The notes under the pieces: generated by a model | What the model saw: only the letters and a program-made list of their open reading frames with translations | Told to the model about the DNA's origin: nothing | Database searches by the model: none | Assembly (NCBI GenBank): GCA_000002435.2 | Contig: CM018789.1 | Reading direction: 5' to 3' (one strand) | Origin: Giardia intestinalis | Lineage: Eukaryota | DNA length: 64,000 nt | Position numbers and translations under genes: made by a program | Shown: positions 1 to 64,000 of the stretch, piece after piece | Layout: each line of letters opens with the position of its first letter | Position numbering within the stretch: position 1 is the first letter of the stretch

Positions 1-3000
1 TCTGCTGCATCTGTTTCAGTCCTATTTCATATCGGAGAACAAACGGAGAGTAGAAGCGAACAGCTTCGTTTGGACGCTCTCCATAGACTTGCTGTTGTAA
101 ATGCCCTATTTCCGATTCTAGGTGGAGCCATTCCCTGTCGTCCGCAACACAGGTGAGCTCATCAAATGGATCAAAAATAAGTTTGTAGTCATCTATATAA
201 TAGTTGAATGTTGTATGTTCTATTTTCGCAGCCAAGTTCATCCACGCCTTAGATTGTCGGATGTTTCTCCCGGTAGCCTCCTCGGCTGATGCGATATTGT
301 AGCTGTTGGGACGAGGAGCCACAGGACGGTTGAAAAGCATCGGAGAATGGCTAGTACACCGAGTATCCACACCAGCATTGGCAGGGTCCTGGTTAGAAAT
401 GTTAAGATATATGGTGCTGACGGAAATCTTTGGATTTCGGAAGTCGATGAGCTCCTTGAGGCGAGGAAGCCCAAGGCCTCCGAGTGCGGAGGTTCCTGCT
501 GTATGGAACGTGTTGAGAGTAAGTTGTGTAGCGGGCTCGGAGACAGAGTGTCCAGCCAGTGGCCCAACAGGTTCTCCTGGAGAAACTTGGCCTCTAACAA
601 ACTTTTCCTCAATGGTTGCAAGAATTCTATCCAGTTGCTCACTGGTAAGACGGTATTTATAACAGCATGACTTTGAAGACAAGCATTGCCGCAGAATGAC
701 TCGGAATAGAGTAGATTCTTTCGGCCGAAAGGACTTTATCCTAGAGAGGAGCTTGTTCACCTTTTCTATAGCCTCAAAGGGCTTGAGATAGCATCTCCAC
801 GCAGACTCTCGGATCAATCTACTAACCTTGTTGATAGAGCCTGCTTGGATCTCTGATTGAATTATTCTGTCCAGATTCATCCCAAAGGTGAATTTCTTGA
901 CATCTGTGTCTAGGGTAATTCTAGAGCGCTGGAGCCAGATCCTCTCCAACAAGAGGACAATGTATTCGACAAGTATAGTGCTAATCGCAAAGTCTCGTTC
1001 TAGCACAAGTGATGATTTTACCCCAATATCCAGCCAAGAGTCGTCTATGTTTTCAGGAACATACCCAGGTGAGCTTTCTGCATCCATAAATAGCGCATAA
1101 TGGTTCTGTAGATATGACGATAATTCAGTAAAGGAAACCAGGTTATTATCCAGGACTAGATTGTCGAACCCTTTAGCTCTTAATTCGTCGTCACATACCT
1201 CGTAGAATGAAACTCCATCGCAGAGATGAGCGAATTGCTCGGGAGTATCACGGAGCTTGGCAATGATAACCGCGAATTTTTCCCGAACTAAAGTAGCGTA
1301 GAAATCGGTGCTCTCATCCATCTCAGTGTTCTGAAAATCGACTATCTGCGACCAATCAATATAGTGAGCACGCAAGAAGTCCATGTCACTTATGGAGAAG
1401 TCCTTGAATTCGCGGCTTTCTGATTTGTGCGGATCTATCCCGTCGTCTCCATATCGGAATGAAATAATCTCGTTGGAGTCATTGCGGACAGAGTTGTCAT
1501 AACGATAACAAACAGACTCCATTACCTTTAGGAGCTTTCTTTCAACATATCCGCTATCAGCTGTTTTGACCGCAGTGTCACACACTCCTTCACGTCCACC
1601 CACAGCATGGAAATAAAACTCTGCTGGATTTAGCCCCCTGATGAATGAGTTGAAAATGTAGCCCCGGCTCTCCATGTTTAAACTGCTGAAAGGACTGTAG
1701 CAGGGGAGAGACCTGTGGGTCTCGAACCTATGCGGCATGCGCTTGCTTTGGAGAAACTGTTGGCCCAATGACGATGAGATTTGCATCATATTGAATTTCT
1801 TCCCCTTCGACCCAGCGTTTATCATAACCAGAAGCGCATTTCTATGAGGAGCCGCATCGGTAATTACCTTCTCCAAGGCAAGAGAAGTGCCAGACACCTT
1901 TGAAATGACCTCTTGCTCAAATGCATCATTTCGGGACTGTCCTGGGGCCAGCTTAATTTTGTAATGAATAGATAGTTTAAACAGCTCACTGATGTCTTTT
2001 GAAAGCTTGGTCTGAATCTCAGCGACTTTCCTCTCAGTGTGTTCTGACGACACCATATCTCCCATTCCAACAGAGAACCCATGGTCCAGCATAAACCGAC
2101 ACACAACACGCTGACAATTATCGATGAACGCTCTGCATGGCTCAATGCCATAATCCCTAAAGAGGATGTGGATTAGTGCACTTTCAGTTCCTCCTACGAC
2201 AGATGATGCTATGCGACCACACATAACACTGCCATCCAGAAAAGAAATGTATTTGTCTGCATGTGCGGATATGTCTTTGGGATCTCCAGAGCGGTAAAAC
2301 ACACCTCTAGGTACAAACATAGAGAACACTTGTTTACCAGTCCACCGTGCTTCTGGATAGCAAATGGCGGGCTGGGAAACATTAAGGAGAACATGGTCAT
2401 TAGTATTCACGTTGCTTCCAGGGCGTTTAAAGTATGCGCCGTTATCGTTATTGATATTGTCCTCATATGCCTTTCGAGATGCGCTAGAGGCGCCATAATT
2501 GCCAGTAGAAAGATACGATCCTCGTCCATCAACTACACTACCAGTAGCAGAGTTACCCACCAAGTACGATGAAGAATCATACTCAGCAGGATTGTAAGAG
2601 CCAGAGGTGTGGTCACTAAAGTCGTAAGACATAGATGCTGAAGAGTGTCCTCGCTGGTTCACCGACCCCTTGTCGTATCTTTGCAGTTTGTGTGCATACG
2701 TAGGGTCGGAGGTTCTGCTAAATCCCATCCACATGATGTACTCACATACCCGTGCAAAGGGAATAGTTACATCCTTCCCTGTGAACAAGTAACAGCCCAA
2801 GAGAACATCCTGAACGATGTAGACGATGGGCCTGTTATCCTTGACGGAAACAACCTGGTTGCTCACCATGCAAAGCTCACTAATCTCTGCGACAGCCTCT
2901 AGACTCTGCAAGGCATGTAGGTTCATTTCGTCTCCATCAAAGTCTGCATTGTAGGAGGATGTCGCCGAAAGATTTAATCGATACGTGCTGTAAGGAAGGA

Positions 3001-4435
3001 CCTTCACACGGTGGCCCATAAAGGATGACTTGTGAAGGGTTGGCTGCCTGTTAAACAAGACATAATCACCATCAAGCAGATGCCTGTTAACTATGGTTCC
3101 TAGTGGAAGAGGATCGTTGGTGGTTTCTCCACCCAGTCGCCCGTCTGCGTCAGTGGAAGAGCCCCAGCCAGTTGAGTTTATTACCTGAGTGTCTATAAGC
3201 TGGACGGTGCCACTGGGAAGTGTCTTGCTGACGGCTCCAGGGTAGCGGTTGCCGTTGGAAACAAGCTTCATAAGAAAGTCACGGTTGCGTGCAGTAACAA
3301 CCTCTGGGAACGTAAGCCTACTTGCAACAGAACGAGGCACCCCTAACTCGTTGATGCTGATAGTCGGATCACCAGTAATAACGCTCCGTGAACAATAGTT
3401 AACGCGCTTTCCCATTAAGTTGCTTCTCATTCTACCATACTTTCCAGAAAGACGCTCGAAAATTCCCTTGGTGGGCACAGAACCTCCATCTGCGTTGAGT
3501 CCTTTGGCAGAGATGAGAGTCTTGTATGCGTTATAAATATCGTTGGGCCCAATTTGAGACTTAGCACCCGTGGCGCCACCGCCAGCGTTTAGACTATTAT
3601 TGTTGCAATCTCTTATATTGCGAAACAAGGAGACATACATTTCGGTCAATTGATCTTCTGCTGTTGTCCCATCTGTCCTAATTGAGGGACGAACTGCACG
3701 GGACCCTACCTGTATGGAGGAAATGATGAAGTTCTCTATATGGTCTCTCTTCAGACCCAACAGGACGATGTCATCTTTGTTGTAGCGCGTAATAAGGAGC
3801 TTACATGTGTGAGCATCCATTAGCTGATCTTGATCCTTGGCTTGCCTTGCAGTGCTTCCTCTTGTACTCTTAGAGACAGCTAGGATTAGTGGTTGTGGCG
3901 CCACGCCGTTCCTGGACGTCCCGGAAGCCTTCTTCCTGTAAAGTATATTCCTCTCACAGCAAGCAATCGTAGCTGATAGTTCCGCTAATTTTGGGAGAAA
4001 GTTCAGGGTTGGCGTAGTATCTCTGAGTCTGTTTAAAGCGTTTATGGCAAGCTCACGGTCTGTTTCCTTGAAGAGTCTAAAAAACTTTAGGTGATAGCAA
4101 TTGGGGCAAAAGCAATTCATCAAAGTAGCTAGGTCATCTATTATCATGGGGTGAAAGATGTCGTAACCAAATTTAACTACACCGAGGTGACCAGGACAGA
4201 GAACTGAGGGATCCTGGTCACCAGCCTTACCACTGCATGTGGGGCACTCGTTTTCTTCCTGGAAGATGACGCCTAAGCGAGTGCTGTTCAGCTCCGAGAA
4301 CATGCTCATTTGATCACTTGAAGACTCCCTTGGCACAATGGGAATAAGGGAATTCTTTTCGTTCTCGCTGAAAAGAGTAAAGCGAACACGCTTTGGGACT
4401 CCATAAGGAATCCGCAAAGCAAACTCTTTGTCCAT
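1..4435 (-). CDS. RPB1: DNA-directed RNA polymerase largest subunit, most like Pol II RPB1; partial, 3' end lies beyond the window's left edge
   Basis: Hand translation from the ATG at 4435 gives MDKEFALRIPYGVPKRVRFTLFSENEK...ECPTCSGKAGDQGPSVLCPGHLG, the N-terminal Zn motif of RNAP largest subunits. The reverse complement of 2922-2951 encodes NADFDGDEMN, the catalytic Mg site, followed by LHALQSLEAVAEISELCMVSNQVVSVKDNRPIV. Translation checks also give GKRVNYCSRSVITGDPT (~3380-3430), SLPCYSPFSSLNMESRGYIFNSFIRGLNPAEFYFHAVGGREGV (~1570-1690) and PGEPVGPLAGHSVSEPATQLTLNTFHTAGTSALGGLGLPRLKELIDF (~430-570). EPATQ and LPRLKEL fit Pol II better than Pol I or Pol III. The track omits this ORF because no stop lies inside the window. 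Confidence 0.85.
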   Translation of the reverse strand, partial: MDKEFALRIPYGVPKRVRFTLFSENEKNSLIPIVPRESSSDQMSMFSELNSTRLGVIFQEENECPTCSGKAGDQDPSVLCPGHLGVVKFGYDIFHPMIIDDLATLMNCFCPNCYHLKFFRLFKETDRELAINALNRLRDTTPTLNFLPKLAELSATIACCERNILYRKKASGTSRNGVAPQPLILAVSKSTRGSTARQAKDQDQLMDAHTCKLLITRYNKDDIVLLGLKRDHIENFIISSIQVGSRAVRPSIRTDGTTAEDQLTEMYVSLFRNIRDCNNNSLNAGGGATGAKSQIGPNDIYNAYKTLISAKGLNADGGSVPTKGIFERLSGKYGRMRSNLMGKRVNYCSRSVITGDPTISINELGVPRSVASRLTFPEVVTARNRDFLMKLVSNGNRYPGAVSKTLPSGTVQLIDTQVINSTGWGSSTDADGRLGGETTNDPLPLGTIVNRHLLDGDYVLFNRQPTLHKSSFMGHRVKVLPYSTYRLNLSATSSYNADFDGDEMNLHALQSLEAVAEISELCMVSNQVVSVKDNRPIVYIVQDVLLGCYLFTGKDVTIPFARVCEYIMWMGFSRTSDPTYAHKLQRYDKGSVNQRGHSSASMSYDFSDHTSGSYNPAEYDSSSYLVGNSATGSVVDGRGSYLSTGNYGASSASRKAYEDNINNDNGAYFKRPGSNVNTNDHVLLNVSQPAICYPEARWTGKQVFSMFVPRGVFYRSGDPKDISAHADKYISFLDGSVMCGRIASSVVGGTESALIHILFRDYGIEPCRAFIDNCQRVVCRFMLDHGFSVGMGDMVSSEHTERKVAEIQTKLSKDISELFKLSIHYKIKLAPGQSRNDAFEQEVISKVSGTSLALEKVITDAAPHRNALLVMINAGSKGKKFNMMQISSSLGQQFLQSKRMPHRFETHRSLPCYSPFSSLNMESRGYIFNSFIRGLNPAEFYFHAVGGREGVCDTAVKTADSGYVERKLLKVMESVCYRYDNSVRNDSNEIISFRYGDDGIDPHKSESREFKDFSISDMDFLRAHYIDWSQIVDFQNTEMDESTDFYATLVREKFAVIIAKLRDTPEQFAHLCDGVSFYEVCDDELRAKGFDNLVLDNNLVSFTELSSYLQNHYALFMDAESSPGYVPENIDDSWLDIGVKSSLVLERDFAISTILVEYIVLLLERIWLQRSRITLDTDVKKFTFGMNLDRIIQSEIQAGSINKVSRLIRESAWRCYLKPFEAIEKVNKLLSRIKSFRPKESTLFRVILRQCLSSKSCCYKYRLTSEQLDRILATIEEKFVRGQVSPGEPVGPLAGHSVSEPATQLTLNTFHTAGTSALGGLGLPRLKELIDFRNPKISVSTIYLNISNQDPANAGVDTRCTSHSPMLFNRPVAPRPNSYNIASAEEATGRNIRQSKAWMNLAAKIEHTTFNYYIDDYKLIFDPFDELTCVADDREWLHLESEIGHLQQQVYGERPNEAVRFYSPFVLRYEIGLKQMQQ

Positions 4436-4479
4436 TGTCTAGCTTTTTTTACACTTTTGCTTAAGCCAAAAAAAATACC
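4436..4479. promoter_or_regulatory. 44-bp divergent promoter region between RPB1 (-) and LeuRS (+) with an A-rich initiator (gccaaaaaaaatacc-ATG)
   Basis: Two divergent start codons lie 44 bp apart, with an A/T-rich tract immediately 5' of the LeuRS ATG. Giardia promoters are known to be very short AT-rich initiator-like elements. Confidence 0.5.
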
Positions 4480-7400
4480 ATGAAGTGCCTTTCTCGACTT
4501 CAGGCCATTGAGAAGAAATGGCAGCGGTACTGGAGCTCCAGGAACACCTTTATGGCCGAGCCTCCGGTTGGCTCCGATAGAGATAAGCGTGACTCCAAGA
4601 AGTTTTTCGTGACTTTTCCTTACCCCTACATGAATGGCAGGCTCCACCTAGGCCATCTCTTCTCTGCCACCCGTGCTGAGTTTGCCGTGGGCTATCATTT
4701 GATGAGGGGCGACAGTTCTCTGTTCCCGTTTGGCTTTCACGTAACAGGTATGCCCATCTGTGGGGCGGCTAAAAAGCTTGCCGATGAGATAGAGCACTAT
4801 GGTTGTCCACCTGTCCTACCGACTGCAGACAGTTTAGAGTTGCCCGGGAGTGTTACCGCCTCTGAGAATGCCATCGACAAAGTAGGTCAATTCAAGGCTA
4901 AGAAGGCCAAGCTCAATGCTAAGACGGTCTCCAAGTCGCAGTGGGATATACTTATCGACCTCGGTGTCCCCGAGAAAGAGATCCCCAAGTTCGTCGATCC
5001 CTATCATTGGGTTAAGCATTTTCCTGCTCTTTGTTATAAAGATATGTGCAAGTTTGGAGCGCGGGTGGACTGGAGGCGCTCTATGATCACAACGGATGCT
5101 AATCCATACTACGATTTATTCGTTAAATGGCAGTTTAGAAAGCTTTACCGTGATGGATACATCAAGTTTGGAAAGAGAAACTGCATATGGTCTCCCTTAG
5201 ATGGCCAGGCGTGTATGGATCATGATCGCTTCTCAGGTGAGGGGGTACAGCCACAAGAGTACATAGGCATCAAGCTCGAGCTTATAAATTATACCACTCT
5301 TCTGGAAGAGCAGCGTGAACAACAACAAGAGGGAGAGGAGGAAGGTGATGGCATGGATGATAGTCTGGCAGAAAAGCTGAACATTAAGCTTCCGCGCTTT
5401 TATAGCAATCCTAAAAACAAAGCAATATTTGATCAGCTCTGGGAGAATCAGGTAGATAACGCTAAAGTTTATCTCCTCGCTGCTACGCTCCGTCCTGAAA
5501 CGATGGTTGGCCAAACTAATTGCTGGGTCTTGCCGACAGGGAGGTACGGGGCATACTATATTAATAAGGATGAGGTAATCATCGTTTCAGAACATGCCGC
5601 CGTGAACATGGCCCACCAAGGGTTGAACAACAACAAGCCGTTTGGAGAATTGGATTTTATATGCGAAATATCTGGTTCTGATCTTCTCTTGGCTACCGTC
5701 CGAGCCCCTCTCAGTCCTTACGAGCAAATCTTTGTTTTGCCTCTGGAGACAATTAAGATGGATAAAGGAACAGGGATAGTGACATCTGTTCCTAGTGACG
5801 CGCCAGACGACTACGCGTGCTATAAGGATATCCTCGAGAATCGCAACGGAATCGCCGAAAAGTATGGAGTGGACGTTGGTCTGATGCTTGAGCCATACAG
5901 TCCTCTGCCAATTATAGAGATACCCGACATAGGGACTCTCTCTGCCGTGCGTCTTTGCGAGGAAAGCAACGTATCCTCGTTACATGATAGAGCAAAGCTA
6001 ACTCAGATAAAGGAGATTTGTTATACCAAGGGATTCTATACGGGAATCATGAAGATGGGCCCATTTGCCGGCCAGTGTGTAAAGGATTGCAAGCAAAGCT
6101 GCAGAGATCTCCTCGTCCAAAACAATCAATGCATAGTGTATTCTGAGCCAGAGTCAGAGGTCATTTCCCGCTCTAATTGCGTATGTGTCGTTGCTGCAGC
6201 TGATCAGTGGTACCTCGATTACGGAAATGTCGCATGGAAGGATAAGGTGCGCTACAACATCGAGAAGTATTTAAACACCTATCACGATGAGGTGAAAAAT
6301 CAGTTTAATCGTACAGTGGACGGGTTCAGAGAATGGGCTGCCTCTCGTTCTTTTGGTTTGGGAACAAAGCTGCCTTTCGACGAGAGATACGTCATTGAGT
6401 CGTTATCGGATAGCACAATTTACAATGCCTATTACACGGTTGCTCATTACCTTCAGGGAGGAAGCTTGGATGGATCTACCAGTCTATTTCCTGTCGAGAT
6501 TGTTGATGACTCCTTCTTTGATTATGTCTTTGATTTATCCAACAATCTTCCTGAAAAGTTCATGGAATACTTTAGTACTGATCCAGCTGGAGCTGACCGT
6601 TTGCATCAGCTTAAAAAGAGCCTTCTAGTTCCGGGAGTCAACTCTCAGATAATTCTTGCTATTAGATCTGCAGAAGACCTGCTCACTGCAATGAGAGAGT
6701 CTTTTTGCTTCTGGTACCCTGTGGACTTGCGTTGTTCTGGCAAGGATCTTATTCCAAACCACCTGACGATGATGTTGTACAATCATACCGCTATCTGGTC
6801 TGATGACGAGGCAAAATGGCCCAGAGGAATGCGTGCCAACGGACACCTTCAGCTCAATGATGCAAAAATGTCGAAGGCCACCGGGAACTTCTTGACAGCT
6901 GATGAGGCCATACGCAAGTACGGTGCAGATGCCGTTCGATTTGCCCTGGCTGACGCTGGTGATGGGCTTGACGATGCCAATTTCAGAGAGGAAACAGCGA
7001 ACAATGCTGTTCTGCGTCTCTATAATCTCCTTGCAACCTGTCAAGAACTTCTAGCAGCCAGTGCCGTGTGCTACCCCGAGTCTTATGAGGACATTTACAG
7101 CACAATTGAAGCAAGCTCTGCTGATTGCATACACGAATGTGTCTTCCTGGCATCTATACTCGATTGCACACTCCGTGCTTGTTCTGCATTTGAACGATGT
7201 AGTTTCCGGGAAGGACTTATCATCTCATTCAACGAATTGGGACACTCTCGGGACCAGTATATCCATAGTTGCGAGACGAGAAGAGTGCCTTATTGCCGCT
7301 TTCTCATCGAAGAGTACGTCAGCACCCAAGCCAAGCTTTTGGCTGTTATATGCCCACATATTGCCGAAGAACTCAACGCAGAGGTACTTGGTAGGTCGAA

Positions 7401-8001
7401 CTCCATCTTCCGTGATCCGCTCCAATCTCAGGATACACTAGCAGAGGCACTGAAGCAGCTGCGTGTGTTTCTCAAGATTGATGAATACGTACAAGCTACA
7501 ATTGTGCGTCTGAAAAACTATTTGGTGGACGTACTCAAACCTCGAAAAGATGGAACTGTGAAGCTTCCCAATGGTGCCAAGATTGCTCAGGTTTATGTAG
7601 CCCAAGACTGCCCTGAATGGCAAACTCGTGTTGCGGAGTTTCTCTCTAGCATGTATTATGACGAGACGGAGGAATATGGCGGATTAGGCGCTTTGCCAAA
7701 AGATGCCTCATCCCGCGTGAGCAAGTACTGCATAGACGTCCTAGAAACACCAAAGAAAGATCTTCAGAAAGTCATGAAGTACGCTGCACAACTCATATCT
7801 GCATCCAAGACAGACGGCCCGGACGCGCTAGTAACAAAGCTGCCGTTCTCGGAACATAAAGTCCTTTCTGCATACAGTGATGCAGTCAGAACTGGCCTAG
7901 GAGTTGAACAGATTTCTTTCTACATGGTTGGAGAAGGACCCGTGCCGCCTGAGTCTTGCAAAGCTGCTACGCCAGGAAAGCCAATAGTATTCTTTGAGTA
8001 A
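4480..8001 (+). CDS. Leucyl-tRNA synthetase, cytosolic (archaeal/eukaryotic) type, 1173 aa
   Basis: Class I aaRS HIGH motif (PYMNGRLHLGHLFS) near the N-terminus and KMSKS-type motif (NDAKMSKATGNF) with overall LeuRS-like architecture. ATG at 4480 verified. A-rich upstream. Confidence 0.9.
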   Translation: MKCLSRLQAIEKKWQRYWSSRNTFMAEPPVGSDRDKRDSKKFFVTFPYPYMNGRLHLGHLFSATRAEFAVGYHLMRGDSSLFPFGFHVTGMPICGAAKKLADEIEHYGCPPVLPTADSLELPGSVTASENAIDKVGQFKAKKAKLNAKTVSKSQWDILIDLGVPEKEIPKFVDPYHWVKHFPALCYKDMCKFGARVDWRRSMITTDANPYYDLFVKWQFRKLYRDGYIKFGKRNCIWSPLDGQACMDHDRFSGEGVQPQEYIGIKLELINYTTLLEEQREQQQEGEEEGDGMDDSLAEKLNIKLPRFYSNPKNKAIFDQLWENQVDNAKVYLLAATLRPETMVGQTNCWVLPTGRYGAYYINKDEVIIVSEHAAVNMAHQGLNNNKPFGELDFICEISGSDLLLATVRAPLSPYEQIFVLPLETIKMDKGTGIVTSVPSDAPDDYACYKDILENRNGIAEKYGVDVGLMLEPYSPLPIIEIPDIGTLSAVRLCEESNVSSLHDRAKLTQIKEICYTKGFYTGIMKMGPFAGQCVKDCKQSCRDLLVQNNQCIVYSEPESEVISRSNCVCVVAAADQWYLDYGNVAWKDKVRYNIEKYLNTYHDEVKNQFNRTVDGFREWAASRSFGLGTKLPFDERYVIESLSDSTIYNAYYTVAHYLQGGSLDGSTSLFPVEIVDDSFFDYVFDLSNNLPEKFMEYFSTDPAGADRLHQLKKSLLVPGVNSQIILAIRSAEDLLTAMRESFCFWYPVDLRCSGKDLIPNHLTMMLYNHTAIWSDDEAKWPRGMRANGHLQLNDAKMSKATGNFLTADEAIRKYGADAVRFALADAGDGLDDANFREETANNAVLRLYNLLATCQELLAASAVCYPESYEDIYSTIEASSADCIHECVFLASILDCTLRACSAFERCSFREGLIISFNELGHSRDQYIHSCETRRVPYCRFLIEEYVSTQAKLLAVICPHIAEELNAEVLGRSNSIFRDPLQSQDTLAEALKQLRVFLKIDEYVQATIVRLKNYLVDVLKPRKDGTVKLPNGAKIAQVYVAQDCPEWQTRVAEFLSSMYYDETEEYGGLGALPKDASSRVSKYCIDVLETPKKDLQKVMKYAAQLISASKTDGPDALVTKLPFSEHKVLSAYSDAVRTGLGVEQISFYMVGEGPVPPESCKAATPGKPIVFFE

Positions 8002-8014
8002 TGGATGCTATAGC

Positions 8015-8021
8015 AGTAAAC
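8015..8021 (+). terminator. Giardia-type polyadenylation signal AGTAAAC 14 nt after the LeuRS stop
   Basis: Exact match to the AGTRAAY consensus immediately downstream of TAA at 7999-8001. Confidence 0.55.
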
Positions 8022-8226
8022 CTGACTAACTATATCCGGCCGATCAGACTGTTTCTAGGTATTTCTGGAGGTTTGTACGTGTATTAGAACAAAAGCTACT
8101 CTAGTTCAAGGGTGGAGGAATCGCACAAAGGTAAGCAACTGAGACGAAAAGCAAATGAAGGGGCTGCGACACTTGGCTGCTGCTTGACACACTTACAGAG
8201 AAACTAGGTCACTCATTAGCAAGAGG

Positions 8227-10179
8227 CTACAGATTAAAGCGGAGATTGCTGTCCTGCTTATCGTCTGAATTGTGACCTTCTGCAAGGTTGATATCGCTCG
8301 TGTTATACAAAGGAGCCCATAGTGTAATGACATTACCTATTTGGGTGACGAGACCACTGAATTCTTCCACAAGTTCTTTGAACAGACTGGATGTGTTCTT
8401 GCAGAGATCCAGGGAGACAAACCTCGTGGAAATGAACCTCTTTATTAGCTCATAATCCTTCATTATTTCGCTATTCTTGTGTAGCCGAACATACTTCTCT
8501 AATAATTTGTACTGATAGTCTATTCTTTTTTGAATTTCTTTGACCTCAGGATTGATATTAAAAATTATTCCGGTCTTGTTGTCCAGAAACCGAACGTATA
8601 AACCATCCTGTGTGAGGATGGGGGTCCACGTTTTGGGTAGCGGTGCCTTAAGTGCAATCTTTATGCACTTATCTCCCCAGGAACTAATAGATTGGCGGAT
8701 TTGCTCTGTGTCTACCTGCTTATTTACCAAACTGTCTTCGATTGTCGATGCCATTGTTTGCTCGAGACAAAGTAGTTGTAAGTCACTGGGATCACATGAC
8801 GCGAGATTGATCCACCGATTCTGCACCCAAGAAACCTGTGCTTTAGCCAACAGCGAGACATCAAGAGACGGGCGCTTGTTTAAAAACGCTGCATGCGGTG
8901 AGGTTGCATCCATAGTAGAGGCTGCGGTCACCAATGGTGTGGAAGAAGTGTCAGATCCCAAAGACTCCACTTCATTCTCAGACATGTTATAGGAGGTGCG
9001 AGCCATTGCAGCGCCGAATGCAGCCTTTGTCAGGCCAAACATTTCTTGGATCCCTACTCTATATCCTTTATACAATAAATCTATAGGCCCATAGCCAGAG
9101 GGAAAAATGGAGATTCCGCCCATGTCCAATAGCTTGAGAGGAGGGTCTATTTGGGTACGTGTCACCCTGCTCTCAATAACAGGTGGACTGGGGTATCTAA
9201 GTGTCTTAGGCTTTTGACGAAATGTAGTTGTTTTGTGCTCTTCTGGCTTAATAGTGGGCTGCTTGGCAGACGCTTCTCCTGTACGGCAGAGCCGTAAAGA
9301 CTGAGCTTCTACCTGTCTTTGCTTGATGCTGATATTAGAGGTAACCCGCCCACCTTCTAGTGTGTTTGCGGTTGCTGTTATGCCAGTGATGGCTGTGGCA
9401 GGCTGATGTATGGAACCATATCTTTCTAATAACCCTAAGAAAGCCCCTAGCATGTCATTAGATGAGCAACTGGAGGCCTCAGTATTTTCATTCTTGGTTC
9501 TACACGCAGCAAGAGCTCGTTTTTGCTTTCTGGTAAGGAAGTACGACTCATCAGCACCTATGTAAGAACGGACAGCTGCTACAAAACGCAAGAAAGATGA
9601 CTCTGTTTGAGAAAAGGATGCAGAAGACGTAGCAGCGGGAGTCCTGATGGCATACTTGGTTAACGTAAACATCGTAAGAAGGACCTCCACTTGAACAGTG
9701 GCTACAAGCATTGCCAGAGCACCGAATGTCATATTGAGAGAAGCAGTATCCACGTAGCTATTATACAAGGCGATTACATAGCCCGTCTCCTGCTGGGCCT
9801 TGGTGGATAATGCTACCGCTGCTGCAAATAAAGATAGGTTAGCTTCATACGCTTTCGCAGAGTCCACAAGTGACATGAATTGTGGAAGACATGAATCAGG
9901 TATTCGCTCTAAGCAGGATTGATGGGCGCTGGTAATGCTCAAGAGTTGTGCATAATCCTCCTTGATCCTAATGTTCTCGGCCTGCTGGACGGTGATTAAG
10001 TGTGCTGACAACCGTCGCTTATTACACAGACGCTTCTGATCATCGTTCTTGGAAGTTGTCTCGGAAGTTAAGATGTTTAGGACGGGCTTAGTCTCTAACA
10101 AAAAGTGCTTACGCGCATCAACATTCTGGAGCAGGAGGTCCATACTGTGGTGAAGAGAACACTCCGTAGTTAAGTTCAT
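8227..10179 (-). CDS. Hypothetical protein, 650 aa, no recognisable domain
   Basis: Long uninterrupted ORF with ATG at 10177-10179 (verified) and no motifs I recognise. It is convergent with LeuRS. Confidence 0.6.
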   Translation of the reverse strand: MNLTTECSLHHSMDLLLQNVDARKHFLLETKPVLNILTSETTSKNDDQKRLCNKRRLSAHLITVQQAENIRIKEDYAQLLSITSAHQSCLERIPDSCLPQFMSLVDSAKAYEANLSLFAAAVALSTKAQQETGYVIALYNSYVDTASLNMTFGALAMLVATVQVEVLLTMFTLTKYAIRTPAATSSASFSQTESSFLRFVAAVRSYIGADESYFLTRKQKRALAACRTKNENTEASSCSSNDMLGAFLGLLERYGSIHQPATAITGITATANTLEGGRVTSNISIKQRQVEAQSLRLCRTGEASAKQPTIKPEEHKTTTFRQKPKTLRYPSPPVIESRVTRTQIDPPLKLLDMGGISIFPSGYGPIDLLYKGYRVGIQEMFGLTKAAFGAAMARTSYNMSENEVESLGSDTSSTPLVTAASTMDATSPHAAFLNKRPSLDVSLLAKAQVSWVQNRWINLASCDPSDLQLLCLEQTMASTIEDSLVNKQVDTEQIRQSISSWGDKCIKIALKAPLPKTWTPILTQDGLYVRFLDNKTGIIFNINPEVKEIQKRIDYQYKLLEKYVRLHKNSEIMKDYELIKRFISTRFVSLDLCKNTSSLFKELVEEFSGLVTQIGNVITLWAPLYNTSDINLAEGHNSDDKQDSNLRFNL

Positions 10180-10354
10180 AAGACCAGGCTAGCCTAAAGT
10201 TTAACAAGAACCTAAAGTTTATTGCTTATGTTCTAAGATAAGATAAAGACAAGAATACACAAAGTGGTTTGTGATCTCCCAGCTCTCAGCTCTCAGCTAG
10301 CTTATGTGATGTTTCTGACGGAGGTAGTGGAGGCAGTACGTCTGATGTAGAGTC

Positions 10355-11968
10355 TCAGTGTGCAACCTCGTTCATTTCACGTGGTTCTTTGCCTTGTTTC
10401 GATTGTAACCTATTTATTCTATCAACTAGTTGCTGACTCATGACTACAGATCCTCTTACTGATGAGCGATTGTTGGCTGAATGTGAGGACTTGTTAAGAG
10501 ATCCCCGGACGGACAACAGCACAGGTAGCCTTGTAGACATGCGCTCAGATACACGATTTGATGTCTGCAAGTTCTCGAGATCAATGACTTTACGACGTGT
10601 TGGAACCTCATCATCTGATTGCTCGTAAATTACTGTACTGCCACGCGTCGACAATCTCTTGTCAATGGAGGCTTTCTGCATATTTGAGGTGTTTGGGTTG
10701 GAAAGTGTATCGACTGAGCCGACAATATTCCGAATGCTTCTCCTTTTAATCTCTTCAACTCGCTGCACATTCACCATGGTTGCATCACGAATGAATCGCG
10801 AGCCTCTCTCTTCATTGGGGTTATCCTTTGTATCTTCTTCATCCTCTTCCTCTTCTTCGAGCTCTTCCTCAGGCTCCTCTTTTTCATCGTTTTCCCCTTG
10901 TGCAAACTCCTGTTTGATATCTGATGGAGGATTGACAATCTGAGATTTAGACATGGAAATAAGGTATTCAAACGCCTGTCCAGCAGTACGAATGTCACTA
11001 ATGCTATCGGGAAAGACTCGAGGGTTTAGGCCAGCCTTCACCAGGGCGTCGATTTCATCTTTGTTCTGAATAGCTAGCTTGTAGCTGCTGATGATCTGAT
11101 GCAAAATAGAAGGCGTTCTCATGCCTTCAAAGCAGGCAGCAAAGTTCTTTCTGAAGGACTTATGGTGGTATGGATGATTCTCGATGAGATTTGAGGCTAG
11201 ATCTTCTTTGGTTAGTAGTCCACTTGTCAATATCTCGACATGGTAACTAATAAGGTTACCTAATGAATACAGCATGTATATTCCTGATGCCAGGATAATG
11301 GCTTCACCAATGAGAGAGATAGCAAAGCCTATGCGAAACGGAATGGTTATGAAGTCATAGACCAAAAAGCCAACCAAGACTAACGAGCAAAGGATTAATA
11401 AAGAAATGTAAATGGTAACAACTAACAGCATAATGTAAAAGTATCCGTGATTTCTAAAGCCAACGTCAGTGCCCAACCAAAAACAATGGTGGTCAAAGCG
11501 ATATACGCAGCAGTTACAAGTACGACAGTGTGTTGTGCGCAAGGGTCGCAAGTAAAGACACGTCTCACAATACTTCAATCTCATTGTGTAGCCGTTGTGG
11601 CTAATAATTGGGTCCCGATGGTGATCTAGAAGCTTTGTTGATGGAGAGAGAACCGGAATGAGCTCCCGGTCAAACTGCACAGAAGGAATAATACCAGGAT
11701 CAACAAGACCTGTGACCAAGATCATGACAATTGAGGCAATAAGTGAGCCATCAAGAAGGAGGTGAGCAATAACGTGCCATGCAAGGTGCTGTGGATTTGA
11801 GTGAGAGAGGTAGAAGTCGACCCAGAAGATGGCCAAAGCGGCGATAACCAAACAAATAGTGCCAATGAGAAAGCATAACTGAGAGCCCACAACTACCCTC
11901 CCACCCATCATCACCTTATTCGCGCCATACCACCGTATTTTGATGTCTTTGGATAGCTTAATTAGCAT
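10355..11968 (-). CDS. DHHC-type protein S-acyltransferase (palmitoyltransferase), 537 aa
   Basis: Canonical DHHC cysteine-rich domain CETCLYLRPLRTTHCRTCNCCVYRFDHHCFWLGTDVGFRNHGYF, flanked by hydrophobic TM segments. It has an acidic tail (EEPEEELEEEEEDEED). ATG at 11966-11968 verified. Confidence 0.85.
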   Translation of the reverse strand: MLIKLSKDIKIRWYGANKVMMGGRVVVGSQLCFLIGTICLVIAALAIFWVDFYLSHSNPQHLAWHVIAHLLLDGSLIASIVMILVTGLVDPGIIPSVQFDRELIPVLSPSTKLLDHHRDPIISHNGYTMRLKYCETCLYLRPLRTTHCRTCNCCVYRFDHHCFWLGTDVGFRNHGYFYIMLLVVTIYISLLILCSLVLVGFLVYDFITIPFRIGFAISLIGEAIILASGIYMLYSLGNLISYHVEILTSGLLTKEDLASNLIENHPYHHKSFRKNFAACFEGMRTPSILHQIISSYKLAIQNKDEIDALVKAGLNPRVFPDSISDIRTAGQAFEYLISMSKSQIVNPPSDIKQEFAQGENDEKEEPEEELEEEEEDEEDTKDNPNEERGSRFIRDATMVNVQRVEEIKRRSIRNIVGSVDTLSNPNTSNMQKASIDKRLSTRGSTVIYEQSDDEVPTRRKVIDLENLQTSNRVSERMSTRLPVLLSVRGSLNKSSHSANNRSSVRGSVVMSQQLVDRINRLQSKQGKEPREMNEVAH

Positions 11969-12083
11969 CTGTCAATGTATAAATTTTGAAAACAAAAATT
12001 GATTGACCGCGATATCGACTCTGTAGACCTGGGCGACACAGAAAGAGCTAGATATGCTTCTAATCATGTAGCTGCACTTGTAA

Positions 12084-12674
12084 TTACTCTTCTTTATTCT
12101 TTAGGTCGATGAGGAACTTGCTTAGCTCTTTTTCACAAATCAAAGCTTGGGCCATCTCACTAGCAGAGCTAAGCCGTGTTCCATTCCGTAAAAGCCACGC
12201 TTTGGCGATGAACCTTTCGAGTGTCTCCTCCCAGCCTTTGCGGTCGTCAGACGTCAGCTCACTAGATTGTTCCTGCTGCCAGGCGGGAGGCTTTGCTGTG
12301 CACGACAGGGTATCTAGCAAATGTTCCCTTTCACATTCCTGTTGAGATAGATGGAGAATAATGCGAACAAGGATGTATGCTCCCCGTTCCTCATTAAGAC
12401 TAGCAAGATTCGTAGGCGTAAGGGCACCTCTAAGCCACTGATAGTACTCTTTAGGATTCTCCGTGGCATCCGTGACAACCAACGAGTAAACACCCCTGTG
12501 CTTCACTCTGATTGCCCGCAAGGAGCATAATGCCAACACGCCGTTTAGTTTTTCAAGCTTTTCGGCTGGTGAGGAGGCCTCAACTAAAGCAAAAATGATT
12601 CTACAGGGAACAAAGCTTTTACTCTTTGCTGCTGCTATCAACAGCTGACACGCGTGCTCCAGACCTGTATCCAT
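12084..12674 (-). CDS. Hypothetical protein, about 196 aa. Start moved to the first ATG because the track's start at 12692 is a GTG
   Basis: ORF in the track; codon at 12690-12692 is GTG, first in-frame ATG is at 12672-12674 (MDTGLEHACQLL...). Confidence 0.5.
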   Translation of the reverse strand: MDTGLEHACQLLIAAAKSKSFVPCRIIFALVEASSPAEKLEKLNGVLALCSLRAIRVKHRGVYSLVVTDATENPKEYYQWLRGALTPTNLASLNEERGAYILVRIILHLSQQECEREHLLDTLSCTAKPPAWQQEQSSELTSDDRKGWEETLERFIAKAWLLRNGTRLSSASEMAQALICEKELSKFLIDLKNKEE

Positions 12675-12748
12675 GATTTTATTTTGAGGCACTTAGAGTC
12701 GCAGAGAAAATTAATCTGCAACATGATAGATTGGCAGATGTAAAACCA

Positions 12749-13195
12749 TCAAGAACAATATCTGTCCAGGACGTTACCAAGCTTTTTCCATTGGTCCTCG
12801 GTTAAGCTCCTTTGCCTCATCGATGGAAGCTCAGCTTTGAGGACGTCCAATGCTGAGCTGGAAGCCACTCGGGAGCCTCCAATATCTAATCCAAGAATTT
12901 GAACAACCTCCATCTCAGTGAGGTATTGCAGATCTAGGAGCTCCCTATGAAGGTCTTTTAAGCGTGTCTTCCTCTTCCCCAGATACTCATCATATTGTTT
13001 GTAAAATCGCACTGCGTCACTAAAGTATTGGGACCTCTCGATTCCGCTACCTTGGGGAATGTCTAAGGACGGAAATTCAAGTTGTGCAAGGGGCTTAATG
13101 TATACCTTGCTTGGATCTCTGATGGCATTGTCACCGTCCTCAGAAGATAATGGAACAAAGTTGGGTGGAAGAGAAACGGTGTCTCCTAAATCCAT
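12749..13195 (-). CDS. Hypothetical protein, 148 aa
   Basis: ORF with a verified ATG at 13193-13195. It is only 18 bp from the divergent plus-strand ankyrin gene. Confidence 0.5.
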   Translation of the reverse strand: MDLGDTVSLPPNFVPLSSEDGDNAIRDPSKVYIKPLAQLEFPSLDIPQGSGIERSQYFSDAVRFYKQYDEYLGKRKTRLKDLHRELLDLQYLTEMEVVQILGLDIGGSRVASSSALDVLKAELPSMRQRSLTEDQWKKLGNVLDRYCS

Positions 13196-13213
13196 AAAAT
13201 TTTATAAGCGGGT
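13196..13213. promoter_or_regulatory. 18-bp bidirectional promoter spacer (aaattttataagcgggt) between two divergent start codons
   Basis: ATG at 13195 (-) and ATG at 13214 (+) are separated by 18 AT-rich nucleotides. Confidence 0.45.
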
Positions 13214-15073
13214 ATGATAGCTAATGTCCAGGATTGGTTTGTGGCCATTGCTAGCGGTAACGAGGATGACGTCAGAGAATTTATGAGTGAGTACGTAGGC
13301 TCTAGAGATGAAACAGGAGACACTGCTCTCATTATAGCGGCGCGCATGGGGGAAGCAGGAATAGTGCGCCTTCTTTCTACTACTCAGGAAGTTGGCCTCA
13401 TTAACAAGGAAGGATGCACAGCGCTGATAGCAGCGGCAATGTCTAACAAGCCTGAAACATGCGAAATCTTGGTAACCCTAGAAAAGCACATACCCCTTCG
13501 GGACGGGCGCGATGCCTTAATGCTAGCCGCCTTCATGGCCAACTATGAGGCAGTGTCTGTTCTGGTAAGGCACATGGCATTGGTTGAAGATGAGAACCAG
13601 ATGAATGCTCTAGATTACGCCGTGGTAGGAGGATCGCTGAACGTTGTGAGGGCTATTGTGGAGGCCCAGGATAGCATAGATGATAAGCTAGAGTATGCCA
13701 TTTTTTTAGCAACAGAGCCCATCAGAGAAGATATCCTAGAGTATCTCAAGCAATTTAAAGGCGCTTCACCCTCCGACCACCGACAGGCAGATGCATCTGC
13801 CAGGTCTCCTGTGGGTACCCAGTCTCTCAGCAAGCTCGAAGAAGAGCTTCGGCAAGTTCTCGAAGAACGAGATACCATCGCAGATGAGCTTACCACTCTG
13901 AATCTTCATCTAGGAGCACTATTTACGTCTCTTGGAGCCCTTCGGAAGAAGCGCCTTGCCATAAGTACTACGGGGTCTACCTTCTCATCCACGCTGACAA
14001 CGGGAAATAATAGCACTTTACTGGCAGCTCAGCCACAGATAACCTCTGAGCAATCTCAACTACAAGACATAACAACACTACCGGAAGCCATAAATGAGCT
14101 AGAACTCCTCCTTACAGTGCCTTTTGGAGCCGGCTCCGCAGATATCTACGAGGAAATAGAAGACCAAATAAAACAGCTGAGCAGAGCCGTTGCTGAGCTG
14201 CAGGATCTGAATGCTGCCAAGGATGAAGAGATAGCAGAGCTCAAACGTGCGTTAGAGTGTGATATAGATGGCAATGTTACGGAGGCGATTGCCCAGAAAG
14301 ATGCGCAAATAGAGGCTCTACAAGCAAAGGTAACTGACCAGGAGGCTAAGCTCGATAGCTATGCTCTTGAATTGGAAGCTGCAAAGAGGTCTGAGAACAG
14401 TGTGCCGGCTCTTAAGGCAGAGTTAAAACTCAAGGACAAAGTTATCAGCGGATTGCTATCAACAATCCAAAAACAAGAAAAAAGTTTTTCGGCAATAAGG
14501 TCTGCCTTTCAGCAGAAAGAAGTGGAGACCCAAAAGTATAGGACTGCTATCGGCTGCTCTGAGTCGACGGTTAAGAACCTTATCACAGCCAACGACTACG
14601 AGCGAGCACGCTTCAGTGCCCGTAACTCCCTGGTGATAAACTCCCCAGTGAGGCTTTCTGGCGCATGGGGATCTATGCTTTCAGATGGCGCCACCCCTGC
14701 CATGGACAGGCCTGCAATGGCTCCGGCAAGCATTAGGCAAGCATCAGCTGCCGGCGAGCCTCCAGAGGAAGCTGCAAAGGAGCCCAATCCCGCTTCTATA
14801 GCCAGCATTTCTCGTCTGTGTGCTATAAGGTCGCCCACCTCAGGTCAGCGCAGCTCTACTCGCGTGAGGAGTACGCGTATGACTATGAGTGAAGAGGAGC
14901 GAGCGGAGCTACGGAAGAGCATACGCATGAAGATGACGGAAAACAAGATGCTGAAGGAAGCCCTTATTAATGCTAGCCCTTCGGACACAGAGGCAAGAGT
15001 CCTTCGGGAGGAAATAGATAGGCTAAAAGATTTGTTGAGAGCCAGTTCCCCAACTGGGGAGAAACGCGATTGA
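13214..15073 (+). CDS. Ankyrin-repeat plus coiled-coil protein (Giardia Protein 21.1 family), 619 aa
   Basis: N-terminal WFVAIASGNEDDV and ankyrin repeats (GDTALIIAARMGEAGIVRLL, GCTALIAAAMSNKPETCEILV, GRDALMLAAFMANYEAVSVLV). The C-terminal half is heptad-rich coiled coil. Confidence 0.8.
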   Translation: MIANVQDWFVAIASGNEDDVREFMSEYVGSRDETGDTALIIAARMGEAGIVRLLSTTQEVGLINKEGCTALIAAAMSNKPETCEILVTLEKHIPLRDGRDALMLAAFMANYEAVSVLVRHMALVEDENQMNALDYAVVGGSLNVVRAIVEAQDSIDDKLEYAIFLATEPIREDILEYLKQFKGASPSDHRQADASARSPVGTQSLSKLEEELRQVLEERDTIADELTTLNLHLGALFTSLGALRKKRLAISTTGSTFSSTLTTGNNSTLLAAQPQITSEQSQLQDITTLPEAINELELLLTVPFGAGSADIYEEIEDQIKQLSRAVAELQDLNAAKDEEIAELKRALECDIDGNVTEAIAQKDAQIEALQAKVTDQEAKLDSYALELEAAKRSENSVPALKAELKLKDKVISGLLSTIQKQEKSFSAIRSAFQQKEVETQKYRTAIGCSESTVKNLITANDYERARFSARNSLVINSPVRLSGAWGSMLSDGATPAMDRPAMAPASIRQASAAGEPPEEAAKEPNPASIASISRLCAIRSPTSGQRSSTRVRSTRMTMSEEERAELRKSIRMKMTENKMLKEALINASPSDTEARVLREEIDRLKDLLRASSPTGEKRD

Positions 15074-15164
15074 AGGCATAACGAGGTAGTTTAAAATAAA
15101 ACTCCGTGTAAAATTTTACATCCATTTAATATTATATCATTTTGGCACATTCTTTTGCTGGCCA

Positions 15165-17105
15165 ATGCAGGCGGAATGGTTTGAAGCCGTGAGTGCGCGG
15201 AACCTGGACTACATTGCACAGAATTTGGAGCAGTGCTGCACTCTACACAACGAGCAGGGACTCACCGGGCTGATGATAGCTGCTAAGAACGGAGACATCG
15301 ACATTGTGAAGAAACTAGTCCCTTACGAGGCAGGACAGCAGGACCCCGATGGTATCCCTGCCGCCATCTATGCATACAATGCAAAGCATATAGAGATTAT
15401 GGAGGAGATCCTTCAAGCAGAAGCGTCTTATAGGTTTACCGATGACTCTGATATCCTCATGTATCTTATCCGGCACGGGTGCAATGATGTGCTTCTTAGT
15501 ATCGTACATCACTTCCCTTCTCACATCGACTATAATGGCTACTCTCACCTGGATCATGCAGTCATGTGCAGGAATACATACGCCATTGAGCTCTTGGTGA
15601 ATAGCTTTGAGTACGATGAGTCAGCTATTTCACGTGCTCTAGCTTTAGCCGAGGAAGTAGATAAGAAGGCTCCCGCGAAGAACTTGAGCAGTGGGGAACG
15701 GCCCATTGTTCTTATTCTTTGTGAGCTCTTTAATATTAATCCCCGAAGCATAGCATCTCCTGAAATAGATGACCTGCAGTATTATGCAAGAGGTAATGCG
15801 AGCACTCTGACGGATCCCTGTGTTGACATTGGCTCGGCGATAACCGGAATTAGCGCCCTCTCTGAACGCAATAGCGTGGCCTTTTCAGATGCGTTGGGAC
15901 TTTTCCTGCCTGACGAATACGGCCCTGCGGCCAGGGGGTCTGTCGCCAACCTGCCCCCAACTGGCCCGGTACAAGGGAATCCTGGGTCTCCTGGCCACCC
16001 CCAGTCTCCCCGGCTGTTGTCTCAGCCCGAGTATCCAGACGCAAACATCAGCTCGTTTAATAGAAAGTTCCCGCCGACCAATCCTACTAATAGGGTTAGT
16101 CTCCAGATACCCGGGACAAAGTATGGGCCTATATCGACTGGCATTTATGAGAAGACCCTACCCAACAGGCCTCTATCTATAAGCGGGCTCAAGGCTATGC
16201 AAAGTGACACCGAAAACTCCGTCATAGACACGGCCAATATCCTAGATATTACCCTTTTGAAGAAGGAGTACTCGAAGGCCATCATGGAGTGTGAAAGGTT
16301 ACGAAAGGAAGTCCAGCATCAGCGGTTGGCACGGCTCCATGCCGTCAACGCAACAGTACAAGCGGTGCCCACCAGGCGGGAGGCTATTGTTCAAACTTGT
16401 AATGAGGCTCCTGATGCACCTGCATCTCAGGAAGACGGTGTTTATCAGCAAGACCTTGCTGCGGCCAAGGTCACCCCATCTACGACCCGTGAGGAGCTTG
16501 TGGCTATAGTTCTGGCTCTGCGGAAAGAAGTGGAAGTGAAGAACAAGCTTCTCACCCTGGGGTCACAGCCCGGTAAGGCCTCTCAATCAACGATTGATTG
16601 CATGGCAACTGCACTGCGCCGTCAGACCGAAGCCAGCAAGGCCCAGCGCCAGGCAATGCAGGCCAAGAATGAGCAGTTGGCACAGCTTCATATTGCGTTG
16701 CAAAAGCGTGAGCAGCAGATCCGTAGTATTCAGATAGCAGCTCAGGCGTATAATAAGACTCATCAATCCCACATTGATGTGCCTACTGATTTGCCTACTG
16801 ACCGTGAGCCCGTAGCGACGACTTTTGCCCCTAGCCTCCCTGAGACAGGAGTAAGCACAGAGACATACGTAAAGCTGTCCAAGGAAAACAGTGAGTTGAC
16901 ACAACAGGTCAAGCAGCTAAAGCGCGAAGTTAGCAGCTTAAAGAGCAAACTAGGCCTTACTCAGGACCCAAGCCGCGTGACTGAAGATGGGGTGGGTCGA
17001 GCACAATTATCTCCGCTAATATTGCTTCAAATTGAAAACATCAAACTAAAGAAGCAGCTCAACGATAAGGTGAAGCTTCTAAGCAACCAAGAAAACCACA
17101 TCTAA
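15165..17105 (+). CDS. Ankyrin-repeat plus coiled-coil protein (Protein 21.1 family), 646 aa
   Basis: N-terminal WFEAVSARNLDYI, GLTGLMIAAKNGDIDIVKKLV ankyrin repeats; C-terminal Q/K-rich coiled coil. Confidence 0.75.
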   Translation: MQAEWFEAVSARNLDYIAQNLEQCCTLHNEQGLTGLMIAAKNGDIDIVKKLVPYEAGQQDPDGIPAAIYAYNAKHIEIMEEILQAEASYRFTDDSDILMYLIRHGCNDVLLSIVHHFPSHIDYNGYSHLDHAVMCRNTYAIELLVNSFEYDESAISRALALAEEVDKKAPAKNLSSGERPIVLILCELFNINPRSIASPEIDDLQYYARGNASTLTDPCVDIGSAITGISALSERNSVAFSDALGLFLPDEYGPAARGSVANLPPTGPVQGNPGSPGHPQSPRLLSQPEYPDANISSFNRKFPPTNPTNRVSLQIPGTKYGPISTGIYEKTLPNRPLSISGLKAMQSDTENSVIDTANILDITLLKKEYSKAIMECERLRKEVQHQRLARLHAVNATVQAVPTRREAIVQTCNEAPDAPASQEDGVYQQDLAAAKVTPSTTREELVAIVLALRKEVEVKNKLLTLGSQPGKASQSTIDCMATALRRQTEASKAQRQAMQAKNEQLAQLHIALQKREQQIRSIQIAAQAYNKTHQSHIDVPTDLPTDREPVATTFAPSLPETGVSTETYVKLSKENSELTQQVKQLKREVSSLKSKLGLTQDPSRVTEDGVGRAQLSPLILLQIENIKLKKQLNDKVKLLSNQENHI

Positions 17106-17203
17106 ATTGTGTGGCTCTATCAGCTTTAACATGTGGTAAATCAATAAAATATTTGTTTTGAAAACGCCTTGTGGCAGCAATCGATCAACAGCTGCTGCAT
17201 ATT

Positions 17204-19174
17204 ATGGATTTTGGCGATGACCTAGCTGGGATGAATCTGGACTTTATGTTCGACTTGGGCTCTCCTGCGTCATCCCCGGTCACAAAGTCTAACAACACTG
17301 GAAGCATGGTCTCGCTCTTCAGTAACTTCAGTAACTGCTCCATGAGTCCACGATCAAACATCCAATGTTACACAGAAGAAACACAGAGTGTTCAGAGCCT
17401 GCATACAACCTCCCATCCTTCAGCCAATACTTTACTTCGTCCAATATTTTTTGACTCTACTGTACAAGATAGCTATTACTGCGAGAGTACAGGCAGCGAT
17501 GGGGTTGGAGCTTCCTCTATAGTGCTGGATAGTACAGCTGAACCCAGCAGCGTGGCTATTTCGGCTTGCACTCTTTCCCCCGGTACCACCCAACCCGCTC
17601 TGCATCAGAGAAACCTAACGAAAGCCAGAGAGAGGGGAGACACACGCTTGATTCATGCAGCATATGCTGGTGATGTTTCCACCGTTTCGTCTCTGATGCA
17701 CTTGGTTCAGTTGAAGAATACTCACGGGATGACGGCGCTGATGGCTGCTGCCTATAGTGATTGCGATCAGTGTGTGTCTATCCTCCTTCCGTTTGAAAAC
17801 CGTCTTCAAGCTAATAACGGGATGACGGCTTTAATGTGTGCAGCGGCGAAGGGGAGCATTAAAAGTGTATCAATGCTGATTGACACAGAACTGCGGATCC
17901 AGGATAAGAACGGGAGAAGTGCTCTTATGTATGCTGCCCAGAAAGGTAACTATGAGTGCGTGAAGATGCTGTTAGGAGAGGCTACGCTGACTGACAAGGC
18001 TGGAAACACGGCCCTTATCATAGCTACCATGATGGGATATATGCATTGTGCTCGGTGTCTTCTTAAGCACGAAGCGGGCTTTAGACTGCCATCCGGGCTG
18101 ACCGCCCTTATGATAGCAGCCCACAAAAAAGACGCAGCAATAGCATCTCTACTTCTTTCAGAGTGCAGGCTGCGTGACAATAAAGGAAAGACTGCATTGA
18201 TGTATGGTGCCGAGGCAGGCGCTGACGGATGTGTGGAGATTCTTATGACCCACGAGAGTGGTGTCCAAGATTGTAAGGGTAATACGGCATTAATGTATGG
18301 AGCTAGGGCGGGGCATTTTGGATGCGTCGAACTCCTAGCATCATTAGAGTCCCAGTGCATTAACTCTGCTGGGTACACTGCACTTATGATGGCCGCATGC
18401 GGGGACTTTTCGGACTGCGTGGACGCCCTCGTAGATCTCGAGGGGGGAATGACAGACAAGGATGGCCGTACAGCGCTGATGCTTGCGGTGTCATCAGAAG
18501 CCGTCACCTCCGCGAAACTGCTACTCAGCGAGGCTAGAATGGTCGATAAAGTAGGGAATTTCGCATTAATATATGCAGTTCACAAAAACAACGAGGCCCT
18601 GATTCGTTTGTTATCTGAAAGAGAGGTACGCATGCAGACACCTAAGGGGTATACAGCGCTTATGATTGCTGCATCAATGCCCTGTAAAGAAATAACTGAG
18701 CACCTGCTCGATGAGATAGGGCTTATCACAAAAGATGGGTATTGTGCCCTATACTATGCAATAGATGCTGGTAATAGTTGTGCAATTAACCTGCTATTAC
18801 CGTATGAAGCTTCTCTTCTGGGGATAACGTCAGACATGCGGTATGCTCTGTGCGGCGACGTAGTGTCCTTGGCACTATCCCACACTCGGGGAATACCATA
18901 CAGAGACAAGTTTGGACGGACGGCACTTGTGTATGCAATCTTAGGGAATCACCTTAAATGTGCTGAGCTGCTAACAGAAGACAGTGATATTGCTGATGTT
19001 AACGGGTGGACCCCTCTCATGTATGCGGCGAAACGAGGCTATACTCAGTACATAGATTTGCTTCGAGGCTCTAATTGCTCTGCAATAAATAAAAATGGTC
19101 ACACACTTCTAGATATCGCCAAGAAGGCCGGGCATGCTGCCTTCCTTCATGCGGCAACCCATATTCTTAGTTAA
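17204..19174 (+). CDS. Ankyrin-repeat protein (Protein 21.1 family), about 656 aa. Start moved from the track's GTG at 17171 to the ATG at 17204
   Basis: More than ten consecutive ANK repeats of the form G.TALM.AA..G....V..LL. 17171-17173 is GTG; first ATG is at 17204 (MDFGDDLAG...). Confidence 0.75.
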   Translation: MDFGDDLAGMNLDFMFDLGSPASSPVTKSNNTGSMVSLFSNFSNCSMSPRSNIQCYTEETQSVQSLHTTSHPSANTLLRPIFFDSTVQDSYYCESTGSDGVGASSIVLDSTAEPSSVAISACTLSPGTTQPALHQRNLTKARERGDTRLIHAAYAGDVSTVSSLMHLVQLKNTHGMTALMAAAYSDCDQCVSILLPFENRLQANNGMTALMCAAAKGSIKSVSMLIDTELRIQDKNGRSALMYAAQKGNYECVKMLLGEATLTDKAGNTALIIATMMGYMHCARCLLKHEAGFRLPSGLTALMIAAHKKDAAIASLLLSECRLRDNKGKTALMYGAEAGADGCVEILMTHESGVQDCKGNTALMYGARAGHFGCVELLASLESQCINSAGYTALMMAACGDFSDCVDALVDLEGGMTDKDGRTALMLAVSSEAVTSAKLLLSEARMVDKVGNFALIYAVHKNNEALIRLLSEREVRMQTPKGYTALMIAASMPCKEITEHLLDEIGLITKDGYCALYYAIDAGNSCAINLLLPYEASLLGITSDMRYALCGDVVSLALSHTRGIPYRDKFGRTALVYAILGNHLKCAELLTEDSDIADVNGWTPLMYAAKRGYTQYIDLLRGSNCSAINKNGHTLLDIAKKAGHAAFLHAATHILS

Positions 19175-19248
19175 CTTGTTCTGATTTTTTCGTTTTTGGT
19201 TAAATAGTGCTACCACAAGTTTTAGCTCTTTACAGCGGGAGAAAAAAA

Positions 19249-19584
19249 ATGTCTCTGAGCAACTGCCTTCACAAGCCCGACGAGGAGAGGACCAAGGAGA
19301 AGCACGTCCCCGAGATGAAGCTCAGCGGGAACCACGTTGACATCAGGTGCGGCGCTACGGTCATGCACCCGGCGACTGAGAAGCACTACATCGGGACGAT
19401 CCGCCTCTTTGGCATCACTAAGGAGGGCAACGTCACCTTGGAGCTGGGCTGCCAGCAGATTTGGCCGGGTCTTGGAGAGCCTGTTGCTAGCTTCCGTGTC
19501 TGTGACCTGGAGAAGTACAAGGGCCTTTTAGCTGTTGCTTATTGCAACCTCCACGGCTGCTGGGAGAACTACATGGAGCTCTAG
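19249..19584 (+). CDS. SOR: Superoxide reductase (1Fe-SOR, neelaredoxin/desulfoferrodoxin centre II type), 111 aa
   Basis: EKHVP motif (TKEKHVPEM). His ligands are in the right spacing (HVD, HPATEKH) and the C-terminal CNLHGCWEN matches the SOR CN[IL]HGxWE Fe-ligand motif. The track ORF starts at a GTG (19207). First ATG is at 19249, preceded by gagaaaaaaa. Confidence 0.8.
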   Translation: MSLSNCLHKPDEERTKEKHVPEMKLSGNHVDIRCGATVMHPATEKHYIGTIRLFGITKEGNVTLELGCQQIWPGLGEPVASFRVCDLEKYKGLLAVAYCNLHGCWENYMEL

Positions 19585-19591
19585 AGAGTTG

Positions 19592-19598
19592 AGTAAAC
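19592..19598 (+). terminator. Polyadenylation signal AGTAAAC 8 nt after the SOR stop, inside a 20-bp convergent spacer
   Basis: Exact AGTRAAY match between the SOR TAG (19582-19584) and the stop of the minus-strand gene (19605-19607). Confidence 0.55.
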
Positions 19599-19604
19599 TC
19601 CTGC

Positions 19605-22310
19605 TCACCACCCTATCCATCGTTCCGTAGGCTCTCCTGCCTCTACCAGGGCGGATTGCAGCCGGCTTGATCCTTGGTTGCTTTGCACCATCGAGTGCTG
19701 AGCGGAGAGGGGTGTGCGCGCAGGGAATCGCTTTATATACTCCGCAGCCGAGCGAGCACATGACGGGGTGTACGAGCCATCTTGTTGAGGGCCTCCGATC
19801 TGTCGAGTAAGGTTAAGCCTGCTAGCCTGCTTTAAGTGAAGCTCGCTGGTCGCAGTCTTACTTAGACGTCCGCTACGTATTGATGACACCGTACCTATGC
19901 CTCCGCCTTTTGAATGAACAGCCTCCAGGAATTCTCGCGAACGAGGTGTCTTTTGTTCCTTTAGGGCTATCTGGAGAATTTCCCGGACCAAGCCTTCGTC
20001 AACCCCTTTCCTATTGCGAATAACGGCGCTTCCGACAATCTCGACACCATCACTGGATGCCTTCTCTAGCCCAGGGTAGAGGAGAGGGATACGCTTAGGA
20101 ACAGGTAAGTTCATTTCCTTTATGCTGATTGCAGCCCTCTTGATAGATTCAAACTTAAAGAAGAAGCGGAAAAGGGCATTGACACGAACAAAGCTAAATA
20201 GAAATCGATAAACAGGGAACATAAGGACGGCTACTAATCTAGACTCTTTTCTCACCTGTAGGTCCGGTCGTTCCTTAAACTTTATGTACTCTAGTGACGC
20301 TGCTATTATCCACTGTGCGACAAACACAAGTATGTACATCAGAAATACCACTACGTTAAATTGCCTAATAACAATGGATAGAACAATGTGATAGACTAAA
20401 AGAGGATAGCGGAAGTAGTCTTGGAGTACCGTCCAGACATCTTCAAGTGTAACTATTCGGAGATACAAGTTGTCCACAGTGCATGGAAGACAGCAGAGCA
20501 CTTGCCCATAAAACCCGCTTTTGGGACTGGCGCAGAAGCCTCCCCAAAGAAATTGCTGTGCTGCAAGATCCCACGATGTAAAGCGCTGATAATACAGATC
20601 CTTCCATGTGGTTGGAGCAACCGTGGCCACTATACAACTTGAAATAAATCCGCAGCGTTTGGTACTAAATAGCTTGCGCATGGCCAATCCCATTTGATAG
20701 TCCTCGCCATGAAAGATTCCATTGTGCTCTGCCATAATATGGTGCAATAGGGATGCTTTCCAGAGGTTAATTGCCCCATGTGGAGAAAGGACCGACGATG
20801 AGTGGGTGAAGTTGTATTGCGTAAGCTTCGACAGATCTGACAACTTGTACTCGATATCTTGAAGGCCAACTATCATTTTGCTTGTTTTGCTTAAGTTGGT
20901 TGGCTGTCCCCCTGGCCCCGTTTCATTGTAAGTTGCTGCGATTGCAATAGCGTATGCATCACATGTTAGTTCTCCGGAAAGCACGGGAGCCAATTCTCTG
21001 GGCAAGACGGTGTCGTCGTCCATAACAATGCAATACTCAAATCCAAGCCAGGAGCTAAGGATAGAGCCATAATATGCAGAGCAAGATTTGCTCCCGATGG
21101 CTAGGGGCACGTAGACTGCGCGTCCTTCGCAGCACTCCATCACAACACTATCTGGAAGTTCCTGGTCTGATGAGTTATGGATTACAAAGACATCCGTTGG
21201 GTGGAAAACATTCAAGGCGCCCTGAAGCGTATTGGTGAGAACTTCCAGTTTTCCAGCCCTTTTCCTTACCTTTTGTTCCTGTGTTAGTCCCTTGATACCC
21301 CAGCCAAGCGGAATGATCAATGCTATCTTTCCAGGAGTTATCTGATCGCTTGCATTATCCTCTTCGTTAAGCTTTGGCAGAGGCGCATATTGACCTAGTT
21401 TCATAGCAACGAACATCAGAATATATTCTAAGGAAATGAATATGTAAAATAGGACAGTCATCACTTGAAACGCTATCTTCATTCCACCTAAGACAATCAG
21501 TAAGGTTATTGCGGTTCCTATAAGAATGCCCCAAAGTGCAATCCACAAGTAGTGAGGCCACGAAGATATTAAATCCGGCCCAAACGCCGCCTTATGGTAG
21601 TCATTCACCTGAGAATTGACGCTATTGATAAAGACAGTTGCTTGGACCTTCCTTACGTCCAGGTCCACAAAGTGGTTCTTGATTTTCTTCAGTACTGTGT
21701 GAATCATATCATCTTTTATATCTAATATCTGCTTGTAGTTGCTTGCAATGGAGAGGTTTATGTCATAGCCATACGGCGTTCCTATTGATGCCTTGTAAGG
21801 TGTTGGCGCGATGCCGTCGGTTGCCAAGGGGAGTGCAGTGGGCTCTAGTGTTAAACCTGTTGTGGGTATACCAGTTGACGTTGCACCTTCAGCTAGCTTA
21901 GCTCGCTGTACACCTCCTGAAGCTATTCCAGGAGTTTGCGAATTGTTCTTGCGATACACCACCGAGTGTGTTGAGGGACTAGCGATACTATTGGTGAGCG
22001 ACGGTAGGCTATCACATTCCCCCGCCTCCTGGGCCATGGTGACTGGTACCCTGGATGGTTCTAGTGCCAACTCATTAGAGGGTTGATGAAATCCAACCTT
22101 TCCTCGTTTCCCTTTTTTCTCTTTGGGCTTCTCTAATGAGAGTGTGGGCACCGGTGGCTCAACAGCTGTTGATCCTTGTGCAGTACCAAAGTCATTTGGG
22201 AGGATCTCGTGCCTCTGGTTCACAATGTAAACCGAGCCCTTTTCCATGCGGCTCATTTCGCCCTCAAATGCATGACCTTGTAGGGCTTTGAGCTTCGACA
22301 GTGCATCCAT
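19605..22310 (-). CDS. Multi-pass membrane glycosyltransferase family 2-like protein, 901 aa. It resembles chitin synthase and ceramide glucosyltransferase
   Basis: Central region has a DxD-like IVMDDDTVLP, then GEDYQMGL, then about 40 aa later YQRFTSW, resembling the D,D,D,Q(R/Q)xRW processive GT2 signature. Several hydrophobic helices flank the domain. N-terminal about 200 aa is low complexity. Confidence 0.45.
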   Translation of the reverse strand: MDALSKLKALQGHAFEGEMSRMEKGSVYIVNQRHEILPNDFGTAQGSTAVEPPVPTLSLEKPKEKKGKRGKVGFHQPSNELALEPSRVPVTMAQEAGECDSLPSLTNSIASPSTHSVVYRKNNSQTPGIASGGVQRAKLAEGATSTGIPTTGLTLEPTALPLATDGIAPTPYKASIGTPYGYDINLSIASNYKQILDIKDDMIHTVLKKIKNHFVDLDVRKVQATVFINSVNSQVNDYHKAAFGPDLISSWPHYLWIALWGILIGTAITLLIVLGGMKIAFQVMTVLFYIFISLEYILMFVAMKLGQYAPLPKLNEEDNASDQITPGKIALIIPLGWGIKGLTQEQKVRKRAGKLEVLTNTLQGALNVFHPTDVFVIHNSSDQELPDSVVMECCEGRAVYVPLAIGSKSCSAYYGSILSSWLGFEYCIVMDDDTVLPRELAPVLSGELTCDAYAIAIAATYNETGPGGQPTNLSKTSKMIVGLQDIEYKLSDLSKLTQYNFTHSSSVLSPHGAINLWKASLLHHIMAEHNGIFHGEDYQMGLAMRKLFSTKRCGFISSCIVATVAPTTWKDLYYQRFTSWDLAAQQFLWGGFCASPKSGFYGQVLCCLPCTVDNLYLRIVTLEDVWTVLQDYFRYPLLVYHIVLSIVIRQFNVVVFLMYILVFVAQWIIAASLEYIKFKERPDLQVRKESRLVAVLMFPVYRFLFSFVRVNALFRFFFKFESIKRAAISIKEMNLPVPKRIPLLYPGLEKASSDGVEIVGSAVIRNRKGVDEGLVREILQIALKEQKTPRSREFLEAVHSKGGGIGTVSSIRSGRLSKTATSELHLKQASRLNLTRQIGGPQQDGSYTPSCARSAAEYIKRFPARTPLSAQHSMVQSNQGSSRLQSALVEAGEPTERWIGW

Positions 22311-22506
22311 GGAATTCTTAGAGAAGTTCCTGTAGCAACCACCGTAGAATCAACTGTGAACACATAAACAGCAGCACATCACATGTAGTGTATCAATTTA
22401 CTTAGCGCTAAAACGGGTATATCATGCAGGATATAAGTCCCATGATATACTGTTCATTAGGCTGCAGTAACCGAGGAGTAAAGAGTTCCATTCATAACAA
22501 AAAGCC

Positions 22507-23361
22507 TTAGTCGTCGCGGGAGTGTTTGATGCGCACACGAGGTGTGTCACTGTCCTCACTTCCCTCAACATCGGCGTGTCGACCGCCTGCAACATGCATA
22601 GGGCACATTGCCTGCGGAGCAGCAGCTTGCATGTTCGACGGCATAGTACTTTGCCTACTCTTAAGGGTCAGTGACCCCGAGACAAAGCCTTCGGTTACAG
22701 GAGAAGTCATGCTAGAGTTGGACGTTGGGACCATTGACCCAAAGGCTGGTCTGCTAGTAAGAGAACCTGGTGGCGCAAACGGATTCTGCTGTACTGCATT
22801 GGATTGTGGCATGGGGATGCCACCACTGAAGCTCGATCGACCCGATAAAGAGCCTACTAAAGAGCCCATCTTAGTAAGGCTGCCAATGATGGCAGAAGCC
22901 GGAGCTCCAGCATTAGCCGTATCAGGCATGGGCATAGGAGGCCTGCTGAATGCAGAATTGTCACTCAGTGATCCAAACGCTGCCGCAGAGAGTCCAACAG
23001 CCGGCCCATGGCTATTTGGAGTAGAAGTAGGCGAAGAAACCATCACACCCATCGGGACTCCTTGCTCCAACATGAACTTAGTCGCGTTCATCTCAGACTC
23101 CTCTATAGCCTCTTGGGCCATGCTCATCTTTGCAATTTCGTCTCGCATGCTCTTGATCTCTGTTTCAGCCTTCTGGAGGGATCGATTGCTGGTGTCAAGC
23201 ATCGATGTCATCTCCCTTTGCTTCGTTTCGCAGCAGGAATGTTCTGTATAAAGTCTTCGGAGCGCATCCTGGAAAGACTTCAGTAGTTTCTTCAACTCCG
23301 GGATATTGTCTGGAGCGGTTGCGAGGTCCATCGTCAACAGCGGTCTAAGAGTCGAAGACAT
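22507..23361 (-). CDS. Hypothetical protein, 284 aa: N-terminal coiled coil followed by S/P/G/M-rich low-complexity tail
   Basis: ORF with verified ATG; no recognisable domain. Confidence 0.5.
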   Translation of the reverse strand: MSSTLRPLLTMDLATAPDNIPELKKLLKSFQDALRRLYTEHSCCETKQREMTSMLDTSNRSLQKAETEIKSMRDEIAKMSMAQEAIEESEMNATKFMLEQGVPMGVMVSSPTSTPNSHGPAVGLSAAAFGSLSDNSAFSRPPMPMPDTANAGAPASAIIGSLTKMGSLVGSLSGRSSFSGGIPMPQSNAVQQNPFAPPGSLTSRPAFGSMVPTSNSSMTSPVTEGFVSGSLTLKSRQSTMPSNMQAAAPQAMCPMHVAGGRHADVEGSEDSDTPRVRIKHSRDD

Positions 23362-23417
23362 GAGAATTTGATCAATTTTTGACCTGAAATTATACGAATT
23401 GAAAATGAAAGAGAGGG

Positions 23418-24707
23418 ATGCCCCATGAAACCTCTAGACATTCGCACAGCAAAGGTCACGACGAATCTACTAAAGAGCGCCGCCACCGGCACCGGCATCG
23501 AAGCAGTTCTGAAGCCGCTTCAGAAAAACAGCAGTCTGACAATGCCTCAGGGACGCTGGTCCACCAAGCGGCTACCGATTCTAAAAGCGAATCTGGTCCT
23601 GCATGTGAAAACTGCTCACTGAGCGCATCACCATCAGGAATGTATTGTTTAGCATGTGACCTTCTCTTGTGCCAAACATGCGATCGTATGGTGCACGCAC
23701 CCTTAGCACTATCCAAGCATGATAGGCGTTCCTTCGAAGAGGCTGCTCTCCGTCGGAAGGCCTGCAGGTTCCACGCAGACCAACAGATTTCCCATTTTTG
23801 TCTACACTGTAACACATTTCTCTGCAAAGTTTGTCTAGATGAAGGATTGCACCAAATATCTCCTCATTTTGTTGATACGTTAGATGACGCTATTCAGAAA
23901 ACGACTAGGGGACTTCTGAGTCTTGTTAACGGTCCCCTTAGGCAGCGCTATGAAACTCTACAGCATGAAGTTGTACGCATAGAAGGACTCATGCACAAAG
24001 TCCGCACTGCTGCTGGGGAGATAGAAGCCCAGGTCCGTGAGCATTACGAGGGTGTGCTAGCTAGACTTGCTCGTTCAGAGAAGGAAAAGTTAGCCCTCTG
24101 TCAGAGTGATTTAACGACCGTCAAAAGTATGATGAAGCAGATAGATGACGTCGAGCACTATGTCGCAGTCGACCATCATAGAAAAAACCCTATAGTCCTT
24201 CTTTCCCAAGCAGGAACGATCAGTGAGAGTGTCCGATCTATACTTGCACGCAAATTATGTGATGCAATCTCTGTTACTGAGGAGAGCATTAGGCCTACCG
24301 ACCTTCCTCGCGAGTCTACTGTAGGTATCTCTAGAGAGATCCGAGAAGCCAGTGGAGATCCGTGTATATCCAAATTGAATATCCCAGATGGGATTACATC
24401 GAAGTGCACCGCGTGTCAGAACAATCTAAGTACACTGTTATCAGAAGCAGAGCAAGAAATCCATCACTGGAAAGCTCTCGTGGAACAATATGCCTTCGAA
24501 TTGGCCGCGTGGGACATGACCTGCTCTCGTTGCGGTCAGCATTGCCTTCCAGAGACAATTAACTCTCCTTGCACACTTCCTAATAAGCCTCCACGTAGGG
24601 AAGACAGAGGATTAGGAGAGGAGCTTTGTAGTAACGGGTCTCTGTTCCAAGAGGATTCAGATAGCCATTCGCGTAGACACTTCTTTGTCCGCTCAGAGGA
24701 TCATTAA
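23418..24707 (+). CDS. B-box-type zinc finger plus coiled-coil protein (TRIM-like without RING), 429 aa
   Basis: H/R-rich N-terminus, then two Cys/His clusters (CENCSLSASPSGMYCLACDLLLCQTCDRMVH and CRFHADQQISHFCLHCNTFLCKVCLDEGLH) with B-box spacing. A predicted coiled coil follows. Confidence 0.5.
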   Translation: MPHETSRHSHSKGHDESTKERRHRHRHRSSSEAASEKQQSDNASGTLVHQAATDSKSESGPACENCSLSASPSGMYCLACDLLLCQTCDRMVHAPLALSKHDRRSFEEAALRRKACRFHADQQISHFCLHCNTFLCKVCLDEGLHQISPHFVDTLDDAIQKTTRGLLSLVNGPLRQRYETLQHEVVRIEGLMHKVRTAAGEIEAQVREHYEGVLARLARSEKEKLALCQSDLTTVKSMMKQIDDVEHYVAVDHHRKNPIVLLSQAGTISESVRSILARKLCDAISVTEESIRPTDLPRESTVGISREIREASGDPCISKLNIPDGITSKCTACQNNLSTLLSEAEQEIHHWKALVEQYAFELAAWDMTCSRCGQHCLPETINSPCTLPNKPPRREDRGLGEELCSNGSLFQEDSDSHSRRHFFVRSEDH

Positions 24708-24727
24708 CTTCTTGCAAAGATAGTATC

Positions 24728-24734
24728 AGTAAAT
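24728..24734 (+). terminator. Polyadenylation signal AGTAAAT about 20 nt after the B-box gene stop
   Basis: AGTRAAY match downstream of TAA at 24705-24707. Confidence 0.45.
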
Positions 24735-24788
24735 TATTTCGTGGTAACCATTTCCCTGAGCCGGGTGCAGGAAAAATTCAAAAATAAA

Positions 24789-27700
24789 ATGAGTCTTACC
24801 GAGCAGCTTCTTGTTACATTACTGGAACAGACTCTGTCGAATAGCCAAGAGATGGTTTCCAGTGCAACAGAGCAAATTCTCTTACATAGACGTAATAACG
24901 ATTTTCTCGGCATCTCGTTTCTTGTTTCGGCTAATCCCCAGGTTTCCTCCAAAATTCGGTCTGCTGCAGCCATTCAGTTTTCTAATGATATCGCTACGAA
25001 GGTACAGAAGCTGGATGGCCAGATGTTAGTCAACATCTCTCTTAAAATAGTGCAGACTGTAGTTGAGGCGGCTGACTCCGGAGCCCTGATTGTTGTACGT
25101 CAGATGCTCGAATCTCTCAAGACAATCTTAGAGTTTTTTTACATGTCTTTTAATCTGCATCCCACGATCAATCCTGCAGTTTTCGCAGGGGATCTGTATC
25201 AATTGATTTTTAGCCTTATCGATAACTCGTCTGTTAGCAAAACGGATGTCTGTATCCAGATGGTAACCATTTTGTTAACCTGTATGTCCTCAGAGAGCTT
25301 AAAGGACATATATTTGAAGATTTCTGTTGACTTCTTTGATCGCTGTCTCAACCAGCTGCTTCAGTACCTTTGCAGTATTGAGGGGGAAATCACTAACTAC
25401 GTTACTCCTCCATTTATAGAGCATGTCTTTGCATGCTTGAACTCATTTTTAACATACAGCACAGTGCAATCTCTGACCTCCTTAAAGTCTTTTTCATCAA
25501 TGATTGGCACAGTTTGTCAGCTCCTAGAAAAAATAGGGATCGGTATTGCAGGCCCGGAAGTTCGTAATGCAAAGGATTATGCATTGCAAATACTTATACA
25601 ATTGTCCATCACGGCCAGATTGGTTGGACGATGTATTTCACCAGAAACAGAGCAGAGCTACTTGCTCGTTTGGAATGAGAACGAGGAGCGTATCGGGAAG
25701 TTATTGTTAGGTCAGTTTTGTCTTTGCCCCGACTATGATCTTTGGGAAGACCACTCTTCATTAGATAGTCTTTTCCGCTTGTCCTGTAGATTAATTGAGA
25801 CCAATCGAGGAGTCCCATATAATCCGAAAGCATACAATCTTCTCGTAAGCAATGGGAAAGATATTATTCAGGCAATTATAGCCATGCTCTATAACGCGGG
25901 TGACTTGCGTCTAGGACAGTTTGAGGAAAATGACCTTTTAGTAATTGACTGCTTAAAGCCGTGTCTAGATTTTCTTTCCAGTCTAACAGCAACTTCCAGA
26001 GAGCTCTTGGAACTCGTAAATGCAGACATGCATATGCGGCTAAATTCAATAATTAATAATGATACTGCTTTCTTGGATACGCCCGAGGGCCAAGTTAACT
26101 TCTTCGTTGGGATCATCCTTCTCCGTAGGGGGCTTTCTGACGACGACACCAACTACAAGGGAATGGTCATATTTGCTTCTCTTATTAATTACACCAAGCT
26201 TAACCCTATTGTGTTTGAAGAGCTCTCCAAGCTTATAATTAGTATTACTACCGAGGAGAATAGTTACATATCGGATTTTAACGAGATTGATACGGAATAT
26301 ACAGGTGATATAGAAGCTCTTTTGCAAAAAACAGTTGCGCAAGGGATCGATGCTATCAAGGCAGGACTCGACTTCAAGGCTCAGCTAGTTTATATTCTTG
26401 GCTGTTTGTATTTACTTCCTACTACATCATTCTTCCAGTGCCGTATGCTAAGTGGTATAATGGCGCGCTGCGTAAGGCACGACTTGATCAACAGAGTCAA
26501 TCAACGGCACCTACTTCTACGATCATTGGAGTTAATTGCTACCTCTCAGGAAAACAGTGCAGCTGGCGGCATGGTCACCTTCTGTCGGGTCGCGTTTCCC
26601 GGACTGGGACCTGATGTTGGGGCCGAAGTTCTCTCTATGTTCCTAAGATTGCCTGTAATCCAGAATGTCTTCTCCAATTACAATAGGATGGATCCAAAGC
26701 TACGAAAAACTGCCGAAATGATTTGCGAAACAGTCAATTTGGTTGTTACCAACGTGGACACTGTCTCGATAAGCCTTGAAGAATGTGTCTGCTCTTTTGT
26801 AGTTGGGTTTTTACAGAAAGATATTAGGGCGTCTCAAGGATGCTTCCAGCTTCTCAACTGTCTTTTACGAAAATCGTCTTCTCTTAGTTCTTCGTCCCAG
26901 AATGCTTATGATTATTCTTATGGCCCTTGGCGGACAGACCTTATCGAACTACTAATCCACTACCTGGACAGCTTTTATCAAACACCAGGGGATTTTATTT
27001 TTAGTAATGCAAGTCATGTGGAGGATATGCTTGCAGAGGCACTTCCATACTTAATCATTCAAACCCAGCGTTTCCATATGGCTTACAAGAATAGTGTTAC
27101 TCAGGGCACGCCAGAGCAGCAAATTGAGAAATTGAATGAGATATATACGCCATTCTTTACGCTTATCAACAAACTGTTGTCTCCTATGAACAGTGCAATA
27201 TTACTTAGTGTAGGTTGTTTTATCCTGACTCGCGTTATGAGTCTGGTGGCCTTGGAATCGAACAATGTTTGTCTAACCGTATTGCAGCATAGCACACAAA
27301 AATTAATTGAGCTTGTTTCTAACCTTCCTACTGTGTGTCAAGGGCTCATGACACACAACCTGACACCTGATCTTAAGCGTTGTATGCTCGTGTCCATCTC
27401 TATGGCCTTCTTCACCCTTTTGCAAATTACTGACATTCACGGTATGGCGGAGAATCTCCTCAGCACTATCGCACCTCACAACTTGAAAATAATGATCTTC
27501 ATTTCGGCGTGGTCTATAGCAGATAATGAGGGCAATCCATTTATTCCCTTACGTGCATGGATGGCCCACTTAGTTTGCTGTCTTAGTAAGATCTTTGTCA
27601 CATTGACGCAAAAGGATCCCACATTCCTATCTGTAGTTGTTCCAAACTTTGCCTGGGCGTATTCCTTATGCAAGATGTCACATTCCCCCGTTGTTACGGC

Positions 27701-28073
27701 ACCGCAATTGGACTTTTCCAGTATTTGCAATAGCGGCATCGAAATAGACATTCTTCAGCCTATATTCTCAGGTCTCAATTCCCAATTTACACGATTTAGT
27801 AATATAGCAGGTAATAATAAGCTTCCTTTGTATGAAGGATTTCTCACTACCCATTTTGAAAACTTCTTTAATTTCCTACCTCGGCAAATTTTTGGAGAAG
27901 TTCCTACTTTCCAGCATTCTTCGTCATCGTTTAAATTTACAGCTCTTCAAGCTTCTATTAGGATGCTTAATTTACAATATGGCGATGAATTTTCCCAGTT
28001 TCTGATAAAAGAGATAAATGATACGTCTGGTAGTTCCTTATTGCATACCACGCTCTCTGGTTACTCTATATAG
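24789..28073 (+). CDS. Karyopherin/importin-beta family protein (exportin-like), about 1094 aa. Start moved from the track's GTG at 24741 to the ATG at 24789
   Basis: N-terminus MSLTEQLLVTLLEQTLSNSQEMVSSATEQILLHRRNNDFLGISFLVSANPQVSSKIRSAAAIQFSND fits the importin-beta N-terminal domain pattern. The rest is a long helical-repeat-like protein. A-rich initiator aaaaataaaATG. Confidence 0.5.
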   Translation: MSLTEQLLVTLLEQTLSNSQEMVSSATEQILLHRRNNDFLGISFLVSANPQVSSKIRSAAAIQFSNDIATKVQKLDGQMLVNISLKIVQTVVEAADSGALIVVRQMLESLKTILEFFYMSFNLHPTINPAVFAGDLYQLIFSLIDNSSVSKTDVCIQMVTILLTCMSSESLKDIYLKISVDFFDRCLNQLLQYLCSIEGEITNYVTPPFIEHVFACLNSFLTYSTVQSLTSLKSFSSMIGTVCQLLEKIGIGIAGPEVRNAKDYALQILIQLSITARLVGRCISPETEQSYLLVWNENEERIGKLLLGQFCLCPDYDLWEDHSSLDSLFRLSCRLIETNRGVPYNPKAYNLLVSNGKDIIQAIIAMLYNAGDLRLGQFEENDLLVIDCLKPCLDFLSSLTATSRELLELVNADMHMRLNSIINNDTAFLDTPEGQVNFFVGIILLRRGLSDDDTNYKGMVIFASLINYTKLNPIVFEELSKLIISITTEENSYISDFNEIDTEYTGDIEALLQKTVAQGIDAIKAGLDFKAQLVYILGCLYLLPTTSFFQCRMLSGIMARCVRHDLINRVNQRHLLLRSLELIATSQENSAAGGMVTFCRVAFPGLGPDVGAEVLSMFLRLPVIQNVFSNYNRMDPKLRKTAEMICETVNLVVTNVDTVSISLEECVCSFVVGFLQKDIRASQGCFQLLNCLLRKSSSLSSSSQNAYDYSYGPWRTDLIELLIHYLDSFYQTPGDFIFSNASHVEDMLAEALPYLIIQTQRFHMAYKNSVTQGTPEQQIEKLNEIYTPFFTLINKLLSPMNSAILLSVGCFILTRVMSLVALESNNVCLTVLQHSTQKLIELVSNLPTVCQGLMTHNLTPDLKRCMLVSISMAFFTLLQITDIHGMAENLLSTIAPHNLKIMIFISAWSIADNEGNPFIPLRAWMAHLVCCLSKIFVTLTQKDPTFLSVVVPNFAWAYSLCKMSHSPVVTAPQLDFSSICNSGIEIDILQPIFSGLNSQFTRFSNIAGNNKLPLYEGFLTTHFENFFNFLPRQIFGEVPTFQHSSSSFKFTALQASIRMLNLQYGDEFSQFLIKEINDTSGSSLLHTTLSGYSI

Positions 28074-28489
28074 CGTTTATGTTAAGATATTTCCCGTCTG
28101 AGATTAGCGTATGGACAGATCGACTGATTAGTTAATGCAAAAGATCCATTTTACCCATCGATTGCTTTTGATAATCTAGATTACTTGGTCCTCACCCATA
28201 GGTCTGGCCACAGTCAGCGAGTAAACCTGCTTTTCTGGGTCTGTGTGCCGGGCGTGTGCATCTCTTTTGTTATCTTTGCCTGTCTTGCTTCCTCTCGCCC
28301 GGTTACAGCAAGGCATCCAACAGCTGTGCAGCTAGCCCATTGTTTGCTGAGTGTTGCAGATCTCATGAAGAGACGTGTTCTATAGATGCAGACTAAGAGT
28401 ATTCTTCAAAAGTAGTCGTCACGGAAAATAAAACTGATGACGACTGTCGATTGCAGATTTTACCCCCTTATTCCAACAATAGCAGAGAA

Positions 28490-29520
28490 CATCCTTGGTG
28501 TGCTGCGCCGCTGCGCCTGCCTAGATGCGGCCCGGAGAGCTCCCAGACAAGCCGCGCTCCTTTGGCCGTGCCCGGAGACGAGTGCTGGCCGCGGACGGCG
28601 CAGCAAGGGGATCCCCGCTATCGGCACACGAGGAGCCCGGCGCCTTCCTCGGTCGCTCCGTGGGTGTGTGCGTCCAGGGCCCTGGCCTTCTCGCGGACTC
28701 TCTGGTCTACCCGTGGCGCCTCTCCTTGGTCTTCCTTCGTGGTGGGTGAAGCTCGGGTCGCCGTCTTTTTGGATGCTTCCGTCTGTCAGGGGCTGCCATC
28801 GGGCTCTCCGCTGGCCGCTCCTCGGTGTCCGGTCAGCTGTGGCCCGGGCCGCGCTCCCACAGTCGCGGTCACCTGGGTCCCGTAGCGGGCCGGCTGGTTG
28901 GTGAGGCAGGGGTATGGGGCGGTGAGGGCTGGAGGAGCTCCTGGTGGAGACCGGGGGGCGGTGTCTGTATGTGCCCCTAAGCTTCCAGTGAGCTACTTCG
29001 GTGGTGGATGAGGTGATCGCAGTTGTGGCGGCCGGGCTCTGGTCGGGGGCTGTGTCTGCTCTCCAGCCCGCGCTGCACGAGACACAGGCCCAGGCACCGA
29101 TGACCGCACCGGGCTCCTGGTCGTCCCTCTGCAGGAGTAGAGGGGAGCCCCTGCCTGCTGTCACAACCACCCGCCCTCAGAGGGCCAGGATTGGGCGGGC
29201 TATCCGTGCGGCCTCTAAGTGCACAGCAGGCGGCCCAGCTCTGGTGCACCGCACAGGAGAGGATCTAGTGGCGGCTAACGATAGCGCAAGAACCCTAGCC
29301 CGGCCGCCCGCTTCCTGTCGAGGACACCGGGCGGAGAAGGCTGGGGCAGAGGGCGGCGGTCGCGCCACTCTCAGACGGCACGGGCCTCTTGGATCCGGGC
29401 AGCCGCGAGCTCGAGAACCAGTTGGCAAACACGGCACCCAGACGGCCGGCTGCTCCCCTGGCGCATACTACAGGGCAGAGCTGCGACGAGGCCTCGGAGG
29501 GCGGATGGATATTAGCCGAC
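28490..29520. other. About 1.0-1.1 kb extremely GC-rich island with no credible ORF, lying 3' of the VSP gene
   Basis: Composition is visibly shifted (one 60-nt line counted 43/60 G+C). Stop-poor frames on both strands give only R/P/G/A low-complexity translations, e.g. 28460-29170(-). No conserved rRNA, tRNA or protein motifs recognised. Confidence 0.5.
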
Positions 29521-29522
29521 AC

Positions 29523-29537
29523 ATTTACTACCTAAGT
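29523..29537 (-). terminator. VSP-specific extended polyadenylation signal ACTTAGGTAGTAAAT, 4 nt after the VSP stop
   Basis: Reverse complement of atttactacctaagt equals ACTYAGRTAGTRAAY, the conserved 3' element reported for Giardia vsp genes. It follows ...CRGKA-TAG-ATGT. Confidence 0.8.
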
Positions 29538-29541
29538 ACAT

Positions 29542-31197
29542 CTACGCTTTGCCTCTGCAGATGAACCACCAGCAGAGGAAGCCGACGAGCCCTCCGACGA
29601 CGACGATGGCTGCGACGGAGATGCCAGCGATGGCGCCCGTGGAGAGCCCGCTCTTGTTCGTGCTTCCGCCATTGTTAGCGCCGTCTGTTTTGATATAGCA
29701 GGTGACAGGGCCACCATTGCCACCAGTTGGAGGGGCACAGCTTACGCAATTAGGTATACCCTGAATGTTACCGCTTGTTTCAGAACACTTTTTACATCCT
29801 TTTCCAGCGTCAAGATAGTATCCGGGGAAGCACTCCGAACACTGCTGTGGAGAAGAACCTGCTGTACATTTTGAGCACCCGTCCGGACACGCTGGGCAGG
29901 AGCCTTGGTTATCTGCTGCTTGCCCATTGGCGCATGTTGTGCACTTTCCTTGCGAAGCTGTGGTGCATAGCTTGTCACCTGGGTACGTTGTCGACTGATA
30001 GCATCCGCCCGATTCCTTAAAGTACGCATCCTTACAAGAAGTGCACGTTCCATCCTGCCCCGGATTGCATCCTGCAATTGTCCTCTGAGTTATTGGCACA
30101 CAGACGCCGTCCACCGGGGCGAATCCGGCCTTGCACTTGCTGCAGTACTTCGAGCCCCCAACGACGGCCGTGCACTGGCCAGCCTCGCAGTTCTCTGCGT
30201 ACCTTCCCGTGCACTCTGGGATGCATGTGCCGGTGGCTCCACCGTTGCCCTTGCTCAGCACAGACCCGGGATAGCAGGCCGTACACGATGTGGCTTCTGC
30301 ATTACCATTGCACTCTGCACATGTGCTATGGCAGGAGGCACAGACACTAATGCCATCAGCACTACGGTCAGAATAGGTTCCAGCAGGGCACTTTTCTAAG
30401 CACGCGTTCCCCAGGGGGCTGAGCCACTTGATACCGCAATCTGAGCAAACAAGGGCCAGCTCTGTTTGTGCAGAGGAAGCCGTGGAGGAGCACTTTTTGC
30501 AGTCCGCGATGCCGTGTGTTGCGTCGCTGCATGAGAGGCACATCTTCTTCGAGCCATTAGAGTCCGTGACCTCCTTGGCGAAGTGCGTCTTATCAGATGT
30601 ACAGGCAGAGGCCGATACGCACACCCCCGAGCGGGCAGCAGCATTCGTCACCTTCAGATAGTTGTCTCCGCTGCAGCTAAGGCACTTATCGTCTTCACTC
30701 GTATTGGCGCCGCTGACGCACTCCTTGCAGCTGGAGTGGCACCCCGGCGTGGCGGCGGGGCAGGTGCCGTCTGCCTGTGGCTTTCCTGTGGCGCAGTCCG
30801 CGCACTTGTTTGCCTCGTTGCACCTTCTGCAGTTAGGGTCGGGGCAAACGAAGCATGCATTTCCTGCAGTATTAGGCTTTTCATTTTTACCGCAGGCCTT
30901 GCACACCAGGGCCGTGGGGTCGGTGCTGTCGGCGTAGTGGTCGTGGGCCCCCGTGCACTCGGCGTCCGTGACGCAGGCCCCGTCCTTCAGGTACTTCTTG
31001 TTGCTGGGGTCGTTGGGGTCGCATTTGGTGCATTTTTTCCCAGTTGAATCGCATTCAGCGCAACCATCGATCGATGGACTGCATGCATCAGCCAGTGCGA
31101 CTGCAAAAATCAAACCAATTCCTACCAACATTGAGGCCAGGAGCTGGCACAGCACCGCTCTGGTTTGCATTAAGAGGCGCACGGGATCCTGCTTCAT
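29542..31197 (-). CDS. vsp: Variant-specific surface protein (VSP), Cys-rich type I membrane protein
   Basis: Numerous CXXC motifs, a GGCY motif (KESGGCYQ), a C-terminal TM segment and the invariant cytoplasmic tail CRGKA-stop. The track ORF starts at a TTG (31293). In-frame ATGs lie at 31197 (MKQDPVRLL...), 31170 (MQTRAVLCQLLAS...) and 31131 (MLVGIGLIFAVALADA, a classic short signal peptide). The true start is one of these. Confidence 0.9.
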   Translation of the reverse strand: MKQDPVRLLMQTRAVLCQLLASMLVGIGLIFAVALADACSPSIDGCAECDSTGKKCTKCDPNDPSNKKYLKDGACVTDAECTGAHDHYADSTDPTALVCKACGKNEKPNTAGNACFVCPDPNCRRCNEANKCADCATGKPQADGTCPAATPGCHSSCKECVSGANTSEDDKCLSCSGDNYLKVTNAAARSGVCVSASACTSDKTHFAKEVTDSNGSKKMCLSCSDATHGIADCKKCSSTASSAQTELALVCSDCGIKWLSPLGNACLEKCPAGTYSDRSADGISVCASCHSTCAECNGNAEATSCTACYPGSVLSKGNGGATGTCIPECTGRYAENCEAGQCTAVVGGSKYCSKCKAGFAPVDGVCVPITQRTIAGCNPGQDGTCTSCKDAYFKESGGCYQSTTYPGDKLCTTASQGKCTTCANGQAADNQGSCPACPDGCSKCTAGSSPQQCSECFPGYYLDAGKGCKKCSETSGNIQGIPNCVSCAPPTGGNGGPVTCYIKTDGANNGGSTNKSGLSTGAIAGISVAAIVVVGGLVGFLCWWFICRGKA

Positions 31198-32148
31198 GTC
31201 ACGGAATTCAGTGGAGCACAGCGGCCAACGGAAGCGAGGGCACATCCTCAAGCTACACCGGAGACCCGTTAATGCAGCATCCGTCCTCAGCAAGCATGAC
31301 TGAGGAAGCCCAGCACTGGCTTTCCTTGCTGTGGGAAGGCATAAGTGTATACATAGACAATGAGTGCATCCATTGCTACATTAACCCAACTGGCGCTTGT
31401 GGCCCTTGACACCCATAGCTATCGTATCCTGCACCTGGCAGACTGCCCGAGTGACCATCGTGGGGGACACAGCGATCGTGATGCTCATGGAGTGGTACAG
31501 AGCTGAATATTAGAGATGGTATTGGTACATCCTGGTTCGTCCACTTCAACCAAGCGGTAGGTGATGCTCTGTACTTCCTAGTCGGAAGAGGTAGTCAGTT
31601 CTGACTTGAGACTCTCCAGCCTTTCGCGGTCCAAATTGCCAAGTTGCATCCTCTTTACTCAGACTTGAATAGTCTCTGAAAGAGTGACATTAAAGGTGGT
31701 GCTACCAAGCTCATTATCTATGCTTCATACAAATACCCTAGGGTAAGCATTAGGCTTTTACAGCAGGAGTAAGTGCAACGGTTTTCATCGGTCACGCTCT
31801 CTTCTAATTCTAACTGTGTAAAGATTGGTATTAATTAAAAGAGCTGTTGAGGGAAACTTTATTATCCTAAAGGGATAAGGAACTACACAAAATGAAGCAC
31901 TCTATTAGAGCAGAAATGCTCGACTATAAAAAGAAGTACATCGATAATAGATTGAGGTTCTCACCATTGACATTTTTCCCCTGTGCATAAGCACTCGCTG
32001 TCACAGTAATTGATCTGTAAATTTCTGCTTTATAACACAAAGCAAGGAAGCAGTTTTGTGAACACCTCATCCGATGTCTAGGCTCTTCATGCTAGACACA
32101 TTGATAACGAGATACCGATCGAAAGAGAAACCAATCCACGATGGAGGC
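31198..32148. other. About 950-bp gene-free region upstream of the VSP and downstream of TatD, which is unusually long for this compact genome
   Basis: No ORF of 60 aa or more that is not an artefact, and no RNA gene motifs seen. It contains a 33-aa ATG ORF at about 31893-31994. Confidence 0.4.
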
Positions 32149-33171
32149 TCATTCTAATACGTTATTATACGCAGGTGTCACAACATCCTCTAAATTAAAT
32201 AGTCTTCTGGAGTTTTCTGCTGTTATTCTTCTCACAACCGATGTTTTCTCCGAGAGCGATAGGGGATTAGGAGAACAGTTTTCGAAGGGATGAGTCGTGA
32301 TTGCTGCGAGAACCTCCGCAACTGCGTTGATGTGGGCAGGCTCTGTTCGGCCTTTAACAAAGCATGGACACTGCAGAGCACAATCACCACATTTCTTATC
32401 ATAATTGCAGGACTTAACTACTTGCCTAAAATGCTCCTTGGTTAATCCAGATAAATGAGAATAGCTAGCATGCGTCGGCTTGACTTCGCACCAAGGGCAA
32501 TCTGTTTCCAAGTGTATTCTACTCAAAGGAATGTTTCTCACAACCGACAAATTATCAGCGGTTTTGAGAGAACACCCGTTGATCCCAATATCAAATCCAA
32601 GGGCCAGGATACGGTTGCACAGATCCAGATCTCCATCAAAGCTATGCACTACGCCTTTTAGCCGGGGCTCCTTCTGTTTATAGTCCGCTAATATTTCTAG
32701 GAAATCAGTTCCTGCGTCCCTGCAATGCAAGAAGAGAGGTAGTGATGGCTGTTTGCTAAAGATATCCAATTGGAGCCTGAATGCCAGCTTTTGAATCTCC
32801 TTACCGGCAAAATGCAGACGAGCATAGTCTAATCCTAGCTCTCCATATGCGCGGACATAAACTGGGAGATTGCCACCGCAAACCAGCTGTTTTAAAACCT
32901 CCAGCGATGGCTTTGGAGAAAGATCTTCAGTCACCAGTTCTGCGGCACGAGTAGGGTGATACCCTATGGTGCATGAGAGTAGTGGCCACTTGTTCATGAG
33001 AGTTGCTGCAGCATTGTACTCTTCTAGATTGCCACAAGTCACAATCATGTGTTGAACGCCATACACCCTGGCTCTCTCTAACACATCTCCAAGATCTCGC
33101 CGATGTTTCTGAGATCCATTGTAGACTCCAGAATAAACATCGTCAAGTAAATTCGCCCCTATGTCTATCAT
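32149..33171 (-). CDS. TatD-family metal-dependent deoxyribonuclease, 340 aa
   Basis: N-terminal MIDIGANL and the TatD-like blocks YGVQHMIVTCG, LHCRDAG, GVVHSFDG, IGINGCSLKT and ETDCPWCE. ATG at 33169-33171 verified. Confidence 0.75.
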   Translation of the reverse strand: MIDIGANLLDDVYSGVYNGSQKHRRDLGDVLERARVYGVQHMIVTCGNLEEYNAAATLMNKWPLLSCTIGYHPTRAAELVTEDLSPKPSLEVLKQLVCGGNLPVYVRAYGELGLDYARLHFAGKEIQKLAFRLQLDIFSKQPSLPLFLHCRDAGTDFLEILADYKQKEPRLKGVVHSFDGDLDLCNRILALGFDIGINGCSLKTADNLSVVRNIPLSRIHLETDCPWCEVKPTHASYSHLSGLTKEHFRQVVKSCNYDKKCGDCALQCPCFVKGRTEPAHINAVAEVLAAITTHPFENCSPNPLSLSEKTSVVRRITAENSRRLFNLEDVVTPAYNNVLE

Positions 33172-33247
33172 GCTTAAGCTGCGCTTTTATTTCTATTTCT
33201 AAGGGCTTAAAATCTAAAGATCAGAAATTAAAAAACTTAAGACAGAA

Positions 33248-36200
33248 ATGGCCAGTAAGCGAGTGTTTATCTCACACTTAGACACGGCACCAGCCAGAGC
33301 ATGCTCGCAAGTTTTTCGAGCCTTTGGGTGGGAGGTCTATGGCACCATTCTGGATTCGGACGCAGCCCTTCCTACTCCATGCGATGCAACTGAAATTATA
33401 CCTTCTCGCTCACAGGATTCGGAAGCATTTGCGCGCGGGATTTTATCCTGCGCAGCGATAATATATGACCTTTTGGCCCCCGATGAAGCTATAGCAGCAC
33501 TAGAGCTAGTTGCTCTATCTCCAAACAAGCGGAAGTTCATCTGCCTTTCTTCATTTTTGACATGGTGCCGTACAGAGTTACCTCCGCGACAGCTGGAAGA
33601 CAAAGAGGAGTCGGTTTTGGAAGAAGACCTTCCAGATGAGAAGGAGCTTGAACCCGATGAGGTGGTTGAGCTATATCGAGCTGCCCATAAAAAGGCTCCC
33701 TTTTGGGTGCTCAATAAGATAAAGAAGAGAGAGGAGGAAGAACGTCGTGCCCGTGAAGAAGAAGAACAAGAAGAGCAAGAGGAGCAAGAGAATCCTGAGG
33801 AGCCGGAAGAAGAGTATGAATATGAAGAAGTAGAAGAAGAATACGATGATGAGGACGACGAAGCGGTACCTGAGGATGATAACGAGGACCATCAGGAAGA
33901 GAGTGGCGAGGAAGACGAGGATAACGGAGATAACGAGGATAATGAAGTCGTAGAAGACACCACCAAACGGCGACGCTTTCGAATAGTGCGTAAAAGGGTT
34001 CCTAAAAAGAAGCCTCTAGAAATGCCAGTAGAAGAATCTGAACACGAGGATAGGATAGAGCAGGGACCAGACGAGGAGCTTCAGGAGCCAGATGATGCAG
34101 AGCCAGAAGAAGAGTATGAGTACGAGGAGGAGTGGAGCGAATCGGAGGAGCCGGTAGAAGAGAACTCTGAAGAACGTGAAGAGCGGTTGCTTCAGCTCAA
34201 GAAATATGGTATCTCTGAATCTGATCACGAGCGTCGTCGTCCTCATCCGGATTTTCGGATCCTCCTGACTACAGAAAAGGATATTGCCAAACGCCTCTCA
34301 AGCAGAGAAAATCTAGAGGGCGCTATAGTTATCCCGGGGCTAATTTATGGTTACGGAGAAACATCTTTAGTCCCCCTTTATAGGAGCATATACGAGGGAA
34401 AGCTCACTCAGATACCACTTTACTTTGGGGGGCATACACGTTCAATTCCAACAGTTTATGCCTTAGACCTTGCACTTCTTGTCCACAGCCTTGTCATAGA
34501 TGTGTGTCCAGACAAGGAACAGCCGTATGTGTTCGCAGTTGAACGGCAAATATGCACGTCCAAGCAGCTGGCAGAGGCCATGGGTCAAAAGTTGCTTTTA
34601 CCTGATCCTCTTCGAGATAAACTTGCAAAGGACATGGATGAGCGCCTTCGAACTACAAAACCTAAGCCTCTTACCAAGCAGACTTTCAGAGAATATGTTA
34701 AGATTCGTGATGCTCCACAATCTTTGCCAAACTATATTAGAGAAGTCGATAAAGAAGAGACACGGCTTGGTGACTCTATCCTAGAATTAACGGTTGATTC
34801 TCCGATGATTTTGGGATTCGCCTCCAACGACTTACTAGGAGGGAAGTTTCCTCTGTTTGCTAGGTCTGGATTTATTGATAACATTGAGCTGTCGTACTCT
34901 GAGTTTCTTGCCGCATGGGGGCTCAAGCCTGTTCGAATATTCATTCAGAAAGACCCTGATACGTCCATGGAGCTTGCTGACAAGCTTGCAATGGTGCTCA
35001 CAAAGTACCTGAGCTTGGATAGCAGAGATGATCGTCGTACCAGCTCTGCATATGTTAAGGATCTTGCTGATAAGATATCCACGGGAAAATTAACAAAAGA
35101 TGAGGTCATCTCTACGTCACGGATAAAGATTATCGACGGAATGTCCTATACACTGTCTACATTATCTAATCTTTTCCACGATCTGGCAATGGATTATCGT
35201 ACCCGTCAGTATGGCTGGATCTTAATTGGTCTTCCTCTAGGGATGTTGCCTGAAGATGTGTTTGGTCGCCCGGCGATTATAGATAAATATAAAGAGTATG
35301 CAGATGTGGGTCTTCTACCGCCTAAGTCAGTCAAGCATGAAGAAGGTGAAGGGGAAGACGTTGAGCCTGAAGAGGAAAATAGTGACGGGGAAGAGGAGTT
35401 GGAAGAGGAGGATGTAGAGGTGGATGAAAGTGATAGAATAGAAAAGATACGTGAGCGCATATTGCTCCCATACACTGCTCCTGCACACCCCTTTACACGA
35501 GGAAGAGTAGGAAGGGAGCACCTCAAGGAAGGTCCTAGGAATAGTCTCGACTTTTATGATAGTAACGTTTCTATTGAACACCCTGATGGAATACGCATTC
35601 CATGGCCAGAGTACATTATCGACTTGCCAAAGCTGGATAGATACGGTGCATCTCAGGACGAGCTGTCTGCTCTGGCAATTATTGAGCGCTTCTGTGAATA
35701 TTGCGTCGAGGTTAACGGAGAGCGAAAGAAGAAAAGCCTGGTAGAAGATACTGAGACACCAGAAGAAGCAAATGAGGAAGATGAAGGAAGGAAAAAGCGT
35801 AAACGTAAGGTAAAACCAGAGCCCCCAACTGAGCATTACCATACGACTGAGCTCACACGACATGAAGCAGAGGTGGAAGCATGGCATAAGGCTGAAGAAG
35901 CTGCAGCGGATATTTATCGACGAATGGAGCACGAACGTCTTAAGCATGTTCGACGACAATGGATAAAGGCCGTAAAGAAGCAATGCATTAAAAAGATAAA
36001 TAAGCTAGCAGAGAAGGGCGAGCCCGGTATTGTTCCATATGATTCGGCAAACTATACGTGGATAGAAGACTTTAATCTTGTAGGTCTTGATCCGCGTTTG
36101 GATCTTGACGTTATAAAGATTCCAAAAAAGGTCGCTTCTGAGTCAGATGAAGTAGAGGACAACCAAGCGGTTGATAATGAACAAGATGAGAATACGCATT

Positions 36201-37036
36201 CGGGAAGTTATACGGACGAAAATGGAGAGCAGCGTAAGGCTCCTCCCTTGATTAACCCAGATGATTATGATTTAGGCATTGAAGACGAAGAGAAGTATGA
36301 GCAATTGCGGCAGCAGAAGCTTGAGAAGATGAAACAAAACCAATTGCGGAAAGAAGAGAAGAAACGAAAGATTGAGGCTGGCGAGGAGGTCTCCGAAGAC
36401 GAGCCTACTGAAGAGGAGGAGGAGTTTGATGAAACAGGCCGTCGAAAGCGTACAACTCCCAAACCAAAGCCGTTTAAAGACGCACCAAAGGTCCCCATTA
36501 ATTACCAAGACATCCCTCTACCAGAGCACCATCATCGTGGATTTGCATGGCTTATTGAGTCATTAACAACGATCAAAGAGGTCCCTTATGGCGTATCGAA
36601 TATATTCTCTCCGTACTTTAACTCGTCGAGGTACACTTCCTTTGAAACTCTTTGTCAGGCTATAATGAGCTTTGTTGGTCCAAGCAGGGGATTCGGCAAA
36701 ACGAGGGAAGAGAGAAAGCAACAAGAGGAGGTTATAAAGCGACAGGAAGTCATTAGACGCCAGTTATTAGAAGAAAACCTCCTGAGGAAGGCCGAGGAAC
36801 ATAGGATAATAGAGGAGAAACGAAAACAAGATCTTTACAACATCCGTGAGGAACTTATCAGCAACGAAGAGCGTCGAATCAAAGACCTTTCTATCCCAAT
36901 CAGGAAGTATCTTACACAAACAGTCATGAAAGACTTAATTGACGGACTTGTGGAGGTGTCTAAACTCAGACCCAATGACCCCGTTCGTTACTTAGGGGAG
37001 TTCTTGATGGAGCGGTCGGTCAAAGACATAGAATAG
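33248..37036 (+). CDS. Adenylate kinase 7 (AK7)-like flagellar protein with a degenerate P-loop, long acidic/coiled-coil insertions and a C-terminal Dpy-30 motif, 1262 aa
   Basis: N-terminal block (KRVFISHLDT, AAIIYDLL, DEAIAALELVALS, KRKFICLSSFLTW, RRRPHPDF, IPTVYALDLALLV) parallels the AK7 N-domain as I recall it. GLKPVRIFIQKDPDTSMELADKLA aligns to AK7 [25 protein letters not shown], but the Walker A GxxxxGK[ST] is lost. GWILIGLP aligns to GYILDGFP with the catalytic Asp replaced. C-terminal IRKYLTQTVMKDLIDGLVEVSKLRPNDPVRYLGEFLMERS is a Dpy-30/RIIa-type motif. Long E-rich tracts separate these blocks. Confidence 0.6.
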   Translation: MASKRVFISHLDTAPARACSQVFRAFGWEVYGTILDSDAALPTPCDATEIIPSRSQDSEAFARGILSCAAIIYDLLAPDEAIAALELVALSPNKRKFICLSSFLTWCRTELPPRQLEDKEESVLEEDLPDEKELEPDEVVELYRAAHKKAPFWVLNKIKKREEEERRAREEEEQEEQEEQENPEEPEEEYEYEEVEEEYDDEDDEAVPEDDNEDHQEESGEEDEDNGDNEDNEVVEDTTKRRRFRIVRKRVPKKKPLEMPVEESEHEDRIEQGPDEELQEPDDAEPEEEYEYEEEWSESEEPVEENSEEREERLLQLKKYGISESDHERRRPHPDFRILLTTEKDIAKRLSSRENLEGAIVIPGLIYGYGETSLVPLYRSIYEGKLTQIPLYFGGHTRSIPTVYALDLALLVHSLVIDVCPDKEQPYVFAVERQICTSKQLAEAMGQKLLLPDPLRDKLAKDMDERLRTTKPKPLTKQTFREYVKIRDAPQSLPNYIREVDKEETRLGDSILELTVDSPMILGFASNDLLGGKFPLFARSGFIDNIELSYSEFLAAWGLKPVRIFIQKDPDTSMELADKLAMVLTKYLSLDSRDDRRTSSAYVKDLADKISTGKLTKDEVISTSRIKIIDGMSYTLSTLSNLFHDLAMDYRTRQYGWILIGLPLGMLPEDVFGRPAIIDKYKEYADVGLLPPKSVKHEEGEGEDVEPEEENSDGEEELEEEDVEVDESDRIEKIRERILLPYTAPAHPFTRGRVGREHLKEGPRNSLDFYDSNVSIEHPDGIRIPWPEYIIDLPKLDRYGASQDELSALAIIERFCEYCVEVNGERKKKSLVEDTETPEEANEEDEGRKKRKRKVKPEPPTEHYHTTELTRHEAEVEAWHKAEEAAADIYRRMEHERLKHVRRQWIKAVKKQCIKKINKLAEKGEPGIVPYDSANYTWIEDFNLVGLDPRLDLDVIKIPKKVASESDEVEDNQAVDNEQDENTHSGSYTDENGEQRKAPPLINPDDYDLGIEDEEKYEQLRQQKLEKMKQNQLRKEEKKRKIEAGEEVSEDEPTEEEEEFDETGRRKRTTPKPKPFKDAPKVPINYQDIPLPEHHHRGFAWLIESLTTIKEVPYGVSNIFSPYFNSSRYTSFETLCQAIMSFVGPSRGFGKTREERKQQEEVIKRQEVIRRQLLEENLLRKAEEHRIIEEKRKQDLYNIREELISNEERRIKDLSIPIRKYLTQTVMKDLIDGLVEVSKLRPNDPVRYLGEFLMERSVKDIE

Positions 37037-37050
37037 CTTCTGCCACTGAT

Positions 37051-40000
37051 CTAACTTTTATACAGGATTTTTTTCAGCTCTTTGGCAAGATCTGCATTAT
37101 TGTTAGATATATCTACGAATACATCAATAAATGCTTCCTTGTATGCCTCTCTGAGGTCGAATACGAGACGCTTTATCAACCTATTATCCCTAGTAGTCTT
37201 AAACTCAAAGATCCCGTAATCAAGGGCTTTATGCAGTAATGAGCGGAGGACTGCGTGGTGCAGGGATAAATCTATGAGGGTAGTCACAGGAGCTGGTGCC
37301 AGTTGAGACATTAAGATGTTTCCTTGTGCGATTACTCTCCCTAACACGTATTGGATGAGAACCTTTGACAGCAGAACAGACTCTGTTTGCAAGATGCTGA
37401 AGATGGGGGCCACCAGTCCACTAACATCTGTGAAGTGGAGCATATGCTGTGCAGATGCTGCGGTGCCGCTGGCTAGAAAGCTTTGGATGTGCAGAATAAA
37501 AAGAGACCCGTTGGAAAGGGCTAGTTGTACGCTGCTATCAGAAAGATAGACATACTCTGGGGAGTATTGTAGGTCTAAGGTAGATTGCAGTGTTATAACA
37601 ATCTTGGTGTCAACCACTCTAAAAAGCAGAATGTGATGCTCAAACGTGACTCTATTTTTCAGTAAAATGAATGAGTTGCAATCACTGCTTGAAACGGAAT
37701 CAGTCTCCTTTATGGCGAACTCGCGTCCGCTGTCTTTTTTGGCTCTCACTGATAGGATCATATTGCTTTCCCCACATGCGATCGGCACTAGAAGATGCGG
37801 ATTGAATAGGCGTGAATGTGTGCTAATAATTGAGAGTGTTGATGCTGTAGAATAGCAAATAAGATGAGCCGTTCCGTTAGATAAAACGAGCATAAAAACG
37901 TCCTTTGAGAGAATCAAATAGTCCATTGGAGACCCGTCTAACAAAAGATTAGCAGTAGATGGGCAAGTATTTGAAGATATAAGGGATGGAGAAAAATAGT
38001 CTGAAGGAACAAGCCTCGTGACAGTAAACTCTTCTTGTGGCAGTACAAGTCTGTTCAGCAGTCCAGTCTCTTCAGGATATGTCAATAAGTCTGGGCTTGC
38101 TTTAACGAAGGCGTTAGGAGCGGGATGTGCGGTAGGTAAAACAGGTAGTGCGTTGAGATCTTTGATAGTGGTATCAGCAACTGCTATGTGAGGGTTGGCG
38201 GTAGATTTAAAATCTGCCTGCCCATTTTGTGGATCACCTGATCGTGCTAATAGATTAGTTGTTTGTTCTAATAGTTCATTTGAGCGGTCTCCAAAAAACT
38301 CAGCTATCTCCTCTTCCTCTGGTAACAAAGCCCATAACTGATCTCTATCTGTATGATTTGAAGCCCCAATTCTAATGTCTTCCGATAAGGGCTCTTCTGC
38401 TGATGGAAATTCATAGAAACTATATTCATCTTTAACAGAAACCTTGACATATGCAGTCCTTGGGAGATGCAAACTTGGGACATGCTCACTCTCATCTTGA
38501 TCGCTAGCAACGCATTCTGAAAGCATCGCTTTGTCGGGATCTAGCTCGGGTGAGTGTTGCGCCATATCAAAGCCAGTGGTTTTATTTGTATACATACTCA
38601 CCCCATGCTGTGATGAGTCATCAGACATCTCATATACCGAGTGCTGAATTGTTGCTGTAGCTTTTTTTACGCTAAGGATCCGTATTATGTCCACTATTGG
38701 GAGTTCTATAGAATAGATTGTACGAACGTTTTTAAGAATGCGAGTAGTGTGTGTGGCACTCTCTTTGCCTTCCTCAGAAAAAGTCTCCTGACCTGCTATA
38801 TCTGCGACTCCAATGACATAGAGCGTAAACACAGAACGTGCACGATCACTCGTGTTGCCCAAGGTTGATGTCCATGTCATCTTTTCGGCGAGAAGCGGCA
38901 GTTTAGCGGAGAAGATACGATGGTGATGCAGTGGCACTAGGTATATGTGAACGTATCCCCGGGTATCTGCGCAGGCCACGAGCTCAACTGTTGGCAACGC
39001 AAGAAATGCTTCCAGATCAACCCCACTATCCGATACAAATTTGTGATGAAGCTTATTATCAGATGGTAGCATGAATGACACGCAAGAAATGGCTGTGGCC
39101 ACAATGGGGTATCCGGTGTAGATTGTTAGCGGTATCTCCGAGAGCTTTGATGTGTCGGAGTATGCATTGAAACAACTGCGTGCTACAAGTCTGCAGACAG
39201 GAAGGTTCTTCTTAAAACATCTCAATGTATCGGACTGCTTAGCTATCTGCTTATCTATGGAGTATATCCCAAATGGAAAGACCACAGATCGTGGGGAGAT
39301 GGACAAATGCATTGTTGGAAAGCGAAATACAGATTGCACAGGTTCAAAAATGCTATTTCTATATTGCAATCTGGAGAAATAGAGCTCAGTAAGCGCAGTA
39401 TCACCGTTATCGACCTCAAAGCACTTTATAAAATTGGTTGCAAAATGGGGAGTTCTCCTGTCTCCATCTTCATACATCACTTCGCCACACACGATGAGCT
39501 TCTCCTTCTGAGGGGTTGTAGGGCGTGATGCTCTGATAAGTAATAAACTTTGGATTTTATTTATAAGTCCATCCTTGCTCTCCAACGGATTGACGCTACT
39601 AATGCAACACACACAGGAGTCTAAATCGGTGGATGTTATGTTTGCTATGGATAATGCTGACAAGCCTGACGCTAGTTTATGAACATCATCGTGAACAAGC
39701 ACTGAGTAGGCGTCCTTGGCAGATTGATCCTCCTTAAGCGTCACTGTGAAGACTATATGCTCACGCTTGTTGAAGGCGAGTACAAAGACACACGGTCTTA
39801 TTGCAGACCAGACAATATTATCAAACATATCCACAAAGAGCTTATCTCCTGACACGGTTGTGCACTCCTCATGTGACATGTGGGCGAGAAATTTGCAGGT
39901 GCGAGGGTGTGAGGAGGGATCTCGTGATTGAATGATGGTCAGTTCATAGAACAAGATCAAGTTGGAAGTGTATACAACCAAGTACCGCTCATCGGGGGAG

Positions 40001-40314
40001 CTCACCATACTAATAAGAGATTCGGAGCAATGCTGTTGATACTTCTTTAACTCCGGTCTAGGTAGCATCCTTATACACGTCTGCGGCACATAGTCATGCG
40101 TGCAGACGTATAATAATTGGTCAAGAACCCTTCTTTGATTCTCCTTAAACGAATTAAACTTGAATGTCAAGACCACTAACAGATTAGATTTAGGCAGAAC
40201 ACAGGCAGATGCAATTCTTTGATAAACTAGTTGCTCTGATGCTTGCCCCACACTTATGTTCAAGGGCGTGAAGATAGACGACAGAGGAAACTGACGGACG
40301 TTCGCTGAAAACAT
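37051..40314 (-). CDS. Hypothetical protein, 1087 aa
   Basis: Long ORF with verified ATG at 40312-40314 and no recognisable motifs. It is 14 bp convergent with the AK7-like gene. Confidence 0.55.
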   Translation of the reverse strand: MFSANVRQFPLSSIFTPLNISVGQASEQLVYQRIASACVLPKSNLLVVLTFKFNSFKENQRRVLDQLLYVCTHDYVPQTCIRMLPRPELKKYQQHCSESLISMVSSPDERYLVVYTSNLILFYELTIIQSRDPSSHPRTCKFLAHMSHEECTTVSGDKLFVDMFDNIVWSAIRPCVFVLAFNKREHIVFTVTLKEDQSAKDAYSVLVHDDVHKLASGLSALSIANITSTDLDSCVCCISSVNPLESKDGLINKIQSLLLIRASRPTTPQKEKLIVCGEVMYEDGDRRTPHFATNFIKCFEVDNGDTALTELYFSRLQYRNSIFEPVQSVFRFPTMHLSISPRSVVFPFGIYSIDKQIAKQSDTLRCFKKNLPVCRLVARSCFNAYSDTSKLSEIPLTIYTGYPIVATAISCVSFMLPSDNKLHHKFVSDSGVDLEAFLALPTVELVACADTRGYVHIYLVPLHHHRIFSAKLPLLAEKMTWTSTLGNTSDRARSVFTLYVIGVADIAGQETFSEEGKESATHTTRILKNVRTIYSIELPIVDIIRILSVKKATATIQHSVYEMSDDSSQHGVSMYTNKTTGFDMAQHSPELDPDKAMLSECVASDQDESEHVPSLHLPRTAYVKVSVKDEYSFYEFPSAEEPLSEDIRIGASNHTDRDQLWALLPEEEEIAEFFGDRSNELLEQTTNLLARSGDPQNGQADFKSTANPHIAVADTTIKDLNALPVLPTAHPAPNAFVKASPDLLTYPEETGLLNRLVLPQEEFTVTRLVPSDYFSPSLISSNTCPSTANLLLDGSPMDYLILSKDVFMLVLSNGTAHLICYSTASTLSIISTHSRLFNPHLLVPIACGESNMILSVRAKKDSGREFAIKETDSVSSSDCNSFILLKNRVTFEHHILLFRVVDTKIVITLQSTLDLQYSPEYVYLSDSSVQLALSNGSLFILHIQSFLASGTAASAQHMLHFTDVSGLVAPIFSILQTESVLLSKVLIQYVLGRVIAQGNILMSQLAPAPVTTLIDLSLHHAVLRSLLHKALDYGIFEFKTTRDNRLIKRLVFDLREAYKEAFIDVFVDISNNNADLAKELKKILYKS

Positions 40315-40365
40315 TTTTTAAGATTTATTAATTTTATTAATTTTTAGACGCGCATTGATAAGGAG

Positions 40366-41346
40366 CTAGATCGGTAAATCCACAATATATGGACTCGGAA
40401 CCTGGGCGGCTGAGAAATAGGTGATGAAAGATACTATCTCCGAGACCCTATCCACTTCAAGGATCATTTCTTTCGGCTCATTATGCACCAAAACAGTAAG
40501 ATTAATCTGACTATCGCCAGGAACCACCTTTATTAGCGCATCAAATGTGTATCCAGTGTTTTCAGATAGATCTGCATTTAAGAAAAGAATACCTCTGTGG
40601 TTGAGAAGTAGAATGGTGTCAGACTCCGGTGCCATTCGATCAAATTTGCGCACACTACCATGAAAGCATGCATATCCATACTGCTTGAGCGATGTCCCGA
40701 CAATATTAAAGTAGTGTTGGATGGCTTCATCCGGCGTTGGGGCTAGACCCTGTTCAATAATAGACGAAAACATGTGCTTGAACATTTTCTCCAAGCTCTT
40801 ATCATTGTATCTTACGAGGATATCACTGTTTATGAATCTTCCTGCAGAGGCTTGAACATATTTAGAGTAAAAATGTTTTTCCTTTATGTTGGGAATTGTC
40901 CCTGTTGTAATAATGTAATAAAATGCAGAGAAAAGTAATGAATATTCGTTGTTCACCCTCCAGATGTGTGTGATAATGGCTCTCTGCACTTGTTCCAGAA
41001 GAATCAGTCTGAACTTTTTATTTAGATGTTTAACCACTTCTGGCGTGGGGAAAATAGCAATTCGCAGAAAAATCGAGGGATTGCCGTGTAGAACAGAGTA
41101 GTAAGGCTGAGAGAGCGCTTCCATGCATTCGACAGAAGCTTTGGCTGTCCTTTTCAAGAGGACAAACGCGGGGGCGTAATCGTCAGGAATGTCCAGTTGT
41201 CGGCATAGGTCAGTAATTATATCAAATACTAAGCTGTTAGGACCAATCGAAGTATAAATAGGTCCGGTAATTGTGCCTACCCTCAAGGGAATAGTCATCA
41301 TTTTTTTTAGCTCTTTCAGTTGACAAACTATAGGCCTAACAGCCAT
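40366..41346 (-). CDS. Hypothetical protein, 326 aa
   Basis: ORF with verified ATG; no recognisable motifs. Confidence 0.5.
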   Translation of the reverse strand: MAVRPIVCQLKELKKMMTIPLRVGTITGPIYTSIGPNSLVFDIITDLCRQLDIPDDYAPAFVLLKRTAKASVECMEALSQPYYSVLHGNPSIFLRIAIFPTPEVVKHLNKKFRLILLEQVQRAIITHIWRVNNEYSLLFSAFYYIITTGTIPNIKEKHFYSKYVQASAGRFINSDILVRYNDKSLEKMFKHMFSSIIEQGLAPTPDEAIQHYFNIVGTSLKQYGYACFHGSVRKFDRMAPESDTILLLNHRGILFLNADLSENTGYTFDALIKVVPGDSQINLTVLVHNEPKEMILEVDRVSEIVSFITYFSAAQVPSPYIVDLPI

Positions 41347-41443
41347 CCTTCACCCTGTATGCGTAGCCCTTTGGACGTAGGGTGCCAAGGTGGTAACAAA
41401 ATCACTTCAAGACGATTTACTCTCCCATATTAGTGGAACACGG

Positions 41444-42604
41444 TCAGTAGAAGCCAATGCGCTTGCTGCCCACAGTCATATCCAGCGCATTATCTATTTG
41501 GTCGGCTTCTGGGTTGTCCCAGGCGGTGTTGACGCGCTCTGTGCCAGTTAAACAAACATCAGAGATGCCCATAAGGAGTCGCTTGAGCTGGGTGATAATC
41601 ATCTCTGCGCGTTCATGCTTTCTCTGGAGTAGATCTAGCTCATCACGCAGGATGTTGATGTCATCCGCCTTCTCCATTTGGGCCTGGTGATCGGTCTCCA
41701 TGGCGTTGCGAAGTATCTGGGTCTCCTCCTCTAGCTCATAGATTCTGCTCTTCAAGACTTCGTTTTCTTCATCTGCCCTTACAGCAGAAGTGTCAGACAC
41801 ACCCGACATCCCGCAGGCACGTAGCTTAGACTCCTTAACCTGTGACTCATGTATCTCAAGAACCTCATCATTTGCTGCAATGAGCTGCTCATTGAACTGA
41901 GCCAAGAGGGCGTCTTTCTCCTCTATCTCATTTTGGAGACGCTGTATCTCTTCCTCATGGATTCTCTTCATCGCTTTCTTTTCGGCTTCAAGGCGCTTCT
42001 GGTTAGCAAGGGAGTTTGCGAGCTCCTCTACAGAAAATTGCGCCGCCGTCGTTCTCTGCTCTATGGTAGTCTCATAAGCATGGATCTTCTTGTGCGCATT
42101 TTCTAGTTCTTCGCGGTACTGATCACACTGTGCACAGTGGTGCAATTTAGAAGACCCCAACGACGCTCTGTGGCTCGCTCTACCCTCCAGGATACTCTCT
42201 AGTTCCGCAATTCTGTCCAAGGCATTTGACAATTCCATGGCTAATGTTGCCCTGGCCTCCTCCGATTCTGCAATGCGCTGCTCAAGACGAGAAGAGGTTG
42301 CTAGCGCCTGAGATGCAAGGGCGTGATATTCACTGGATTTGGTTGCCAACTTTGCCTCTTGGCGGCTCAAAGACCTTCGGAGATGCGATTCTCGACGTTG
42401 TGCTGTAACCAGTTCGCCGTCAACAACGTTTCTGAGTTCTTCAGCGCTCGACTGTATAGAACGCGCAGCCGCTACGGCTTGCTCTGCAGCCAGGCGCGAG
42501 CGGTCGAGAGAATCATCGATGCGCTTCTGTTCCGTGACAAACTGCTCGTTATCGTTGTTCGAGGTCTCGGGGGAGTCCAAAGAAAGCAAGAGGTTGTCAC
42601 CCAT
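41444..42604 (-). CDS. Coiled-coil protein, about 387 aa. Start moved from the track's GTG at 42658 to the ATG at 42604
   Basis: Heptad-rich E/L/R/A sequence throughout; first in-frame ATG gives MGDNLLLSLDSPE.... Confidence 0.5.
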   Translation of the reverse strand: MGDNLLLSLDSPETSNNDNEQFVTEQKRIDDSLDRSRLAAEQAVAAARSIQSSAEELRNVVDGELVTAQRRESHLRRSLSRQEAKLATKSSEYHALASQALATSSRLEQRIAESEEARATLAMELSNALDRIAELESILEGRASHRASLGSSKLHHCAQCDQYREELENAHKKIHAYETTIEQRTTAAQFSVEELANSLANQKRLEAEKKAMKRIHEEEIQRLQNEIEEKDALLAQFNEQLIAANDEVLEIHESQVKESKLRACGMSGVSDTSAVRADEENEVLKSRIYELEEETQILRNAMETDHQAQMEKADDINILRDELDLLQRKHERAEMIITQLKRLLMGISDVCLTGTERVNTAWDNPEADQIDNALDMTVGSKRIGFY

Positions 42605-42677
42605 TTTTAAAAACACGCCTCGCCATTTTTTAGCTAACGCATTTTTGACAAAAAGCACAAATAGATTGGTTCACATA

Positions 42678-45600
42678 TTAGTCCTTCTTCCACTTAGAAA
42701 TGTCTGAGACCGTCCCAACGGCACCAATGGCATTGTATGCCTCGCGAGAGTTATCCGCTATGCTATTCGGACTAACAACTGTCGGGCTTGTTATCACTGG
42801 GCTGCGAACAGCACGCTCTAGAGCATCTAGCTTGCGTTTCAGAACATCGTTGTTTATGTTCATCCCATTCACCTTGTCCTTCTCATTGGCCAGGCTAACC
42901 TCCAAGTCTCTGAGCTTGCTGGTAAGATCAACTATCTGAGATTTGCTGAGGCTGTCATCGGGAAGCGACATTGAGCTTGTTCCGTATTTTTCGTTTAGAC
43001 TCTTGAGGTGTTCCGAATAGGAAGCATTGAGATCATCAAGATCAGTTATTGCCTGAGACATTTCAACGACCGCGCGACGCTTCTTGACGTCTGAGTTGAT
43101 CATCTCCGCCATTAAACGCTTGTTATCCTCCTCAAGCTCGCGAACCTTGCGAGACAGATCATCAATAGATGAAACATCGGCGAGGAAGACTGCCGAGTCT
43201 GGATTGGCAATGCCGTTTTCATCGCAAAACTTTCGGAGCTTAGTATGGAGGATGTCACGCTCCTTGATCGCCGTGTTGTACTGAACCTTGAGCTTTTCGC
43301 ATTCGTTTTCTGCATCCTGAAGACGCTTTATTGTTGCCGTGATATCACTTGGAATCCTCGCCAGTTCTTCATTTTTCTTGGAAAGCTCGTCCTTTAAAGC
43401 CGCAAGACTGCTCTCCAATTCGCTTACTTGATCGCGCAACGACTGGACAGCCTTAGCATCGGCGCTACCACCAGCTAGAGATTCCTCAAGAGACTTTCGC
43501 AGATTCTCTACCTCAAGTTCTTTGACCCGGAGCTTCTCAAGGAGAAGCTTATCATGCTGGGATGCGTCGACAGCATCCTCCTTTAGGCGCTGGATCTGGT
43601 CTTCACTATTTGCAAGCGCGGCTTGCATATCCGCGATGATCTTGCGAAGCTTGTTGTTCTCATCTTCCCTGATTCCCTGCTTCTCAAGAGAGTCTTGGAG
43701 CAGCACGCGCAGGCGCTCAATTTCGAGATCCTTATTCTTGAGAAGAGACTTATATTCGTTGGTTTGCTGTCTCACGCTTATGAGGTCCTTCGGAAGTGCG
43801 TCGCGGTTCTTGACAATCTCAGCCAGATCTCTCTGATGAGCCTCAGCCTCATTCAAAAGCCTAGCATATTCTTCCGGACTTTTGGTTGGTTGATCAATCA
43901 GCTTAAGCTCTCTCTGGAGGCGAACGATGTCATCGGTAAGAGAAGCAAGGAGAGCCTCCTTGCGAGCACGCTCCTCCGGTGTCATCTCTGTCTCTGGGTC
44001 AGAAAGCGCAGTCTCAGCCTCTTTATGTTGCTCCCTGAGCTTCGCCAGTAGTCCATACTTTTTATAAAGTTCAACCTCGTCAGGCGAGAGACCGTCAAAG
44101 TGCTTTTTGAGTCTAGAATTCTCATCTTCCAAAGCTCTGTAATGATCCTCACGTGTGCTGTTAGCATCCGTACGAAGGCTTTCGATCATGGCCTCACGCT
44201 CACGGAGTGCTTGGCGCATGGTATCAAGCTCCTCTCGCTTTTCAATCACATCTGCCTTGAGCTGTTCAAGATCCTTGCCCATAGCGGAGATCAGCTCGTC
44301 TTTCTTCTTGGTCTCTGCATTGCCATCATCGAGTTTCTTCTTTAGAGCTGCCACCTCCAGTTCATGCTTCTTCAATAAATCGCCGTGCAGTTCATCCATG
44401 GCATGGGCGCCAGCTTCACTGGTTGAAAGTACAGAGTTAGCTGTCGAGTTGGTGAGCGCATCCCGCAGGCTCTTCTCCACGCCACTCTTTGCGATAGACG
44501 CCTCCCTCAGGTGAGTAAATGAACGTTCTTGGTGCATAATCGCTTCGGCAAGGCGCTCCACCTCTTCTTCACGCAAGTCAAGATCCTCCTTCAGCATTTC
44601 AACCTCCATCTCCAGCTCTGCGATACGAAGAATAAGTTCTGCATTAGATCCTTGGTTGGCGTTGCTGATCTTCTTGAGAACTTCCTCGTCATCTCCAACC
44701 TCTGCTTCAACGGGTCGTTCACTGGCCACAATGTCTCCAGAATCTGCAAAAGCCAACTTATCCTTAAGCTCCTCTATTATATCATCTTTGTCTAAGAGCT
44801 CTTTGTTCAGGTCCTTTATTTCCTGAGTCTTTTCAATGACGTGTGCCTTAAGGACATCAATATCCGAGCGTAATGCATTAATCAAATCATCATTAGCGGG
44901 TGCAGCCTCTGCAAACGTAGCAGGCACAGTACCTTGCGTAGCAAGTTGCTCTTTGGTCTTAAAAAGTTCCTCCTTAAGGTCGTTCAGCTCCTCCTCTGTA
45001 GTTCGAAGCTGCTGCTTGAGAGCTGCTTGATCAGCTGTGGAATCATTGCTGCGCAGCCTCTCTATCTCAGCTTCCTTCTCCTTAATCATATTTTGGAGGA
45101 ACATATTATGTGTATTGAGGGCCTCCTTGTCCTTCTCCAAGGCATGGATCCGGCCAGAACCGTCATCGGGCAAATACTTCACCTCATTCAAAGCATCGTC
45201 CAACTTCTGTTGCAGATCATCCAGTTCTCTGTCCTTGTCGCGAATAATATCCTCAAGCTTTACAATAGTGCTCCTAAGGACATTGATGTCCTGAATCTCT
45301 CCTTCGTACATGGCCACGCTCGTGGTGGAGGCTTCCACTGCATCTCCGGTCTTGTTGAGCCGAAGATTGAGTTGCTGGATGGCATCATCACGGGCCTCAA
45401 CAAGCCTCTCAAGGGCGGAGATTCTCTTTACATAAGTCTCTACCTCCTCACGAAGTCTTCGAGTATCCTCACCGTCTGTAAAAGGCTGAGCATTTTGAGC
45501 TGCCTGAAGTGCACGAGTCAGATCTATGACATCCTTTTCCTTCTGAGCGAGCTTTTCCTCGAGGTCCTGGACTGTTGCCTCAAGTGTTCTAAGTCTGTCG

Positions 45601-47540
45601 TCCTCTTCGTAATCAACGAGACCTCGGAGCTTGTCTGCTTCGTCACGTTTGTTTCTGAGCTCTCTCTTGAGTGCATCCACCTCTGCAAGGAGATCCACTT
45701 CGCGCGTGGAGTCCACCACCTGACCTTGCGCGGACAATAAGCTACGGAGCTCCGATATCTGTTCTTCCCTCGCACGGAGTTCTGCACGAAGGTTCTTTAC
45801 TTGAGCCGAGTCATCATCTCTCACCTCAGCAAGCACCCTATTAAGTTCCTCTAGGAGCCTGTTGTATTCCGTTTCGCTTTCAGCAAGCTTTCTGTCCATA
45901 TTTGCTATCTCAATGCCTCTAGAGATAACCAGGGCTCGAAGCCTATCGAGCTCTTCTCTCAAAGCGTCCTCTGCACTGCCACTCTCGGCAACTTTAGCAA
46001 GCATGCTTCGGAGACTCTCATTTTCAGTTCTAAGAGCATCCGCCTCTGCGGCGTCGCAAGCAGCGTGCAGGGCGTCCTGGAGACGGGCAATCTCTGCCTC
46101 CTGGGCTTTAACAGTCTTCTTGAGTTCGTCAATCTCACGTTCCCTCTCAGCAAGGTCTCTACGTAACTGCTCCTCAACTTCCCTAGATGGCGTCGTGCTG
46201 TTAAGAATCTCTAGCTGCTCTTCACTCTCCTTAAGTCGCTCCTTAGTGCGCGCAAGCTCCTCCTCTAATTCTGCAACACGCCGGCTGTTTTCCTGTTCAG
46301 ATGTATTCAAAAGACTACGGAGTTGGACTATCTCCTCATCGCGCTTAGCATACTCGGCAATCGTTGCCTCCTGCTCTTTAGCGTTTGTCACGAGCTCCCT
46401 AAGGCGCTCATTCTCACTCTCTAGATCCCTAACTCGCGTATCAGCGTCTTTCACCACTTTTTCACGGAGACTGTTGAGTTCGGCCTGTGCGGCAGCCAGA
46501 TCTGCTTCTAACTTCTGAACCGTGGCATCCTTAAGAGTTGCTGAGGATGATAAGCCTGACAGCTCAAGATTATTGCGCATGCTCTCGTTGGTGTTCGCAA
46601 GACGCGAGGTGTCTCGAAGAGCAGACGAAGTCGCCATACTATCCTCTACCGTCGCATGGAGAGAGTCTATCTTCTCCTTGTACTCACTGAGCGTCTGCTT
46701 GAGGCGCTTTATCTGGTCTTGAAGAGCGACATTATCGCTGTAAATAGAGGAGGACTCCTCATGCAACGTGACCAGCTTCTGCTCCAGAGCGAGGATTTTG
46801 GCTTCGAGGTCTTTTTCAAGCTGCGTCTTGGAAGCGTTACTAAACACAGGCCCGCCCGGTGAAGTTGCATTACGAAACATGTCAATGGCTTGCAGGCTAG
46901 AGGCAAGATCGCCACCTATCTGTATACTCCCATTCAGGCTCATATTTGACAGGTTCTGTAGGGACTGAGACGTGATTCCAGGAAGCGTATTAGACTCAAA
47001 TTGCCTAAGATAGTTTGCGACGTCAGCATACCCTGCATTTGCAGCAAGAATTAGCGCTGTTTCGTTATTGTGAGACACTATCTCTCTCTCCCTAATAGCC
47101 AGATACTTCACGACGTCGAGGTGCCCCGCCTCCGCCGCATACATCAAGGCAGTTCGGCCACGATTATCCTGTATGGTCTTCTGATATGGCAAAAGATAGA
47201 TTATAGCGTCCATGCAACTGTGCTTTGCAGCCAGCATCAAGGGGGTTCGCCCCTCTGGATCTCTACTAGCCATCTCGTATGATATCAGACGCTTACAGAT
47301 TTCGCCCTGATTAGAGAGTGCTGCCATCATTATTGCCGTCTGTCCATCGGAGTCCGTCATTGAGTGTTCTGTATAAGCAAGAATCTTGACCATATCGACG
47401 TCGCGGTTAGCCACTGCATGCATTAGCCCTGTGCGCCCATCTTTATCCGTGGACCGACCATATTTCTGCAGATTGCTTTTGACAAGCTCGTGGCTTCTGC
47501 CATCTATGGCTGCAAACCAGTCATCCTTGGACTCAAGCAT
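42678..47540 (-). CDS. Ankyrin-repeat N-terminus plus >1300-aa coiled coil (GASP-180-like / Protein 21.1 family), 1620 aa
   Basis: N-terminal DDWFAAIDGRSHELV and five ANK repeats (GRTGLMHAVANRDVDMVKIL, GQTAIMMAALSNQGEICKRL, ...). The remainder is a continuous coiled coil rich in E, L, K and R. It is the first of three tandem paralogues on the minus strand. Confidence 0.8.
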   Translation of the reverse strand: MLESKDDWFAAIDGRSHELVKSNLQKYGRSTDKDGRTGLMHAVANRDVDMVKILAYTEHSMTDSDGQTAIMMAALSNQGEICKRLISYEMASRDPEGRTPLMLAAKHSCMDAIIYLLPYQKTIQDNRGRTALMYAAEAGHLDVVKYLAIREREIVSHNNETALILAANAGYADVANYLRQFESNTLPGITSQSLQNLSNMSLNGSIQIGGDLASSLQAIDMFRNATSPGGPVFSNASKTQLEKDLEAKILALEQKLVTLHEESSSIYSDNVALQDQIKRLKQTLSEYKEKIDSLHATVEDSMATSSALRDTSRLANTNESMRNNLELSGLSSSATLKDATVQKLEADLAAAQAELNSLREKVVKDADTRVRDLESENERLRELVTNAKEQEATIAEYAKRDEEIVQLRSLLNTSEQENSRRVAELEEELARTKERLKESEEQLEILNSTTPSREVEEQLRRDLAEREREIDELKKTVKAQEAEIARLQDALHAACDAAEADALRTENESLRSMLAKVAESGSAEDALREELDRLRALVISRGIEIANMDRKLAESETEYNRLLEELNRVLAEVRDDDSAQVKNLRAELRAREEQISELRSLLSAQGQVVDSTREVDLLAEVDALKRELRNKRDEADKLRGLVDYEEDDRLRTLEATVQDLEEKLAQKEKDVIDLTRALQAAQNAQPFTDGEDTRRLREEVETYVKRISALERLVEARDDAIQQLNLRLNKTGDAVEASTTSVAMYEGEIQDINVLRSTIVKLEDIIRDKDRELDDLQQKLDDALNEVKYLPDDGSGRIHALEKDKEALNTHNMFLQNMIKEKEAEIERLRSNDSTADQAALKQQLRTTEEELNDLKEELFKTKEQLATQGTVPATFAEAAPANDDLINALRSDIDVLKAHVIEKTQEIKDLNKELLDKDDIIEELKDKLAFADSGDIVASERPVEAEVGDDEEVLKKISNANQGSNAELILRIAELEMEVEMLKEDLDLREEEVERLAEAIMHQERSFTHLREASIAKSGVEKSLRDALTNSTANSVLSTSEAGAHAMDELHGDLLKKHELEVAALKKKLDDGNAETKKKDELISAMGKDLEQLKADVIEKREELDTMRQALREREAMIESLRTDANSTREDHYRALEDENSRLKKHFDGLSPDEVELYKKYGLLAKLREQHKEAETALSDPETEMTPEERARKEALLASLTDDIVRLQRELKLIDQPTKSPEEYARLLNEAEAHQRDLAEIVKNRDALPKDLISVRQQTNEYKSLLKNKDLEIERLRVLLQDSLEKQGIREDENNKLRKIIADMQAALANSEDQIQRLKEDAVDASQHDKLLLEKLRVKELEVENLRKSLEESLAGGSADAKAVQSLRDQVSELESSLAALKDELSKKNEELARIPSDITATIKRLQDAENECEKLKVQYNTAIKERDILHTKLRKFCDENGIANPDSAVFLADVSSIDDLSRKVRELEEDNKRLMAEMINSDVKKRRAVVEMSQAITDLDDLNASYSEHLKSLNEKYGTSSMSLPDDSLSKSQIVDLTSKLRDLEVSLANEKDKVNGMNINNDVLKRKLDALERAVRSPVITSPTVVSPNSIADNSREAYNAIGAVGTVSDISKWKKD

Positions 47541-47715
47541 TCAGCACTGGCCCGTTTTATAAATTAAAATGACTTTAATGAATATTTTATGGATAGGCGG
47601 AAAAAGCATTTTTTTGATTTTCCGCAAGCGCCAGAAGGTGCAACCGGGGTGTATCCAAGCTTCAGAGTTCGTTTATTTACAAACAAAGTGGTAATAAGCC
47701 AACTACACAAAACAA

Positions 47716-50700
47716 TTAATGAATAACGGTTTGTAAGAATTGAGCACCAAACACCATACTTGCACCAACACACATTCCAGCAACAAAATTGATGCATCGG
47801 TCTGCTCTTTCCATGACGTCATCGGACTCGTTGACGCTTCGTGGTTTCTCCACATGATCAGAATACTCACTAGCAATCTTATCTGGGATTCTCTGAGATA
47901 ATTTGAGTGTCTCTGCCTGCTGGCGCTCAATCGCAAGCTCCTTAACTTTATCCTCTATCTGCCTTTTGAGGTCCTCCTTCACAGCATTGAGCTGGGAGTT
48001 CTCGGTTCTCAGCCCCTCCAGCTCCCTTGTTAGAGACGTGATAAGTTCTTCAGACTGAGCGCCCGCGGCAATCTGTTTGTTAAGTTGTTGATTTTCAGCT
48101 CGTAACTTCTCAATAACTTCACCGGTAGCTGAGAGCCTGTCCTGAAGAGAGGAAAGCTCCGCCTCCAACGGAGAAATTTGTGCGCCCAAGTTCTCTATAC
48201 GCTGCAGAGCGTCGGTTAGCTCACGTTCCTTCGCGTCTGCACGTTCATTGGCGTCCTTGAGCGCCTGCTCTAAATCAGAGATTCTAACATCGTCTGTGCC
48301 AGTTGCCAAAGAGGGCTCCTCCAAAACAGGAGCAGCAGGCAGAGGTAAATTCTTGGCAGAGCTGGTCTTCATGGCGTTAATTTGATCGTTGAGGATATTC
48401 TTTTCAGTCATTAGCGCCGTAATCTTATTGTTGAGCTTCTTAATGCGTCTTCTTTCAGAATCAAGCAACTCTCGAAGCTCATCCAATGACAGCTCACCTA
48501 GATTCTGGGTACTCCTAGAAGTAGACCTAGCTAGGCTTGGTATCGATGAGAGATCAGGATTAGAAGAGGCACTCTCAATCGTTTTCTCTTCCAGTTCAGC
48601 TTTCAATAAATCTATCTTTGAATTAGCCTCTTCTAATTCTAGGCACTTAGAGCTCAATTGATCCTTAAGGGTTGAAAGTTCATCATTCAACCTCGAAATA
48701 TCTGCGTCAGATGTTGATACTTGTGCATTGATAGCGTCCAGTGACTGCTCCAGATCAATAATAGTTTTGTTGAGTTTAGAAACCTCGTCACGTAGGCTAT
48801 CTCTTTCGGCTGTAACATGAGCCAAATCCTTTCGCAATTCCTCAGTGTCAACATCAGATTTCTTGTCTACTGTACTATCATCAATAAGACGACGTAACTC
48901 ATCAATCTCAGCAGTGCGCGCTTCTAACTCTGCAGTAAGGTCTTGAACTTGTGAGTCAGGGACCTCCTCCTCCAGTGCGCGAATGCGGGCCCTCGCCCCG
49001 GCGCACTCCTGCTCCAGGTCCTGGACGTCCTGGTCGCGCGCCGCAAGCCTGTCGCGGAGCTTGGCTATCTCCTTTTCGTGGCGGGCCGCCTCTTCCTTCA
49101 TGCGCTCCAGCAGGAACGACGAGTCGCCCAGCTCGCCCACGGTCCTCTGGAGGTCTGCGATCTCCTGGGTCTTGAATGCAGCCTCCTTCTGGAGAGCAGA
49201 GAGGCGCTCTTCGAGGGCGTAGACGCGCGCGTCGTCTCCGCTCGGGGCGCCCGACACAGATGCGCGCAAGTCGTCGTTGGCACTAGTCAGGCCGTCGATC
49301 TCTCTTTGGAGGGCGTGGATCTCGTGCGCCTGGAGGCGGTTGACGTTGTGGAGGTTCTTGACCTCGGCCTCGAAGAGGGCGACCTCCTCCTCGTGCTCTG
49401 CGCGATCAACAGTTGTCTCCGCAAGTAGCTTGATATCTCTTTCAAGATCTGCAACACGTTTGCAAAGTAGCTGACGCTCGTTTTCTAGAATGGTTCCGTC
49501 ACTAGGCAAAATAGTTGCGTTGCCTGATGGTTCTAGTGTAATCAGAGGAATCACATTATCTTCAGCGGCTTGATCACGTAGTTGTTGCAGTTCTAGTTCC
49601 CTAAGTTGAAGATTATCTTCTAACTCGGTAATACGTTTTAAGGAATCATCATTCGGATCCATAGGCTGACGAGCCTTGATATCCTCAATTTGTAATTCTA
49701 AATCTTTCAAATCTCTCCTTTTGTCCTTAATTTCATCATCCAATACCTGGATCAGTGCGCGGCGATTCTCCAAAGTTTCTTCTAAGTCCTGGGCTGATGG
49801 CAGTATCGAGCTCTCAATGTGGGCCTTCAATTCGGAAATTTCACCTCTAAGAAGAGCAATATCCTCATCTTTTCTTTGAAGAGTAAGCTGCATAGCAGTT
49901 AATTTTTCATTCAAAGAAGGACTATTGTTAGACAGTAAATCATCTAATTGATGTTGTAATGATGCTACCTCATCGCTCTTCAGCTTTAGCTGAGCCGAAT
50001 AATACTCATTAGACTGTATAAGCATTTGAATATCAGTCTCAGAATCCGCTGGTTGTTTGGTCGACGGTGAGAAATCACCTGCAGTGAACGAGTTCAATTG
50101 ACGTTCATATAGATCACATTTATTCTGTGATTCTTCTAAGGCTTCTGCAACACATGCTAATTCAAATTGGAGCTTGGCAATGTGATCCTCTAAAGAAGTA
50201 ATGAAATTGGATTGCTCAGCGGACAAAGAATCACGAGGTTCTTTTTCTTCAGAGAGAGATTTATCGTTAGAAATGTTGCTATTTAATTTGTCCTGCAGAT
50301 GTGCAACAGCGTCTTCCAGAGTCCGAATGCGAAGTTTCGCCTCAATGTTTTCTTGTTCCAACTCTTGGAAGTCTTGACTATGAGTAGTATCACGAGTAGA
50401 CCCGTCCTGTACGCTCTCCTGCAATTCCAGCAACCTATGATTAGCTTCATCAAGTTGTGCTCTAGTTTCTTTCAGTTTTTCCTCCAAAATCGCTATAGGA
50501 TAATCATCTTCTTTAGTGTCAAGTAAATCACGTAAACGATCAGCTTCCTCGCGTAGTCTTTCATTTTGGTCTTTTAGCGCATCTAGATCCCCCGTTTGTT
50601 TAAGTGAATTTATAGTAAGCAAGGCATTATCGAGAGTATACTCTAATTCAGCCTTCTCTGTTTTGAGACATTCAAGTTGATTCTTCAATTCTAAAAATTC

Positions 50701-53214
50701 AACCTCAGAAACATTGACAGCCAAAGGCTTATCTCGTGATTGACTAGTTGTCATAAGGTGAGATGCATCAGAATCTGTAGTATCAGATACTGCTTCTAGC
50801 GCGCGAATGCGGGCCCTCGCCCCGGCGCACTCCTGCTCCAGGTCCTGGACGTCCTGGTCGCGCGCCGCAAGCCTGTCGCGGAGCTTGGCTATCTCCTTTT
50901 CGTGGCGGGCCGCCTCTTCCTTCATGCGCTCCAGCAGGAACGACGAGTCGCCCAGCTCGCCCACGGTCCTCTGGAGGTCTGCGATCTCCTGGGTCTTGAA
51001 TGCAGCCTCCTTCTGGAGAGCAGAGAGGCGCTCTTCGAGGGCGTAGACGCGCGCGTCGTCTCCGCTCGGGGCGCCCGACACAGATGCGCGCAAGTCGTCG
51101 TTGGCACTAGTCAGGCCGTCGATCTCTCTTTGGAGGGCGTGGATCTCGTGCGCCTGGAGGCGGTTGACGTTGTGGAGGTTCTTGACCTCGGCCTCGAAGA
51201 GGGCGACCTCCTCCTCGTGCTCTGCGCGATCGGCAGCAGCAGCCAGAGACACTTCTCTGAGTTCTTTGAGCTCTTGCTCATATGCATTCTTAACATCATC
51301 AAGGTGTGATACACATCTATGAAGCTCTGCATTATCCGCTTCAAGGCATGAAATACGGTCATGCACCAGTTCAACTTGTGTAGTGAGTTCATTCTTTAGT
51401 GCATCTACCTCAGCCGTACGCGCTACAAGCTGGCTAAGCAACTCTTCGTTTCGGCTTTCAAGGGCTGCAATCCTGCCTTCATCACCAGCAGGCTCCCCAT
51501 TGACAGACTTTTGCAGGTCTTCATTTAGGGCCCTGCACTCATCAAGCTCCTCGGCAAGCTCCCGCAATTTGGACTTCTGGTCGTGAATTTGGTGGCGTAG
51601 TTCCTTAACTTCCTGTTCTTGAGCTTCTGCTTCTGCTTCAAGGATCTGGACGCGATTGCGAAGCATTTCGTTCTCCTCCTGGAGATTGTCTCTCTCAGCA
51701 GACAGGGCAGTAAGTAGTCCAGCAAGATTCTCTCTTTCTTCTGTCCACATGAACTTATCTGCATCATTAGACTGACTCTGCAATTTGCTTTCAAGGTCGT
51801 GAATGCGAACATTTGGGTCTGTCGGGCTTTGAGAGTGAGCCTCTTTAGTCATGCTATGCTCATCTGCTCCTGTTTCTATCTTATCTGATGGCGAAAATTG
51901 ATTATCAGCTGAACAAATCCGACCGCGCAACTCTTCAATGGTGGCGTTAAGCGTCTTGTAAGCATCAATCTGCTCAGAAAGCTGCTTCTTCAGATCATCA
52001 ATGATCCTATCCTTTTCCTCTACTTCCCTGGCAAGTCTCTCGGAAAGCTCAGATGAATCGTGAGCTGGAAGCGCAGCAATTTTCATTTTTAGTGCGGCAA
52101 TCTCATCATTCTTCTCCAAAGATTCTGTGGGTGCGCCAGGGGGATCGGGAGCAATCGATAGCTCTAGGGCGCCGTATCTCTGGCCAAAATCGGCTTGAGA
52201 CTCAGAAAGCATATTATTCGACTGCAAGTCGCGCAACGTCTGCGTCATGTCAGTCAACTCTTTTACCTGCTCCGCCGTATCTTGGTGGCATCTTCGCTCA
52301 TCATCGAGCTCCAATTTGAGCTCCTGATTGTGACGGAGAAGCTCCTGGATACGCTCATGAAGACGCTTGTTTTCCACTTGCAAATTAGCATTACGACTCA
52401 TAAGTTCGGATGCATCCTCATGAAGCTTTCCTATTCGTGTCTTCAGTTCCAAATTCATTGTGTTAAGTTCAGAAAGTGCAATGGCCTTTGTTGTCTCCAG
52501 GCGTTCAGAGAGGTCAGCCTGGCTCATAATCAAGTCAGAAGTGCTTGAATCCTGAGACGCAGTAGAGTGGTTGAGAAGATTCGACGGTACCAGTGAGGCA
52601 TCTAGATCTGTGCGGCGAGACATACTAAGGCGTGCGCTTTCAGATAGCATCGCCATTGTGTCCTCTTCTGATGATCGTAGAAACTCCACCACATCATGAT
52701 GGTGATGCATGATTGCAATAGAAAGGGCAGTCTCATGCTCCGAAGAGGAAAACTTACACTCGCGAGCGTGCAAGATTTCCACGATAGAAAGATCTCCGCG
52801 TGCGGCCGCATACATAAGAGCTGTGCGTCCACGACTATCTACTTTGGTGACGTAGTAAGGCATAAGGGCTTTTGCTGCATCCAGAGAGCCATTCTGTGCA
52901 GCAAGCATAAGAGGGGTGCGCCCATCTGGAAGGATCAGATGCGACTCCTTAGCTACCAGCGCACGGCAGCACCTGGCCTTATTAACGATCGCAGCGATCA
53001 TAAGAGCGGTAAGCCCATCAGAATTCGTAAACCCACTACCATTATGAAGCAGAACCTTTACAGCATCGTAATTGTCGCTACGAACAGCGCGCATAAGGGC
53101 AGTCTCTCCATTCTCATCACGCAGAGACGCACACTCGCTCGCCGCCGCACGAATAGTCGCTATGTCGCCCTGGTCGACCGCAGCAAACCATGTTCCCACG
53201 CTAGGCGGAGCCAT
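47716..53214 (-). CDS. Ankyrin-repeat plus long coiled-coil protein (GASP-180-like), about 1833 aa. Start moved from the track's TTG at 53253 to the ATG at 53214
   Basis: N-terminal MAPPSVGTWFAAVDQGD, ANK repeats (GETALMRAVRSDNYDAVKVL, ...), then coiled coil. Contains the internal perfect repeat described separately. Confidence 0.8.
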   Translation of the reverse strand: MAPPSVGTWFAAVDQGDIATIRAAASECASLRDENGETALMRAVRSDNYDAVKVLLHNGSGFTNSDGLTALMIAAIVNKARCCRALVAKESHLILPDGRTPLMLAAQNGSLDAAKALMPYYVTKVDSRGRTALMYAAARGDLSIVEILHARECKFSSSEHETALSIAIMHHHHDVVEFLRSSEEDTMAMLSESARLSMSRRTDLDASLVPSNLLNHSTASQDSSTSDLIMSQADLSERLETTKAIALSELNTMNLELKTRIGKLHEDASELMSRNANLQVENKRLHERIQELLRHNQELKLELDDERRCHQDTAEQVKELTDMTQTLRDLQSNNMLSESQADFGQRYGALELSIAPDPPGAPTESLEKNDEIAALKMKIAALPAHDSSELSERLAREVEEKDRIIDDLKKQLSEQIDAYKTLNATIEELRGRICSADNQFSPSDKIETGADEHSMTKEAHSQSPTDPNVRIHDLESKLQSQSNDADKFMWTEERENLAGLLTALSAERDNLQEENEMLRNRVQILEAEAEAQEQEVKELRHQIHDQKSKLRELAEELDECRALNEDLQKSVNGEPAGDEGRIAALESRNEELLSQLVARTAEVDALKNELTTQVELVHDRISCLEADNAELHRCVSHLDDVKNAYEQELKELREVSLAAAADRAEHEEEVALFEAEVKNLHNVNRLQAHEIHALQREIDGLTSANDDLRASVSGAPSGDDARVYALEERLSALQKEAAFKTQEIADLQRTVGELGDSSFLLERMKEEAARHEKEIAKLRDRLAARDQDVQDLEQECAGARARIRALEAVSDTTDSDASHLMTTSQSRDKPLAVNVSEVEFLELKNQLECLKTEKAELEYTLDNALLTINSLKQTGDLDALKDQNERLREEADRLRDLLDTKEDDYPIAILEEKLKETRAQLDEANHRLLELQESVQDGSTRDTTHSQDFQELEQENIEAKLRIRTLEDAVAHLQDKLNSNISNDKSLSEEKEPRDSLSAEQSNFITSLEDHIAKLQFELACVAEALEESQNKCDLYERQLNSFTAGDFSPSTKQPADSETDIQMLIQSNEYYSAQLKLKSDEVASLQHQLDDLLSNNSPSLNEKLTAMQLTLQRKDEDIALLRGEISELKAHIESSILPSAQDLEETLENRRALIQVLDDEIKDKRRDLKDLELQIEDIKARQPMDPNDDSLKRITELEDNLQLRELELQQLRDQAAEDNVIPLITLEPSGNATILPSDGTILENERQLLCKRVADLERDIKLLAETTVDRAEHEEEVALFEAEVKNLHNVNRLQAHEIHALQREIDGLTSANDDLRASVSGAPSGDDARVYALEERLSALQKEAAFKTQEIADLQRTVGELGDSSFLLERMKEEAARHEKEIAKLRDRLAARDQDVQDLEQECAGARARIRALEEEVPDSQVQDLTAELEARTAEIDELRRLIDDSTVDKKSDVDTEELRKDLAHVTAERDSLRDEVSKLNKTIIDLEQSLDAINAQVSTSDADISRLNDELSTLKDQLSSKCLELEEANSKIDLLKAELEEKTIESASSNPDLSSIPSLARSTSRSTQNLGELSLDELRELLDSERRRIKKLNNKITALMTEKNILNDQINAMKTSSAKNLPLPAAPVLEEPSLATGTDDVRISDLEQALKDANERADAKERELTDALQRIENLGAQISPLEAELSSLQDRLSATGEVIEKLRAENQQLNKQIAAGAQSEELITSLTRELEGLRTENSQLNAVKEDLKRQIEDKVKELAIERQQAETLKLSQRIPDKIASEYSDHVEKPRSVNESDDVMERADRCINFVAGMCVGASMVFGAQFLQTVIH
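48977..49407. repeat. Copy A of a perfect ~431-bp intragenic direct repeat, GC-rich
   Basis: Identical sequence from gcgcgaatgcgggccctcgcc... to ...ctcgtgctctgcgcgatc at 48977-49407 and 50801-51231 (offset 1824 bp). Track ORFs 48983-49222 and 50807-51046 translate identically, as do 49098-49283(-) and 50922-51107(-). Confidence 0.85.
50801..51231. repeat. Copy B of the perfect ~431-bp intragenic direct repeat
   Basis: See copy A. In the host protein it duplicates about 143 aa in frame (DRAEHEEEVALFEAEVKNLHNVNRLQ...ECAGARARIRALE). Confidence 0.85.
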
Positions 53215-53310
53215 ATATTTACTGAAACACTCGCCCTTTAAAATGAAATTCAAACTTTATCATGACGGGTAACAGGGGCCCGCACGCAAAACGCAGAGTT
53301 CACTAGCGGC

Positions 53311-56300
53311 CTACTGGAGGTCCAGGGCCGAGAGGTTGTCGTCGAGGACGACGATGCCGGCGCGGATGTCGTCCACAAGCTTCTTGTAGTACTCGACGGC
53401 CTTCCGGAGGTTGCCCGTCTCGCTGATGGCCTTGCCGCACTCGTCCGTCTTCTGCGCAAGGTCCTCGTTGGCCTTGTCGAGCGACTCCTGCAGCGAGGCG
53501 ATCTCTGCCTCGAGCGCCATGGTGCGCTCGTCGTTTGCGGAGTGGAGGTTGGCGTCGCGGGCCTCCTCCAGCTCCCTGTTCAGGGCCTCGATCTGGGCGC
53601 TGACCTCCGCATTCTTGCCCTCCTGGTCGTCGAGAAGGCCCTGGAGCTCCGTGATGGTGTTCTCGCGGTCGTCGAGCTCCTCCTGGAGCTTCCTGAGCTC
53701 CTCCTGCAGGCTCTCGACGACGGCCGGGTCGATGTCGTTCGCCGTGTTCTTGAGCACCTCGACCTCCTCCTGGAGATCCGCGATCTGCTTCCTGCTCTCG
53801 TCCAGGGAGCACTGGAGAGCGGTGATCTTGTCGTTGTTGGCGCTGTCCAGCTTGATCATCTCGTCCTTGAGGTCGCTGCACTGCTGCTTGAGGCCGTCGA
53901 TCTCGTCCTGGAGCTCGTCGATGAGGGACCGCTTGGCCTCGAGTTCGTCCTTCAGCGCTGCGTTCTCGTCCTGGACCTCCCGGAGGGCCGCAGCATCCCC
54001 GACCTCCTCGCCGGACTCCGGATAGACGGTGGTCGCGGTGGGCTGGGCCTCCAGCTGTTCGCGCAGCTCGGCGATCTCGGCGTCCTTGTCCTTGAGCCCG
54101 TCGTTGAGGACCGCGATCTCGTCATCGAGCTCTGCGATCCTCTCCTTGAGGTCGTCGTACTCCTCGGTGTCGCGGAGCCTCTGCTTGAGCTCGTCGATGG
54201 TGGCGTCCCGCTCCGCCACAAGCTCCTTGGCTCCGCTGAGGTCCTTCTCGAGCTGCTCGACGAGCTTCTGGAGGTCGCCGTCTGCTGCCCTGGAGTCGCT
54301 GAGAGCGTGGAGCTTGTCCTGGAGGGCCTCGGCGCTCTCCCTGAGCTCGCGCACGGTGGCCTCGCTGGCCTCGAGCTTGTTTGCGAGCTCGGGGTCCGCA
54401 GTCGCAAGCTCGGCCCGGAGCCCCTCCGTCTCCATCTCCTTGGCCTCGAGCGCGGCGCGCAGCTCTGCAAGCTCCTTGCGCGCGTCCTGGAGCTGGTCCT
54501 CGAGCATCCGGACGCGCTCGGTGTCCTCGGGCACCTGGGCGGTCTCGAGCTGGACCCGGAGTCCGCCCAGCTCCTCGCGGAGGCGCGCGGCCTCGGCGTC
54601 GCTGTCGACGAGGTTCTTGTGGACGGCGTCGATCTCGGCGAGCTTGGCGCTGAGCTGCCCGCGGAGCTCTGCCACCTCGTTCTCGAGGGAGGCAACCCGA
54701 GCCTTCGCAAGCTCCGCGCCGTCGTCATCGGTGACGGCTCTGAGGCCTGTCGTCGCGCCCGCGAGCTCGGCGTCCTTGCTGGCGAGCTGGGCGAGGAGGC
54801 TGTCGACCATCTCCTTGCTCTCGCCGAGTTTGGTCTTGTAGCCCTCGACCTCGGCGAGGAGCTCGCTAAGCCGCTCGGTGTTCTCGACGCTGGCGCGGAC
54901 AATGGCAAGCTCCTTCTCGAGTTGCTCGATGGTCTCGTCCTTGCCTCTCGCCGCGTCGGTCAGCTCGTCGACGCGGCTGCGAAGGTCGGCAACCTCCTGG
55001 CGCAGGGCCGCGACCTCGCCCTGGTCCTGTGGGGCGCCGAGGTCCTTGCGCAGGCTCTCCACCAGGTCTGTCAGGTCCCGGACCTGCTTCATGAGCCGCT
55101 CCTTGTCGCCCTCCAGGGAGTCGCTCCTCAGCTTGCCGTTGCGCAGGTCCTCCTTGAGCGCATCCATCTCCGCCATGATCCGCGCGTGCTCACCCTTGTA
55201 GTGGTCGTTCTCGCCGGTGAGGGCGTTGACGAGGGCCTGCAGCTCGTCGACCTTCTGGACCAGGCCGTCGTCGAAGTCGAGGATGCTCGAGACCTTGGCC
55301 TGCTCCTCGGGGTCGACGTCGCTGATCTCCGTCTGGGCGTCGACGTACTCCGCACCGGACTGGTCGGACGGCGCCACGCTGAGCGGCTTCTCGCGGAGCT
55401 CGCAGAGGGCGTCGTTGAGCTGCCTCACCTCGTCCTCGAGGCGGCGGAGGCTGTGCTCCTTGTCGGCGACCTCCTTGCCCTTGTCTGCAGCGAGCTGCTC
55501 GAGCTCGGCGAGTCGCGCGGTCTTCTCTTCAAGTCCTCGGATTGCGTCGTCGCGCGCGGCAACGGTGCCCCGGAGGTCCGCGATCTCATCCTCGAGGATC
55601 TTGATGCGCGCGTCGTCTTGGGGCACGGTGCTGTCAAGCTGGGCCTTGAGGTCCGCGATGAGGCTCTCCTTCGCGTCCAGGGCGCCGTTGAGCCTGTTGA
55701 GCTCGTCCTTCTGCTCGCGGTTCTGGCCGTGCATGACCTCGAGCTCCTCGTTGAGGACCTGGACCTCCTCCCTGAGCGCGTCGAGTTCCTCCTTGAGCCT
55801 GTCGAGGTCCTCGGAGGATGCGCCGGGCTCCTCGGTGTAGACCGTCGAACCCACTGGTTTCTGCTCGAGCTCCCTCCGCATGTCCTCCATCTCGGCCACC
55901 GCGCAGTCGTACCTGTCCTTGAGCGAGAGGAGCTGCTCCTGCGCGTCCTCCAGCTGCTCCTGGAGCTCGACAAGTTTCTCCACGTCGCTTGCGTCTCCGC
56001 TCGCCCGGGCGTTGGCGAGCGCCTCCTTGAGGTCAGAGACCTCCTTGTTGAGGTGGGCGACCTGGCCGCGGAGTCCGCTGGCCTCGTCTGCACCGCTCTT
56101 CCTGAGGGCCTCAAGCGCGTCATTGAGGGCCTGGAGCTCGTCTTTGAGTCGGCCGTTCTCCTCCTCCAACGCGGTGAGCTGCGCCGGGTCGGCCTCGACC
56201 GGCTGGGCGGGCGCGCCGTCGACGAGCTCCTTGAGCTCTGCGATCTGGTTATCGCGCGCCTCGATCTCATCGGTCAGCGCCCTGATCTTCTCCTCGAGGG

Positions 56301-58194
56301 CGCGGATGGCCGTCTCGTCTGCGGGGGCGTCGCGCGACCTACCGCTGAGCTCCTTGACCTGCTGCTGGAGCTCCTCGATGCGTGCAAGGTACTCTGCAGC
56401 GTCTGCTCCCCGCGTGGCGTCTGCCTCCAGGGCGTCCACCCTTTCCTGGAGAGCCGCGCTGTTCTTCATCTCCTCCTGGATGCGGTCGCGGAGGAGCTCG
56501 ATCTCGTCGTCGCGCTCGTCGATGTCCTGCTTCGCGTTGGCGAGCTCGAACTGGAGGTCTGCGATCTGCTCGTTGAGCTCCTTGACCCTCTCGTCGTCGC
56601 CGCCCTGCGCGTCGGCGAGGAGCCTCTCCAGCCCTGCGATCTGCGCCTCGAGCTGGGCCACGCGTTTATCGCCCTCGGCAGACGACCTCTGGGCGCTCTC
56701 TGCGCGCATGACGAGGTCCTGGAGGCGGGCGATCTCCGAGTTCTTGGCGGCGATGATGGCGTCGAAGTCCGCCGCCTCGCCTCCCCTGGCCAGGGTCTCC
56801 TCGAGGCGGCTCTGGAGGGCCTCGAGCTCCCCGTCCTTGGCGAGGAGGGCCTGGCGGAGGCTCTCGACCTCCTCCTCGAGAATCTGCGTGGCGTACGCCT
56901 CGTCCTGGCTGGCGGCTGCCTGTTCCAGCTCGGCAATGCGTGCGTCGCGCTCATCGAGCATGGACCGGAGGCCTGCGAGTTCGTCCTCGAAGGCCCTGGT
57001 CTTCTCGACGATGGGCCGGAGCCCCGAGAGGTCGGACTCGCGCGCCTCCAGCTCCTCCCGGAGGGCGCTGATCTTGTTTTCGTAGTCTGCGAGGAGGGCC
57101 GCGTCTCCCGTGGGCGACGGGACGGCGGTCAGGCGCTCGTTGAGGGCGCGGATGTCCCTCTCCTTCTCCGCGAGCTCGGACTGGAGCGCCCTGATCTTGT
57201 CCTTGAGGCCGTCGACGTCCTCACCAGACCCGCCGGCGCTGAGCATTCCCTCCATGTCGGAGAGACGCTCCTTGAGGTCGCTGATGATGGCGTCCTTGTC
57301 GGCCGTCTCGGACTGGAGCCTGCTGATTTCGATGCGCAGCGTGGTGATGTTCTCCTCCATGTTCTTGACCTGGCCGTGCAGGGAGACGTTTTGGCCGATG
57401 ACGATCGACGACTCGTCGTGCAGCGAGGCCAGCTTCAGCTCGAGTTGCATGATCTTGGACTCGAGCTCGTGCTCGAGCTGCGTCTTGGTCTGCGTGAGGG
57501 AGTCAGCCTGTCCGCCGGGGAAGCGGTGCGCGTCGATCAGAGAGAATGACAGGGAGAGGTCGAGGGCGGGGTTTCCGACCTGGGACGAGGAGAAGTTCAT
57601 GAGCGAGGGGCGGGTGAACTCCGGAATCAGGTTCGCCTCATAGGACGCGAGGCACTGGACGATGTCGGTGTGCCCGTTCTCGGCCGCGAGCACGAACGCC
57701 GTCTTGTGGTCGTACGAGACGATCTCCTTCTCGCGGACCACGAGGAGCTTCACCACGTCCGTGTGGCCGGCCGCCGCCGCGTACATCAGGGCGGTGCGCC
57801 CGCGCGCGTCTGTCTTGGCCTTGAGGTAGGGGAGCAGGTTGCTGACCGCCGCGGTCGACCCGTGCTCGGCGGCGAGCATGAGGGGCGTCATCTGGAAGTC
57901 GCCGTAGGTGGTGTTGACCTCATAGGCGACGAGGCGCTTGCAGACGTCGCCCTTGTTGGCCTCGGCGGCGATCATGATGGCGGTCTTCCCCTCGCCGTTG
58001 ACCATGCCGTTCTCGAAGAAGCCGAGGATCTTGACAAGCTCCACGTTCCCTTCGCGCGCGGCGATCATCAGGCCCGTCTCGCCGTCACCGTTGACGGACT
58101 TGGCGTACTCTGCTGCGTGGTTGCGGATCAGCTCGACCTGGCCGGCCTGGATGGCCTCAAACCATTCCTCCACAGAAGACACCACTGCAGGCAT
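53311..58194 (-). CDS. Ankyrin-repeat plus long coiled-coil protein (GASP-180-like), 1627 aa, strongly GC-rich
   Basis: N-terminal MPAVVSSVEEWFEAIQAGQVELI with ANK repeats (GETGLMIAAREGNVELVKIL, GKTAIMIAAEANKGDVCKRL, ...), followed by a coiled coil dominated by GAG/CTC/GCC codons. The plus strand is stop-free for about 4 kb, which is a composition artefact. Confidence 0.8.
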   Translation of the reverse strand: MPAVVSSVEEWFEAIQAGQVELIRNHAAEYAKSVNGDGETGLMIAAREGNVELVKILGFFENGMVNGEGKTAIMIAAEANKGDVCKRLVAYEVNTTYGDFQMTPLMLAAEHGSTAAVSNLLPYLKAKTDARGRTALMYAAAAGHTDVVKLLVVREKEIVSYDHKTAFVLAAENGHTDIVQCLASYEANLIPEFTRPSLMNFSSSQVGNPALDLSLSFSLIDAHRFPGGQADSLTQTKTQLEHELESKIMQLELKLASLHDESSIVIGQNVSLHGQVKNMEENITTLRIEISRLQSETADKDAIISDLKERLSDMEGMLSAGGSGEDVDGLKDKIRALQSELAEKERDIRALNERLTAVPSPTGDAALLADYENKISALREELEARESDLSGLRPIVEKTRAFEDELAGLRSMLDERDARIAELEQAAASQDEAYATQILEEEVESLRQALLAKDGELEALQSRLEETLARGGEAADFDAIIAAKNSEIARLQDLVMRAESAQRSSAEGDKRVAQLEAQIAGLERLLADAQGGDDERVKELNEQIADLQFELANAKQDIDERDDEIELLRDRIQEEMKNSAALQERVDALEADATRGADAAEYLARIEELQQQVKELSGRSRDAPADETAIRALEEKIRALTDEIEARDNQIAELKELVDGAPAQPVEADPAQLTALEEENGRLKDELQALNDALEALRKSGADEASGLRGQVAHLNKEVSDLKEALANARASGDASDVEKLVELQEQLEDAQEQLLSLKDRYDCAVAEMEDMRRELEQKPVGSTVYTEEPGASSEDLDRLKEELDALREEVQVLNEELEVMHGQNREQKDELNRLNGALDAKESLIADLKAQLDSTVPQDDARIKILEDEIADLRGTVAARDDAIRGLEEKTARLAELEQLAADKGKEVADKEHSLRRLEDEVRQLNDALCELREKPLSVAPSDQSGAEYVDAQTEISDVDPEEQAKVSSILDFDDGLVQKVDELQALVNALTGENDHYKGEHARIMAEMDALKEDLRNGKLRSDSLEGDKERLMKQVRDLTDLVESLRKDLGAPQDQGEVAALRQEVADLRSRVDELTDAARGKDETIEQLEKELAIVRASVENTERLSELLAEVEGYKTKLGESKEMVDSLLAQLASKDAELAGATTGLRAVTDDDGAELAKARVASLENEVAELRGQLSAKLAEIDAVHKNLVDSDAEAARLREELGGLRVQLETAQVPEDTERVRMLEDQLQDARKELAELRAALEAKEMETEGLRAELATADPELANKLEASEATVRELRESAEALQDKLHALSDSRAADGDLQKLVEQLEKDLSGAKELVAERDATIDELKQRLRDTEEYDDLKERIAELDDEIAVLNDGLKDKDAEIAELREQLEAQPTATTVYPESGEEVGDAAALREVQDENAALKDELEAKRSLIDELQDEIDGLKQQCSDLKDEMIKLDSANNDKITALQCSLDESRKQIADLQEEVEVLKNTANDIDPAVVESLQEELRKLQEELDDRENTITELQGLLDDQEGKNAEVSAQIEALNRELEEARDANLHSANDERTMALEAEIASLQESLDKANEDLAQKTDECGKAISETGNLRKAVEYYKKLVDDIRAGIVVLDDNLSALDLQ

Positions 58195-58298
58195 GTTTTA
58201 TTATCCAGATAGTGTAAAGGTCCATTCGATTTTAAATTCACTTCCCGCCTCTCAGATGCGGCCGGCGTGCGCTGTGTATGCAGCCGGACCCGCTTGCA

Positions 58299-61200
58299 TC
58301 ACCAGGGGGCCGCGAACCTTGCGACTTCTCCAATGGTGCTCGCGAGGATGTCTGCGGTGAGCCCGTCGAATTTCGCTGAAAGAAGGCCGGCTACCACGAG
58401 CTGCTTTTCATCCTCGTCGAGGTGTCTGTATCGCTCCAGGGTGTCCAGATCTATGAGGGCGTCTGGATCCCGGCGAGCTCGGCCCTTCTGCTGCATGGCG
58501 CTTTCTGCTAGGCAAAGCATTGCCGAGCACTGCTCGGTGACCTTTATGATGACTCCTATTTGGCCACCTATCGTCGCGTATAGTATGGGAGGATACGGCT
58601 CAATGAGCTGCCGACCAGACGCGTGGCTTCTGCTCGTCGCGACGGCGCTGCTCTCCCTTCGATGGCCTGGCGCGGGGCCGAAGCAGACAACCTGTTCCCC
58701 GACGTAATGGGATGCGACAGTCTTCAGCCCCTGCGAGCTGTGCAGTTTGATGATGTGTATGTACCCTGCGCGATCCCCAACCAGTATCGGTCCGTCGACG
58801 CCTATCTGATAGATGCACGCCGGGATCATCCGCTGCAAGAGCTGTGACTGGATTACCAGGCGGGGCTGCTCCAGAGTAGTGTGCGCAGTCCTTAGCCCGT
58901 CGCTCATGAGCGTCACGCCCTTGAGCATATCCAGTATAGTCACTTGGGAGTACGCCGTGCCTAGCTTCAGAAGCAGCGCAGGCCCGGTGCAGCCGTACAC
59001 CTCCAGCAGCTGGTACTCCGTGCTCATAAACGGCTTCCCTATGGATTGGCCAAAGTGAAGCCCGTGCGTGTCCCTCGTAACGTCCTCTTGGGCCAGGTCT
59101 TTGTCTGTTACCAAGGCAAGGATGATTACGGCGGTTCGCAGCGAGACAGCTACGCGGTGGTTTGTGTAGGGTGCGATGTCGCACACGGTGTTGTTGCTGA
59201 ACAGAAAGTTCGCAACAAGCTCTACCGCATACTCCTCCTTCGGAGAGTACGAGATCTTCATGCTGTAGACTGCTACGAATCCGTCCTCGGCGTCGGCCTG
59301 CTCGGCAGACGGAAGGTTATAACTCACAACAATAAACGGAAGCCTGTCGCTGCGCAGCGGCATGTACTGTAATCCGCTGATGACGGCGTTGTCGGGAAGC
59401 TGCACCGTGAAGACCGGGCGCAAGTTGTACGTGAAAAATCCCAATGCAGCGTACGAGTTCTGGTGCATCAGGGCTTCTGGAATAGTGCTCGTGGGGGCGG
59501 GGTATCCGGGATTCCCTGTGGCTAGTACGTCGAAGGTCCTGGTTACGTTGCTGTAGGAGTAATGCTCTACCGGGCCCTCTTGGAGAGCAGAGATGTCCGG
59601 CTCGTCTGCTCCTTCTCCGACCTCTCCTGTCATCAGATTGACAACTGATGCGGTCTTGTTGATTCCCCCGCAAGTAGTCGACTGGTTGGTTCCTCCGCCC
59701 GAAGATAGAGGGCGTAGAGAGTGGAACCCTACGCACAGCATTCCGTGGTAGACAATATGGGCGAGCCTTCTTGGGAGTCCTGGCAACGGAGCACTTGAGC
59801 AAATGATGGTCGACGGGGATCTATGCGCTAGTGAGAGCATCTGTTTGTCGGGGTTATAAACGATGTAAGTATCCATACACGTGCACTGTAAGTTACACTT
59901 CTGCTCGTTTTGTTGATTCTCTAGCTGTGCCCGATCAAAGGGCTTAATGTGAGATTGAACTGCTTTCATTTGCATAAGGGGAAAGATAATAGAAAACCTA
60001 TCAATGCAGCTAAATATCTCGACGAGAATGTCCACTTTCTCACTCACAAATGAAAGGGGACTTCTTGTACAACCAGACACGCGCTTCTCGGTTTCAGTTC
60101 TGTCTGAAGGATAAGGTTTCGGTCCGAGAGATCTCTCCGGCTGTCGATTCAAAGAAATATGCATCACAGCATTTCTCGACTTAGAAGAAAGATACAGCTC
60201 TGCATCGTCCGAATGGAGGCTGTTAGCTGAAGATCCTATTGACTTAATAACTGATAAATATACAACCTCTCCACAAGAAAATCTGTACGTGTACATTTTG
60301 TCACAAACAAAATAGACTTGCTTACCTGTGCAACCTTTTCCTATTACATATACATGCACTGTACCTTCAAGGGAAAGCATAACCAAGCAGTTTGGGCCTA
60401 TAAATCTAAGCTCGGATGGAGTTGATAGTTTAAGAGCAGCACTATGAGAGTAAGGACAAGCCGCAAATCGAACGTCTGTGCACTCAGATTCACCCATGGG
60501 ACCTTGGAGATCCCCTGACTTGAGCTGCACTAAAAGGGAAATATCATCTACCGATTGAACAGATGATCCTGCAAGTATACTAGAAAGAGTGCTATCCTCT
60601 AGGATACATCTGGCATTTTCGTCTGTGCTGGAGCGACTGGTATGGGGCCCAGGCGAAGAATGAGCGTTGCGCGGGGGAACATAAAGAATGTCTCCGGATG
60701 GATAGTCTAGTATGTGCCGCAAATCCATGTCCAACAAAAAAACGTAAGGGACACCCAAACAGCACACGGAAACACAGCCTTCATCAGATACAGCAATGGA
60801 GTATATAGTAAATGTGACCTGACCACTGTGATGAAGAAAGGCATCAGAGATAGAAAACTTTTTGTATCTAATGGCCTCCAACATGTGATCTTTCAAGGTA
60901 AATCGAGATGTAATAATTGCTCCGTTAGAGAGAGCGATTGCAATATTACGTCCATTAAGCGACACCGCCAAAGCAGTAATAGTAACTGTATCAAAATACG
61001 TTTGAGGCAGCTGGTTAAATGTGGAGGCCTCCTCTTTGGTAAAACACGATGGTGATCCAGAAAGAAAGTCCTTAATAGTAGTGGAATAGACCACAGTGAG
61101 CAGCTTATCGGAATCTATATCTAGCTCGAGAACAAAAAGGCTAGATACAGATCTCATAAGAACAAAAGTAGACGAGGTCACTTTTTGAAGGTCGGGTGGA

Positions 61201-63179
61201 TTACTACAGGCACAAATTGGATATGATTCAAAATCGTATAAACTGAGTGGCAGAGGTGCTCGATTAAACAGTTTGAGCCTGAGCTTATTATCATACAAAT
61301 ACTGGAGAATAACAGAGCCAAACTTTCCACACTCTTGATTATGTATCCGTAAAAGAAGCGTATTTGAAGAGAACTTTGTAATAGATAAAACTCCAGGCAA
61401 GTAAATTGGAGAGCTAAGTTTATGAGAAAACTGTCTCTGATAAACGTTGATCGATCCGGAATTATCAGACCCACTGATAGTGCAAATTGCCGACTCGGCA
61501 GAAAGAGCTATATTGGCAAGTGTATTGTACGCTTGAACTTTCGATTGTACGACTCTAGAATACTTTGTTTGCCGAAAGGCCCACTGCATTAGATCATCCA
61601 GGCTATTGAGAGAAGTATTATCTGCCGAAGTATTAATTTGAAAGGTGCGTTGTCTAGAACAAGATGAGAGAGAAGCATATGGACGCTTTCTTCGTATACT
61701 ATTGTCAAGGGATCCAAGTGTAGATCCCATTAGACGAACAAAGTAATCAATGTCCGTACTCGGGGACCAATCAGAAGAAAAAAGCGGTGTTTCAAGGCGG
61801 AGGTAGGTGTATTCAAAAGGTTCGGTAGCACGAACAGACACGTAGCAAATATCAACTATTGGTCCCTTATGGGTTATCTGCGCCAGAATCAAAGGTGTGC
61901 CGCATTTAAGCTGTGAATTACTTGCCAAAATATTCGATGAAAGATGCTGAAATGTCCGTGATTCAATGGGCTCTGCTTGGTGGCCTGTACTTCCTGATTC
62001 TTCTGGAACAGTCTCATCCCCCAGCTCGCAATGATTCTCTCGACCAATAGTTCTGTTAACCGTAGCCAAACTATCGGAAACACCAAGTGTGTCTTTAAGT
62101 GAAAAAGAAAAATGTTTGCACTTATTCCAATCAACGTAAAGTAGTAGTGACGGACCACTATAACTGCAAAGGAAAAGTACGTCGGATCTGATGAGTACGC
62201 TGTACACTGACGAGGAAACAAGGCCCCAATAACGTATAACAAGAGGCGGTGTCTGTGCTGTCTGTCGTTTGGAGTCATCAACAAGTAGTATCTCCAGTAA
62301 AAGGCCTGATCTGTCATGCAGAAATAAAGACCGAGGAGGCTCATCCACTAACATGCAAGGATTAGAGAGGCTTGTTGGAGATGCACAAGGATGCAAAATG
62401 GGAGTTACATCTGTGGCTTTTGTGGATAAAACAAAGAGAGAGCTTGGACCAACAACTATGAAGTCTTCGCGACCAAAGGGCCGTACAAAGCAATACTGTG
62501 ACTGAATTGAAATCTTTCTCGTGATCTCTTTTAGCACAGAAGCTTGGGAGGAACTAGGATCGGAAAGAGCAAATATTTGGACGTACATGTCATGAGCTGA
62601 ATCTGCCCACAAAATGGCAAAGAAAAAGGTTGTCGCAGAAAGGCCAAGATCCGCAAGCTTTGCAGTATCCGCAGAAACTGCAATGGACACGTCGACCAAC
62701 TCATGGATAGCCGGTAGACCACGTAGAACTGTAAAGGGGGCCGAATCTTTGGCTGAGTATAGAGAAATAATTCCTGTCGAACTCCAACAGACTACAAACT
62801 TTTGATCTGGAGACTCCAACAACTGTATTCGACCTGGAAAATCGATTTTACGTCGACTCCTAATAAAGACTTCCTTTAGAACAGCATCATGATCCAAAAT
62901 AAGAAGCTCTGTTTCAGAAGAGACAACAATCAAATCACGATGAGTCTGGAGATCCAAAAGGCGAGAGATCTTTCTCATATATGGAGGTAATTGATAAGAC
63001 GTAATAAGTTTCAGCTTTGTACTCCGATTTTCTCCTTCTATTAAATAAACCTCCAGTAAACCAGATCGAAGAAGTACTAAATTCTTGGGCACGCTGCCAT
63101 CTGTAAGGCGGCAACATATAGCTTGGAGTATTGCAGAAGGCTGAACAAGGACATTGTGAGCATATTGGCTGCCACTCAT
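58299..63179 (-). CDS. CPSF160/DDB1/SF3b130-family beta-propeller protein, most like CPSF160; 1626 aa
   Basis: N-terminus YAHNVLVQPSAILQAICCRLTDGSVPKNLVLLRSGLLEVYLIE parallels the CPSF160 N-terminus ([42 protein letters not shown]). C-terminal LIDLDTLERYRHLDEDEKQLVVAGL fits the CPSF_A C-terminal box (fIDGDLiEsFL.l....q..va.L). Size is typical for the family. Confidence 0.55.
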   Translation of the reverse strand: MSGSQYAHNVLVQPSAILQAICCRLTDGSVPKNLVLLRSGLLEVYLIEGENRSTKLKLITSYQLPPYMRKISRLLDLQTHRDLIVVSSETELLILDHDAVLKEVFIRSRRKIDFPGRIQLLESPDQKFVVCWSSTGIISLYSAKDSAPFTVLRGLPAIHELVDVSIAVSADTAKLADLGLSATTFFFAILWADSAHDMYVQIFALSDPSSSQASVLKEITRKISIQSQYCFVRPFGREDFIVVGPSSLFVLSTKATDVTPILHPCASPTSLSNPCMLVDEPPRSLFLHDRSGLLLEILLVDDSKRQTAQTPPLVIRYWGLVSSSVYSVLIRSDVLFLCSYSGPSLLLYVDWNKCKHFSFSLKDTLGVSDSLATVNRTIGRENHCELGDETVPEESGSTGHQAEPIESRTFQHLSSNILASNSQLKCGTPLILAQITHKGPIVDICYVSVRATEPFEYTYLRLETPLFSSDWSPSTDIDYFVRLMGSTLGSLDNSIRRKRPYASLSSCSRQRTFQINTSADNTSLNSLDDLMQWAFRQTKYSRVVQSKVQAYNTLANIALSAESAICTISGSDNSGSINVYQRQFSHKLSSPIYLPGVLSITKFSSNTLLLRIHNQECGKFGSVILQYLYDNKLRLKLFNRAPLPLSLYDFESYPICACSNPPDLQKVTSSTFVLMRSVSSLFVLELDIDSDKLLTVVYSTTIKDFLSGSPSCFTKEEASTFNQLPQTYFDTVTITALAVSLNGRNIAIALSNGAIITSRFTLKDHMLEAIRYKKFSISDAFLHHSGQVTFTIYSIAVSDEGCVSVCCLGVPYVFLLDMDLRHILDYPSGDILYVPPRNAHSSPGPHTSRSSTDENARCILEDSTLSSILAGSSVQSVDDISLLVQLKSGDLQGPMGESECTDVRFAACPYSHSAALKLSTPSELRFIGPNCLVMLSLEGTVHVYVIGKGCTGKQVYFVCDKMYTYRFSCGEVVYLSVIKSIGSSANSLHSDDAELYLSSKSRNAVMHISLNRQPERSLGPKPYPSDRTETEKRVSGCTRSPLSFVSEKVDILVEIFSCIDRFSIIFPLMQMKAVQSHIKPFDRAQLENQQNEQKCNLQCTCMDTYIVYNPDKQMLSLAHRSPSTIICSSAPLPGLPRRLAHIVYHGMLCVGFHSLRPLSSGGGTNQSTTCGGINKTASVVNLMTGEVGEGADEPDISALQEGPVEHYSYSNVTRTFDVLATGNPGYPAPTSTIPEALMHQNSYAALGFFTYNLRPVFTVQLPDNAVISGLQYMPLRSDRLPFIVVSYNLPSAEQADAEDGFVAVYSMKISYSPKEEYAVELVANFLFSNNTVCDIAPYTNHRVAVSLRTAVIILALVTDKDLAQEDVTRDTHGLHFGQSIGKPFMSTEYQLLEVYGCTGPALLLKLGTAYSQVTILDMLKGVTLMSDGLRTAHTTLEQPRLVIQSQLLQRMIPACIYQIGVDGPILVGDRAGYIHIIKLHSSQGLKTVASHYVGEQVVCFGPAPGHRRESSAVATSRSHASGRQLIEPYPPILYATIGGQIGVIIKVTEQCSAMLCLAESAMQQKGRARRDPDALIDLDTLERYRHLDEDEKQLVVAGLLSAKFDGLTADILASTIGEVARFAAPW

Positions 63180-63538
63180 AAAACTTTTTAATGGGTTTAC
63201 TTTGTTTCGGTAAGGTAGCTTTATCTGCTACTGGTTAAATGAATTGTCTTAGACACACTTGCCATTCTGAATACTACATCCTTCCTTTGCCTTCACTTCT
63301 AATATAATGACTATGACAAAAAAGCAACGATTGTCCATAAATACTCTTTGCGGCATGATGTTGCTCGATATGAAGTCCCCCTTTGTATATGCCTTCTCTG
63401 GTATCCCTGCCTAAGTTGTCGACTTACCCGCAACTACAGAATATGTCAATAACCTGTACTATCAAGCACAACGACAGGCGCGTAGCATCACAGGATGCAC
63501 GCTGTACGATGTATTAGAGCTTGGCTGTCCATCTATCA

Positions 63539-64000
63539 ATGTTACTAAAAATAACCTTGACACTTGCAATTGCACTGTCAGCGTGCCAGGAGGGAACTGA
63601 AGCCACTAAGTGCAAGACTGGCAAATGCATTGACATCGGAGGCACGCAATATTGCAGTGAATGTGCTGTTTCTACTGAGGCTCCTGTAAACGGCCAGTGC
63701 GCAGATGCATCGTCTAATACAGCAATATGCAAGGCACACGCAGGCGGAAAATGCACCGAATGTGACGGCGATTCCTTCATGTACAAAGGCGGATGCTATG
63801 AGACAACCAATGAACCAGGACAGAGCATGTGCAAAAGTACTAACAATGCCGGCGTCTGTACAGCCCCCAACGACTCTGGAAAATACTTCGTCCCTCCAGA
63901 TACAGATGCATCTCATCAGTCTATTGTGGCGTGCGGTGACACCTCGGGGATGAGGTACCAGCCAGACGATAGTACTGACAAAGCGTACAACGGCGTGGCT
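63539..64000 (+). CDS. vsp: Second VSP-like / high-cysteine membrane protein gene, N-terminal fragment running off the right edge
   Basis: ATG at 63539 gives MLLKITLTLAIALSA (signal peptide), then a Cys-rich sequence with CXXC pairs and a GGCY motif (YKGGCYETT). There is no stop before the window ends, so the track does not report it. Confidence 0.75.
   Translation, partial: MLLKITLTLAIALSACQEGTEATKCKTGKCIDIGGTQYCSECAVSTEAPVNGQCADASSNTAICKAHAGGKCTECDGDSFMYKGGCYETTNEPGQSMCKSTNNAGVCTAPNDSGKYFVPPDTDASHQSIVACGDTSGMRYQPDDSTDKAYNGVA

Follow-up and report, generated by a model that had tools for sequence, protein, structure and literature searches.

A GC-rich non-coding island behind a VSP gene of Giardia intestinalis keeps its position and composition while its sequence turns over

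We identified a sharply bounded GC-rich island behind the 3′ end of a VSP gene in a 64,000-nucleotide stretch of the Giardia intestinalis genome (assembly GCA_000002435.2, contig CM018789.1; this whole stretch is referred to as the window, and positions count from its first letter). The island yields no protein and no structured RNA, its exact sequence is unconstrained, and its position and high G+C content persist. We put the probability that it is non-coding VSP-flank DNA at about 0.9. For how the tract stays GC-rich, we give about an even chance to duplication of VSP flanks combined with gene conversion that has a G+C bias, a process in which the sequence would turn over and the position and composition would persist.

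Results

The island lies between two convergent genes, an importin-like core gene and a VSP gene. The window is from strain WB (assemblage AI), and DH, of sub-assemblage AII, is one of the isolates compared with it below. The features of the locus are as follows.

24789–28073, + strand: importin-like core gene GL50803_0061554 (1094 aa, KAE8301305.1), an ORF and the left neighbour of the island
28074–28489, no strand: ordinary spacer of 416 bp and ~45% G+C from the importin-like gene to the island, by composition
28423–28439, + strand: AT-rich initiator-like element and ATG, GGAAAATAAAACTGATG, at the left edge, pointing into the island towards the VSP 3′ end
28490–29520, no strand: GC-rich non-coding island, by composition, no periodicity, and no family, homolog or annotation
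28565–28945, no strand: zone of raised divergence in the island, with 17/381 (4.5%) WB–DH differences and a 3-bp indel
29524–29529, − strand: VSP polyadenylation signal AGTAAA, starting 13 nt past the stop codon, read from the sequence
29542–31131, − strand: VSP gene (529 aa, KAE8301306.1 at 100% identity, family PF03302), by ORF and family match
31132–31500, − strand: VSP upstream region, moderately GC-rich and more diverged (89–96% identity to DH)
32149–33171, − strand: core gene for a TatD-family DNase, next to the VSP gene on its right, by ORF

By direct count the island is 68.7% G+C, as compared to 48.8% for the whole window. This count and the G+C profile in 100-bp steps confirm the ~1-kb jump to between two-thirds and 70% G+C that the initial annotation had described. 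Its description of the surroundings as otherwise 45–55% G+C is not uniformly true, as the segment at 53.3–58.2 kb stands at 65–68%. That segment (53311–58194), the only other one equally GC-rich, is a real gene of the coiled-coil type with GC1/2/3 of 0.72/0.36/0.92. At the left edge of the island the G+C fraction is 0.39 at 28400 and already 0.74 at 28500, and a plateau of 0.61–0.76 extends up to ~29450 (both in 100-bp steps). The right edge adjoins the 3′ end of the VSP gene, as had been claimed, and the island is richer in G+C than this gene (69% against 57%). The sign of the AT skew flips near 29100, inside the island. No canonical G-quadruplex motif was found in the island.

The gap of 1468 bp between the importin-like gene and the VSP gene is an outlier in both length and composition, because the rest of the window's intergenic stretches are mostly 14–400 bp long and 22–51% G+C. 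Other convergent gene pairs of the window are spaced by 14–225 bp. The VSP gene has a CAATGTT initiator at 31127–31133 and a CRGKA tail followed by a TAG stop; it is solitary, faces a core gene, and is without an inverted partner in the window. The reference annotation is empty between the importin-like and VSP genes, and nothing is annotated in the island, as the consecutive accessions of the flanking proteins, KAE8301305 and KAE8301306, show.

Long stop-poor frames had been noted on both strands of the island, and they are present: the minus strand has a frame of 236 aa, the plus strand frames of 187, 155 and 144 aa. Their lengths are what the composition yields by chance. There are 2–9 stops per frame against 7.3 expected, and the longest stop-free run was matched by 14.6% of composition-matched simulations. 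Codon periodicity was not found, with GC1/2/3 of 0.66–0.72 across all six frames of the island; the values for the importin-like gene are 0.46/0.35/0.44. WB–DH substitutions in the 236-aa ORF are spread 8/5/5 over the codon positions, and non-synonymous changes outnumber synonymous ones in the island ORFs. The importin-like gene has 12 synonymous and 2 non-synonymous differences between the same strains, with 12 of the 14 at codon position 3. Three of the long ORFs (236, 155 and 144 aa) carry stops in DH.

Searches for homologs of the island ORFs gave a consistent result. Eight ORFs matched 0 Pfam families, the 236-aa ORF had no homolog in a word-indexed search of 5.8 billion sequences, and the island ORFs were absent from a 15-billion-protein collection. 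Among 1.84 billion representatives the 187-aa ORF matched one cluster, which is the AII allele of the island itself (4 ENA contigs, the longest of 1403 bp, with a second cluster member on a contig of 1108 bp). Contig indexes queried for exact matches to the island ORFs and to the reference VSP protein gave nothing useful. A protein-coding gene was rejected on the flat periodicity, the chance-level ORF lengths, the stops in DH, and the lack of homologs and annotation. The island is non-coding, and the periodicity, substitution, ORF-length and homology tests all support the earlier reading to that effect.

We searched the locus for structured RNA and for relics of known sequence classes. Nothing in the whole window reached the Rfam gathering score, and SSU, 5.8S and LSU rRNA gave no match at E≤10 over 28000–30000. 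The two Rfam matches at E≤10 are at chance level and both lie outside the island (28141–28183 and 29797–29874). No tRNA was found in the island. RNA folding in 200-nt windows on both strands, compared with dinucleotide shuffles, gave z values of −2.2 to +1.2 with a mean near 0. CCTTYNHTHAA is a 3′ processing motif of Giardia ncRNAs, and no site for it occurs near the island. There are no significant tandem, direct or inverted repeats in the island, no further copy of it within the window, and no telomere repeats at the locus. The absence of any Pfam domain and of significant repeats excludes a transposon or retrotransposon of the GilM/GilT/GilD type. When 256 proteins, 120 of them VSPs, were searched against the island by tblastn, the alignments were at chance level and their cysteines were not aligned. 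The dinucleotide signature of the island is far from those of VSP genes (0.19–0.21) and also unlike that of the GC-rich gene of the window. A VSP pseudogene (PF03302) was rejected on the 0 Pfam matches, the chance-level tblastn alignments and the dissimilar dinucleotide signature. A relic of the window's GC-rich coiled-coil gene was rejected as that gene has no similarity to the island, and plasmid-like foreign DNA was rejected as blastn gave no match to plasmid records. The Rfam, Pfam, tblastn and repeat searches thus bear out the earlier impression that the island resembles neither rRNA nor a VSP nor a transposon. The proposal of decayed rDNA found no support, as no SSU, 5.8S or LSU match appeared even at E≤10, and a subtelomeric origin is not supported for a locus that sits amid conserved core genes in synteny with assemblage B. 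Against an rDNA spacer it counts weakly and indirectly that the translations of two long island ORFs match only the island's own allele. Within the reach of these searches, the island is not a subtelomeric or rDNA remnant.

The element GGAAAATAAAACTGATG is the sole AT-rich 10-mer between the importin-side spacer and the last ~20 bp of the island; the next ones, at 29505 and 29521, are beside the VSP gene. It is akin to the start contexts of real genes in the window, e.g. caaaataaaatcATG and ggataataaaacATG, a resemblance suggesting that it may act as a promoter. In DH the 155-aa ORF behind it is shortened to 110 aa, and GS, the assemblage B isolate, lacks a counterpart. The Giardia polyadenylation signal is AGTRAA. 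An AGTAAA occurs at 28220 (+) within the 28074–28489 spacer, and there is no AGTRAA on either strand over 28221–29523.

The island could be aligned in full between the AI and AII sub-assemblages. DH contig AHGT01000012.1 is colinear with the window over 14741–29658 at 99% identity, covering the whole island and ~117 bp of the conserved VSP 3′ end. The island itself has 97.5% identity in the two strains and is colinear with its left flank. Divergence between the two strains is 0.30% at codon positions 1 and 2, 1.72% at third positions, 0.85% in other intergenic DNA, and 2.52% in the island (26/1031 plus one 3-bp indel); 5 of the 416 positions of the left spacer (28074–28489) differ. These differences are unevenly distributed within the island: 0/75 in 28490–28564, 4.5% in the zone that follows, and 9/575 (1.6%) in 28946–29520. 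The zone differs from the remaining island (9/650, 1.4%) with a Fisher p of 0.003, for boundaries that were picked post hoc. The island evolves at or above the neutral rate between AI and AII. Because its divergence, both overall and in the zone, can be set against 1.72% at third positions, the sequence of the island is unconstrained and one zone exceeds the neutral proxy. The unpolarised WB–DH counts are 10 versus 15, from two alignable sequences with no outgroup.

On the other side of the island, the VSP coding body differs between the strains. DH contig AHGT01000100.1 carries the TatD gene, then a 570-aa VSP gene, then 361 bp of the island. The VSP body is only 40–74% identical between WB and DH and both flanks are 98–99% identical; therefore the VSP coding body was replaced between AI and AII and the island stayed. 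The boundaries of this exchange fall within the VSP 5′ region and the conserved TM-CRGKA end, outside the island. The two DH contigs share an identical stretch that spans the VSP TM region and 361 bp of the island, but they continue into different VSP genes, a conflict that could be a mis-join. The tail of AHGT01000100.1 (a 92% match) was considered as a diverged second copy of the island, and this was dropped, as its island part is 100% identical to the other DH contig and 97.8% identical to WB.

In assemblage B the composition of the island is kept and its sequence is not, because GS has a GC-rich island at the same position without detectable similarity. On GS contig AHHH01000076.1, homology to WB (79.7%) extends to 28106, 33 bp past the importin-like gene, and resumes only in the VSP 3′ end. 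The order in GS is the importin-like gene, an AT-rich spacer of ~375 bp, a 1.35-kb island at 62.9% G+C, and a VSP gene entering tail-in. Local alignment of the WB and GS islands against shuffles detected no similarity (z ~0). Among the sequences compared, the GS island has the dinucleotide signature closest to that of the WB island (0.078). The cross-isolate synteny check called for by the initial annotation thus finds the position of the GC-rich island kept in assemblage B and its sequence lost. The same GS contig has another VSP-like ORF, behind which the G+C content is 65–72% over 1.1 kb or more, and a 347-bp piece of this second tract is repeated in inverted orientation at 99.7% identity. 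In features that mark the high-GC, gene-poor flanks associated with VSP genes, the island lies beside a VSP gene, is above its surroundings in G+C, and contains no gene; the same layout is seen at two assemblage B VSP genes. In P15, the most similar VSP gene is in a different neighbourhood at a contig end, with ~57–61% G+C in the 375 bp downstream, and the contig with the importin-like gene stops 22 bp past that gene. A metagenome scan for VSP loci returned only four distant C-terminal matches.

Short-read assemblies break at the island, and at the left edge they do so at a fixed point. Logan contigs with the importin-like gene stop at exactly 28564 in 5 of 7 samples, from at least 3 projects, and the remaining two importin-side contigs end at 28538 and 28558. 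The zone of raised divergence starts at 28565, where these contigs end. On the TatD side, AI contigs end at 31466 or at 31450–31454 and AII contigs at 31451–31494, except for one short contig ending at 32019 and two longer assemblies that read into the VSP gene. GS short-read contigs stop ~160 bp into the GS island, and AII assemblies hold the island as lone contigs of 1.1–1.4 kb. Loss of coverage due to high G+C seems an improbable cause, given that the breaks fall on the same base in several projects, lie ~75 bp inside the island, and leave an island that assembles by itself in AII. A fixed break ~75 bp in points instead to a branch in the assembly graph, arising from a second copy with another left flank or from allelic variants. 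We infer that more than one copy or allele of the island exists.

Discussion

Non-coding DNA flanking a VSP gene accounts best for the island, and the explanation to which we give even odds would link its composition to the way in which such flanks are propagated. VSP flanks would be copied along with VSP 3′ ends and then swapped by gene conversion among copies or alleles. Repeated conversion with a G+C bias would keep the tract GC-rich despite the turnover of its sequence, and the island would be a by-product and marker of a recombination-prone VSP neighbourhood rather than a gene. Gene conversion at the island, and its GC bias, are what we infer from these patterns. The 380-bp zone of divergence and the left-edge breaks fit gene conversion or duplication. 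The sharp left boundary, from 39% to 74% G+C in ~100 bp, fits an insertion or duplication junction better than a conversion gradient, and selection for some function that depends on composition could account just as well for the position and composition that assemblages A and B have in common. Recombination at the island is supported indirectly only. The suggestion of a recombination hotspot that shapes turnover of the VSP repertoire likewise has indirect support only: the VSP body has been swapped, and the zone and the assembly breaks are compatible with it, but the boundaries of the exchange lie outside the island.

We give next to no credence to a protein-coding gene missed by the annotation, such as the 155-aa ORF or the minus-strand ORF of 236 aa. 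It could draw on the long ORFs of both strands, on an ATG at 28437 in a gene-like context, and on the fact that the sole WB–DH indel inside the island is 3 bp long. Against these stand the lack of periodicity and of a synonymous excess, chance-level lengths, DH stops in the 236-, 155- and 144-aa ORFs, no homologs and no trace among 15 billion proteins, and nothing annotated in the reference. Distinctly improbable, too, is that the island is a relic, either of one or two decayed GC-rich genes or of an rDNA-spacer fragment brought with the VSP gene from a subtelomere. A relic would suit the sharp boundary and the switch in the sign of AT skew near 29100, as if two opposed units had met there, and Giardia rDNA and its spacers are ~75% G+C (PMC10123126). 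Yet no rRNA match appears even at E≤10, the two long ORF translations compared with billions of proteins and the eight ORFs compared with Pfam show no protein similarity, and similarity to the 120 VSPs does not exceed chance and to the window's GC-rich gene is nil. The dinucleotide signature is likewise unlike VSP genes and the GC-rich gene, and the core genes around the locus are syntenic with assemblage B. Neutral decay should moreover erode the G+C content, yet assemblage B keeps an island here.

Two functional readings carry somewhat more weight than a relic, and both seem to us unlikely. The island could be a composition-dependent cis element, for example a boundary in chromatin or a tract that organises nucleosomes, insulating the VSP gene from the core gene next to it or aiding epigenetic control of the VSP. 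The presence of a GC-rich island in the same place in A and B despite complete sequence turnover speaks for it, as do the spacings of 14–225 bp at other convergent pairs, which make the extra kilobase specific to the VSP side, and the suggestion by Franzen et al. that high-GC islands may matter in VSP regulation (PMC2723961). The fast or neutral change and the signs of duplication are explained more simply by a by-product, however, and the most similar P15 VSP has only ~57–61% G+C over the 375 bp at hand downstream of it. To about the same slight degree we entertain the island as the template of an ncRNA, in which GGAAAATAAAACTGATG would start a plus-strand transcript running into the VSP 3′ end, giving antisense RNA that feeds RNAi-like silencing of the VSP, comparable to GC-rich RUF6 among the Plasmodium var genes. 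Such a transcript would be consistent with a start context like those of real genes in the window, with a lone AT-rich element before the last ~20 bp of the island that is aimed at the VSP gene, and with the run from 28221 to 29523 that is free of AGTRAA; P. falciparum has GC-rich ncRNA elements beside antigen genes, and small RNAs have been linked to the control of VSPs (PMC8957917). But at this composition chance alone would leave the run free of AGTRAA, folding stays within what composition gives, no Rfam family and no nearby CCTTYNHTHAA motif were found, the sequence changes at or above the neutral rate, and the edge of the GS island has no comparable AT-rich start context. The broadest version of these ideas is more doubtful still: that VSP-flank islands are functional elements maintained for their composition, with a site at the outer edge driving an ncRNA for antisense silencing of VSP genes, as a Giardia counterpart of RUF6.

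Returning to VSP-flank DNA as the preferred reading, several known systems share parts of its description. In WB, VSP-bearing regions are higher in G+C than their surroundings, a feature suggested to be of possible importance in VSP regulation (Franzen et al. 2009, PMC2723961), and VSP genes lie in gene-poor surroundings in which mapped reads reveal increased allelic variation (Xu et al. 2020, PMC7000408). The island resembles these surroundings in lying beside a VSP, in its high G+C, in having no gene, in apparently being more variable than the core, and in its assembly breaks. It differs from what was reported, in 5-kb windows or whole chromosomes with GC-rich VSP genes included (PMC2723961, PMC7000408), in being a sharp 1.03-kb tract without coding or RNA signals whose position is kept in assemblage B. 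Identical inverted VSP pairs have 2–4 kb of non-coding DNA between them and flanks that are identical until an abrupt divergence (Adam et al. 2010, PMC2996952), and tail-to-tail pairs are spaced by 2.5–2.8 kb that carry no annotation (Xu et al. 2020, PMC7000408). As in these spacers, kilobase-scale non-coding DNA lies behind a VSP 3′ end, the pair spacing of ~2.5–2.8 kb amounting to ~1.3 kb per gene (PMC2996952, PMC7000408); unlike them, the VSP here is solitary, faces a core gene, and has no inverted partner in the window. Because these three studies report it (PMC2723961, PMC7000408, PMC2996952), the VSP-flank class is already described at a coarse scale.

Other parallels are looser. RUF6 of the Plasmodium falciparum var genes (PMC8957917) is also GC-rich, non-coding, unusual for its genome and beside antigenic-variation genes, but it is a short, sequence-conserved, transcribed multi-copy family, and the island is not conserved in sequence between assemblages and has neither an RNA-structure signal nor a known transcript. 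Giardia rDNA and subtelomeric GC-rich DNA share its very high G+C in a genome of ~49% G+C; the island lacks rRNA homology and telomere repeats and lies inside a chromosome, surrounded by syntenic core genes. For Giardia rDNA, GC-biased gene conversion has been proposed (PMC10123126). Hotspots of such conversion in other eukaryotes likewise show a local rise in G+C over about a kilobase that is independent of coding, fast evolution and a recombining gene family nearby, but the edges of the island are sharper than the usual gradients.

VSP genes are the drivers of antigenic variation in Giardia, and neither the turnover of their repertoire nor their silencing is yet settled. This locus offers a small and clean example, in which a core gene is followed by a bounded island kept in assemblages A and B and by a VSP gene whose coding body was replaced between AI and AII. 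Short-read assemblies break at the island, for which long reads are advised. Were a transcript or a regulatory role shown, the significance of the island would rise sharply. If its composition is under selection, the island indicates that VSP control involves a cis element; if biased conversion keeps it GC-rich, it is a footprint of recombination in an organism in which sex and recombination are debated.

Composition and strand skew of the GC-rich island

On the plus strand the left 600 bp of the island (28490-29100) are strongly asymmetric, with A at 10% and T at 21% and with G exceeding C, and the AT skew is opposite in sign in the right 420 bp (29101-29520). The matching island of the assemblage B isolate GS exhibits the same polarity as the island of WB, in weaker form. 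In a GS contig (L032, AHHH01000076.1) a GC-rich inverted repeat flanks a VSP-like ORF (18556-20673):

L032 17759-18105 and 21469-21815: arms of the 347-bp inverted repeat, 99.7% identity, the right arm reaching the contig end.

Other features of the window

A second tract of high G+C content lies on the minus strand, next to a gene of the same architecture:

53311-58194, minus strand: GC-rich tract of about 5 kb, 65-68% G+C.
47716-53214, minus strand: gene with the same ankyrin and coiled-coil architecture, directly adjoining 53311-58194.

Unlike the island, the tract at 53311-58194 is coding; it encodes a 1627-aa ankyrin and coiled-coil protein, with GC1, GC2 and GC3 of 0.72, 0.36 and 0.92. 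Codon usage differs strikingly between the two adjacent genes, with a GC3 of 0.48 in 47716-53214 versus 0.92 in 53311-58194. The 1832-aa coiled-coil gene contains an internal 300-nt direct repeat (48971-49270 and 50795-51094, 99% identity), and in its translated product a stretch of about 150 residues occurs twice as an exact repeat. The nucleotide repeat is a recent duplication within the gene, in which one section of the protein was copied.

In the first 4.4 kb or so of the window (1-4479, 45-48% G+C) the ORFs of all frames are 134 aa or shorter, and none of them has a Pfam match. Such an ORF-poor stretch is unusual for a genome with a coding fraction of about 81%; a gene or element that has decayed may account for it.

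Replacement of the VSP gene between isolates

The coding body of the VSP gene has only 40-74% identity between WB (sub-assemblage AI) and contig L019 (AHGT01000100.1) of the AII isolate DH (window 29634-31100); the flanks of the gene are 98-99% identical in the same comparison. The antigen gene has been replaced in place between WB and DH. Within the island, WB and DH differ at three pairs of neighbouring bases (28595-28596, 28882-28883 and 29219-29220), each a double substitution of the GT<->AC type. This pattern fits conversion from a diverged donor better than it fits independent point mutations.

Two DH contigs, L030 (AHGT01000012.1, 13334-16145) and L019 (11927-14000), are identical over a segment that begins in the VSP TM region and takes in at least 361 bp of the island. 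The VSP gene to which this shared sequence is joined differs between the contigs (448 aa in one, 570 aa in the other), as do the neighbours, so that the pair represents either a mis-join or two copies or haplotypes. In many independent samples, short-read contigs stop at identical bases, 28564/28565 and 31451-31494, on the two sides of the segment formed by the island and the VSP gene, which points to a repeat or allelic variation across roughly 28535-31495.

Follow-up and report, generated by a model that had tools for sequence, protein, structure and literature searches.

A diplomonad orthologue of AK7 that lacks the catalytic motifs and is probably a scaffold of radial spoke 3

Mammalian and Tetrahymena AK7 proteins are treated as active enzymes, and recent axoneme structures depict radial spoke 3 (RS3) as a metabolic hub, with AK7 and AK9 regenerating ATP beside the dyneins. 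AK7 docks on CFAP91 via its DPY30 domain, and the RS3 head is described as having a negative surface. Mouse AK7 knockouts lose both the head and the neck of RS3. Because this whole part of the spoke is lost, the enzymatic and structural roles of AK7 are inseparable in these animals. Other locations are also on record: Tetrahymena Ak7A is reported to associate with non-RS3 structures too, and AK7 and AK9 were once placed at the central pair from cross-linking data. The concept of a catalytically dead enzyme fold that serves as an axoneme module has precedents in the pseudophosphatase STYXL1 of the RS3 stalk and in the AK-like domains of Hydin_ADK (PF17213), although both belong to folds or families other than that of the protein described here.

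Our analysis of a 64,000-nt stretch of Giardia duodenalis DNA (the window), in which an Rfam scan produced no matches, concerns a gene that opens with ATG, encodes 1262 amino acids and has no internal stop codons in the ORF listing. By exact-sequence look-up, its product is XP_001704150.1 (UniProt A8BYL5), which is annotated as "Dpy-30 motif-containing protein." Public data contain 21 contigs that encode the identical protein. Orthologues of similar length, with synteny kept, are present in three further G. duodenalis-type lineages, G. muris and Spironucleus. The reading that we consider probable is that this gene is the diplomonad orthologue of AK7, and that it retains the full AK7 architecture, has lost the catalytic motifs and functions as an RS3 scaffold. 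Features of the gene are collected in Table 1.

Table 1. Features of the Giardia AK7-family gene, with positions in the window
Feature	Residues	Position	Strand	Basis
Complete AK7-family gene (1262 codons + stop)		33248..37036	+	ORF call, exact-sequence look-up, collinearity with canonical AK7
AK7 N-domain, first half, Rossmann-like (KRVFISHLD ... LSSFLTWCRT)	1-120	33248..33607	+	Canonical HMM, 61.9 bits; PDB AK7 alignment
Acidic insert 1 (poly-Glu/Asp, one basic patch)	121-318	33608..34201	+	Composition
AK7 N-domain, second half (RRRPHPDF, GLIYGYGET, IPTVYALDLA)	319-445	34202..34582	+	HMM, 121.3 bits
Linker with diplomonad-specific insert	446-530	34583..34837	+	Gapped against canonical AK7s (HMM, hhalign)
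AK-like core, N-terminal half (pre-beta-1 helix, beta-1, former P-loop, alpha-1, NMP-like region, beta-3)	531-690	34838..35317	+	
Former Walker A region, VRIFIQKDPDTSME	562-575	34931..34972	+	Several alignments against AK7s
Degenerate NMP/Mg block, GWILIGLP	656-663	35213..35236	+	Several alignments against AK7s
Acidic insert 2	691-735	35318..35452	+	Composition, hhalign, conservation
Beta-4 strand equivalent, PEYIIDL	787-793	35606..35626	+	Aligned to AK7 P[DE]xV[IV]xL (family alignment, hhalign)
Expanded charged C-terminal core part	831-1150	35738..36697	+	Composition, hhalign, conservation, AF2
Possible LID vestige, PPTEHYHTTE	859-868	35822..35851	+	Aligned to AK7 v(a/e)GTH[YFW] (MAFFT, hhalign)
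Coiled-coil or helical strut before Dpy-30	1151-1212	36698..36883	+	Aligned to AK7 601-680 and HMM positions 548-640
Dpy-30 dimerisation/docking domain	1218-1256	36899..37015	+	Pfam PF05186, E 2.6e-11

An HMM made from 84 canonical AK7s, with the diplomonad sequences left out, scores the diplomonad proteins at 236-262 bits. Profile-profile comparison (hhalign) is collinear over 714 columns, pairing 1-1261 with 20-784 (Prob 100%, E 5.8e-61). A PDB sequence search matches the solved AK7 chains 9fqr_Xc (E 1.2e-19) and 9d2f_D (E 4.9e-18), both via the N-domain and the C-terminal region. The N-domain matches solved AK7 residues 75-289, with 28 bits for its second half against residues 173-289, and the strut plus Dpy-30 domain scores 45 bits against residues 601-719. 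In the central region, four landmarks of the AK7 core are in register in the family alignment. The C-terminal half of the core matches weakly and is barely recognisable by the HMM or the family alignment. The protein thus has the parts by which AK7 family members are recognised: the N-domain, a collinear central core region, and the helical strut with Dpy-30. The original prediction had read this order of N-domain, AK core, coiled coil and Dpy-30 from the sequence, and independent profile methods reproduce it.

Dpy-30 is the sole domain found by a Pfam search of the Giardia protein, at 43.5 bits against a cutoff of 22, in agreement with the predicted retention of this motif. The same region matches solved DPY30 chains (E about 7e-5) and is 72% identical to its Spironucleus counterpart. 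Another of the Pfam models proposed for the check, ADK (PF00406), has no match in the Giardia protein even at E up to 10, and none in the G. muris or Spironucleus orthologues.

Mammalian and ciliate AK7s (PDB 9D2F and 9FQR; Tetrahymena Ak7A and Ak7B) share the domain order and collinear sequence of the Giardia protein, along with acidic loops and a conserved C-terminal docking module. Unlike them, the Giardia protein has lost Walker A and the NMP Asp, and acidic and helical inserts add about 540 residues to its length. In the N-domain, the family-invariant S, W and T of the first half and R, P, E, G-Y-G-G-E, P and D-L-A of the second half are kept in G. muris and Spironucleus; this alignment covers the G. 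duodenalis protein from residue 520 onward, and the protein's own motifs are LSSFLTWCRT in the first half and, at the invariant positions of the second, RRRPHPDF and GLIYGYGET. Between these halves lies the first acidic insert, which is much longer than its canonical AK7 counterpart and shows little conservation: identity is 58% with G. muris and 26% with Spironucleus, the latter alignment having 47% gaps. The linker that follows the N-domain is 75% and 45% identical to those of G. muris and Spironucleus, respectively. Canonical AK7s also have an acidic loop at the position of the second acidic insert. Residues 831-1150 consist of diplomonad-specific inserts and helices, mostly without a canonical AK7 counterpart, and are closed by a conserved FVGPSRGFG (1142-1150). 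With 1262 residues, 23.1% Asp+Glu and a net charge of -105, the protein exceeds the family medians of 735 residues and 17.9%, so the proposed expansion by poly-Glu and coiled-coil segments is borne out.

At the Walker A position, where the AK7 family has V[RK]IxIxGPPxxGK[ST], Giardia has QKDPDTSM (changes G568K, P569D, G573S and K574M). The stretch singled out originally, PVRIFIQKDPDTSME, is at residues 561-575, and GWILIGLP was likewise located where it had been reported. Alignment to solved AK7 pairs "lkpvrifiqkdpdtsm" with "llpikicilgppavgk." In G. muris and Spironucleus, the canonical HMM aligns its Walker A and GyVLDGfP to the degenerate positions; in Spironucleus, the alignment has a deletion of one residue and sets a Lys opposite the Walker Lys. 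The NMP block, G[YF]xLDG[FY]P in AK7s, is GWILIGLP in both Giardia species, with Ile in place of Asp, and GFVLINLP in Spironucleus, where the Asp is also absent. This Asp is present in 105 of the 126 AK7-family representatives scored. Both motifs are therefore degenerate, as had been claimed from the sequence. The state of the LID arginines depends on an uncertain register: MAFFT places the family RR at Ala-Ala (885-886) with the next Tyr kept, whereas hhalign pairs RLKHVRRQ with RRl..yr.

A scan for [GA]xxxxGK[ST] over the full length of six diplomonad orthologues produced no instance. One stretch of the Giardia protein that resembles a displaced P-loop, GPSRGFGKT (1144-1152), was rejected: its spacing is wrong, with five residues between the glycines, it matches the "G.P.NY" motif conserved in the family before the coiled coil, and its GKT is missing in G. 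muris. Neither of the outcomes that would speak against the original prediction, an intact P-loop elsewhere or the lack of any AK7 or ADK relationship, was observed.

We give practically no weight to the notion that the degeneracy is an artefact of a decaying pseudogene, mis-assembly or an alignment error that masks an intact kinase. The missing Pfam ADK match could be read in this way, as could the alignment of the G. duodenalis sequence by itself to the canonical HMM, which stops at strand beta-1 (VRIFIQ). However, the 1262-codon ORF is uninterrupted, the 21 public contigs agree, syntenic orthologues have similar lengths, dN/dS is well below 1 (with dS saturated), four independent alignment methods give the same register, and Walker A is absent throughout. 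Because the P-loop and its Lys are replaced by the acidic KDPDTSM, and the Mg/NMP Asp by Ile, the Giardia protein almost certainly cannot bind ATP canonically or transfer phosphate, and would be a pseudo-enzyme. This presumed lack of activity is drawn from the sequence and from what is known of other organisms.

A core that still binds or turns over nucleotide in a non-canonical manner, perhaps as a nucleotide sensor relying on residues other than those of Walker A, is very improbable. The alpha/beta core, with a P-loop-NTPase-like fold, does appear to be retained in the structural model. In this model a strand is predicted at residues 789-792 (the beta-4 equivalent, pLDDT about 70), and a long helix (864-922, pLDDT 75-79) follows the possible LID vestige, downstream of which the alignment register is uncertain. 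The strong conservation of the former P-loop segment could mark a ligand site instead of a surface used for packing or as an interface, and the Spironucleus Lys noted above is compatible with such a site. However, Giardia has neither of the Walker glycines nor the Lys, D569 and D571 in its loop would repel phosphate, the Mg/NMP Asp is Ile, the LID Arg positions are Ala-Ala under the MAFFT register, and Pfam ADK does not detect the region. A Foldseek search of the better AF2 model against the PDB returned nothing at E <= 0.001; AK7 chains appear at ranks 2, 7 and 15 (E 0.19-0.66), which is no more than consistent with homology. A first AF2 run, on residues 520-1150 with a 12-sequence alignment (mean pLDDT 44.7), was left out of the fold search.

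Nowhere in the gene is constraint stronger than in the former P-loop segment, which lies within the most conserved stretch (98%, 85% and 53% identity; dN 0.007). Only dN contrasts were used, because dS has reached saturation (values of about 1-4, with no defined value in some windows). These sequence comparisons indicate that the protein has been under strong purifying selection since the catalytic loss. By pseudo-enzyme we understand a protein that is clearly homologous to an enzyme family and is maintained by purifying selection although key catalytic residues are missing, as is the case here. The loss of the ATP-binding loop in a protein that is nonetheless tightly conserved suggests that its lasting flagellar job is structural rather than ATP-making. 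The constraint on the P-loop segment, together with the mouse knockouts and the docking of AK7 on CFAP91, supports the idea that a dead kinase has been kept as a scaffold.

The closest non-diplomonad relatives are proteins of Kipferlia bialata and Aduncisulcus paluster (155 and 99 bits to residues 319-690), and more distant AK7-type proteins occur in Blattamonas nauphoetae, Monocercomonoides exilis and Trimastix marina. All five share the Giardia architecture but keep GxxxxGK[ST]. The NMP Asp is kept in Aduncisulcus, Kipferlia and Blattamonas, and is already lost in Monocercomonoides (GYVLVCPA). This distribution of sequences places the catalytic loss on the Diplomonadida stem, once Kipferlia-like and Aduncisulcus-like fornicates had branched off. 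Relative to the canonical AK7-type proteins of Kipferlia and Aduncisulcus, the Giardia protein behaves like an orthologue. The searches turned up just one AK7-family protein in each diplomonad, although the protein search missed most of the family, so a second Giardia copy may exist. (This word-indexed search gave nine matches in each of two runs and, when queried with 143 AK7s, did not return the Giardia protein.) The term "paralogue," under which the protein had been introduced, is thus probably the wrong word.

Dead AK7-family proteins occur elsewhere. The kinetoplastid "Dpy-30 motif containing proteins" of T. brucei (Q586Q4), T. vivax, Leishmania infantum and L. donovani have the same architecture, are also long (1233-1652 amino acids), and carry the same uninformative annotation as the Giardia protein. 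They too lack the Walker Lys (GPPFGRVP, GPPLSGSG, GPPLSGAE) and the NMP Asp (GYILENFP, GYILSDFP) but, unlike Giardia, keep GPP and usually one loop glycine. T. congolense G0UZX5, called "adenylate kinase," is of canonical AK7 type (GPPLSGKT and GYVLDGFP), whereas in Giardia only the dead form was found. Because a canonical protein coexists with them in the genus, the kinetoplastid dead forms are paralogues. In a census across eukaryotes, the Walker Lys is lost in about 19% of AK7-family representatives; where these are named, they are labelled "Dpy-30 motif" or hypothetical, and trypanosome and Leishmania proteins are among them. A dead AK7 is therefore less singular than the original prediction implied. 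Some AK7 relatives have weak Pfam matches to Hydin_ADK, and the Giardia protein has none. A literature search on Giardia AK7, on the protein accessions and on catalytically inactive AK7 returned nothing relevant, so the statement that this protein had not been described stands for the searchable literature.

More tentatively, we propose that AK7 kinase activity is dispensable and that the family is foremost a structural brick of the RS3 head, a proposal that we think slightly more apt to fail than to stand. The catalytic site would then have disappeared in many independent events, one of them on the diplomonad stem and others in Barthelona, in the kinetoplastid paralogues, and in choanoflagellates, a stramenopile, a dinoflagellate and a centipede.

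From the sequence and from other organisms, we infer that the Giardia protein is axonemal and located in RS3, and what its docking partners are. Its Dpy-30 domain would pair with the Dpy-30 domain of a partner protein, and this pair, with the preceding helix, would dock on an amphipathic helix in CFAP91, a backbone protein of the spoke. The spoke head would be built from the N-domain and the dead core, and the much enlarged poly-Glu loops may form a negative face that meets the central-pair projections. Another Dpy-30 protein of Giardia, GL50803_0027887, localises to all flagella. Searches for localisation or proteome records of the AK7 homologue, which has no entry in the atlas consulted, and literature searches for Giardia CFAP91, CFAP61 and CFAP251, found nothing relevant.

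Alternatively, the dead homologue might have been repurposed away from RS3, as a Dpy-30-docked scaffold in another microtubule structure of Giardia. Candidates are the central-pair apparatus, the long cytoplasmic axoneme segments, the median body, or ventral-disc-associated structures. About 500 extra residues are diplomonad-specific inserts without a canonical AK7 counterpart and could carry new interactions; the reports of Tetrahymena Ak7A at structures besides RS3, and the former central-pair assignment of AK7 and AK9, also point in this direction. However, the RS3-docking parts (the helical strut and Dpy-30) rank with the best conserved, conservation extends to the surfaces of the N-domain and core from which the RS3 head is built, and the acidic expansion fits the negative head surface described for RS3. 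Repurposing away from RS3 is therefore unlikely.

If AK7 kinase activity is indeed dispensable and the only AK7 of diplomonads is dead, Giardia RS3 would give no AK7-based ATP regeneration, and the view of RS3 as an ATP-regeneration hub would need qualifying. The eight flagella of Giardia would then have to buffer ATP otherwise, for example with glycolytic and arginine-deiminase enzymes, both of which reportedly occur in the Giardia flagellar proteome. Diplomonads offer a natural separation-of-function allele, in which strong constraint holds the architecture, the docking module and even the predicted fold about the former active site, while the chemistry is almost certainly gone. If the protein does sit in Giardia RS3, the conserved function of AK7 would be architectural. 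For annotation, the Giardia gene and its kin, now labelled "Dpy-30 motif" or hypothetical, can be named AK7-like pseudo-kinases.

An exact-sequence look-up shows the AK7-like product to be identical to XP_001704150.1 (UniProt A8BYL5) from Giardia intestinalis WB, whose sole annotation is "Dpy-30 motif-containing protein." That motif (residues 1218-1256, E 2.6e-11) is the sole Pfam domain of the protein, and Pfam ADK has no match in it even at E values up to 10. Asp and Glu make up 23.1% of the residues, and the net charge is -105.

On profile evidence, the Giardia protein belongs to the AK7 homology family. Its best PDB sequence matches are solved axonemal AK7 chains, 9fqr_Xc (E 1.2e-19) and 9d2f_D (E 4.9e-18). 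The PDB match spans both halves of the N-domain and the C-terminal strut plus Dpy-30, and its weak middle stretch pairs "lkpvrifiqkdpdtsm" with "llpikicilgppavgk." A canonical AK7 HMM was built from 84 AK7-family proteins, with diplomonads left out to avoid circularity; against it, the three diplomonad proteins score 236-262 bits. The Spironucleus match is one domain over model positions 5-470, which sets trPdc-Ki against GpPasGKs and GfVLinlP against GyVLDGfP. The G. muris domain (residues 290-707) likewise places the P-loop and the NMP-binding block on degenerate positions. The G. duodenalis alignment ends exactly at strand beta-1 (VRIFIQ); thus, beyond that point the blocks are placed in register by way of the near-identical G. 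muris protein and profile-profile alignment. With hhalign, a six-sequence diplomonad profile matches the canonical profile with Prob 100% and E 5.8e-61; the 714 aligned columns run collinearly through residues 1 to 1261. A MAFFT alignment of 74 sequences, including bird, ciliate and kinetoplastid AK7s, brings four landmarks of the core into line: P-loop, NMP block, beta-4 (PEYIIDL versus PEFVVSL) and a LID motif (PTEHYH versus AGTHFT). The AK7-like assignment of the original prediction is borne out by these comparisons.

The prediction had also held that the P-loop and the NMP Asp are degenerate, and the strings that it quoted are in place: PVRIFIQKDPDTSME at residues 561-575 and GWILIGLP at 656-663. 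Among columns with at least 75% conservation outside the diplomonads, the structural positions G541, N545, E552, F553, L559, P561, I564, P570, R653, G656, L659, G661, P663 and P787 are retained. The catalytic positions are changed, as had been claimed: G568K, P569D, G573S, K574M and D660I. The pattern [GA]xxxxGK[ST] is absent throughout all six diplomonad orthologues. The sole GK[ST], in GPSRGFGKT near residue 1150, might be taken for a displaced P-loop; it was rejected because its spacing is wrong, it represents another conserved motif, and it is missing in G. muris. Thus, no intact P-loop lies elsewhere in a protein that is related to AK7, and the reading of a dead AK7-like protein was correct in both homology and motif loss. 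The protein presumably lacks kinase activity. Two features that define the adenylate kinase enzyme class were looked for and neither was found, so the protein falls outside that class.

The gene is not a relic. No stretch of the protein is better conserved than segment 531-590, which holds the former P-loop and has 98% identity to another assemblage, 85% to G. muris and 53% to Spironucleus; the acidic inserts have 12-58% identity to the latter two. Against two other assemblages, dN in this segment is 0.007-0.015 versus 0.066-0.079 for the whole gene. Everywhere in the gene dN/dS is far below 1, although dS is saturated and the ratios are rough. Synteny is kept in another Giardia assemblage, with TatD upstream and an ORF of ~1085 aa downstream.

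The degenerate state is common to all sampled diplomonads (four distinct G. duodenalis-type sequences, G. muris and Spironucleus salmonicida), and Giardia and Spironucleus represent the two diplomonad subfamilies. Two free-living fornicates, Kipferlia bialata and Aduncisulcus paluster, are the nearest non-diplomonad relatives by sequence. Aduncisulcus has GPPGSGKS as P-loop and GFVLDGYP as NMP block. The AK7s of Kipferlia (P0027; GRPGSGKT, GYVLDTMP), Blattamonas (P0029; GPPCSGKT, GYVFDGLV) and Monocercomonoides (P0007; GPPCCGKT, GYVLVCPA) are intermediate, with a whole P-loop and a partly degenerate NMP block. Because all sampled diplomonads are degenerate and these other metamonads have an intact P-loop, full catalytic loss maps to the diplomonad stem. 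The motifs suggest that, in the metamonad lineage, the AMP site eroded stepwise, ahead of the ATP site.

When 1.84 billion representative proteins were searched exhaustively with a profile, 404 AK7-family members were recovered at E <= 1e-30. From the best 150 matches, the survey took the 148 representatives from outside the diplomonads whose P-loop could be aligned. The P-loop is canonical in 114, changed with Lys kept in four, and partial in two. The Walker A Lys is lost in 28 (19%; three K to R), a fraction that may be somewhat inflated because the profile was half diplomonad. Loss of this Lys accompanies loss of the NMP Asp, which among the same best matches is absent in 15 of 21 Lys-less versus 6 of 104 Lys-keeping proteins. 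Lys-less forms occur in kinetoplastids (T. brucei Q586Q4, T. vivax and Leishmania, as "Dpy-30 motif containing proteins"), choanoflagellates (Salpingoeca infusionum, Diaphanoeca grandis), the stramenopile Incisomonas, the metamonad Barthelona, the centipede Strigamia and the dinoflagellate Durusdinium. Lys-less relatives in the search carry the identifiers P0030, P0038, P0050, P0055, P0068, P0100, P0137, P0148 and P0273. A canonical AK7-type "adenylate kinase" is present in Trypanosoma as well (T. congolense), so the dead kinetoplastid form is a paralogue there. In diplomonads, by contrast, the dead form is the sole family member recovered, by a word-indexed search of low sensitivity. The diplomonad protein is the extreme case among Lys-less AK7s; zero glycines remain in its loop, and Pfam ADK misses it.

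The mouse RS3 head comprises one AK9, two AK7 and two LRRC23, and its central-pair-facing surface is strongly acidic. AK7-null mouse cilia lack the RS3 head, the neck and about ten dependent proteins. In Tetrahymena, Ak7A and Ak7B act as RS3 components, and the pseudo-enzyme STYXL1 is present in RS3. The Giardia protein keeps the modules needed for the RS3 role (N-domain, core fold, strut and Dpy-30), with exaggerated acidic loops. Thus, we infer that it most likely has an RS3-type structural role. In mammalian axonemes, including bovine ones, AK7 pairs through its DPY30 domain with the DPY30 domain of EFCAB5 or AK9, and the resulting dimer docks on CFAP91. Because mammalian AK7 docks as such a heterodimer, another Giardia Dpy-30 domain protein, GL50803_0027887 (UniProt A8B984), is a candidate partner; its GFP signal is on all four flagellar pairs (PMC13322205).

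The degenerate AK7 is real and robust, and the Giardia protein is best classed as a pseudo-enzyme version of AK7, an RS3 protein. The searchable literature yielded no paper tying Giardia to AK7, citing XP_001704150.1/A8BYL5, or describing a catalytically inactive AK7, and no description of a widespread Lys-less class, to which our results point. It likewise yielded no record of the location, proteomic detection or function of the Giardia protein. Pseudo-enzyme bricks in axonemes are unsurprising in themselves, and the functional claims for Giardia AK7 are ones that we infer. The protein offers a natural separation-of-function case bearing on the idea of RS3 as an ATP-regeneration hub.

Coordinates of the AK7-like gene and other features
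Feature	Coordinates	Strand	Details
TatD-family DNase	32149..33171	-	Pfam E 2.7e-39
AK7-like ORF	33248..37036	+	ATG start, 1262 codons, no interruption
1087-aa ORF	37051..40314	-	no Pfam match
Ankyrin/coiled-coil giant	42678..47540	-	~48% G+C
Ankyrin/coiled-coil giant	47716..53253	-	~48% G+C
1627-aa ankyrin plus coiled-coil protein	53311..58194	-	67% G+C, strong AT skew
1335-aa ORF	53542..57549	+	antisense to 53311..58194
1626-aa ORF	58299..63179	-	sub-threshold CPSF A subunit/beta-propeller match

The TatD gene is divergent and lies 76 bp before the AK7-like start codon; the two genes must be served by one very short bidirectional promoter region. Their arrangement is also kept at the locus of another assemblage (L001), as are the convergent 1087-aa ORF and its location. 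The stop of this ORF is 14 bp from the AK7-like stop, so that the 3' ends almost abut. Average G+C in the window is ~47%. Rfam has no family at gathering score anywhere in positions 1..64000; therefore, the GC-rich block is not rDNA. The ORF antisense to it is probably a by-product of composition. Short 20-21-bp tandem repeats were the only repeats seen in this block. The match of the 1626-aa ORF scores 26.3 bits against a cutoff of 27.

Follow-up and report, generated by a model that had tools for sequence, protein, structure and literature searches.

The chromosome 1 copy of the GASP-180 gene of Giardia intestinalis WB is a sharp compositional outlier, and this property is best read as belonging to a piece of DNA and not to a gene alone. 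We consider it probable (about 0.6) that GC-biased gene conversion acting between copies of repeated DNA produced the enrichment, perhaps overlaid by codon selection; the GC bias of the conversion, its causal role and the share contributed by selection are what we infer from the observations below. The window analyzed here is a stretch of 64,000 nucleotides of WB chromosome 1, in which an array of three genes is preceded by the unrelated gene GL50803_0061566, as follows:

42678-47540, minus strand: gene 1, GL50803_41212, 'Ankyrin repeat protein 1', a head-stalk paralogue of 1620 aa with GC3 0.52
47716-53214, minus strand: gene 2, 'Ankyrin repeat protein 3', re-annotated as GL50803_32999, a head-stalk paralogue of 1832 aa with GC3 0.48
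53311-58194, minus strand: gene 3, GL50803_0061565, the chromosome 1 copy of GASP-180, 1627 aa and 179 kDa
58195-58298, minus strand: spacer between GL50803_0061566 and GASP-180, with an AT-rich motif in its 3' half
58229-58243, minus strand: promoter-like AT-rich conserved motif AAGTGAATTTAAAAT, kept also in the divergent lineage L007
58299-59830, minus strand: 3' part of GL50803_0061566 (codons ~1117-1626), within the duplicated segment, GC3 ~0.69
59831-63179, minus strand: 5' part of GL50803_0061566, single-copy and CPSF_A/DDB1-like, GC3 ~0.36, used as internal control

The first-pass annotation had singled out gene 3 as far more GC-rich than its two neighbors with a strong GAG/GCC/CTC bias, and calculation bears out both points. 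The GC content of genes 1, 2 and 3 is respectively 0.494, 0.486 and 0.665, their GC3 0.521, 0.477 and 0.917 and their Nc 55.6, 55.2 and 31.7, and the GC3 of the remaining 15 long ORFs of the window lies between 0.42 and 0.64. In gene 3 GAG accounts for 215 of 226 Glu codons, CTC for 155 of 215 Leu codons and GCC for 109 of 214 Ala codons. The GC-rich block runs from gene 3 through the non-coding spacer into GL50803_0061566, of which it takes in the last ~520 codons; the protein of this gene has 1626 aa in all. Change-point analysis of this upstream gene places a step in GC3 at codon 1090 in assemblage A (support 1076-1097; 0.36 to 0.68), at codon 1109 in assemblage E (0.33 to 0.66) and at codon 1552 in assemblage B (0.31 to 0.65). 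The orthologue in lineage L007 shows no step and is flat at 0.29, and hence low GC3 is likely to be the ancestral state of the 3' part. Codons 1117-1552 accordingly have a GC3 of 0.69 in A, 0.65 in E and only 0.35 in B. Over these codons the third-position S/W differences between A and B are strongly asymmetric (185:36 versus 250:176 in the control part, p = 4e-11), as are, to a lesser degree, those at first and second positions (74:33 versus 193:164, p = 0.007), the polarity being deduced from the excess of G/C in A and E where B has A/T and not from substitutions placed on a tree. The 55 nt preceding the spacer motif are non-coding and have a GC content of 0.71 in A, 0.74 in E and 0.75 in B, as against only 0.365 in L007. 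We rejected the composition of the encoded protein domain as the cause of the step, because the B and L007 orthologues show no step over the corresponding residues.

The segment made up of the GASP-180 gene, the spacer upstream of it and the 3' end of GL50803_0061566 occurs twice in WB, on chromosomes 1 and 5. In a published table (PMC10711314) a near-identical twin, GL50803_137716 on chromosome 5, shares with GL50803_0061565 both an exon GC of 66.56% and the position of a 42-nt junction; the 3' junction of the duplicated segment in assemblage A and the match between the WB coding sequences are taken from this table. A 480-aa fragment of GL50803_0061566 is also annotated on chromosome 5. The paralogous locus in DHA2 (L002), whose flank is 97.4% identical to the window over 1904 nt, displays a sharp homology junction at position 59830, corresponding to codon 1117 of GL50803_0061566; the assemblage A change-point lies ~27 codons outside it. 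In assemblage B, two loci with different left flanks become homologous at codon ~1554, ~74 codons before the stop and next to the step at codon 1552; these loci, which come from two draft assemblies possibly chimeric at the 5-kb repeat, are 98.8% identical, compared with 78-82% between A and B. The GC3 steps coincide with duplication junctions in two lineages, and at the 5' junctions of A and B the enrichment reaches about as far as the tract itself, running across gene boundaries and through non-coding DNA. Furthermore, truncated copies of GL50803_0061566 from several isolates are mosaics of chromosome 1-like and chromosome 5-like residues. The published table, the DHA2 flank, the two B loci and these mosaic copies partly support concerted evolution of the GASP-180 tract. 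Consistent with conversion, the closest single-copy relative, namely the 1039-aa paralogue, is no GC3 outlier either in the divergent lineage L008 (0.43) or in the form of its G. muris orthologue (0.64). Counting against conversion, the last 45 GASP-180 codons of B lie outside the homology of the two contigs found, yet have a GC3 of 0.98.

A different account, which we regard as rather unlikely, holds that translational selection alone, acting through optimal C/G-ending codons on an abundant GASP-180, raised its GC3 to 0.92, with the enrichment of its flanks and the gene 2 island described below being coincidental. A link between codon bias and expression in Giardia is published (Lafay and Sharp 1999 as cited; PMC1805757; PMC8393687), GASP-180 is recurrent in proteomic experiments and its GC3 stays at 0.89-0.95 across assemblages A, B and E. 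The RSCU values of gene 3 correlate (r = 0.87) with those of the putatively highly expressed 'Giardia hi' set in Table 2 of PMC1805757, in which the high class was assigned by EST counts of Spironucleus homologues. The per-gene codon adaptation proposed as a check sets gene 3 apart in the same way (CAI 0.78 versus 0.36-0.46 for its neighbors), its Nc of 31.7 is below the 37.1 expected from GC3 alone, and CTC greatly exceeds CTG, GTC exceeds GTG and CGC exceeds CGG. C/G-ending codons dominate in gene 3 as they do in the expression-linked bias of Giardia; however, gene 3 is more extreme, tolerates CGG (RSCU 1.11 versus 0.08 in the 'Giardia hi' set) and has very few of the T-ending CTT, CGT and TCT that are common in that set, and its enrichment reaches outside the gene. 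The bias is not confined to the transcript supposedly under selection but extends to the spacer (71-75% GC) and 1.5 kb of the upstream gene, and a similar island of 148 codons lies within gene 2. In the upstream gene the last ~520 codons have a GC3 of 0.69 against 0.36 in the first 1080, without any preference for optimal codons (10 CTC versus 17 CTG, CAI 0.54), and the GC3 steps fall at differing, lineage-specific duplication junctions. None of these features can be accounted for by selection on the codons of a gene. The earlier suggestion that gene 3 may be highly expressed stands only insofar as its codon usage does resemble that of the high set; the inference from GC3 to expression is unsafe here, because the enrichment crosses gene boundaries and tracks repeated DNA in every case. 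None of the gene ids was present in the supplements of the TSS-seq paper. Within the GASP-180 coding sequence itself selection for expression may nevertheless dominate, as codon choice there is no plain push towards GC and correlates with the high set (r = 0.87), and codon selection on top of conversion may supply the preference for C-ending codons.

We find it improbable that a mutational bias associated with transcription or with the promoter, in which strong transcription of GASP-180 from a bidirectional promoter raises GC locally to either side whatever the copy number, accounts for the pattern. The GC-rich zone does center on one gene and reaches upstream over its promoter. However, assemblage B has the same motif and gene adjacency with an enrichment of only ~74 codons, and L007 has both with neither gene nor spacer enriched, so how far the enrichment reaches is not fixed by adjacency. 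Moreover, GC drops once the GASP-180 stop codon is reached, to 0.45 in the spacer downstream and to a GC3 of 0.52 at the end of gene 2, and the island midway along gene 2 would be left unexplained. This island consists of a repeat present in two copies:

50795-51240, minus strand: repeat R1 in gene 2, 446 nt, GC3 island of 0.845
48971-49416, minus strand: repeat R2 in gene 2, 446 nt, 1824 nt from R1, GC3 island of 0.838

GC3 is 0.31 over the 459 codons that separate R1 from R2, and lies at 0.31-0.45 across the rest of gene 2. The cores of the two repeats are 100% identical to each other both within A and within E and only ~87% identical between A and E; hence, by comparison with P15, R1 and R2 evolve in concert. 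The assemblage B assembly contains a single R copy whose GC3 is still 0.85, which counts against the conversion reading; this lone copy could reflect a recent deletion or an assembly collapse.

Under GC-biased conversion, the two copies of the GASP-180 segment would be kept alike by gene conversion, and mismatch repair of the heteroduplex favoring G/C would raise GC along the whole converted tract. The rise would be greatest at third codon positions, with some at first and second positions and in the non-coding spacer, and would halt at the homology junction; conversion between R1 and R2 inside gene 2 would similarly generate the second GC island. Such a process is reminiscent of GC-biased conversion in repeated genes of other eukaryotes, in which converted copies turn GC-rich at synonymous, non-synonymous and non-coding sites and the enrichment goes with the converted tract irrespective of gene function, as it does here. 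Mammalian histone and Hsp70 paralogues are among the cases of this kind. A further case is that of the rDNA (Escobar, Glemin and Galtier 2011, as cited in PMC10123126). The Giardia case differs from these in involving a two-copy dispersed segment of ~6.5 kb together with a 446-nt intragenic repeat, in that the conversion bias itself is deduced from the pattern, and in concerning an organism in which recombination is debated; the mechanism of gene conversion in Giardia has been termed unresolved in the literature. Our literature search found no publication linking duplicates to GC3 in Giardia.

The locus constitutes a natural experiment, as one orthologous stretch of the unrelated upstream gene has a GC3 of ~0.35 where it is single-copy and of ~0.7 inside the duplicated segment, and the step shifts with the duplication junction from assemblage to assemblage. 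This raises the possibility, which we put forward only tentatively, that GC-biased conversion between repeats operates in Giardia as a major and hitherto unrecognized cause of its wide spread of GC3. If so, the association of GC3 with expression, long accepted for this organism, would be partly confounded by copy number and recombination history, and GC3 steps would map the sites of past homologous recombination in a tetraploid eukaryote that is supposedly asexual. Were it general, it would provide sequence-level evidence of ongoing GC-biased homologous recombination in Giardia, would call for caution in the use of GC3 or CAI as proxies for expression, and might account for repeated GC-rich genes like GASP-180 having been missed, split or given spurious antisense ORFs or false introns in earlier annotations.

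Gene 3 had been described as one of three GASP-180-like paralogues. The family assignment holds, but the qualifier does not apply to gene 3, which is GASP-180 itself, namely the chromosome 1 copy of a two-copy gene. The predicted protein has a mass of 179.3 kDa, and its 81% identical orthologue in assemblage B is named 'Axoneme-associated protein GASP-180'. Cys931 of gene 3 corresponds to the published C889 of A8B5G1 if the A8B5G1 model starts at Met43, a start with which the published mass of 174.5 kDa agrees. GL50803_0061565 is listed on NC_051856.1 (PMC10711314), its neighbor being GL50803_0061566, and removal of a 42-nt segment from the 4884-nt coding sequence of gene 3 yields the exon GC of 66.56% given in that source; a pattern search of this coding sequence for the published 42-nt non-canonical 'intron' found no match. 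GASP-180 has been reported from the literature at the anterior flagellar axonemes, in their intracellular part. We rejected the G. muris 'Axoneme-associated protein' as its orthologue, as synteny and cluster membership identify that protein as the orthologue of the 1039-aa paralogue; an orthologue of GASP-180 proper was absent from G. muris among the homology-search matches. A search with the GASP-180 head alone recovered short unrelated ANK proteins and missed even the assemblage B orthologue. The sharp contrast of gene 3 with its neighbors might also suggest foreign or transplanted DNA, or a gene overwritten by conversion from an array neighbor, and either is highly improbable. Gene 3 is a true family member, with a head ~50% identical to that of gene 1 and a C-terminal motif common to it, the 1039-aa paralogue and the G. 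muris orthologue of the latter, and its position is unchanged between assemblages A, B and E; family membership and conserved position effectively refute a foreign origin. Overwriting by a neighbor is opposed by the near absence of DNA similarity within the array, where genes 1 and 3 share one 82-nt match, genes 1 and 2 one 126-nt match and genes 2 and 3 none. As there is hardly any DNA similarity between the three genes, we likewise rejected the domain shuffling or conversion among them that had been raised earlier.

The array itself was correctly recognized as three consecutive minus-strand genes of shared architecture, and the ORFs of 1620, 1832 and 1627 aa were confirmed. The proteins of genes 1 and 2 match KAE8301312.1/XP_001704146.2 and KAE8301313.1 exactly; the gene 2 ORF runs from a TTG codon over 47716-53253 (1845 aa), the annotated ATG at 53214 giving 1832 aa, and its re-annotation as GL50803_32999 is from PMC3792122. 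The proposed WF(A/E)A(I/V) N-terminus is present in all three proteins as W-F-x-A-[IV]. The estimate of about five ankyrin repeats agrees with four clear repeats per protein, of ~31 residues each with the pattern G-x-T-[AGP]-[LI]-M-x-A-A, followed by a fifth that fits the pattern in gene 3 only; Pfam Ank_2 matches are significant throughout (E = 1.8e-37, 5.5e-30 and 2.1e-48 for genes 1, 2 and 3). The predicted coiled coil of more than 1000 aa is likewise evident as stalks of ~1400 aa from about residue 230 to the C-terminus. Heptad periodicity, measured as a/d hydrophobic contrast in 28-residue windows, is strong over 58-73% of residues, with shuffled sequences giving 0-4% and a neighboring control protein 0%, and the proteins have many matches to coiled-coil Pfam families. 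The gene 1 and gene 3 proteins are 34% identical over 622 aa (E = 2e-74), those of genes 2 and 3 align with E = 7e-53, and in a tree of the heads all three group with their Giardia orthologues. Judging from heads that are only 34-50% identical, the near lack of DNA similarity and the G. muris orthologues of genes 1 and 2 (L004, 10001-14338 and 5403-9968, respectively), the three genes are ancient paralogues, all of them known members of the head-stalk family. The three-gene array is kept in A, B and E, and G. muris has the gene 2-gene 1 pair. In each protein the ankyrin head might bind a partner and the ~1400-residue coiled coil form a rod, GASP-180 being the axoneme-associated member. The Giardia head-stalk family combines N-terminal ankyrin repeats with a very long coiled-coil region (Elmendorf et al. 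2005, Int J Parasitol 35:1001, via PMC3499766 and PMC13315228), and at this level genes 1-3 show no difference from it; the genes are already annotated and the family already described, so the array is not new. The publications examined on the family do not mention the conserved A/B/E array, the gene 2 tail or the missing G. muris GASP-180.

The first-pass annotation had also warned that the antisense strand of gene 3 is a trap for automated annotation, and such an ORF indeed exists:

53542-57549, plus strand: antisense ORF of 1335 aa, which reads as a codon-aligned mirror of gene 3 and not as a gene

Because its codon boundaries coincide with those of gene 3, its GC1 (0.914) equals the sense GC3. 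Stops in the antisense frame come solely from sense TTA, CTA or TCA codons, of which gene 3 has a single one among 1627 (TCA, codon 216, at 57547-57549), compared with 36, 79 and 67 in three neighboring genes. The hypothetical product would be 25% Leu and 13% Val, and by its codon content this 4-kb plus-strand ORF is a mirror artefact.

One further feature concerns the C-terminus of gene 2:

47728-47793, minus strand: C-terminal hydrophobic segment FVAGMCVGASMVFGAQFLQTVI of gene 2, retained by the orthologues of assemblage B and G. muris

This segment is likely to be a tail anchor.

Four consecutive long ORFs lie on the minus strand here:

42678-47540, minus strand: gene 1, GL50803_41212, 'Ankyrin repeat protein 1', 1620 aa, exact protein match
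47716-53253 (ATG at 53214), minus strand: gene 2, 'Ankyrin repeat protein 3', 1832 aa, exact protein match
53311-58194, minus strand: gene 3, assigned to GASP-180, 4884-nt CDS
58299-63179, minus strand: GL50803_0061566, CPSF_A/DDB1-like, outside the ANK/coiled-coil family

Sequence comparison identifies gene 3 as GASP-180 itself: its assemblage B orthologue (81% identical) bears the name 'Axoneme-associated protein GASP-180', its protein mass is 179.3 kDa, and its CDS minus 42 nt (59.52% GC) has exactly the 66.56% GC published for GASP-180. Two genes of the isolate WB (assemblage A) are listed as GASP-180: the chromosome 1 copy GL50803_0061565, which is gene 3, and the chromosome 5 copy GL50803_137716, with the exon GC of 66.56% and the position of a rarely used 42-nt junction common to both (PMC10711314). 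Cys931 of gene 3 corresponds to the published C889, provided that the older model starts at Met43. Gene 2 is the re-annotated GL50803_32999. The gene 3 locus had earlier been noted as a 'gene repeat' of GASP-180 that lacked annotation, its spacers measuring 104 and 96 nt, as here (PMC3792122). The genes themselves are already known; what is new is a testable instance of a known evolutionary process. As the first-pass annotation had proposed, all three proteins share a W-F-x-A-[IV] N-terminus and a coiled coil. Heptad periodicity is strong in each, beginning near residue 230 and running to the C-terminus; of the approximately five ANK repeats claimed, four (~31 residues) are clear in each protein, and a fifth fits the pattern only in gene 3. 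Genes 1-3 display all testable features of the head-stalk family defined around GASP-180. GL50803_0061566 is a divergent DDB1/CPSF160-like protein, with a CPSF_A match (26.3 bits) that is below the cut-off of 27 and full-length orthologues as far as G. muris (28% identity).

The view that gene 3 is a compositional outlier withstood calculation, with GC3 values of 0.521, 0.477 and 0.917 and Nc values of 55.6, 55.2 and 31.7 for genes 1, 2 and 3 respectively; GC3 ranges from 0.42 to 0.64 in all other long ORFs of the window. The first-pass annotation took this as a possible sign of high expression, and selection on codons within GASP-180 does fit the preference for C-ending codons (CTC, GTC, GGC and CGC), an Nc lower than expected from GC3 and a codon choice resembling that of published putatively highly expressed Giardia genes (r = 0.87, CAI 0.78). 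However, a purely selective reading sits poorly with the near absence from gene 3 of the T-ending codons freely used by those genes, and avoidance of CGG is not seen in gene 3. The plus-strand ORF at 53542-57549, rightly suspected of being an annotation trap, has codon boundaries in common with gene 3. A stop in this antisense frame requires a TTA, CTA or TCA codon on the sense strand; gene 3 has just one (TCA, codon 216, 57547-57549) versus 36-79 in its neighbours, and the open frame is thus a by-product of codon bias. At 53677-57222 a repeat finder lists 48-nt units of loose similarity, 23 in all: 22 fall in gene 3 and one in gene 1, and they are spaced by multiples of 3, often by 21 nt. We reject them as a true DNA repeat, since they are accounted for by coiled-coil heptads that are encoded with very few different codons.

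The main finding is that the GC-rich block disregards gene boundaries. In assemblage A, GC3 of the upstream gene GL50803_0061566 is ~0.34-0.36 over the first ~1080 codons and ~0.7 over the last ~520, with a maximum likelihood change-point at codon 1090 (support 1076-1097; GC3 0.36 to 0.68). WB chromosome 5 (GL50803_0060256) and other isolates carry an annotated, cut-short copy of its C-terminus. At a paralogous locus in the assemblage A isolate DHA2 other genes lie upstream, and an abrupt join with the window at 59830, codon 1117 of GL50803_0061566, is followed by 97.4% identity into GASP-180. The GC3 step and the DHA2 junction together indicate that the duplicated part of this gene is its GC-rich part, the change-point lying ~27 codons outside the junction; duplication in A is judged here from the DHA2 locus, the annotated fragment and a published table, and at the 5' junction only. 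The GC-rich part shows no optimal-codon preference, which again speaks against a purely selective reading.

Comparison of GL50803_0061566 across lineages works as a natural experiment. In assemblage E (isolate P15) the GC3 step of the orthologue falls at codon 1109. In assemblage B the start of GASP-180 occurs on two contigs, one with the full upstream gene as its left flank, the other with a PNP_UDP_1 neighbourhood. Homology between the two contigs (98.8%), drawn from two draft assemblies that are possibly chimeric across a 5-kb repeat, begins only 223 nt before the upstream-gene stop, at codon ~1554. GC3 of the B orthologue is ~0.31 to codon 1552 and 0.65 thereafter. In a more divergent Giardia lineage, at 65% protein identity (Logan run ERR3333382), it is flat at 0.29, without a step. 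Over codons 1117-1552 A and E have GC3 of 0.69 and 0.65, against 0.35 for B, and third-position differences between A and B carry G/C in A in 185 cases vs 36 in reverse, as against 250:176 in the single-copy part (p = 4e-11). First and second positions lean the same way (74:33 vs 193:164; p = 0.007), the direction of base change being inferred from the comparison of lineages. The differing left flanks of the B contigs (AHHH01000030.1 and ACGJ01002869.1) reflect either flank exchange between dispersed copies or chimeric assembly. ACGJ01002869.1 breaks off its match 136 nt short of the GASP-180 stop and continues as unrelated sequence free of ORFs; the GASP-180 codons past this point (last 136 nt) are still at GC3 0.98.

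The non-coding spacer follows the same comparison. Upstream of a promoter-like motif it has 71-75% GC in A, E and B, vs 36.5% in the divergent lineage:

58229-58243, minus strand: motif AAGTGAATTTAAAAT, ~50 nt upstream of the GASP-180 start, conserved in A, E, B and the divergent lineage

The motif is a candidate core promoter, and because it is kept in the divergent lineage, the adjacency of GL50803_0061566 and GASP-180 is kept there too.

The repeats inside gene 2 provide a second, independent case of GC-rich repeated DNA:

50795-51240, minus strand: R1, 446 nt, inside gene 2
48971-49416, minus strand: R2, 446 nt, inside gene 2, 1824 nt from R1

GC3 is 0.84-0.85 in the R copies, 0.31 in the 459 codons between them and 0.45 in the rest of the gene, and such a 148-codon island is beyond the reach of a gene-level force such as expression. 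R1 and R2 are identical across the repeat core in A and are also identical to each other in E, while A and E differ by ~13%, a pattern of concerted evolution, with repeated gene conversion after the A/E split. In assemblage B there is a single R copy, with the left flank of R1 on one side and the right flank of R2 on the other; the intervening 1.4 kb is missing, which indicates deletion between the repeats or assembly collapse. The old model GL50803_32999 was among PCR-tested cis-intron candidates, of which 13 of 14 were rejected (PMC3610916); reads mapped between R1 and R2, or recombination between the two, would imitate an 1824-nt intron. The same model is also tabulated in a study of the mitosome proteome (PMC3044749). 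Gene 2 ends in a C-terminal hydrophobic stretch, FVAGMCVGASMVFGAQFLQTVI (47728-47793), that its orthologues in assemblage B and G. muris retain. This stretch is probably a tail anchor; if so, gene 2 would differ from genes 1 and 3 in encoding a rod tethered to a membrane.

GC-biased conversion of repeated DNA is the most economical reading of this pattern. Giardia DNA that gene conversion keeps in at least two copies would become GC-rich, as a GC bias of conversion would predict, and the gene 3 outlier would be the core of a conversion tract. Further support comes from the truncated copies of GL50803_0061566, which in several isolates are mosaics of chromosome 1-like and chromosome 5-like residues. 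The composition resembles that left by GC-biased gene conversion of rDNA and other repeated genes elsewhere. For Giardia rRNA genes such conversion has been raised in one paper, only as a possibility, and another describes the mechanism of gene conversion in Giardia as unresolved; no link between duplicates and GC3 was found for Giardia in the literature searched.

The window has one other GC-rich zone, 28000-31300 (GC 0.56-0.61). It contains a minus-strand VSP gene at 29542-31293 (Pfam VSP E = 1e-66, GC3 0.64), another multi-copy family with raised GC. VSP-like DNA near it is ~80% identical to a VSP region of the DHA2 locus.

Genes 1-3 are old paralogues. Their heads are 34-50% identical and almost no DNA similarity is common to them, and a recent tandem duplication is rejected on these grounds. 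A neighbour-joining tree of the head domains, built without support values, joins gene 1 and gene 2 each to an orthologue from G. muris. These two orthologues stand in tandem, followed by a 527-aa gene. The order GASP-180, gene 2, gene 1, GL50803_13584 is also present in assemblage B, and assemblage E is colinear from GL50803_0061566 into gene 2. GL50803_13584 (41444-42658), downstream of the array, is annotated as 386 aa, and its longest ORF, which starts at GTG, has 404 aa. In some records it is called 'Chromosome segregation protein SMC', yet Pfam gives it no more than a weak IFT57-like match. Homology-search matches included no G. muris orthologue of GASP-180 proper. The closest G. muris relative of GASP-180 has 1037 aa, and synteny makes it the orthologue of a separate G. 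intestinalis paralogue of 1039 aa, whose lineage has the C-terminal motif AV.YYK.LVDDI..GIV.LD.NL in common with GASP-180. This 1039-aa protein (A8BBT5, WB chromosome 5; identity above 90% between assemblages A, B and E) is likewise annotated 'GASP-180', a risk of confusion with the 1627-aa protein; by synteny the G. muris 'Axoneme-associated protein' is orthologous to A8BBT5, not to the 1627-aa GASP-180.

What the first reader, a model, noticed from the sequence alone, without database searches (positions are those of the whole stretch)
48977..51231. Perfect ~431-bp GC-rich direct repeat 1824 bp apart, in frame inside one ankyrin/coiled-coil gene
Two identical segments duplicate about 143 aa of coiled coil in frame. 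The repeat is markedly more GC-rich than the surrounding gene and resembles the codon style of the GC-rich paralogue next door (53311-58194). That suggests recent duplication or gene conversion from a GC-rich paralogue, or an assembly collapse or expansion. Perfect identity over this length implies a very recent event or ongoing homogenisation.
Basis: seen in the sequence. Interest (0 to 1): 0.55.

Follow-up and report, generated by a model that had tools for sequence, protein, structure and literature searches.

The report
Gene-conversion-homogenised GC-rich repeat, Giardia gene
Two copies of an old 144-residue module inside one Giardia cytoskeleton-type gene stay letter-for-letter identical within each strain while differing between strains, which is ordinary concerted evolution by gene conversion, here with a sharp GC-rich footprint.

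Summary
Window bases 48977-49407 and 50801-51231 are identical over 431 bp, 1824 bp (608 codons) apart, in frame on the minus strand. The gene is 47716-53214, and its 1832-aa product is identical to Giardia intestinalis WB 'Ankyrin repeat protein 3' (GL50803_32999).

It is neither a recent duplication nor an assembly artefact. The same layout (5' part, copy, about 1.39-kb AT-rich spacer, copy, 3' part) occurs in independent assemblies of assemblages A1, A2, E (P15) and B. Contig breaks imply it in a fifth lineage.

The two copies are identical within each genome. Between genomes they differ by 6 (A1 vs A2-like), 50 (A vs E) and about 74 (A vs B) of 431 bases, always at the same sites in both copies. 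That is concerted evolution by intragenic gene conversion. Tract edges are conserved to within 13 nt.

The GC island (GC3 0.79-0.87 against 0.31-0.46) coincides with the tract in all lineages. It is absent from the diverged, unhomogenised units of the G. muris orthologue, which suggests GC-biased conversion. However, recent substitutions run GC to AT.

The repeat shares no sequence homology with the GC-rich neighbouring gene. This is a known kind of process and a tidy new example.

The parts
47716..53214 (-). Host gene. 1832 aa plus stop, product identical to G. intestinalis WB 'Ankyrin repeat protein 3' (XP_001704158.2 / KAE8301313.1, GL50803_32999). N-terminal ankyrin repeats, long coiled coil, C-terminal hydrophobic tail.
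   Evidence: ORF list. Pfam Ank_2 E = 5.5e-30. Exact identity to P0122.
50801..51231 (-). Repeat copy 1 in gene order (gene nt 1984-2414, residues 662-805). 431 bp, GC 66.6%, GC3 0.86.
48977..49407 (-). Repeat copy 2 in gene order (gene nt 3808-4238, residues 1270-1413). Identical to copy 1.
49408..50800 (-). Unique AT-rich spacer between the copies (1393 bp, about 464 codons, GC 39.7%, GC3 0.31). Orthologous in P15 (16.8% diverged; differences at codon positions 1/2/3 are 0.147/0.069/0.287, so it is coding and constrained) and in assemblage B (P0136, L010).
51406..51594 (-). Older, diverged third copy of the module core (residues about 541-603). 36.5% identical to repeat residues 28-83 and carries the N-E-D-L...G-E-P-x-G-D-E motif. 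Not homogenised and not GC-rich.
   Evidence: tblastn E = 4e-7. Sliding GC3.
52645..53184 (-). Ankyrin-repeat region of the protein (about residues 11-190).
   Evidence: Pfam Ank_2, Ank, Ank_4 and Ank_5 stretches.
47719..47796 (-). C-terminal hydrophobic tail (...CINFVAGMCVGASMVFGAQFLQTVIH), conserved in P15, assemblage B and G. muris orthologues. A possible tail anchor (inference).
   Evidence: Sequences.

Best explanation
The two 431-bp segments are two old copies of a roughly 130-144-residue module of a modular ankyrin/coiled-coil protein, Giardia 'Ankyrin repeat protein 3'. The duplication predates the split of Giardia intestinalis assemblages A, E and B. It may predate the split from G. 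muris, whose orthologue has diverged modules at colinear positions.

The copies are kept identical by repeated non-reciprocal homologous recombination, that is, intragenic (ectopic) gene conversion between the copies, on the same chromatid, between sisters, or between the four genome copies. A new mutation in one copy is either erased or pasted into the other.

Conversion tracts cannot run beyond the homology, so identity stops abruptly at the same edges in every lineage. The flanks and the 1.39-kb spacer evolve independently.

Shown here: shared architecture, within-genome identity, between-genome divergence at the same sites in both copies, homogenised synonymous sites, and conserved edges.

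Inferred: the recombination mechanism itself. Also inferred is that the GC3 island confined to the tract is a by-product of GC-biased repair of conversion heteroduplexes (gBGC). That bias would have acted mainly before the assemblages split and is now weak or relaxed. I put about 0.5 on this sub-claim and about 0.9 on gene conversion as such.
For: 1. Exact repeats occur in three genomes for which DNA was read: WB window 431 bp, an A2-like ENA metagenome contig 431 bp, and P15 439 bp plus one mismatch at the 5' edge.

2. The distance matrix of copies groups by genome, not by position. WB copy 1 vs copy 2 = 0 differences, ENA = 0, P15 = 1. WB vs ENA = 6 in both copies at the same six sites. WB vs P15 = 50/51. 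WB vs assemblage B = 73-77.

3. At protein level there are four different haplotypes, each identical in both copies: WB ...MKEEAA..., DH-type P0121 ...MREEAA..., ENA ...MREEVA..., and P15 with 12 replacements.

4. Third-position divergence in the repeat is 0.23 (A-E) and 0.29 (A-B), yet 0 between copies. Purifying selection therefore cannot explain the identity.

5. The spacer and flanks are orthologous across lineages: A-E 13-17% diverged, A-B 23-27%.

6. Assemblage B scaffold L010 shows 5' part, copy 1 (interrupted by a 100-N gap), spacer, copy 2, 3' part. The visible 54 + 55 nt of copy 1 are identical to copy 2.

7. Contigs from BAH15c1 (NCBI), SRR3177862 and a roughly 70%-identical fifth lineage (ERR3333381) all begin 6-18 nt before the 3' end of the region aligned to the 431-bp repeat. 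A WB-type contig ends exactly 30 nt (k-1) into the repeat after the spacer. These are the expected signatures of a true repeat.

8. GC3 of the tract is 0.86 (WB), 0.85 (ENA), 0.79 (P15) and 0.87 (B), against 0.31-0.46 in flanks and spacer.

9. The G. muris orthologue has three modules that are only 27-36% identical to each other, with no DNA repeat and no GC3 elevation (0.61-0.65 vs 0.66).

10. Literature: genes in Giardia gene-conversion events are GC-enriched (PMC12669663). gBGC has been invoked for Giardia's GC-rich rDNA (PMC10123126).
Against: No conversion event or partial tract was observed directly; the process is inferred from its outcome.

In the short-read and 454 assemblies (ENA, P15, DH) a repeat node is used twice. 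A few real copy-specific differences could therefore have been erased. Only the WB chromosome-scale assembly gives independent per-copy sequence, and I could not inspect reads.

Against the gBGC sub-claim: polarised substitutions (assemblage B as outgroup) in the tract run GC to AT, 32:4 on the P15 branch (p = 2e-6) and 7:3 on the A branch. Flanks are roughly balanced on the P15 branch (89:87) and run AT to GC on the A branch (75:118). So homogenisation continues while GC erodes.

Causality could also run the other way: GC-rich DNA may simply convert more readily.
Confidence: 0.85

Rival explanations
1. Very recent segmental duplication: the copies are identical because they are young.
For: Perfect identity over 431 bp with abrupt ends in the window.
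Against: The same two-copy architecture, with the same edges (within 13 nt) and an orthologous, 17-27% diverged spacer, exists in A1, A2, E and B. The copies carry lineage-specific substitutions in parallel. A young duplication would need to recur independently with identical endpoints in every lineage.
Confidence: 0.02
2. Assembly artefact in the window: a single module was wrongly expanded, or the identity was created by polishing.
For: The 2007 WB gene model was a 461-aa fragment starting inside copy 2, so the locus was hard to assemble. Logan k-mer contigs give single-copy 1224/1225-aa versions. Franzen et al. 2013 listed the gene among RNA-seq 'intron' candidates that PCR rejected.
Against: The spacer is real coding DNA, conserved in A, E and B, and is bounded by the repeat on both sides in independent assemblies made by different assemblers and from different data: the WB chromosome-scale record, the NCBI P15 and DH-type records, an ENA SPAdes-named contig and an assemblage B metagenome scaffold. 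A WB-type short-read contig carries the spacer-to-repeat junction. An uninterrupted 1832-codon ORF is preserved in A and E.
Confidence: 0.03
3. The GC-rich module was imported by gene conversion from a GC-rich paralogue, the neighbour 53311-58194 or another family member. Its composition would then be inherited rather than produced in place.
For: Third-position composition matches the neighbour's. The neighbour is an ankyrin/coiled-coil protein of the same general build.
Against: There is no nucleotide similarity to the neighbour or to anything else in the window. Protein similarity is 25-29%, typical of unrelated coiled coils. phmmer over 1.84 billion representatives finds the module only in orthologues. 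The module sits at positions colinear with G. muris modules and is 34-37% identical to them, so it is native to this gene.
Confidence: 0.05
4. The single-copy 1224/1225-aa forms are real deletion alleles made by crossover or single-strand annealing between the direct repeats. The locus would then be polymorphic for one or two modules.
For: Three Logan contigs from three lineages (A1 SRR26410986, A2-like P0133, B-like DRR668197) read straight through 5' part, repeat, 3' part. Direct repeats 1.8 kb apart are a classical deletion substrate, and the deletion is in frame.
Against: Single-copy forms come only from Logan k-mer contigs. Every other assembly of the same lineages has two copies. The A1 contig is 100% identical to WB, which has two copies. 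A sibling run (SRR26410991) holds the spacer-to-repeat junction. Other Logan contigs break at the repeat edge.
Confidence: 0.15

Closest known systems
Concerted evolution of dispersed or duplicated segments by ectopic gene conversion (classical cases from my own knowledge: primate gamma-globin HBG1/HBG2, Drosophila and mammalian Hsp70 pairs, human Y-chromosome palindrome arms)
   Same: Paralogous copies are near-identical within a genome but diverged between lineages. Synonymous sites are homogenised. Tract boundaries are sharp where homology ends.
   Different: Here both copies lie inside one open reading frame, separated by 1.39 kb of unique coding sequence. The organism is a tetraploid, binucleate diplomonad whose sexual status is debated.
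GC-biased gene conversion in converting gene families (from my own knowledge: Galtier 2003 on mammalian histones, Kudla et al. 2004 on Hsp70; Escobar et al. 2011 on rDNA is cited in PMC10123126)
   Same: GC3 is strongly raised exactly over the converted tract and not in the flanks. There is no elevation in a relative whose copies do not convert (G. muris).
   Different: Recent substitutions in the tract are biased GC to AT (32:4 in P15). Any GC drive is therefore ancestral or weak now. No transmission bias was measured.
Gene conversion reported between Giardia sub-assemblages AI and AII (Nat Commun 2025, PMC12669663)
   Same: Non-reciprocal conversion is operating in Giardia, and the converted genes are GC-enriched (median 0.541 vs 0.488).
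   Different: That work concerns allelic or inter-lineage tracts of about 3 kb detected statistically. This is intragenomic, intragenic conversion between two paralogous 431-bp modules.
Giardia ankyrin/coiled-coil proteins (Protein 21.1-like; 'Ankyrin repeat protein 1/2/3'; axoneme-associated GASP-180-type proteins)
   Same: N-terminal ankyrin repeats followed by more than 1000 residues of coiled coil. Tandem neighbours of similar build lie at 42678-47540 and 53311-58194.
   Different: The repeated module with the N[DE]DL..S..G.P.GDD.RV motif and the C-terminal hydrophobic tail are found only in this orthologue group. Function was not tested.

Membership tests
Concerted evolution by gene conversion | Paralogous copies are more similar within a genome than orthologous copies are between genomes | tested here: met
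   0-1 differences within a genome, against 6, 50 and 73-100 between genomes.
Concerted evolution by gene conversion | The duplication predates the lineage split (shared architecture, orthologous flanks and spacer) | tested here: met
   The same layout and edges occur in A1, A2, E and B. The spacer is orthologous and 17-27% diverged.
Concerted evolution by gene conversion | Identity extends to synonymous sites, so it is not explained by protein-level selection | tested here: met
   Third-position divergence is 0 between copies, against 0.23-0.41 between lineages.
Concerted evolution by gene conversion | Direct observation of conversion events or partial tracts (mosaic copies) | tested here: inconclusive
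   There are only edge effects. The identity edge lies 8-13 nt further 3' in P15 and B than in A, and 3 nt further in at the 5' end of P15. No internal mosaic was seen, and no read-level data were available.
GC-biased gene conversion (gBGC) footprint | GC is raised mainly at silent sites, confined to the converting tract | tested here: met
   GC3 is 0.79-0.87 in the tract against 0.31-0.46 outside; GC2 is unchanged (0.39). p = 9e-27.
GC-biased gene conversion (gBGC) footprint | Excess of AT-to-GC over GC-to-AT substitutions in the tract | tested here: not met
   GC-to-AT: AT-to-GC is 32:4 on the P15 branch and 7:3 on the A branch. The island is old and eroding, at least in E.
GC-biased gene conversion (gBGC) footprint | No GC excess in homologous segments that do not convert | tested here: met
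   G. muris modules have GC3 0.61-0.65, against 0.66 for the rest of the gene. The diverged unit at 51406-51594 is not GC-rich.
GC-biased gene conversion (gBGC) footprint | Biased transmission of G/C alleles from heteroduplex repair | not testable with these tools
   This needs population polymorphism or experimental marker data.
Ankyrin-repeat protein (Pfam Ank clan) | Significant matches to ankyrin repeat models above the gathering score | tested here: met
   Ank_2 104 bits (cut-off 27.3); Ank 71 bits.
Assembly-collapsed or expanded repeat | The structure is unsupported by independent assemblies or junction sequences | tested here: not met
   Four independent two-copy assemblies plus junction contigs.

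The most novel reading that the evidence does not exclude
The locus is a natural, single-transcript demonstration that recombination, not expression-linked codon selection, can set GC3 in Giardia. Within one mRNA, GC3 jumps from 0.31 to 0.86 exactly over an ectopic-conversion tract. If this holds generally, the wide GC3 spread of Giardia genes (for example the GC3 0.92 neighbour), currently attributed to selection for G/C-ending 'optimal' codons, would be largely a gBGC map of conversion activity. The locus would also serve as a built-in reporter for measuring mitotic or ectopic conversion rate and bias in a putatively asexual tetraploid.
Probability: 0.25. Interest if true: 0.6.

Novelty: new member of a known kind. 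Interest (0 to 1): 0.4.

Why it matters
How Giardia keeps its four genome copies nearly identical, and whether it recombines at all, is a long-running question. This locus shows homologous recombination (conversion) acting often enough to erase every difference between two 431-bp paralogous segments, across a divergence of 12-23% between assemblages.

It also offers a clean within-gene contrast for testing GC-biased conversion against codon selection, because expression level, strand and chromatin neighbourhood are the same.

Practically, it explains three things. [quoted passage not shown] Public k-mer assemblies carry 1224/1225-aa versions lacking 608 residues. The gene produced a false 'intron' signal in RNA-seq.

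Tried and rejected
1. A homologue search with the 464-aa spacer alone returned nothing at E <= 1e-10. The tool appears to return only proteins of roughly 0.55-1.45 times the query length (my inference from the length ranges of hits), so this was uninformative and cost one capped search.

2. Exact look-ups of the window's own target protein and of the GC-rich neighbour in the contig index found nothing. Yet the identical WB protein P0122 is in the cluster table. Absence from that index is therefore not evidence.

3. I considered the neighbour at 58299-63179 as a paralogue. It has no ankyrin hits, only a faint CPSF_A match. The tandem ankyrin/coiled-coil set is therefore three genes (42678-47540, 47716-53214, 53311-58194).

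4. I considered purifying selection as the cause of identity. It is rejected because synonymous sites are identical too.

5. I considered that assemblage B has a single copy (from P0004/L004). This was overturned by P0136 and scaffold L010 and by contig breaks at the repeat edge.

6. Orthology of copy 1 to G. muris unit 1 and copy 2 to unit 3 is suggested by colinear alignments. It cannot be proved, because homogenisation erases the signal, and the spacer does not align to G. muris.
Full report
**The observation**

A comparison of the window with itself at offset 1824 gives one uninterrupted run of 431 identical bases, 48977-49407 = 50801-51231. Similarity drops to random levels immediately outside both ends. 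It is the only repeat with a seed of 20 nt or more in the 64-kb window. The chance expectation is about 10^-250.

Both copies lie in frame (1824 = 608 codons) in the minus-strand ORF 47716-53214. They cover gene nt 1984-2414 and 3808-4238, residues 662-805 and 1270-1413.

- The repeat is 66.6% GC. The rest of the gene is 45.1% and the intervening 1393 bp are 39.7%.
- At third codon positions the contrast is 0.86 against 0.31-0.46. GC2 is unchanged. Fisher p = 9e-27.

**What the gene is**

- The 1832-aa product has N-terminal ankyrin repeats (Pfam Ank_2, 104 bits), a very long coiled coil and a short hydrophobic C-terminus.
- It is residue-for-residue identical to P0122. That is XP_001704158.2 / KAE8301313.1, 'Ankyrin repeat protein 3', GL50803_32999, of Giardia intestinalis WB clone C6, carried on a 1.49-Mb record.
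The repeat evidently broke the first assembly.
- The same gene was among 14 RNA-seq 'cis-intron' candidates; PCR validated only one, in a different gene (GL50803_86945) (Franzen et al. 2013, PMC3610916).
- It appears as a hypothetical protein in a table of the mitosome proteomics study, under the heading 'Identification of putative mitosomal proteins' (PMC3044749).

**Architecture in other lineages**

Homologue searches and contig look-ups gave the locus from several independent sources:

- L001: P15, assemblage E, NCBI (GLP15_1881, 1832 aa).
- L002: an A2-like contig from an ENA metagenome assembly with SPAdes-style contig naming (1832 aa).
- P0121: a DH-type protein (1845 aa as annotated).
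- L010: an assemblage B metagenome scaffold.
- L005-L007: three contigs that start at the downstream edge of the repeat.
- L009: a WB-type short-read contig.

P15 and the ENA contig have the same layout as the window, with exact repeats of 439 bp (offset 1821) and 431 bp.

In assemblage B the scaffold reads 5' part, first 54 nt of copy 1, 100 N, last 55 nt of copy 1, spacer, complete copy 2, 3' part. The visible ends of copy 1 are identical to copy 2, and the flanks are unrelated. Protein P0136 shows the B spacer joined to copy 2.

Contig ends give further support:

- Contigs from BAH15c1 (NCBI JXTI01000187), SRR3177862 and a more distant lineage (ERR3333381, about 70% identical) all begin 6-18 nt before the 3' end of the region aligned to the 431-bp repeat.
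- The WB-type contig L009 ends exactly 30 nt (k-1) into the repeat after the spacer.
- These are the breaks expected at a true repeat.

The spacer is orthologous and evolving as coding sequence. WB-P15 differences at codon positions 1/2/3 are 0.147/0.069/0.287.

The duplication is therefore at least as old as the common ancestor of assemblages A, E and B.

**Concerted evolution**

Differences between 431-nt copies:

| Comparison | Differences |
|---|---|
| WB copy 1 vs copy 2 | 0 |
| ENA copy 1 vs copy 2 | 0 |
| P15 copy 1 vs copy 2 | 1 (first codon) |
| WB vs ENA | 6, at the same six sites in both copies |
| WB vs P15 | 50-51 |
| WB vs assemblage B | 73-74 (ENA vs B: 76-77) |
| P15 vs assemblage B | 96-100 |

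- At protein level there are four distinct haplotypes (WB, DH-type, ENA, P15), each present identically in both copies.
- Third-position divergence between lineages is 0.23-0.41 in the repeat, yet zero between copies. Selection on the protein cannot be the cause.
- Copies group by genome and not by position. This is the defining signature of concerted evolution by gene conversion.
- The edges of identity are conserved. The start is at the same codon in A and B, and 3 nt later in P15. The end is 8-13 nt further 3' in P15 and B than in A, where three substitutions in copy 1's flank have trimmed the tract.
- Caveat: in short-read and 454 assemblies a repeat is represented once and used twice. Exact identity in P15, ENA and DH is therefore not independent evidence. 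Parallel divergence on the scale seen is.

**Relation to G. muris and to other genes**

- The G. muris orthologue (P0005, 'Ankyrin repeat protein 3', 1521 aa) has three modules, at residues 665-793, 857-981 and 999-1129. They are 34-37% identical to the repeat.
- Window residues 9-792 align colinearly with G. muris 9-793, and 1273-1831 with 1002-1520. Copy 1 and copy 2 therefore sit where G. muris units 1 and 3 sit.
- The G. muris units are only 27-36% identical to one another and show no DNA-level repeat beyond a 33-nt motif.
- They have the same GC3 (0.61-0.65) as the rest of that gene (0.66).
- The window gene also has an older diverged unit at 51406-51594, 36.5% identical (E = 4e-7), which is not GC-rich.
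- The repeat has no nucleotide match to the GC-rich neighbour 53311-58194 or to anything else in the window. Protein similarity is only 25-29%.
- A phmmer scan of 1.84 billion representative proteins finds the module only in orthologues: P15, the A single-copy form, assemblage B and G. muris.
- The resemblance to the neighbour is purely compositional (third positions C 0.49/G 0.37 against C 0.52/G 0.40). Import from a GC-rich paralogue is not supported.

**The GC island**

- GC3 over the tract is 0.86 (WB), 0.85 (ENA), 0.79 (P15) and 0.87 (B). Flanks and spacer are 0.31-0.46 in every lineage, with steps that coincide with the repeat edges.
- Because the whole gene is one transcript, expression-linked codon selection cannot explain a local island. 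That selection is the usual explanation for Giardia's G/C-ending 'optimal' codons (PMC8393687).
- A process tied to being repeated is needed. GC-biased repair of conversion heteroduplexes is the known candidate.
- The lack of an island in the non-converging G. muris units fits this. So does the reported GC enrichment of genes involved in Giardia gene-conversion events (PMC12669663).
- Against a currently active bias, substitutions polarised with assemblage B run GC to AT. The counts are 32:4 on the P15 branch (binomial p = 2e-6; vs flanks 89:87, Fisher p = 1e-5) and 7:3 on the A branch.
- The island is therefore ancestral and is eroding in E while homogenisation continues.
- I rate gBGC as the origin of the island at about 0.5. 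The alternative is that high GC merely favours conversion.

**Single-copy versions**

- Proteins of 1224/1225 aa (P0003, P0133, P0004) equal the full protein minus exactly 608 residues.
- They come only from Logan k-mer contigs of A1, A2-like and B-like samples.
- The A1 contig is 100% identical to WB elsewhere. A sibling run contains the spacer-to-repeat junction.
- I read these as assembly collapse.
- A real in-frame deletion allele, produced by crossover or single-strand annealing between the direct repeats, is mechanistically plausible. It is not excluded (about 0.15).

**Verdict**

The feature is real and exactly as described. It is not a recent duplication, not an artefact of this assembly, and not derived from the neighbouring gene. 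It is an ancient intragenic duplication of a protein module, homogenised by ongoing gene conversion, with a GC3 footprint restricted to the tract.

The process is textbook. The example is unusually clean and, as far as the searched literature shows, not described for this gene. Interest is moderate (0.4). Novelty: new member of a known kind.

Noticed in passing
window 53311-58194 (-): A whole 1627-aa ankyrin/coiled-coil gene is 66.5% GC with GC3 0.917, sitting between genes of GC3 about 0.47. The P15 orthologue (L001 977-5902) has GC3 0.946 and is 93.3% identical in DNA to WB, against 83-88% for the different parts of the repeat-bearing gene. Its synonymous sites therefore evolve unusually slowly. 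Cause not examined: strong codon selection, or conversion with copies elsewhere.
   Followed up: partly
window 53411-57643 (+), e.g. 53542-57549: Long antisense ORFs (up to 1335 aa) overlap the GC-rich gene. They are almost certainly stop-codon-free artefacts of its G/C-ending codons rather than genes.
   Followed up: no
window 28460-31293: ORF 29542-31293 (-) ends in ...CRGKA, the tail typical of Giardia variant-specific surface proteins. Beside it lies a 63-69% GC block (28501-29750) that includes a 236-aa ORF (28460-29170) of unknown status.
   Followed up: no
P0003, P0133, P0004 (loci L003, L004): Public protein collections contain 1224/1225-aa versions of this protein lacking exactly one module plus the spacer (608 residues). 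All are from k-mer (Logan) contigs. They are likely collapse artefacts that could mislead orthologue length comparisons.
   Followed up: partly
L010 2177-2276: The assemblage B metagenome scaffold has a 100-N gap inside copy 1 of the repeat. As a result the gene was called only from an internal Met in the spacer (P0136, 1010 aa).
   Followed up: yes
L007 (Logan ERR3333381): A Giardia lineage about 70% identical in DNA to A, B and E at this locus, of unidentified assemblage. It has the same gene order, and its contig also starts at the repeat's downstream edge.
   Followed up: partly
window 47719-47796 (-): A conserved hydrophobic C-terminal tail is present in orthologues as far as G. muris. 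Together with the protein's listing in the mitosome proteomics table (PMC3044749), this hints at a tail-anchored membrane association.
   Followed up: no
window 58299-63179 (-): This 1626-aa ORF is of similar length to the ankyrin genes but has no ankyrin hits, only a faint CPSF_A match. It is not a fourth paralogue.
   Followed up: partly
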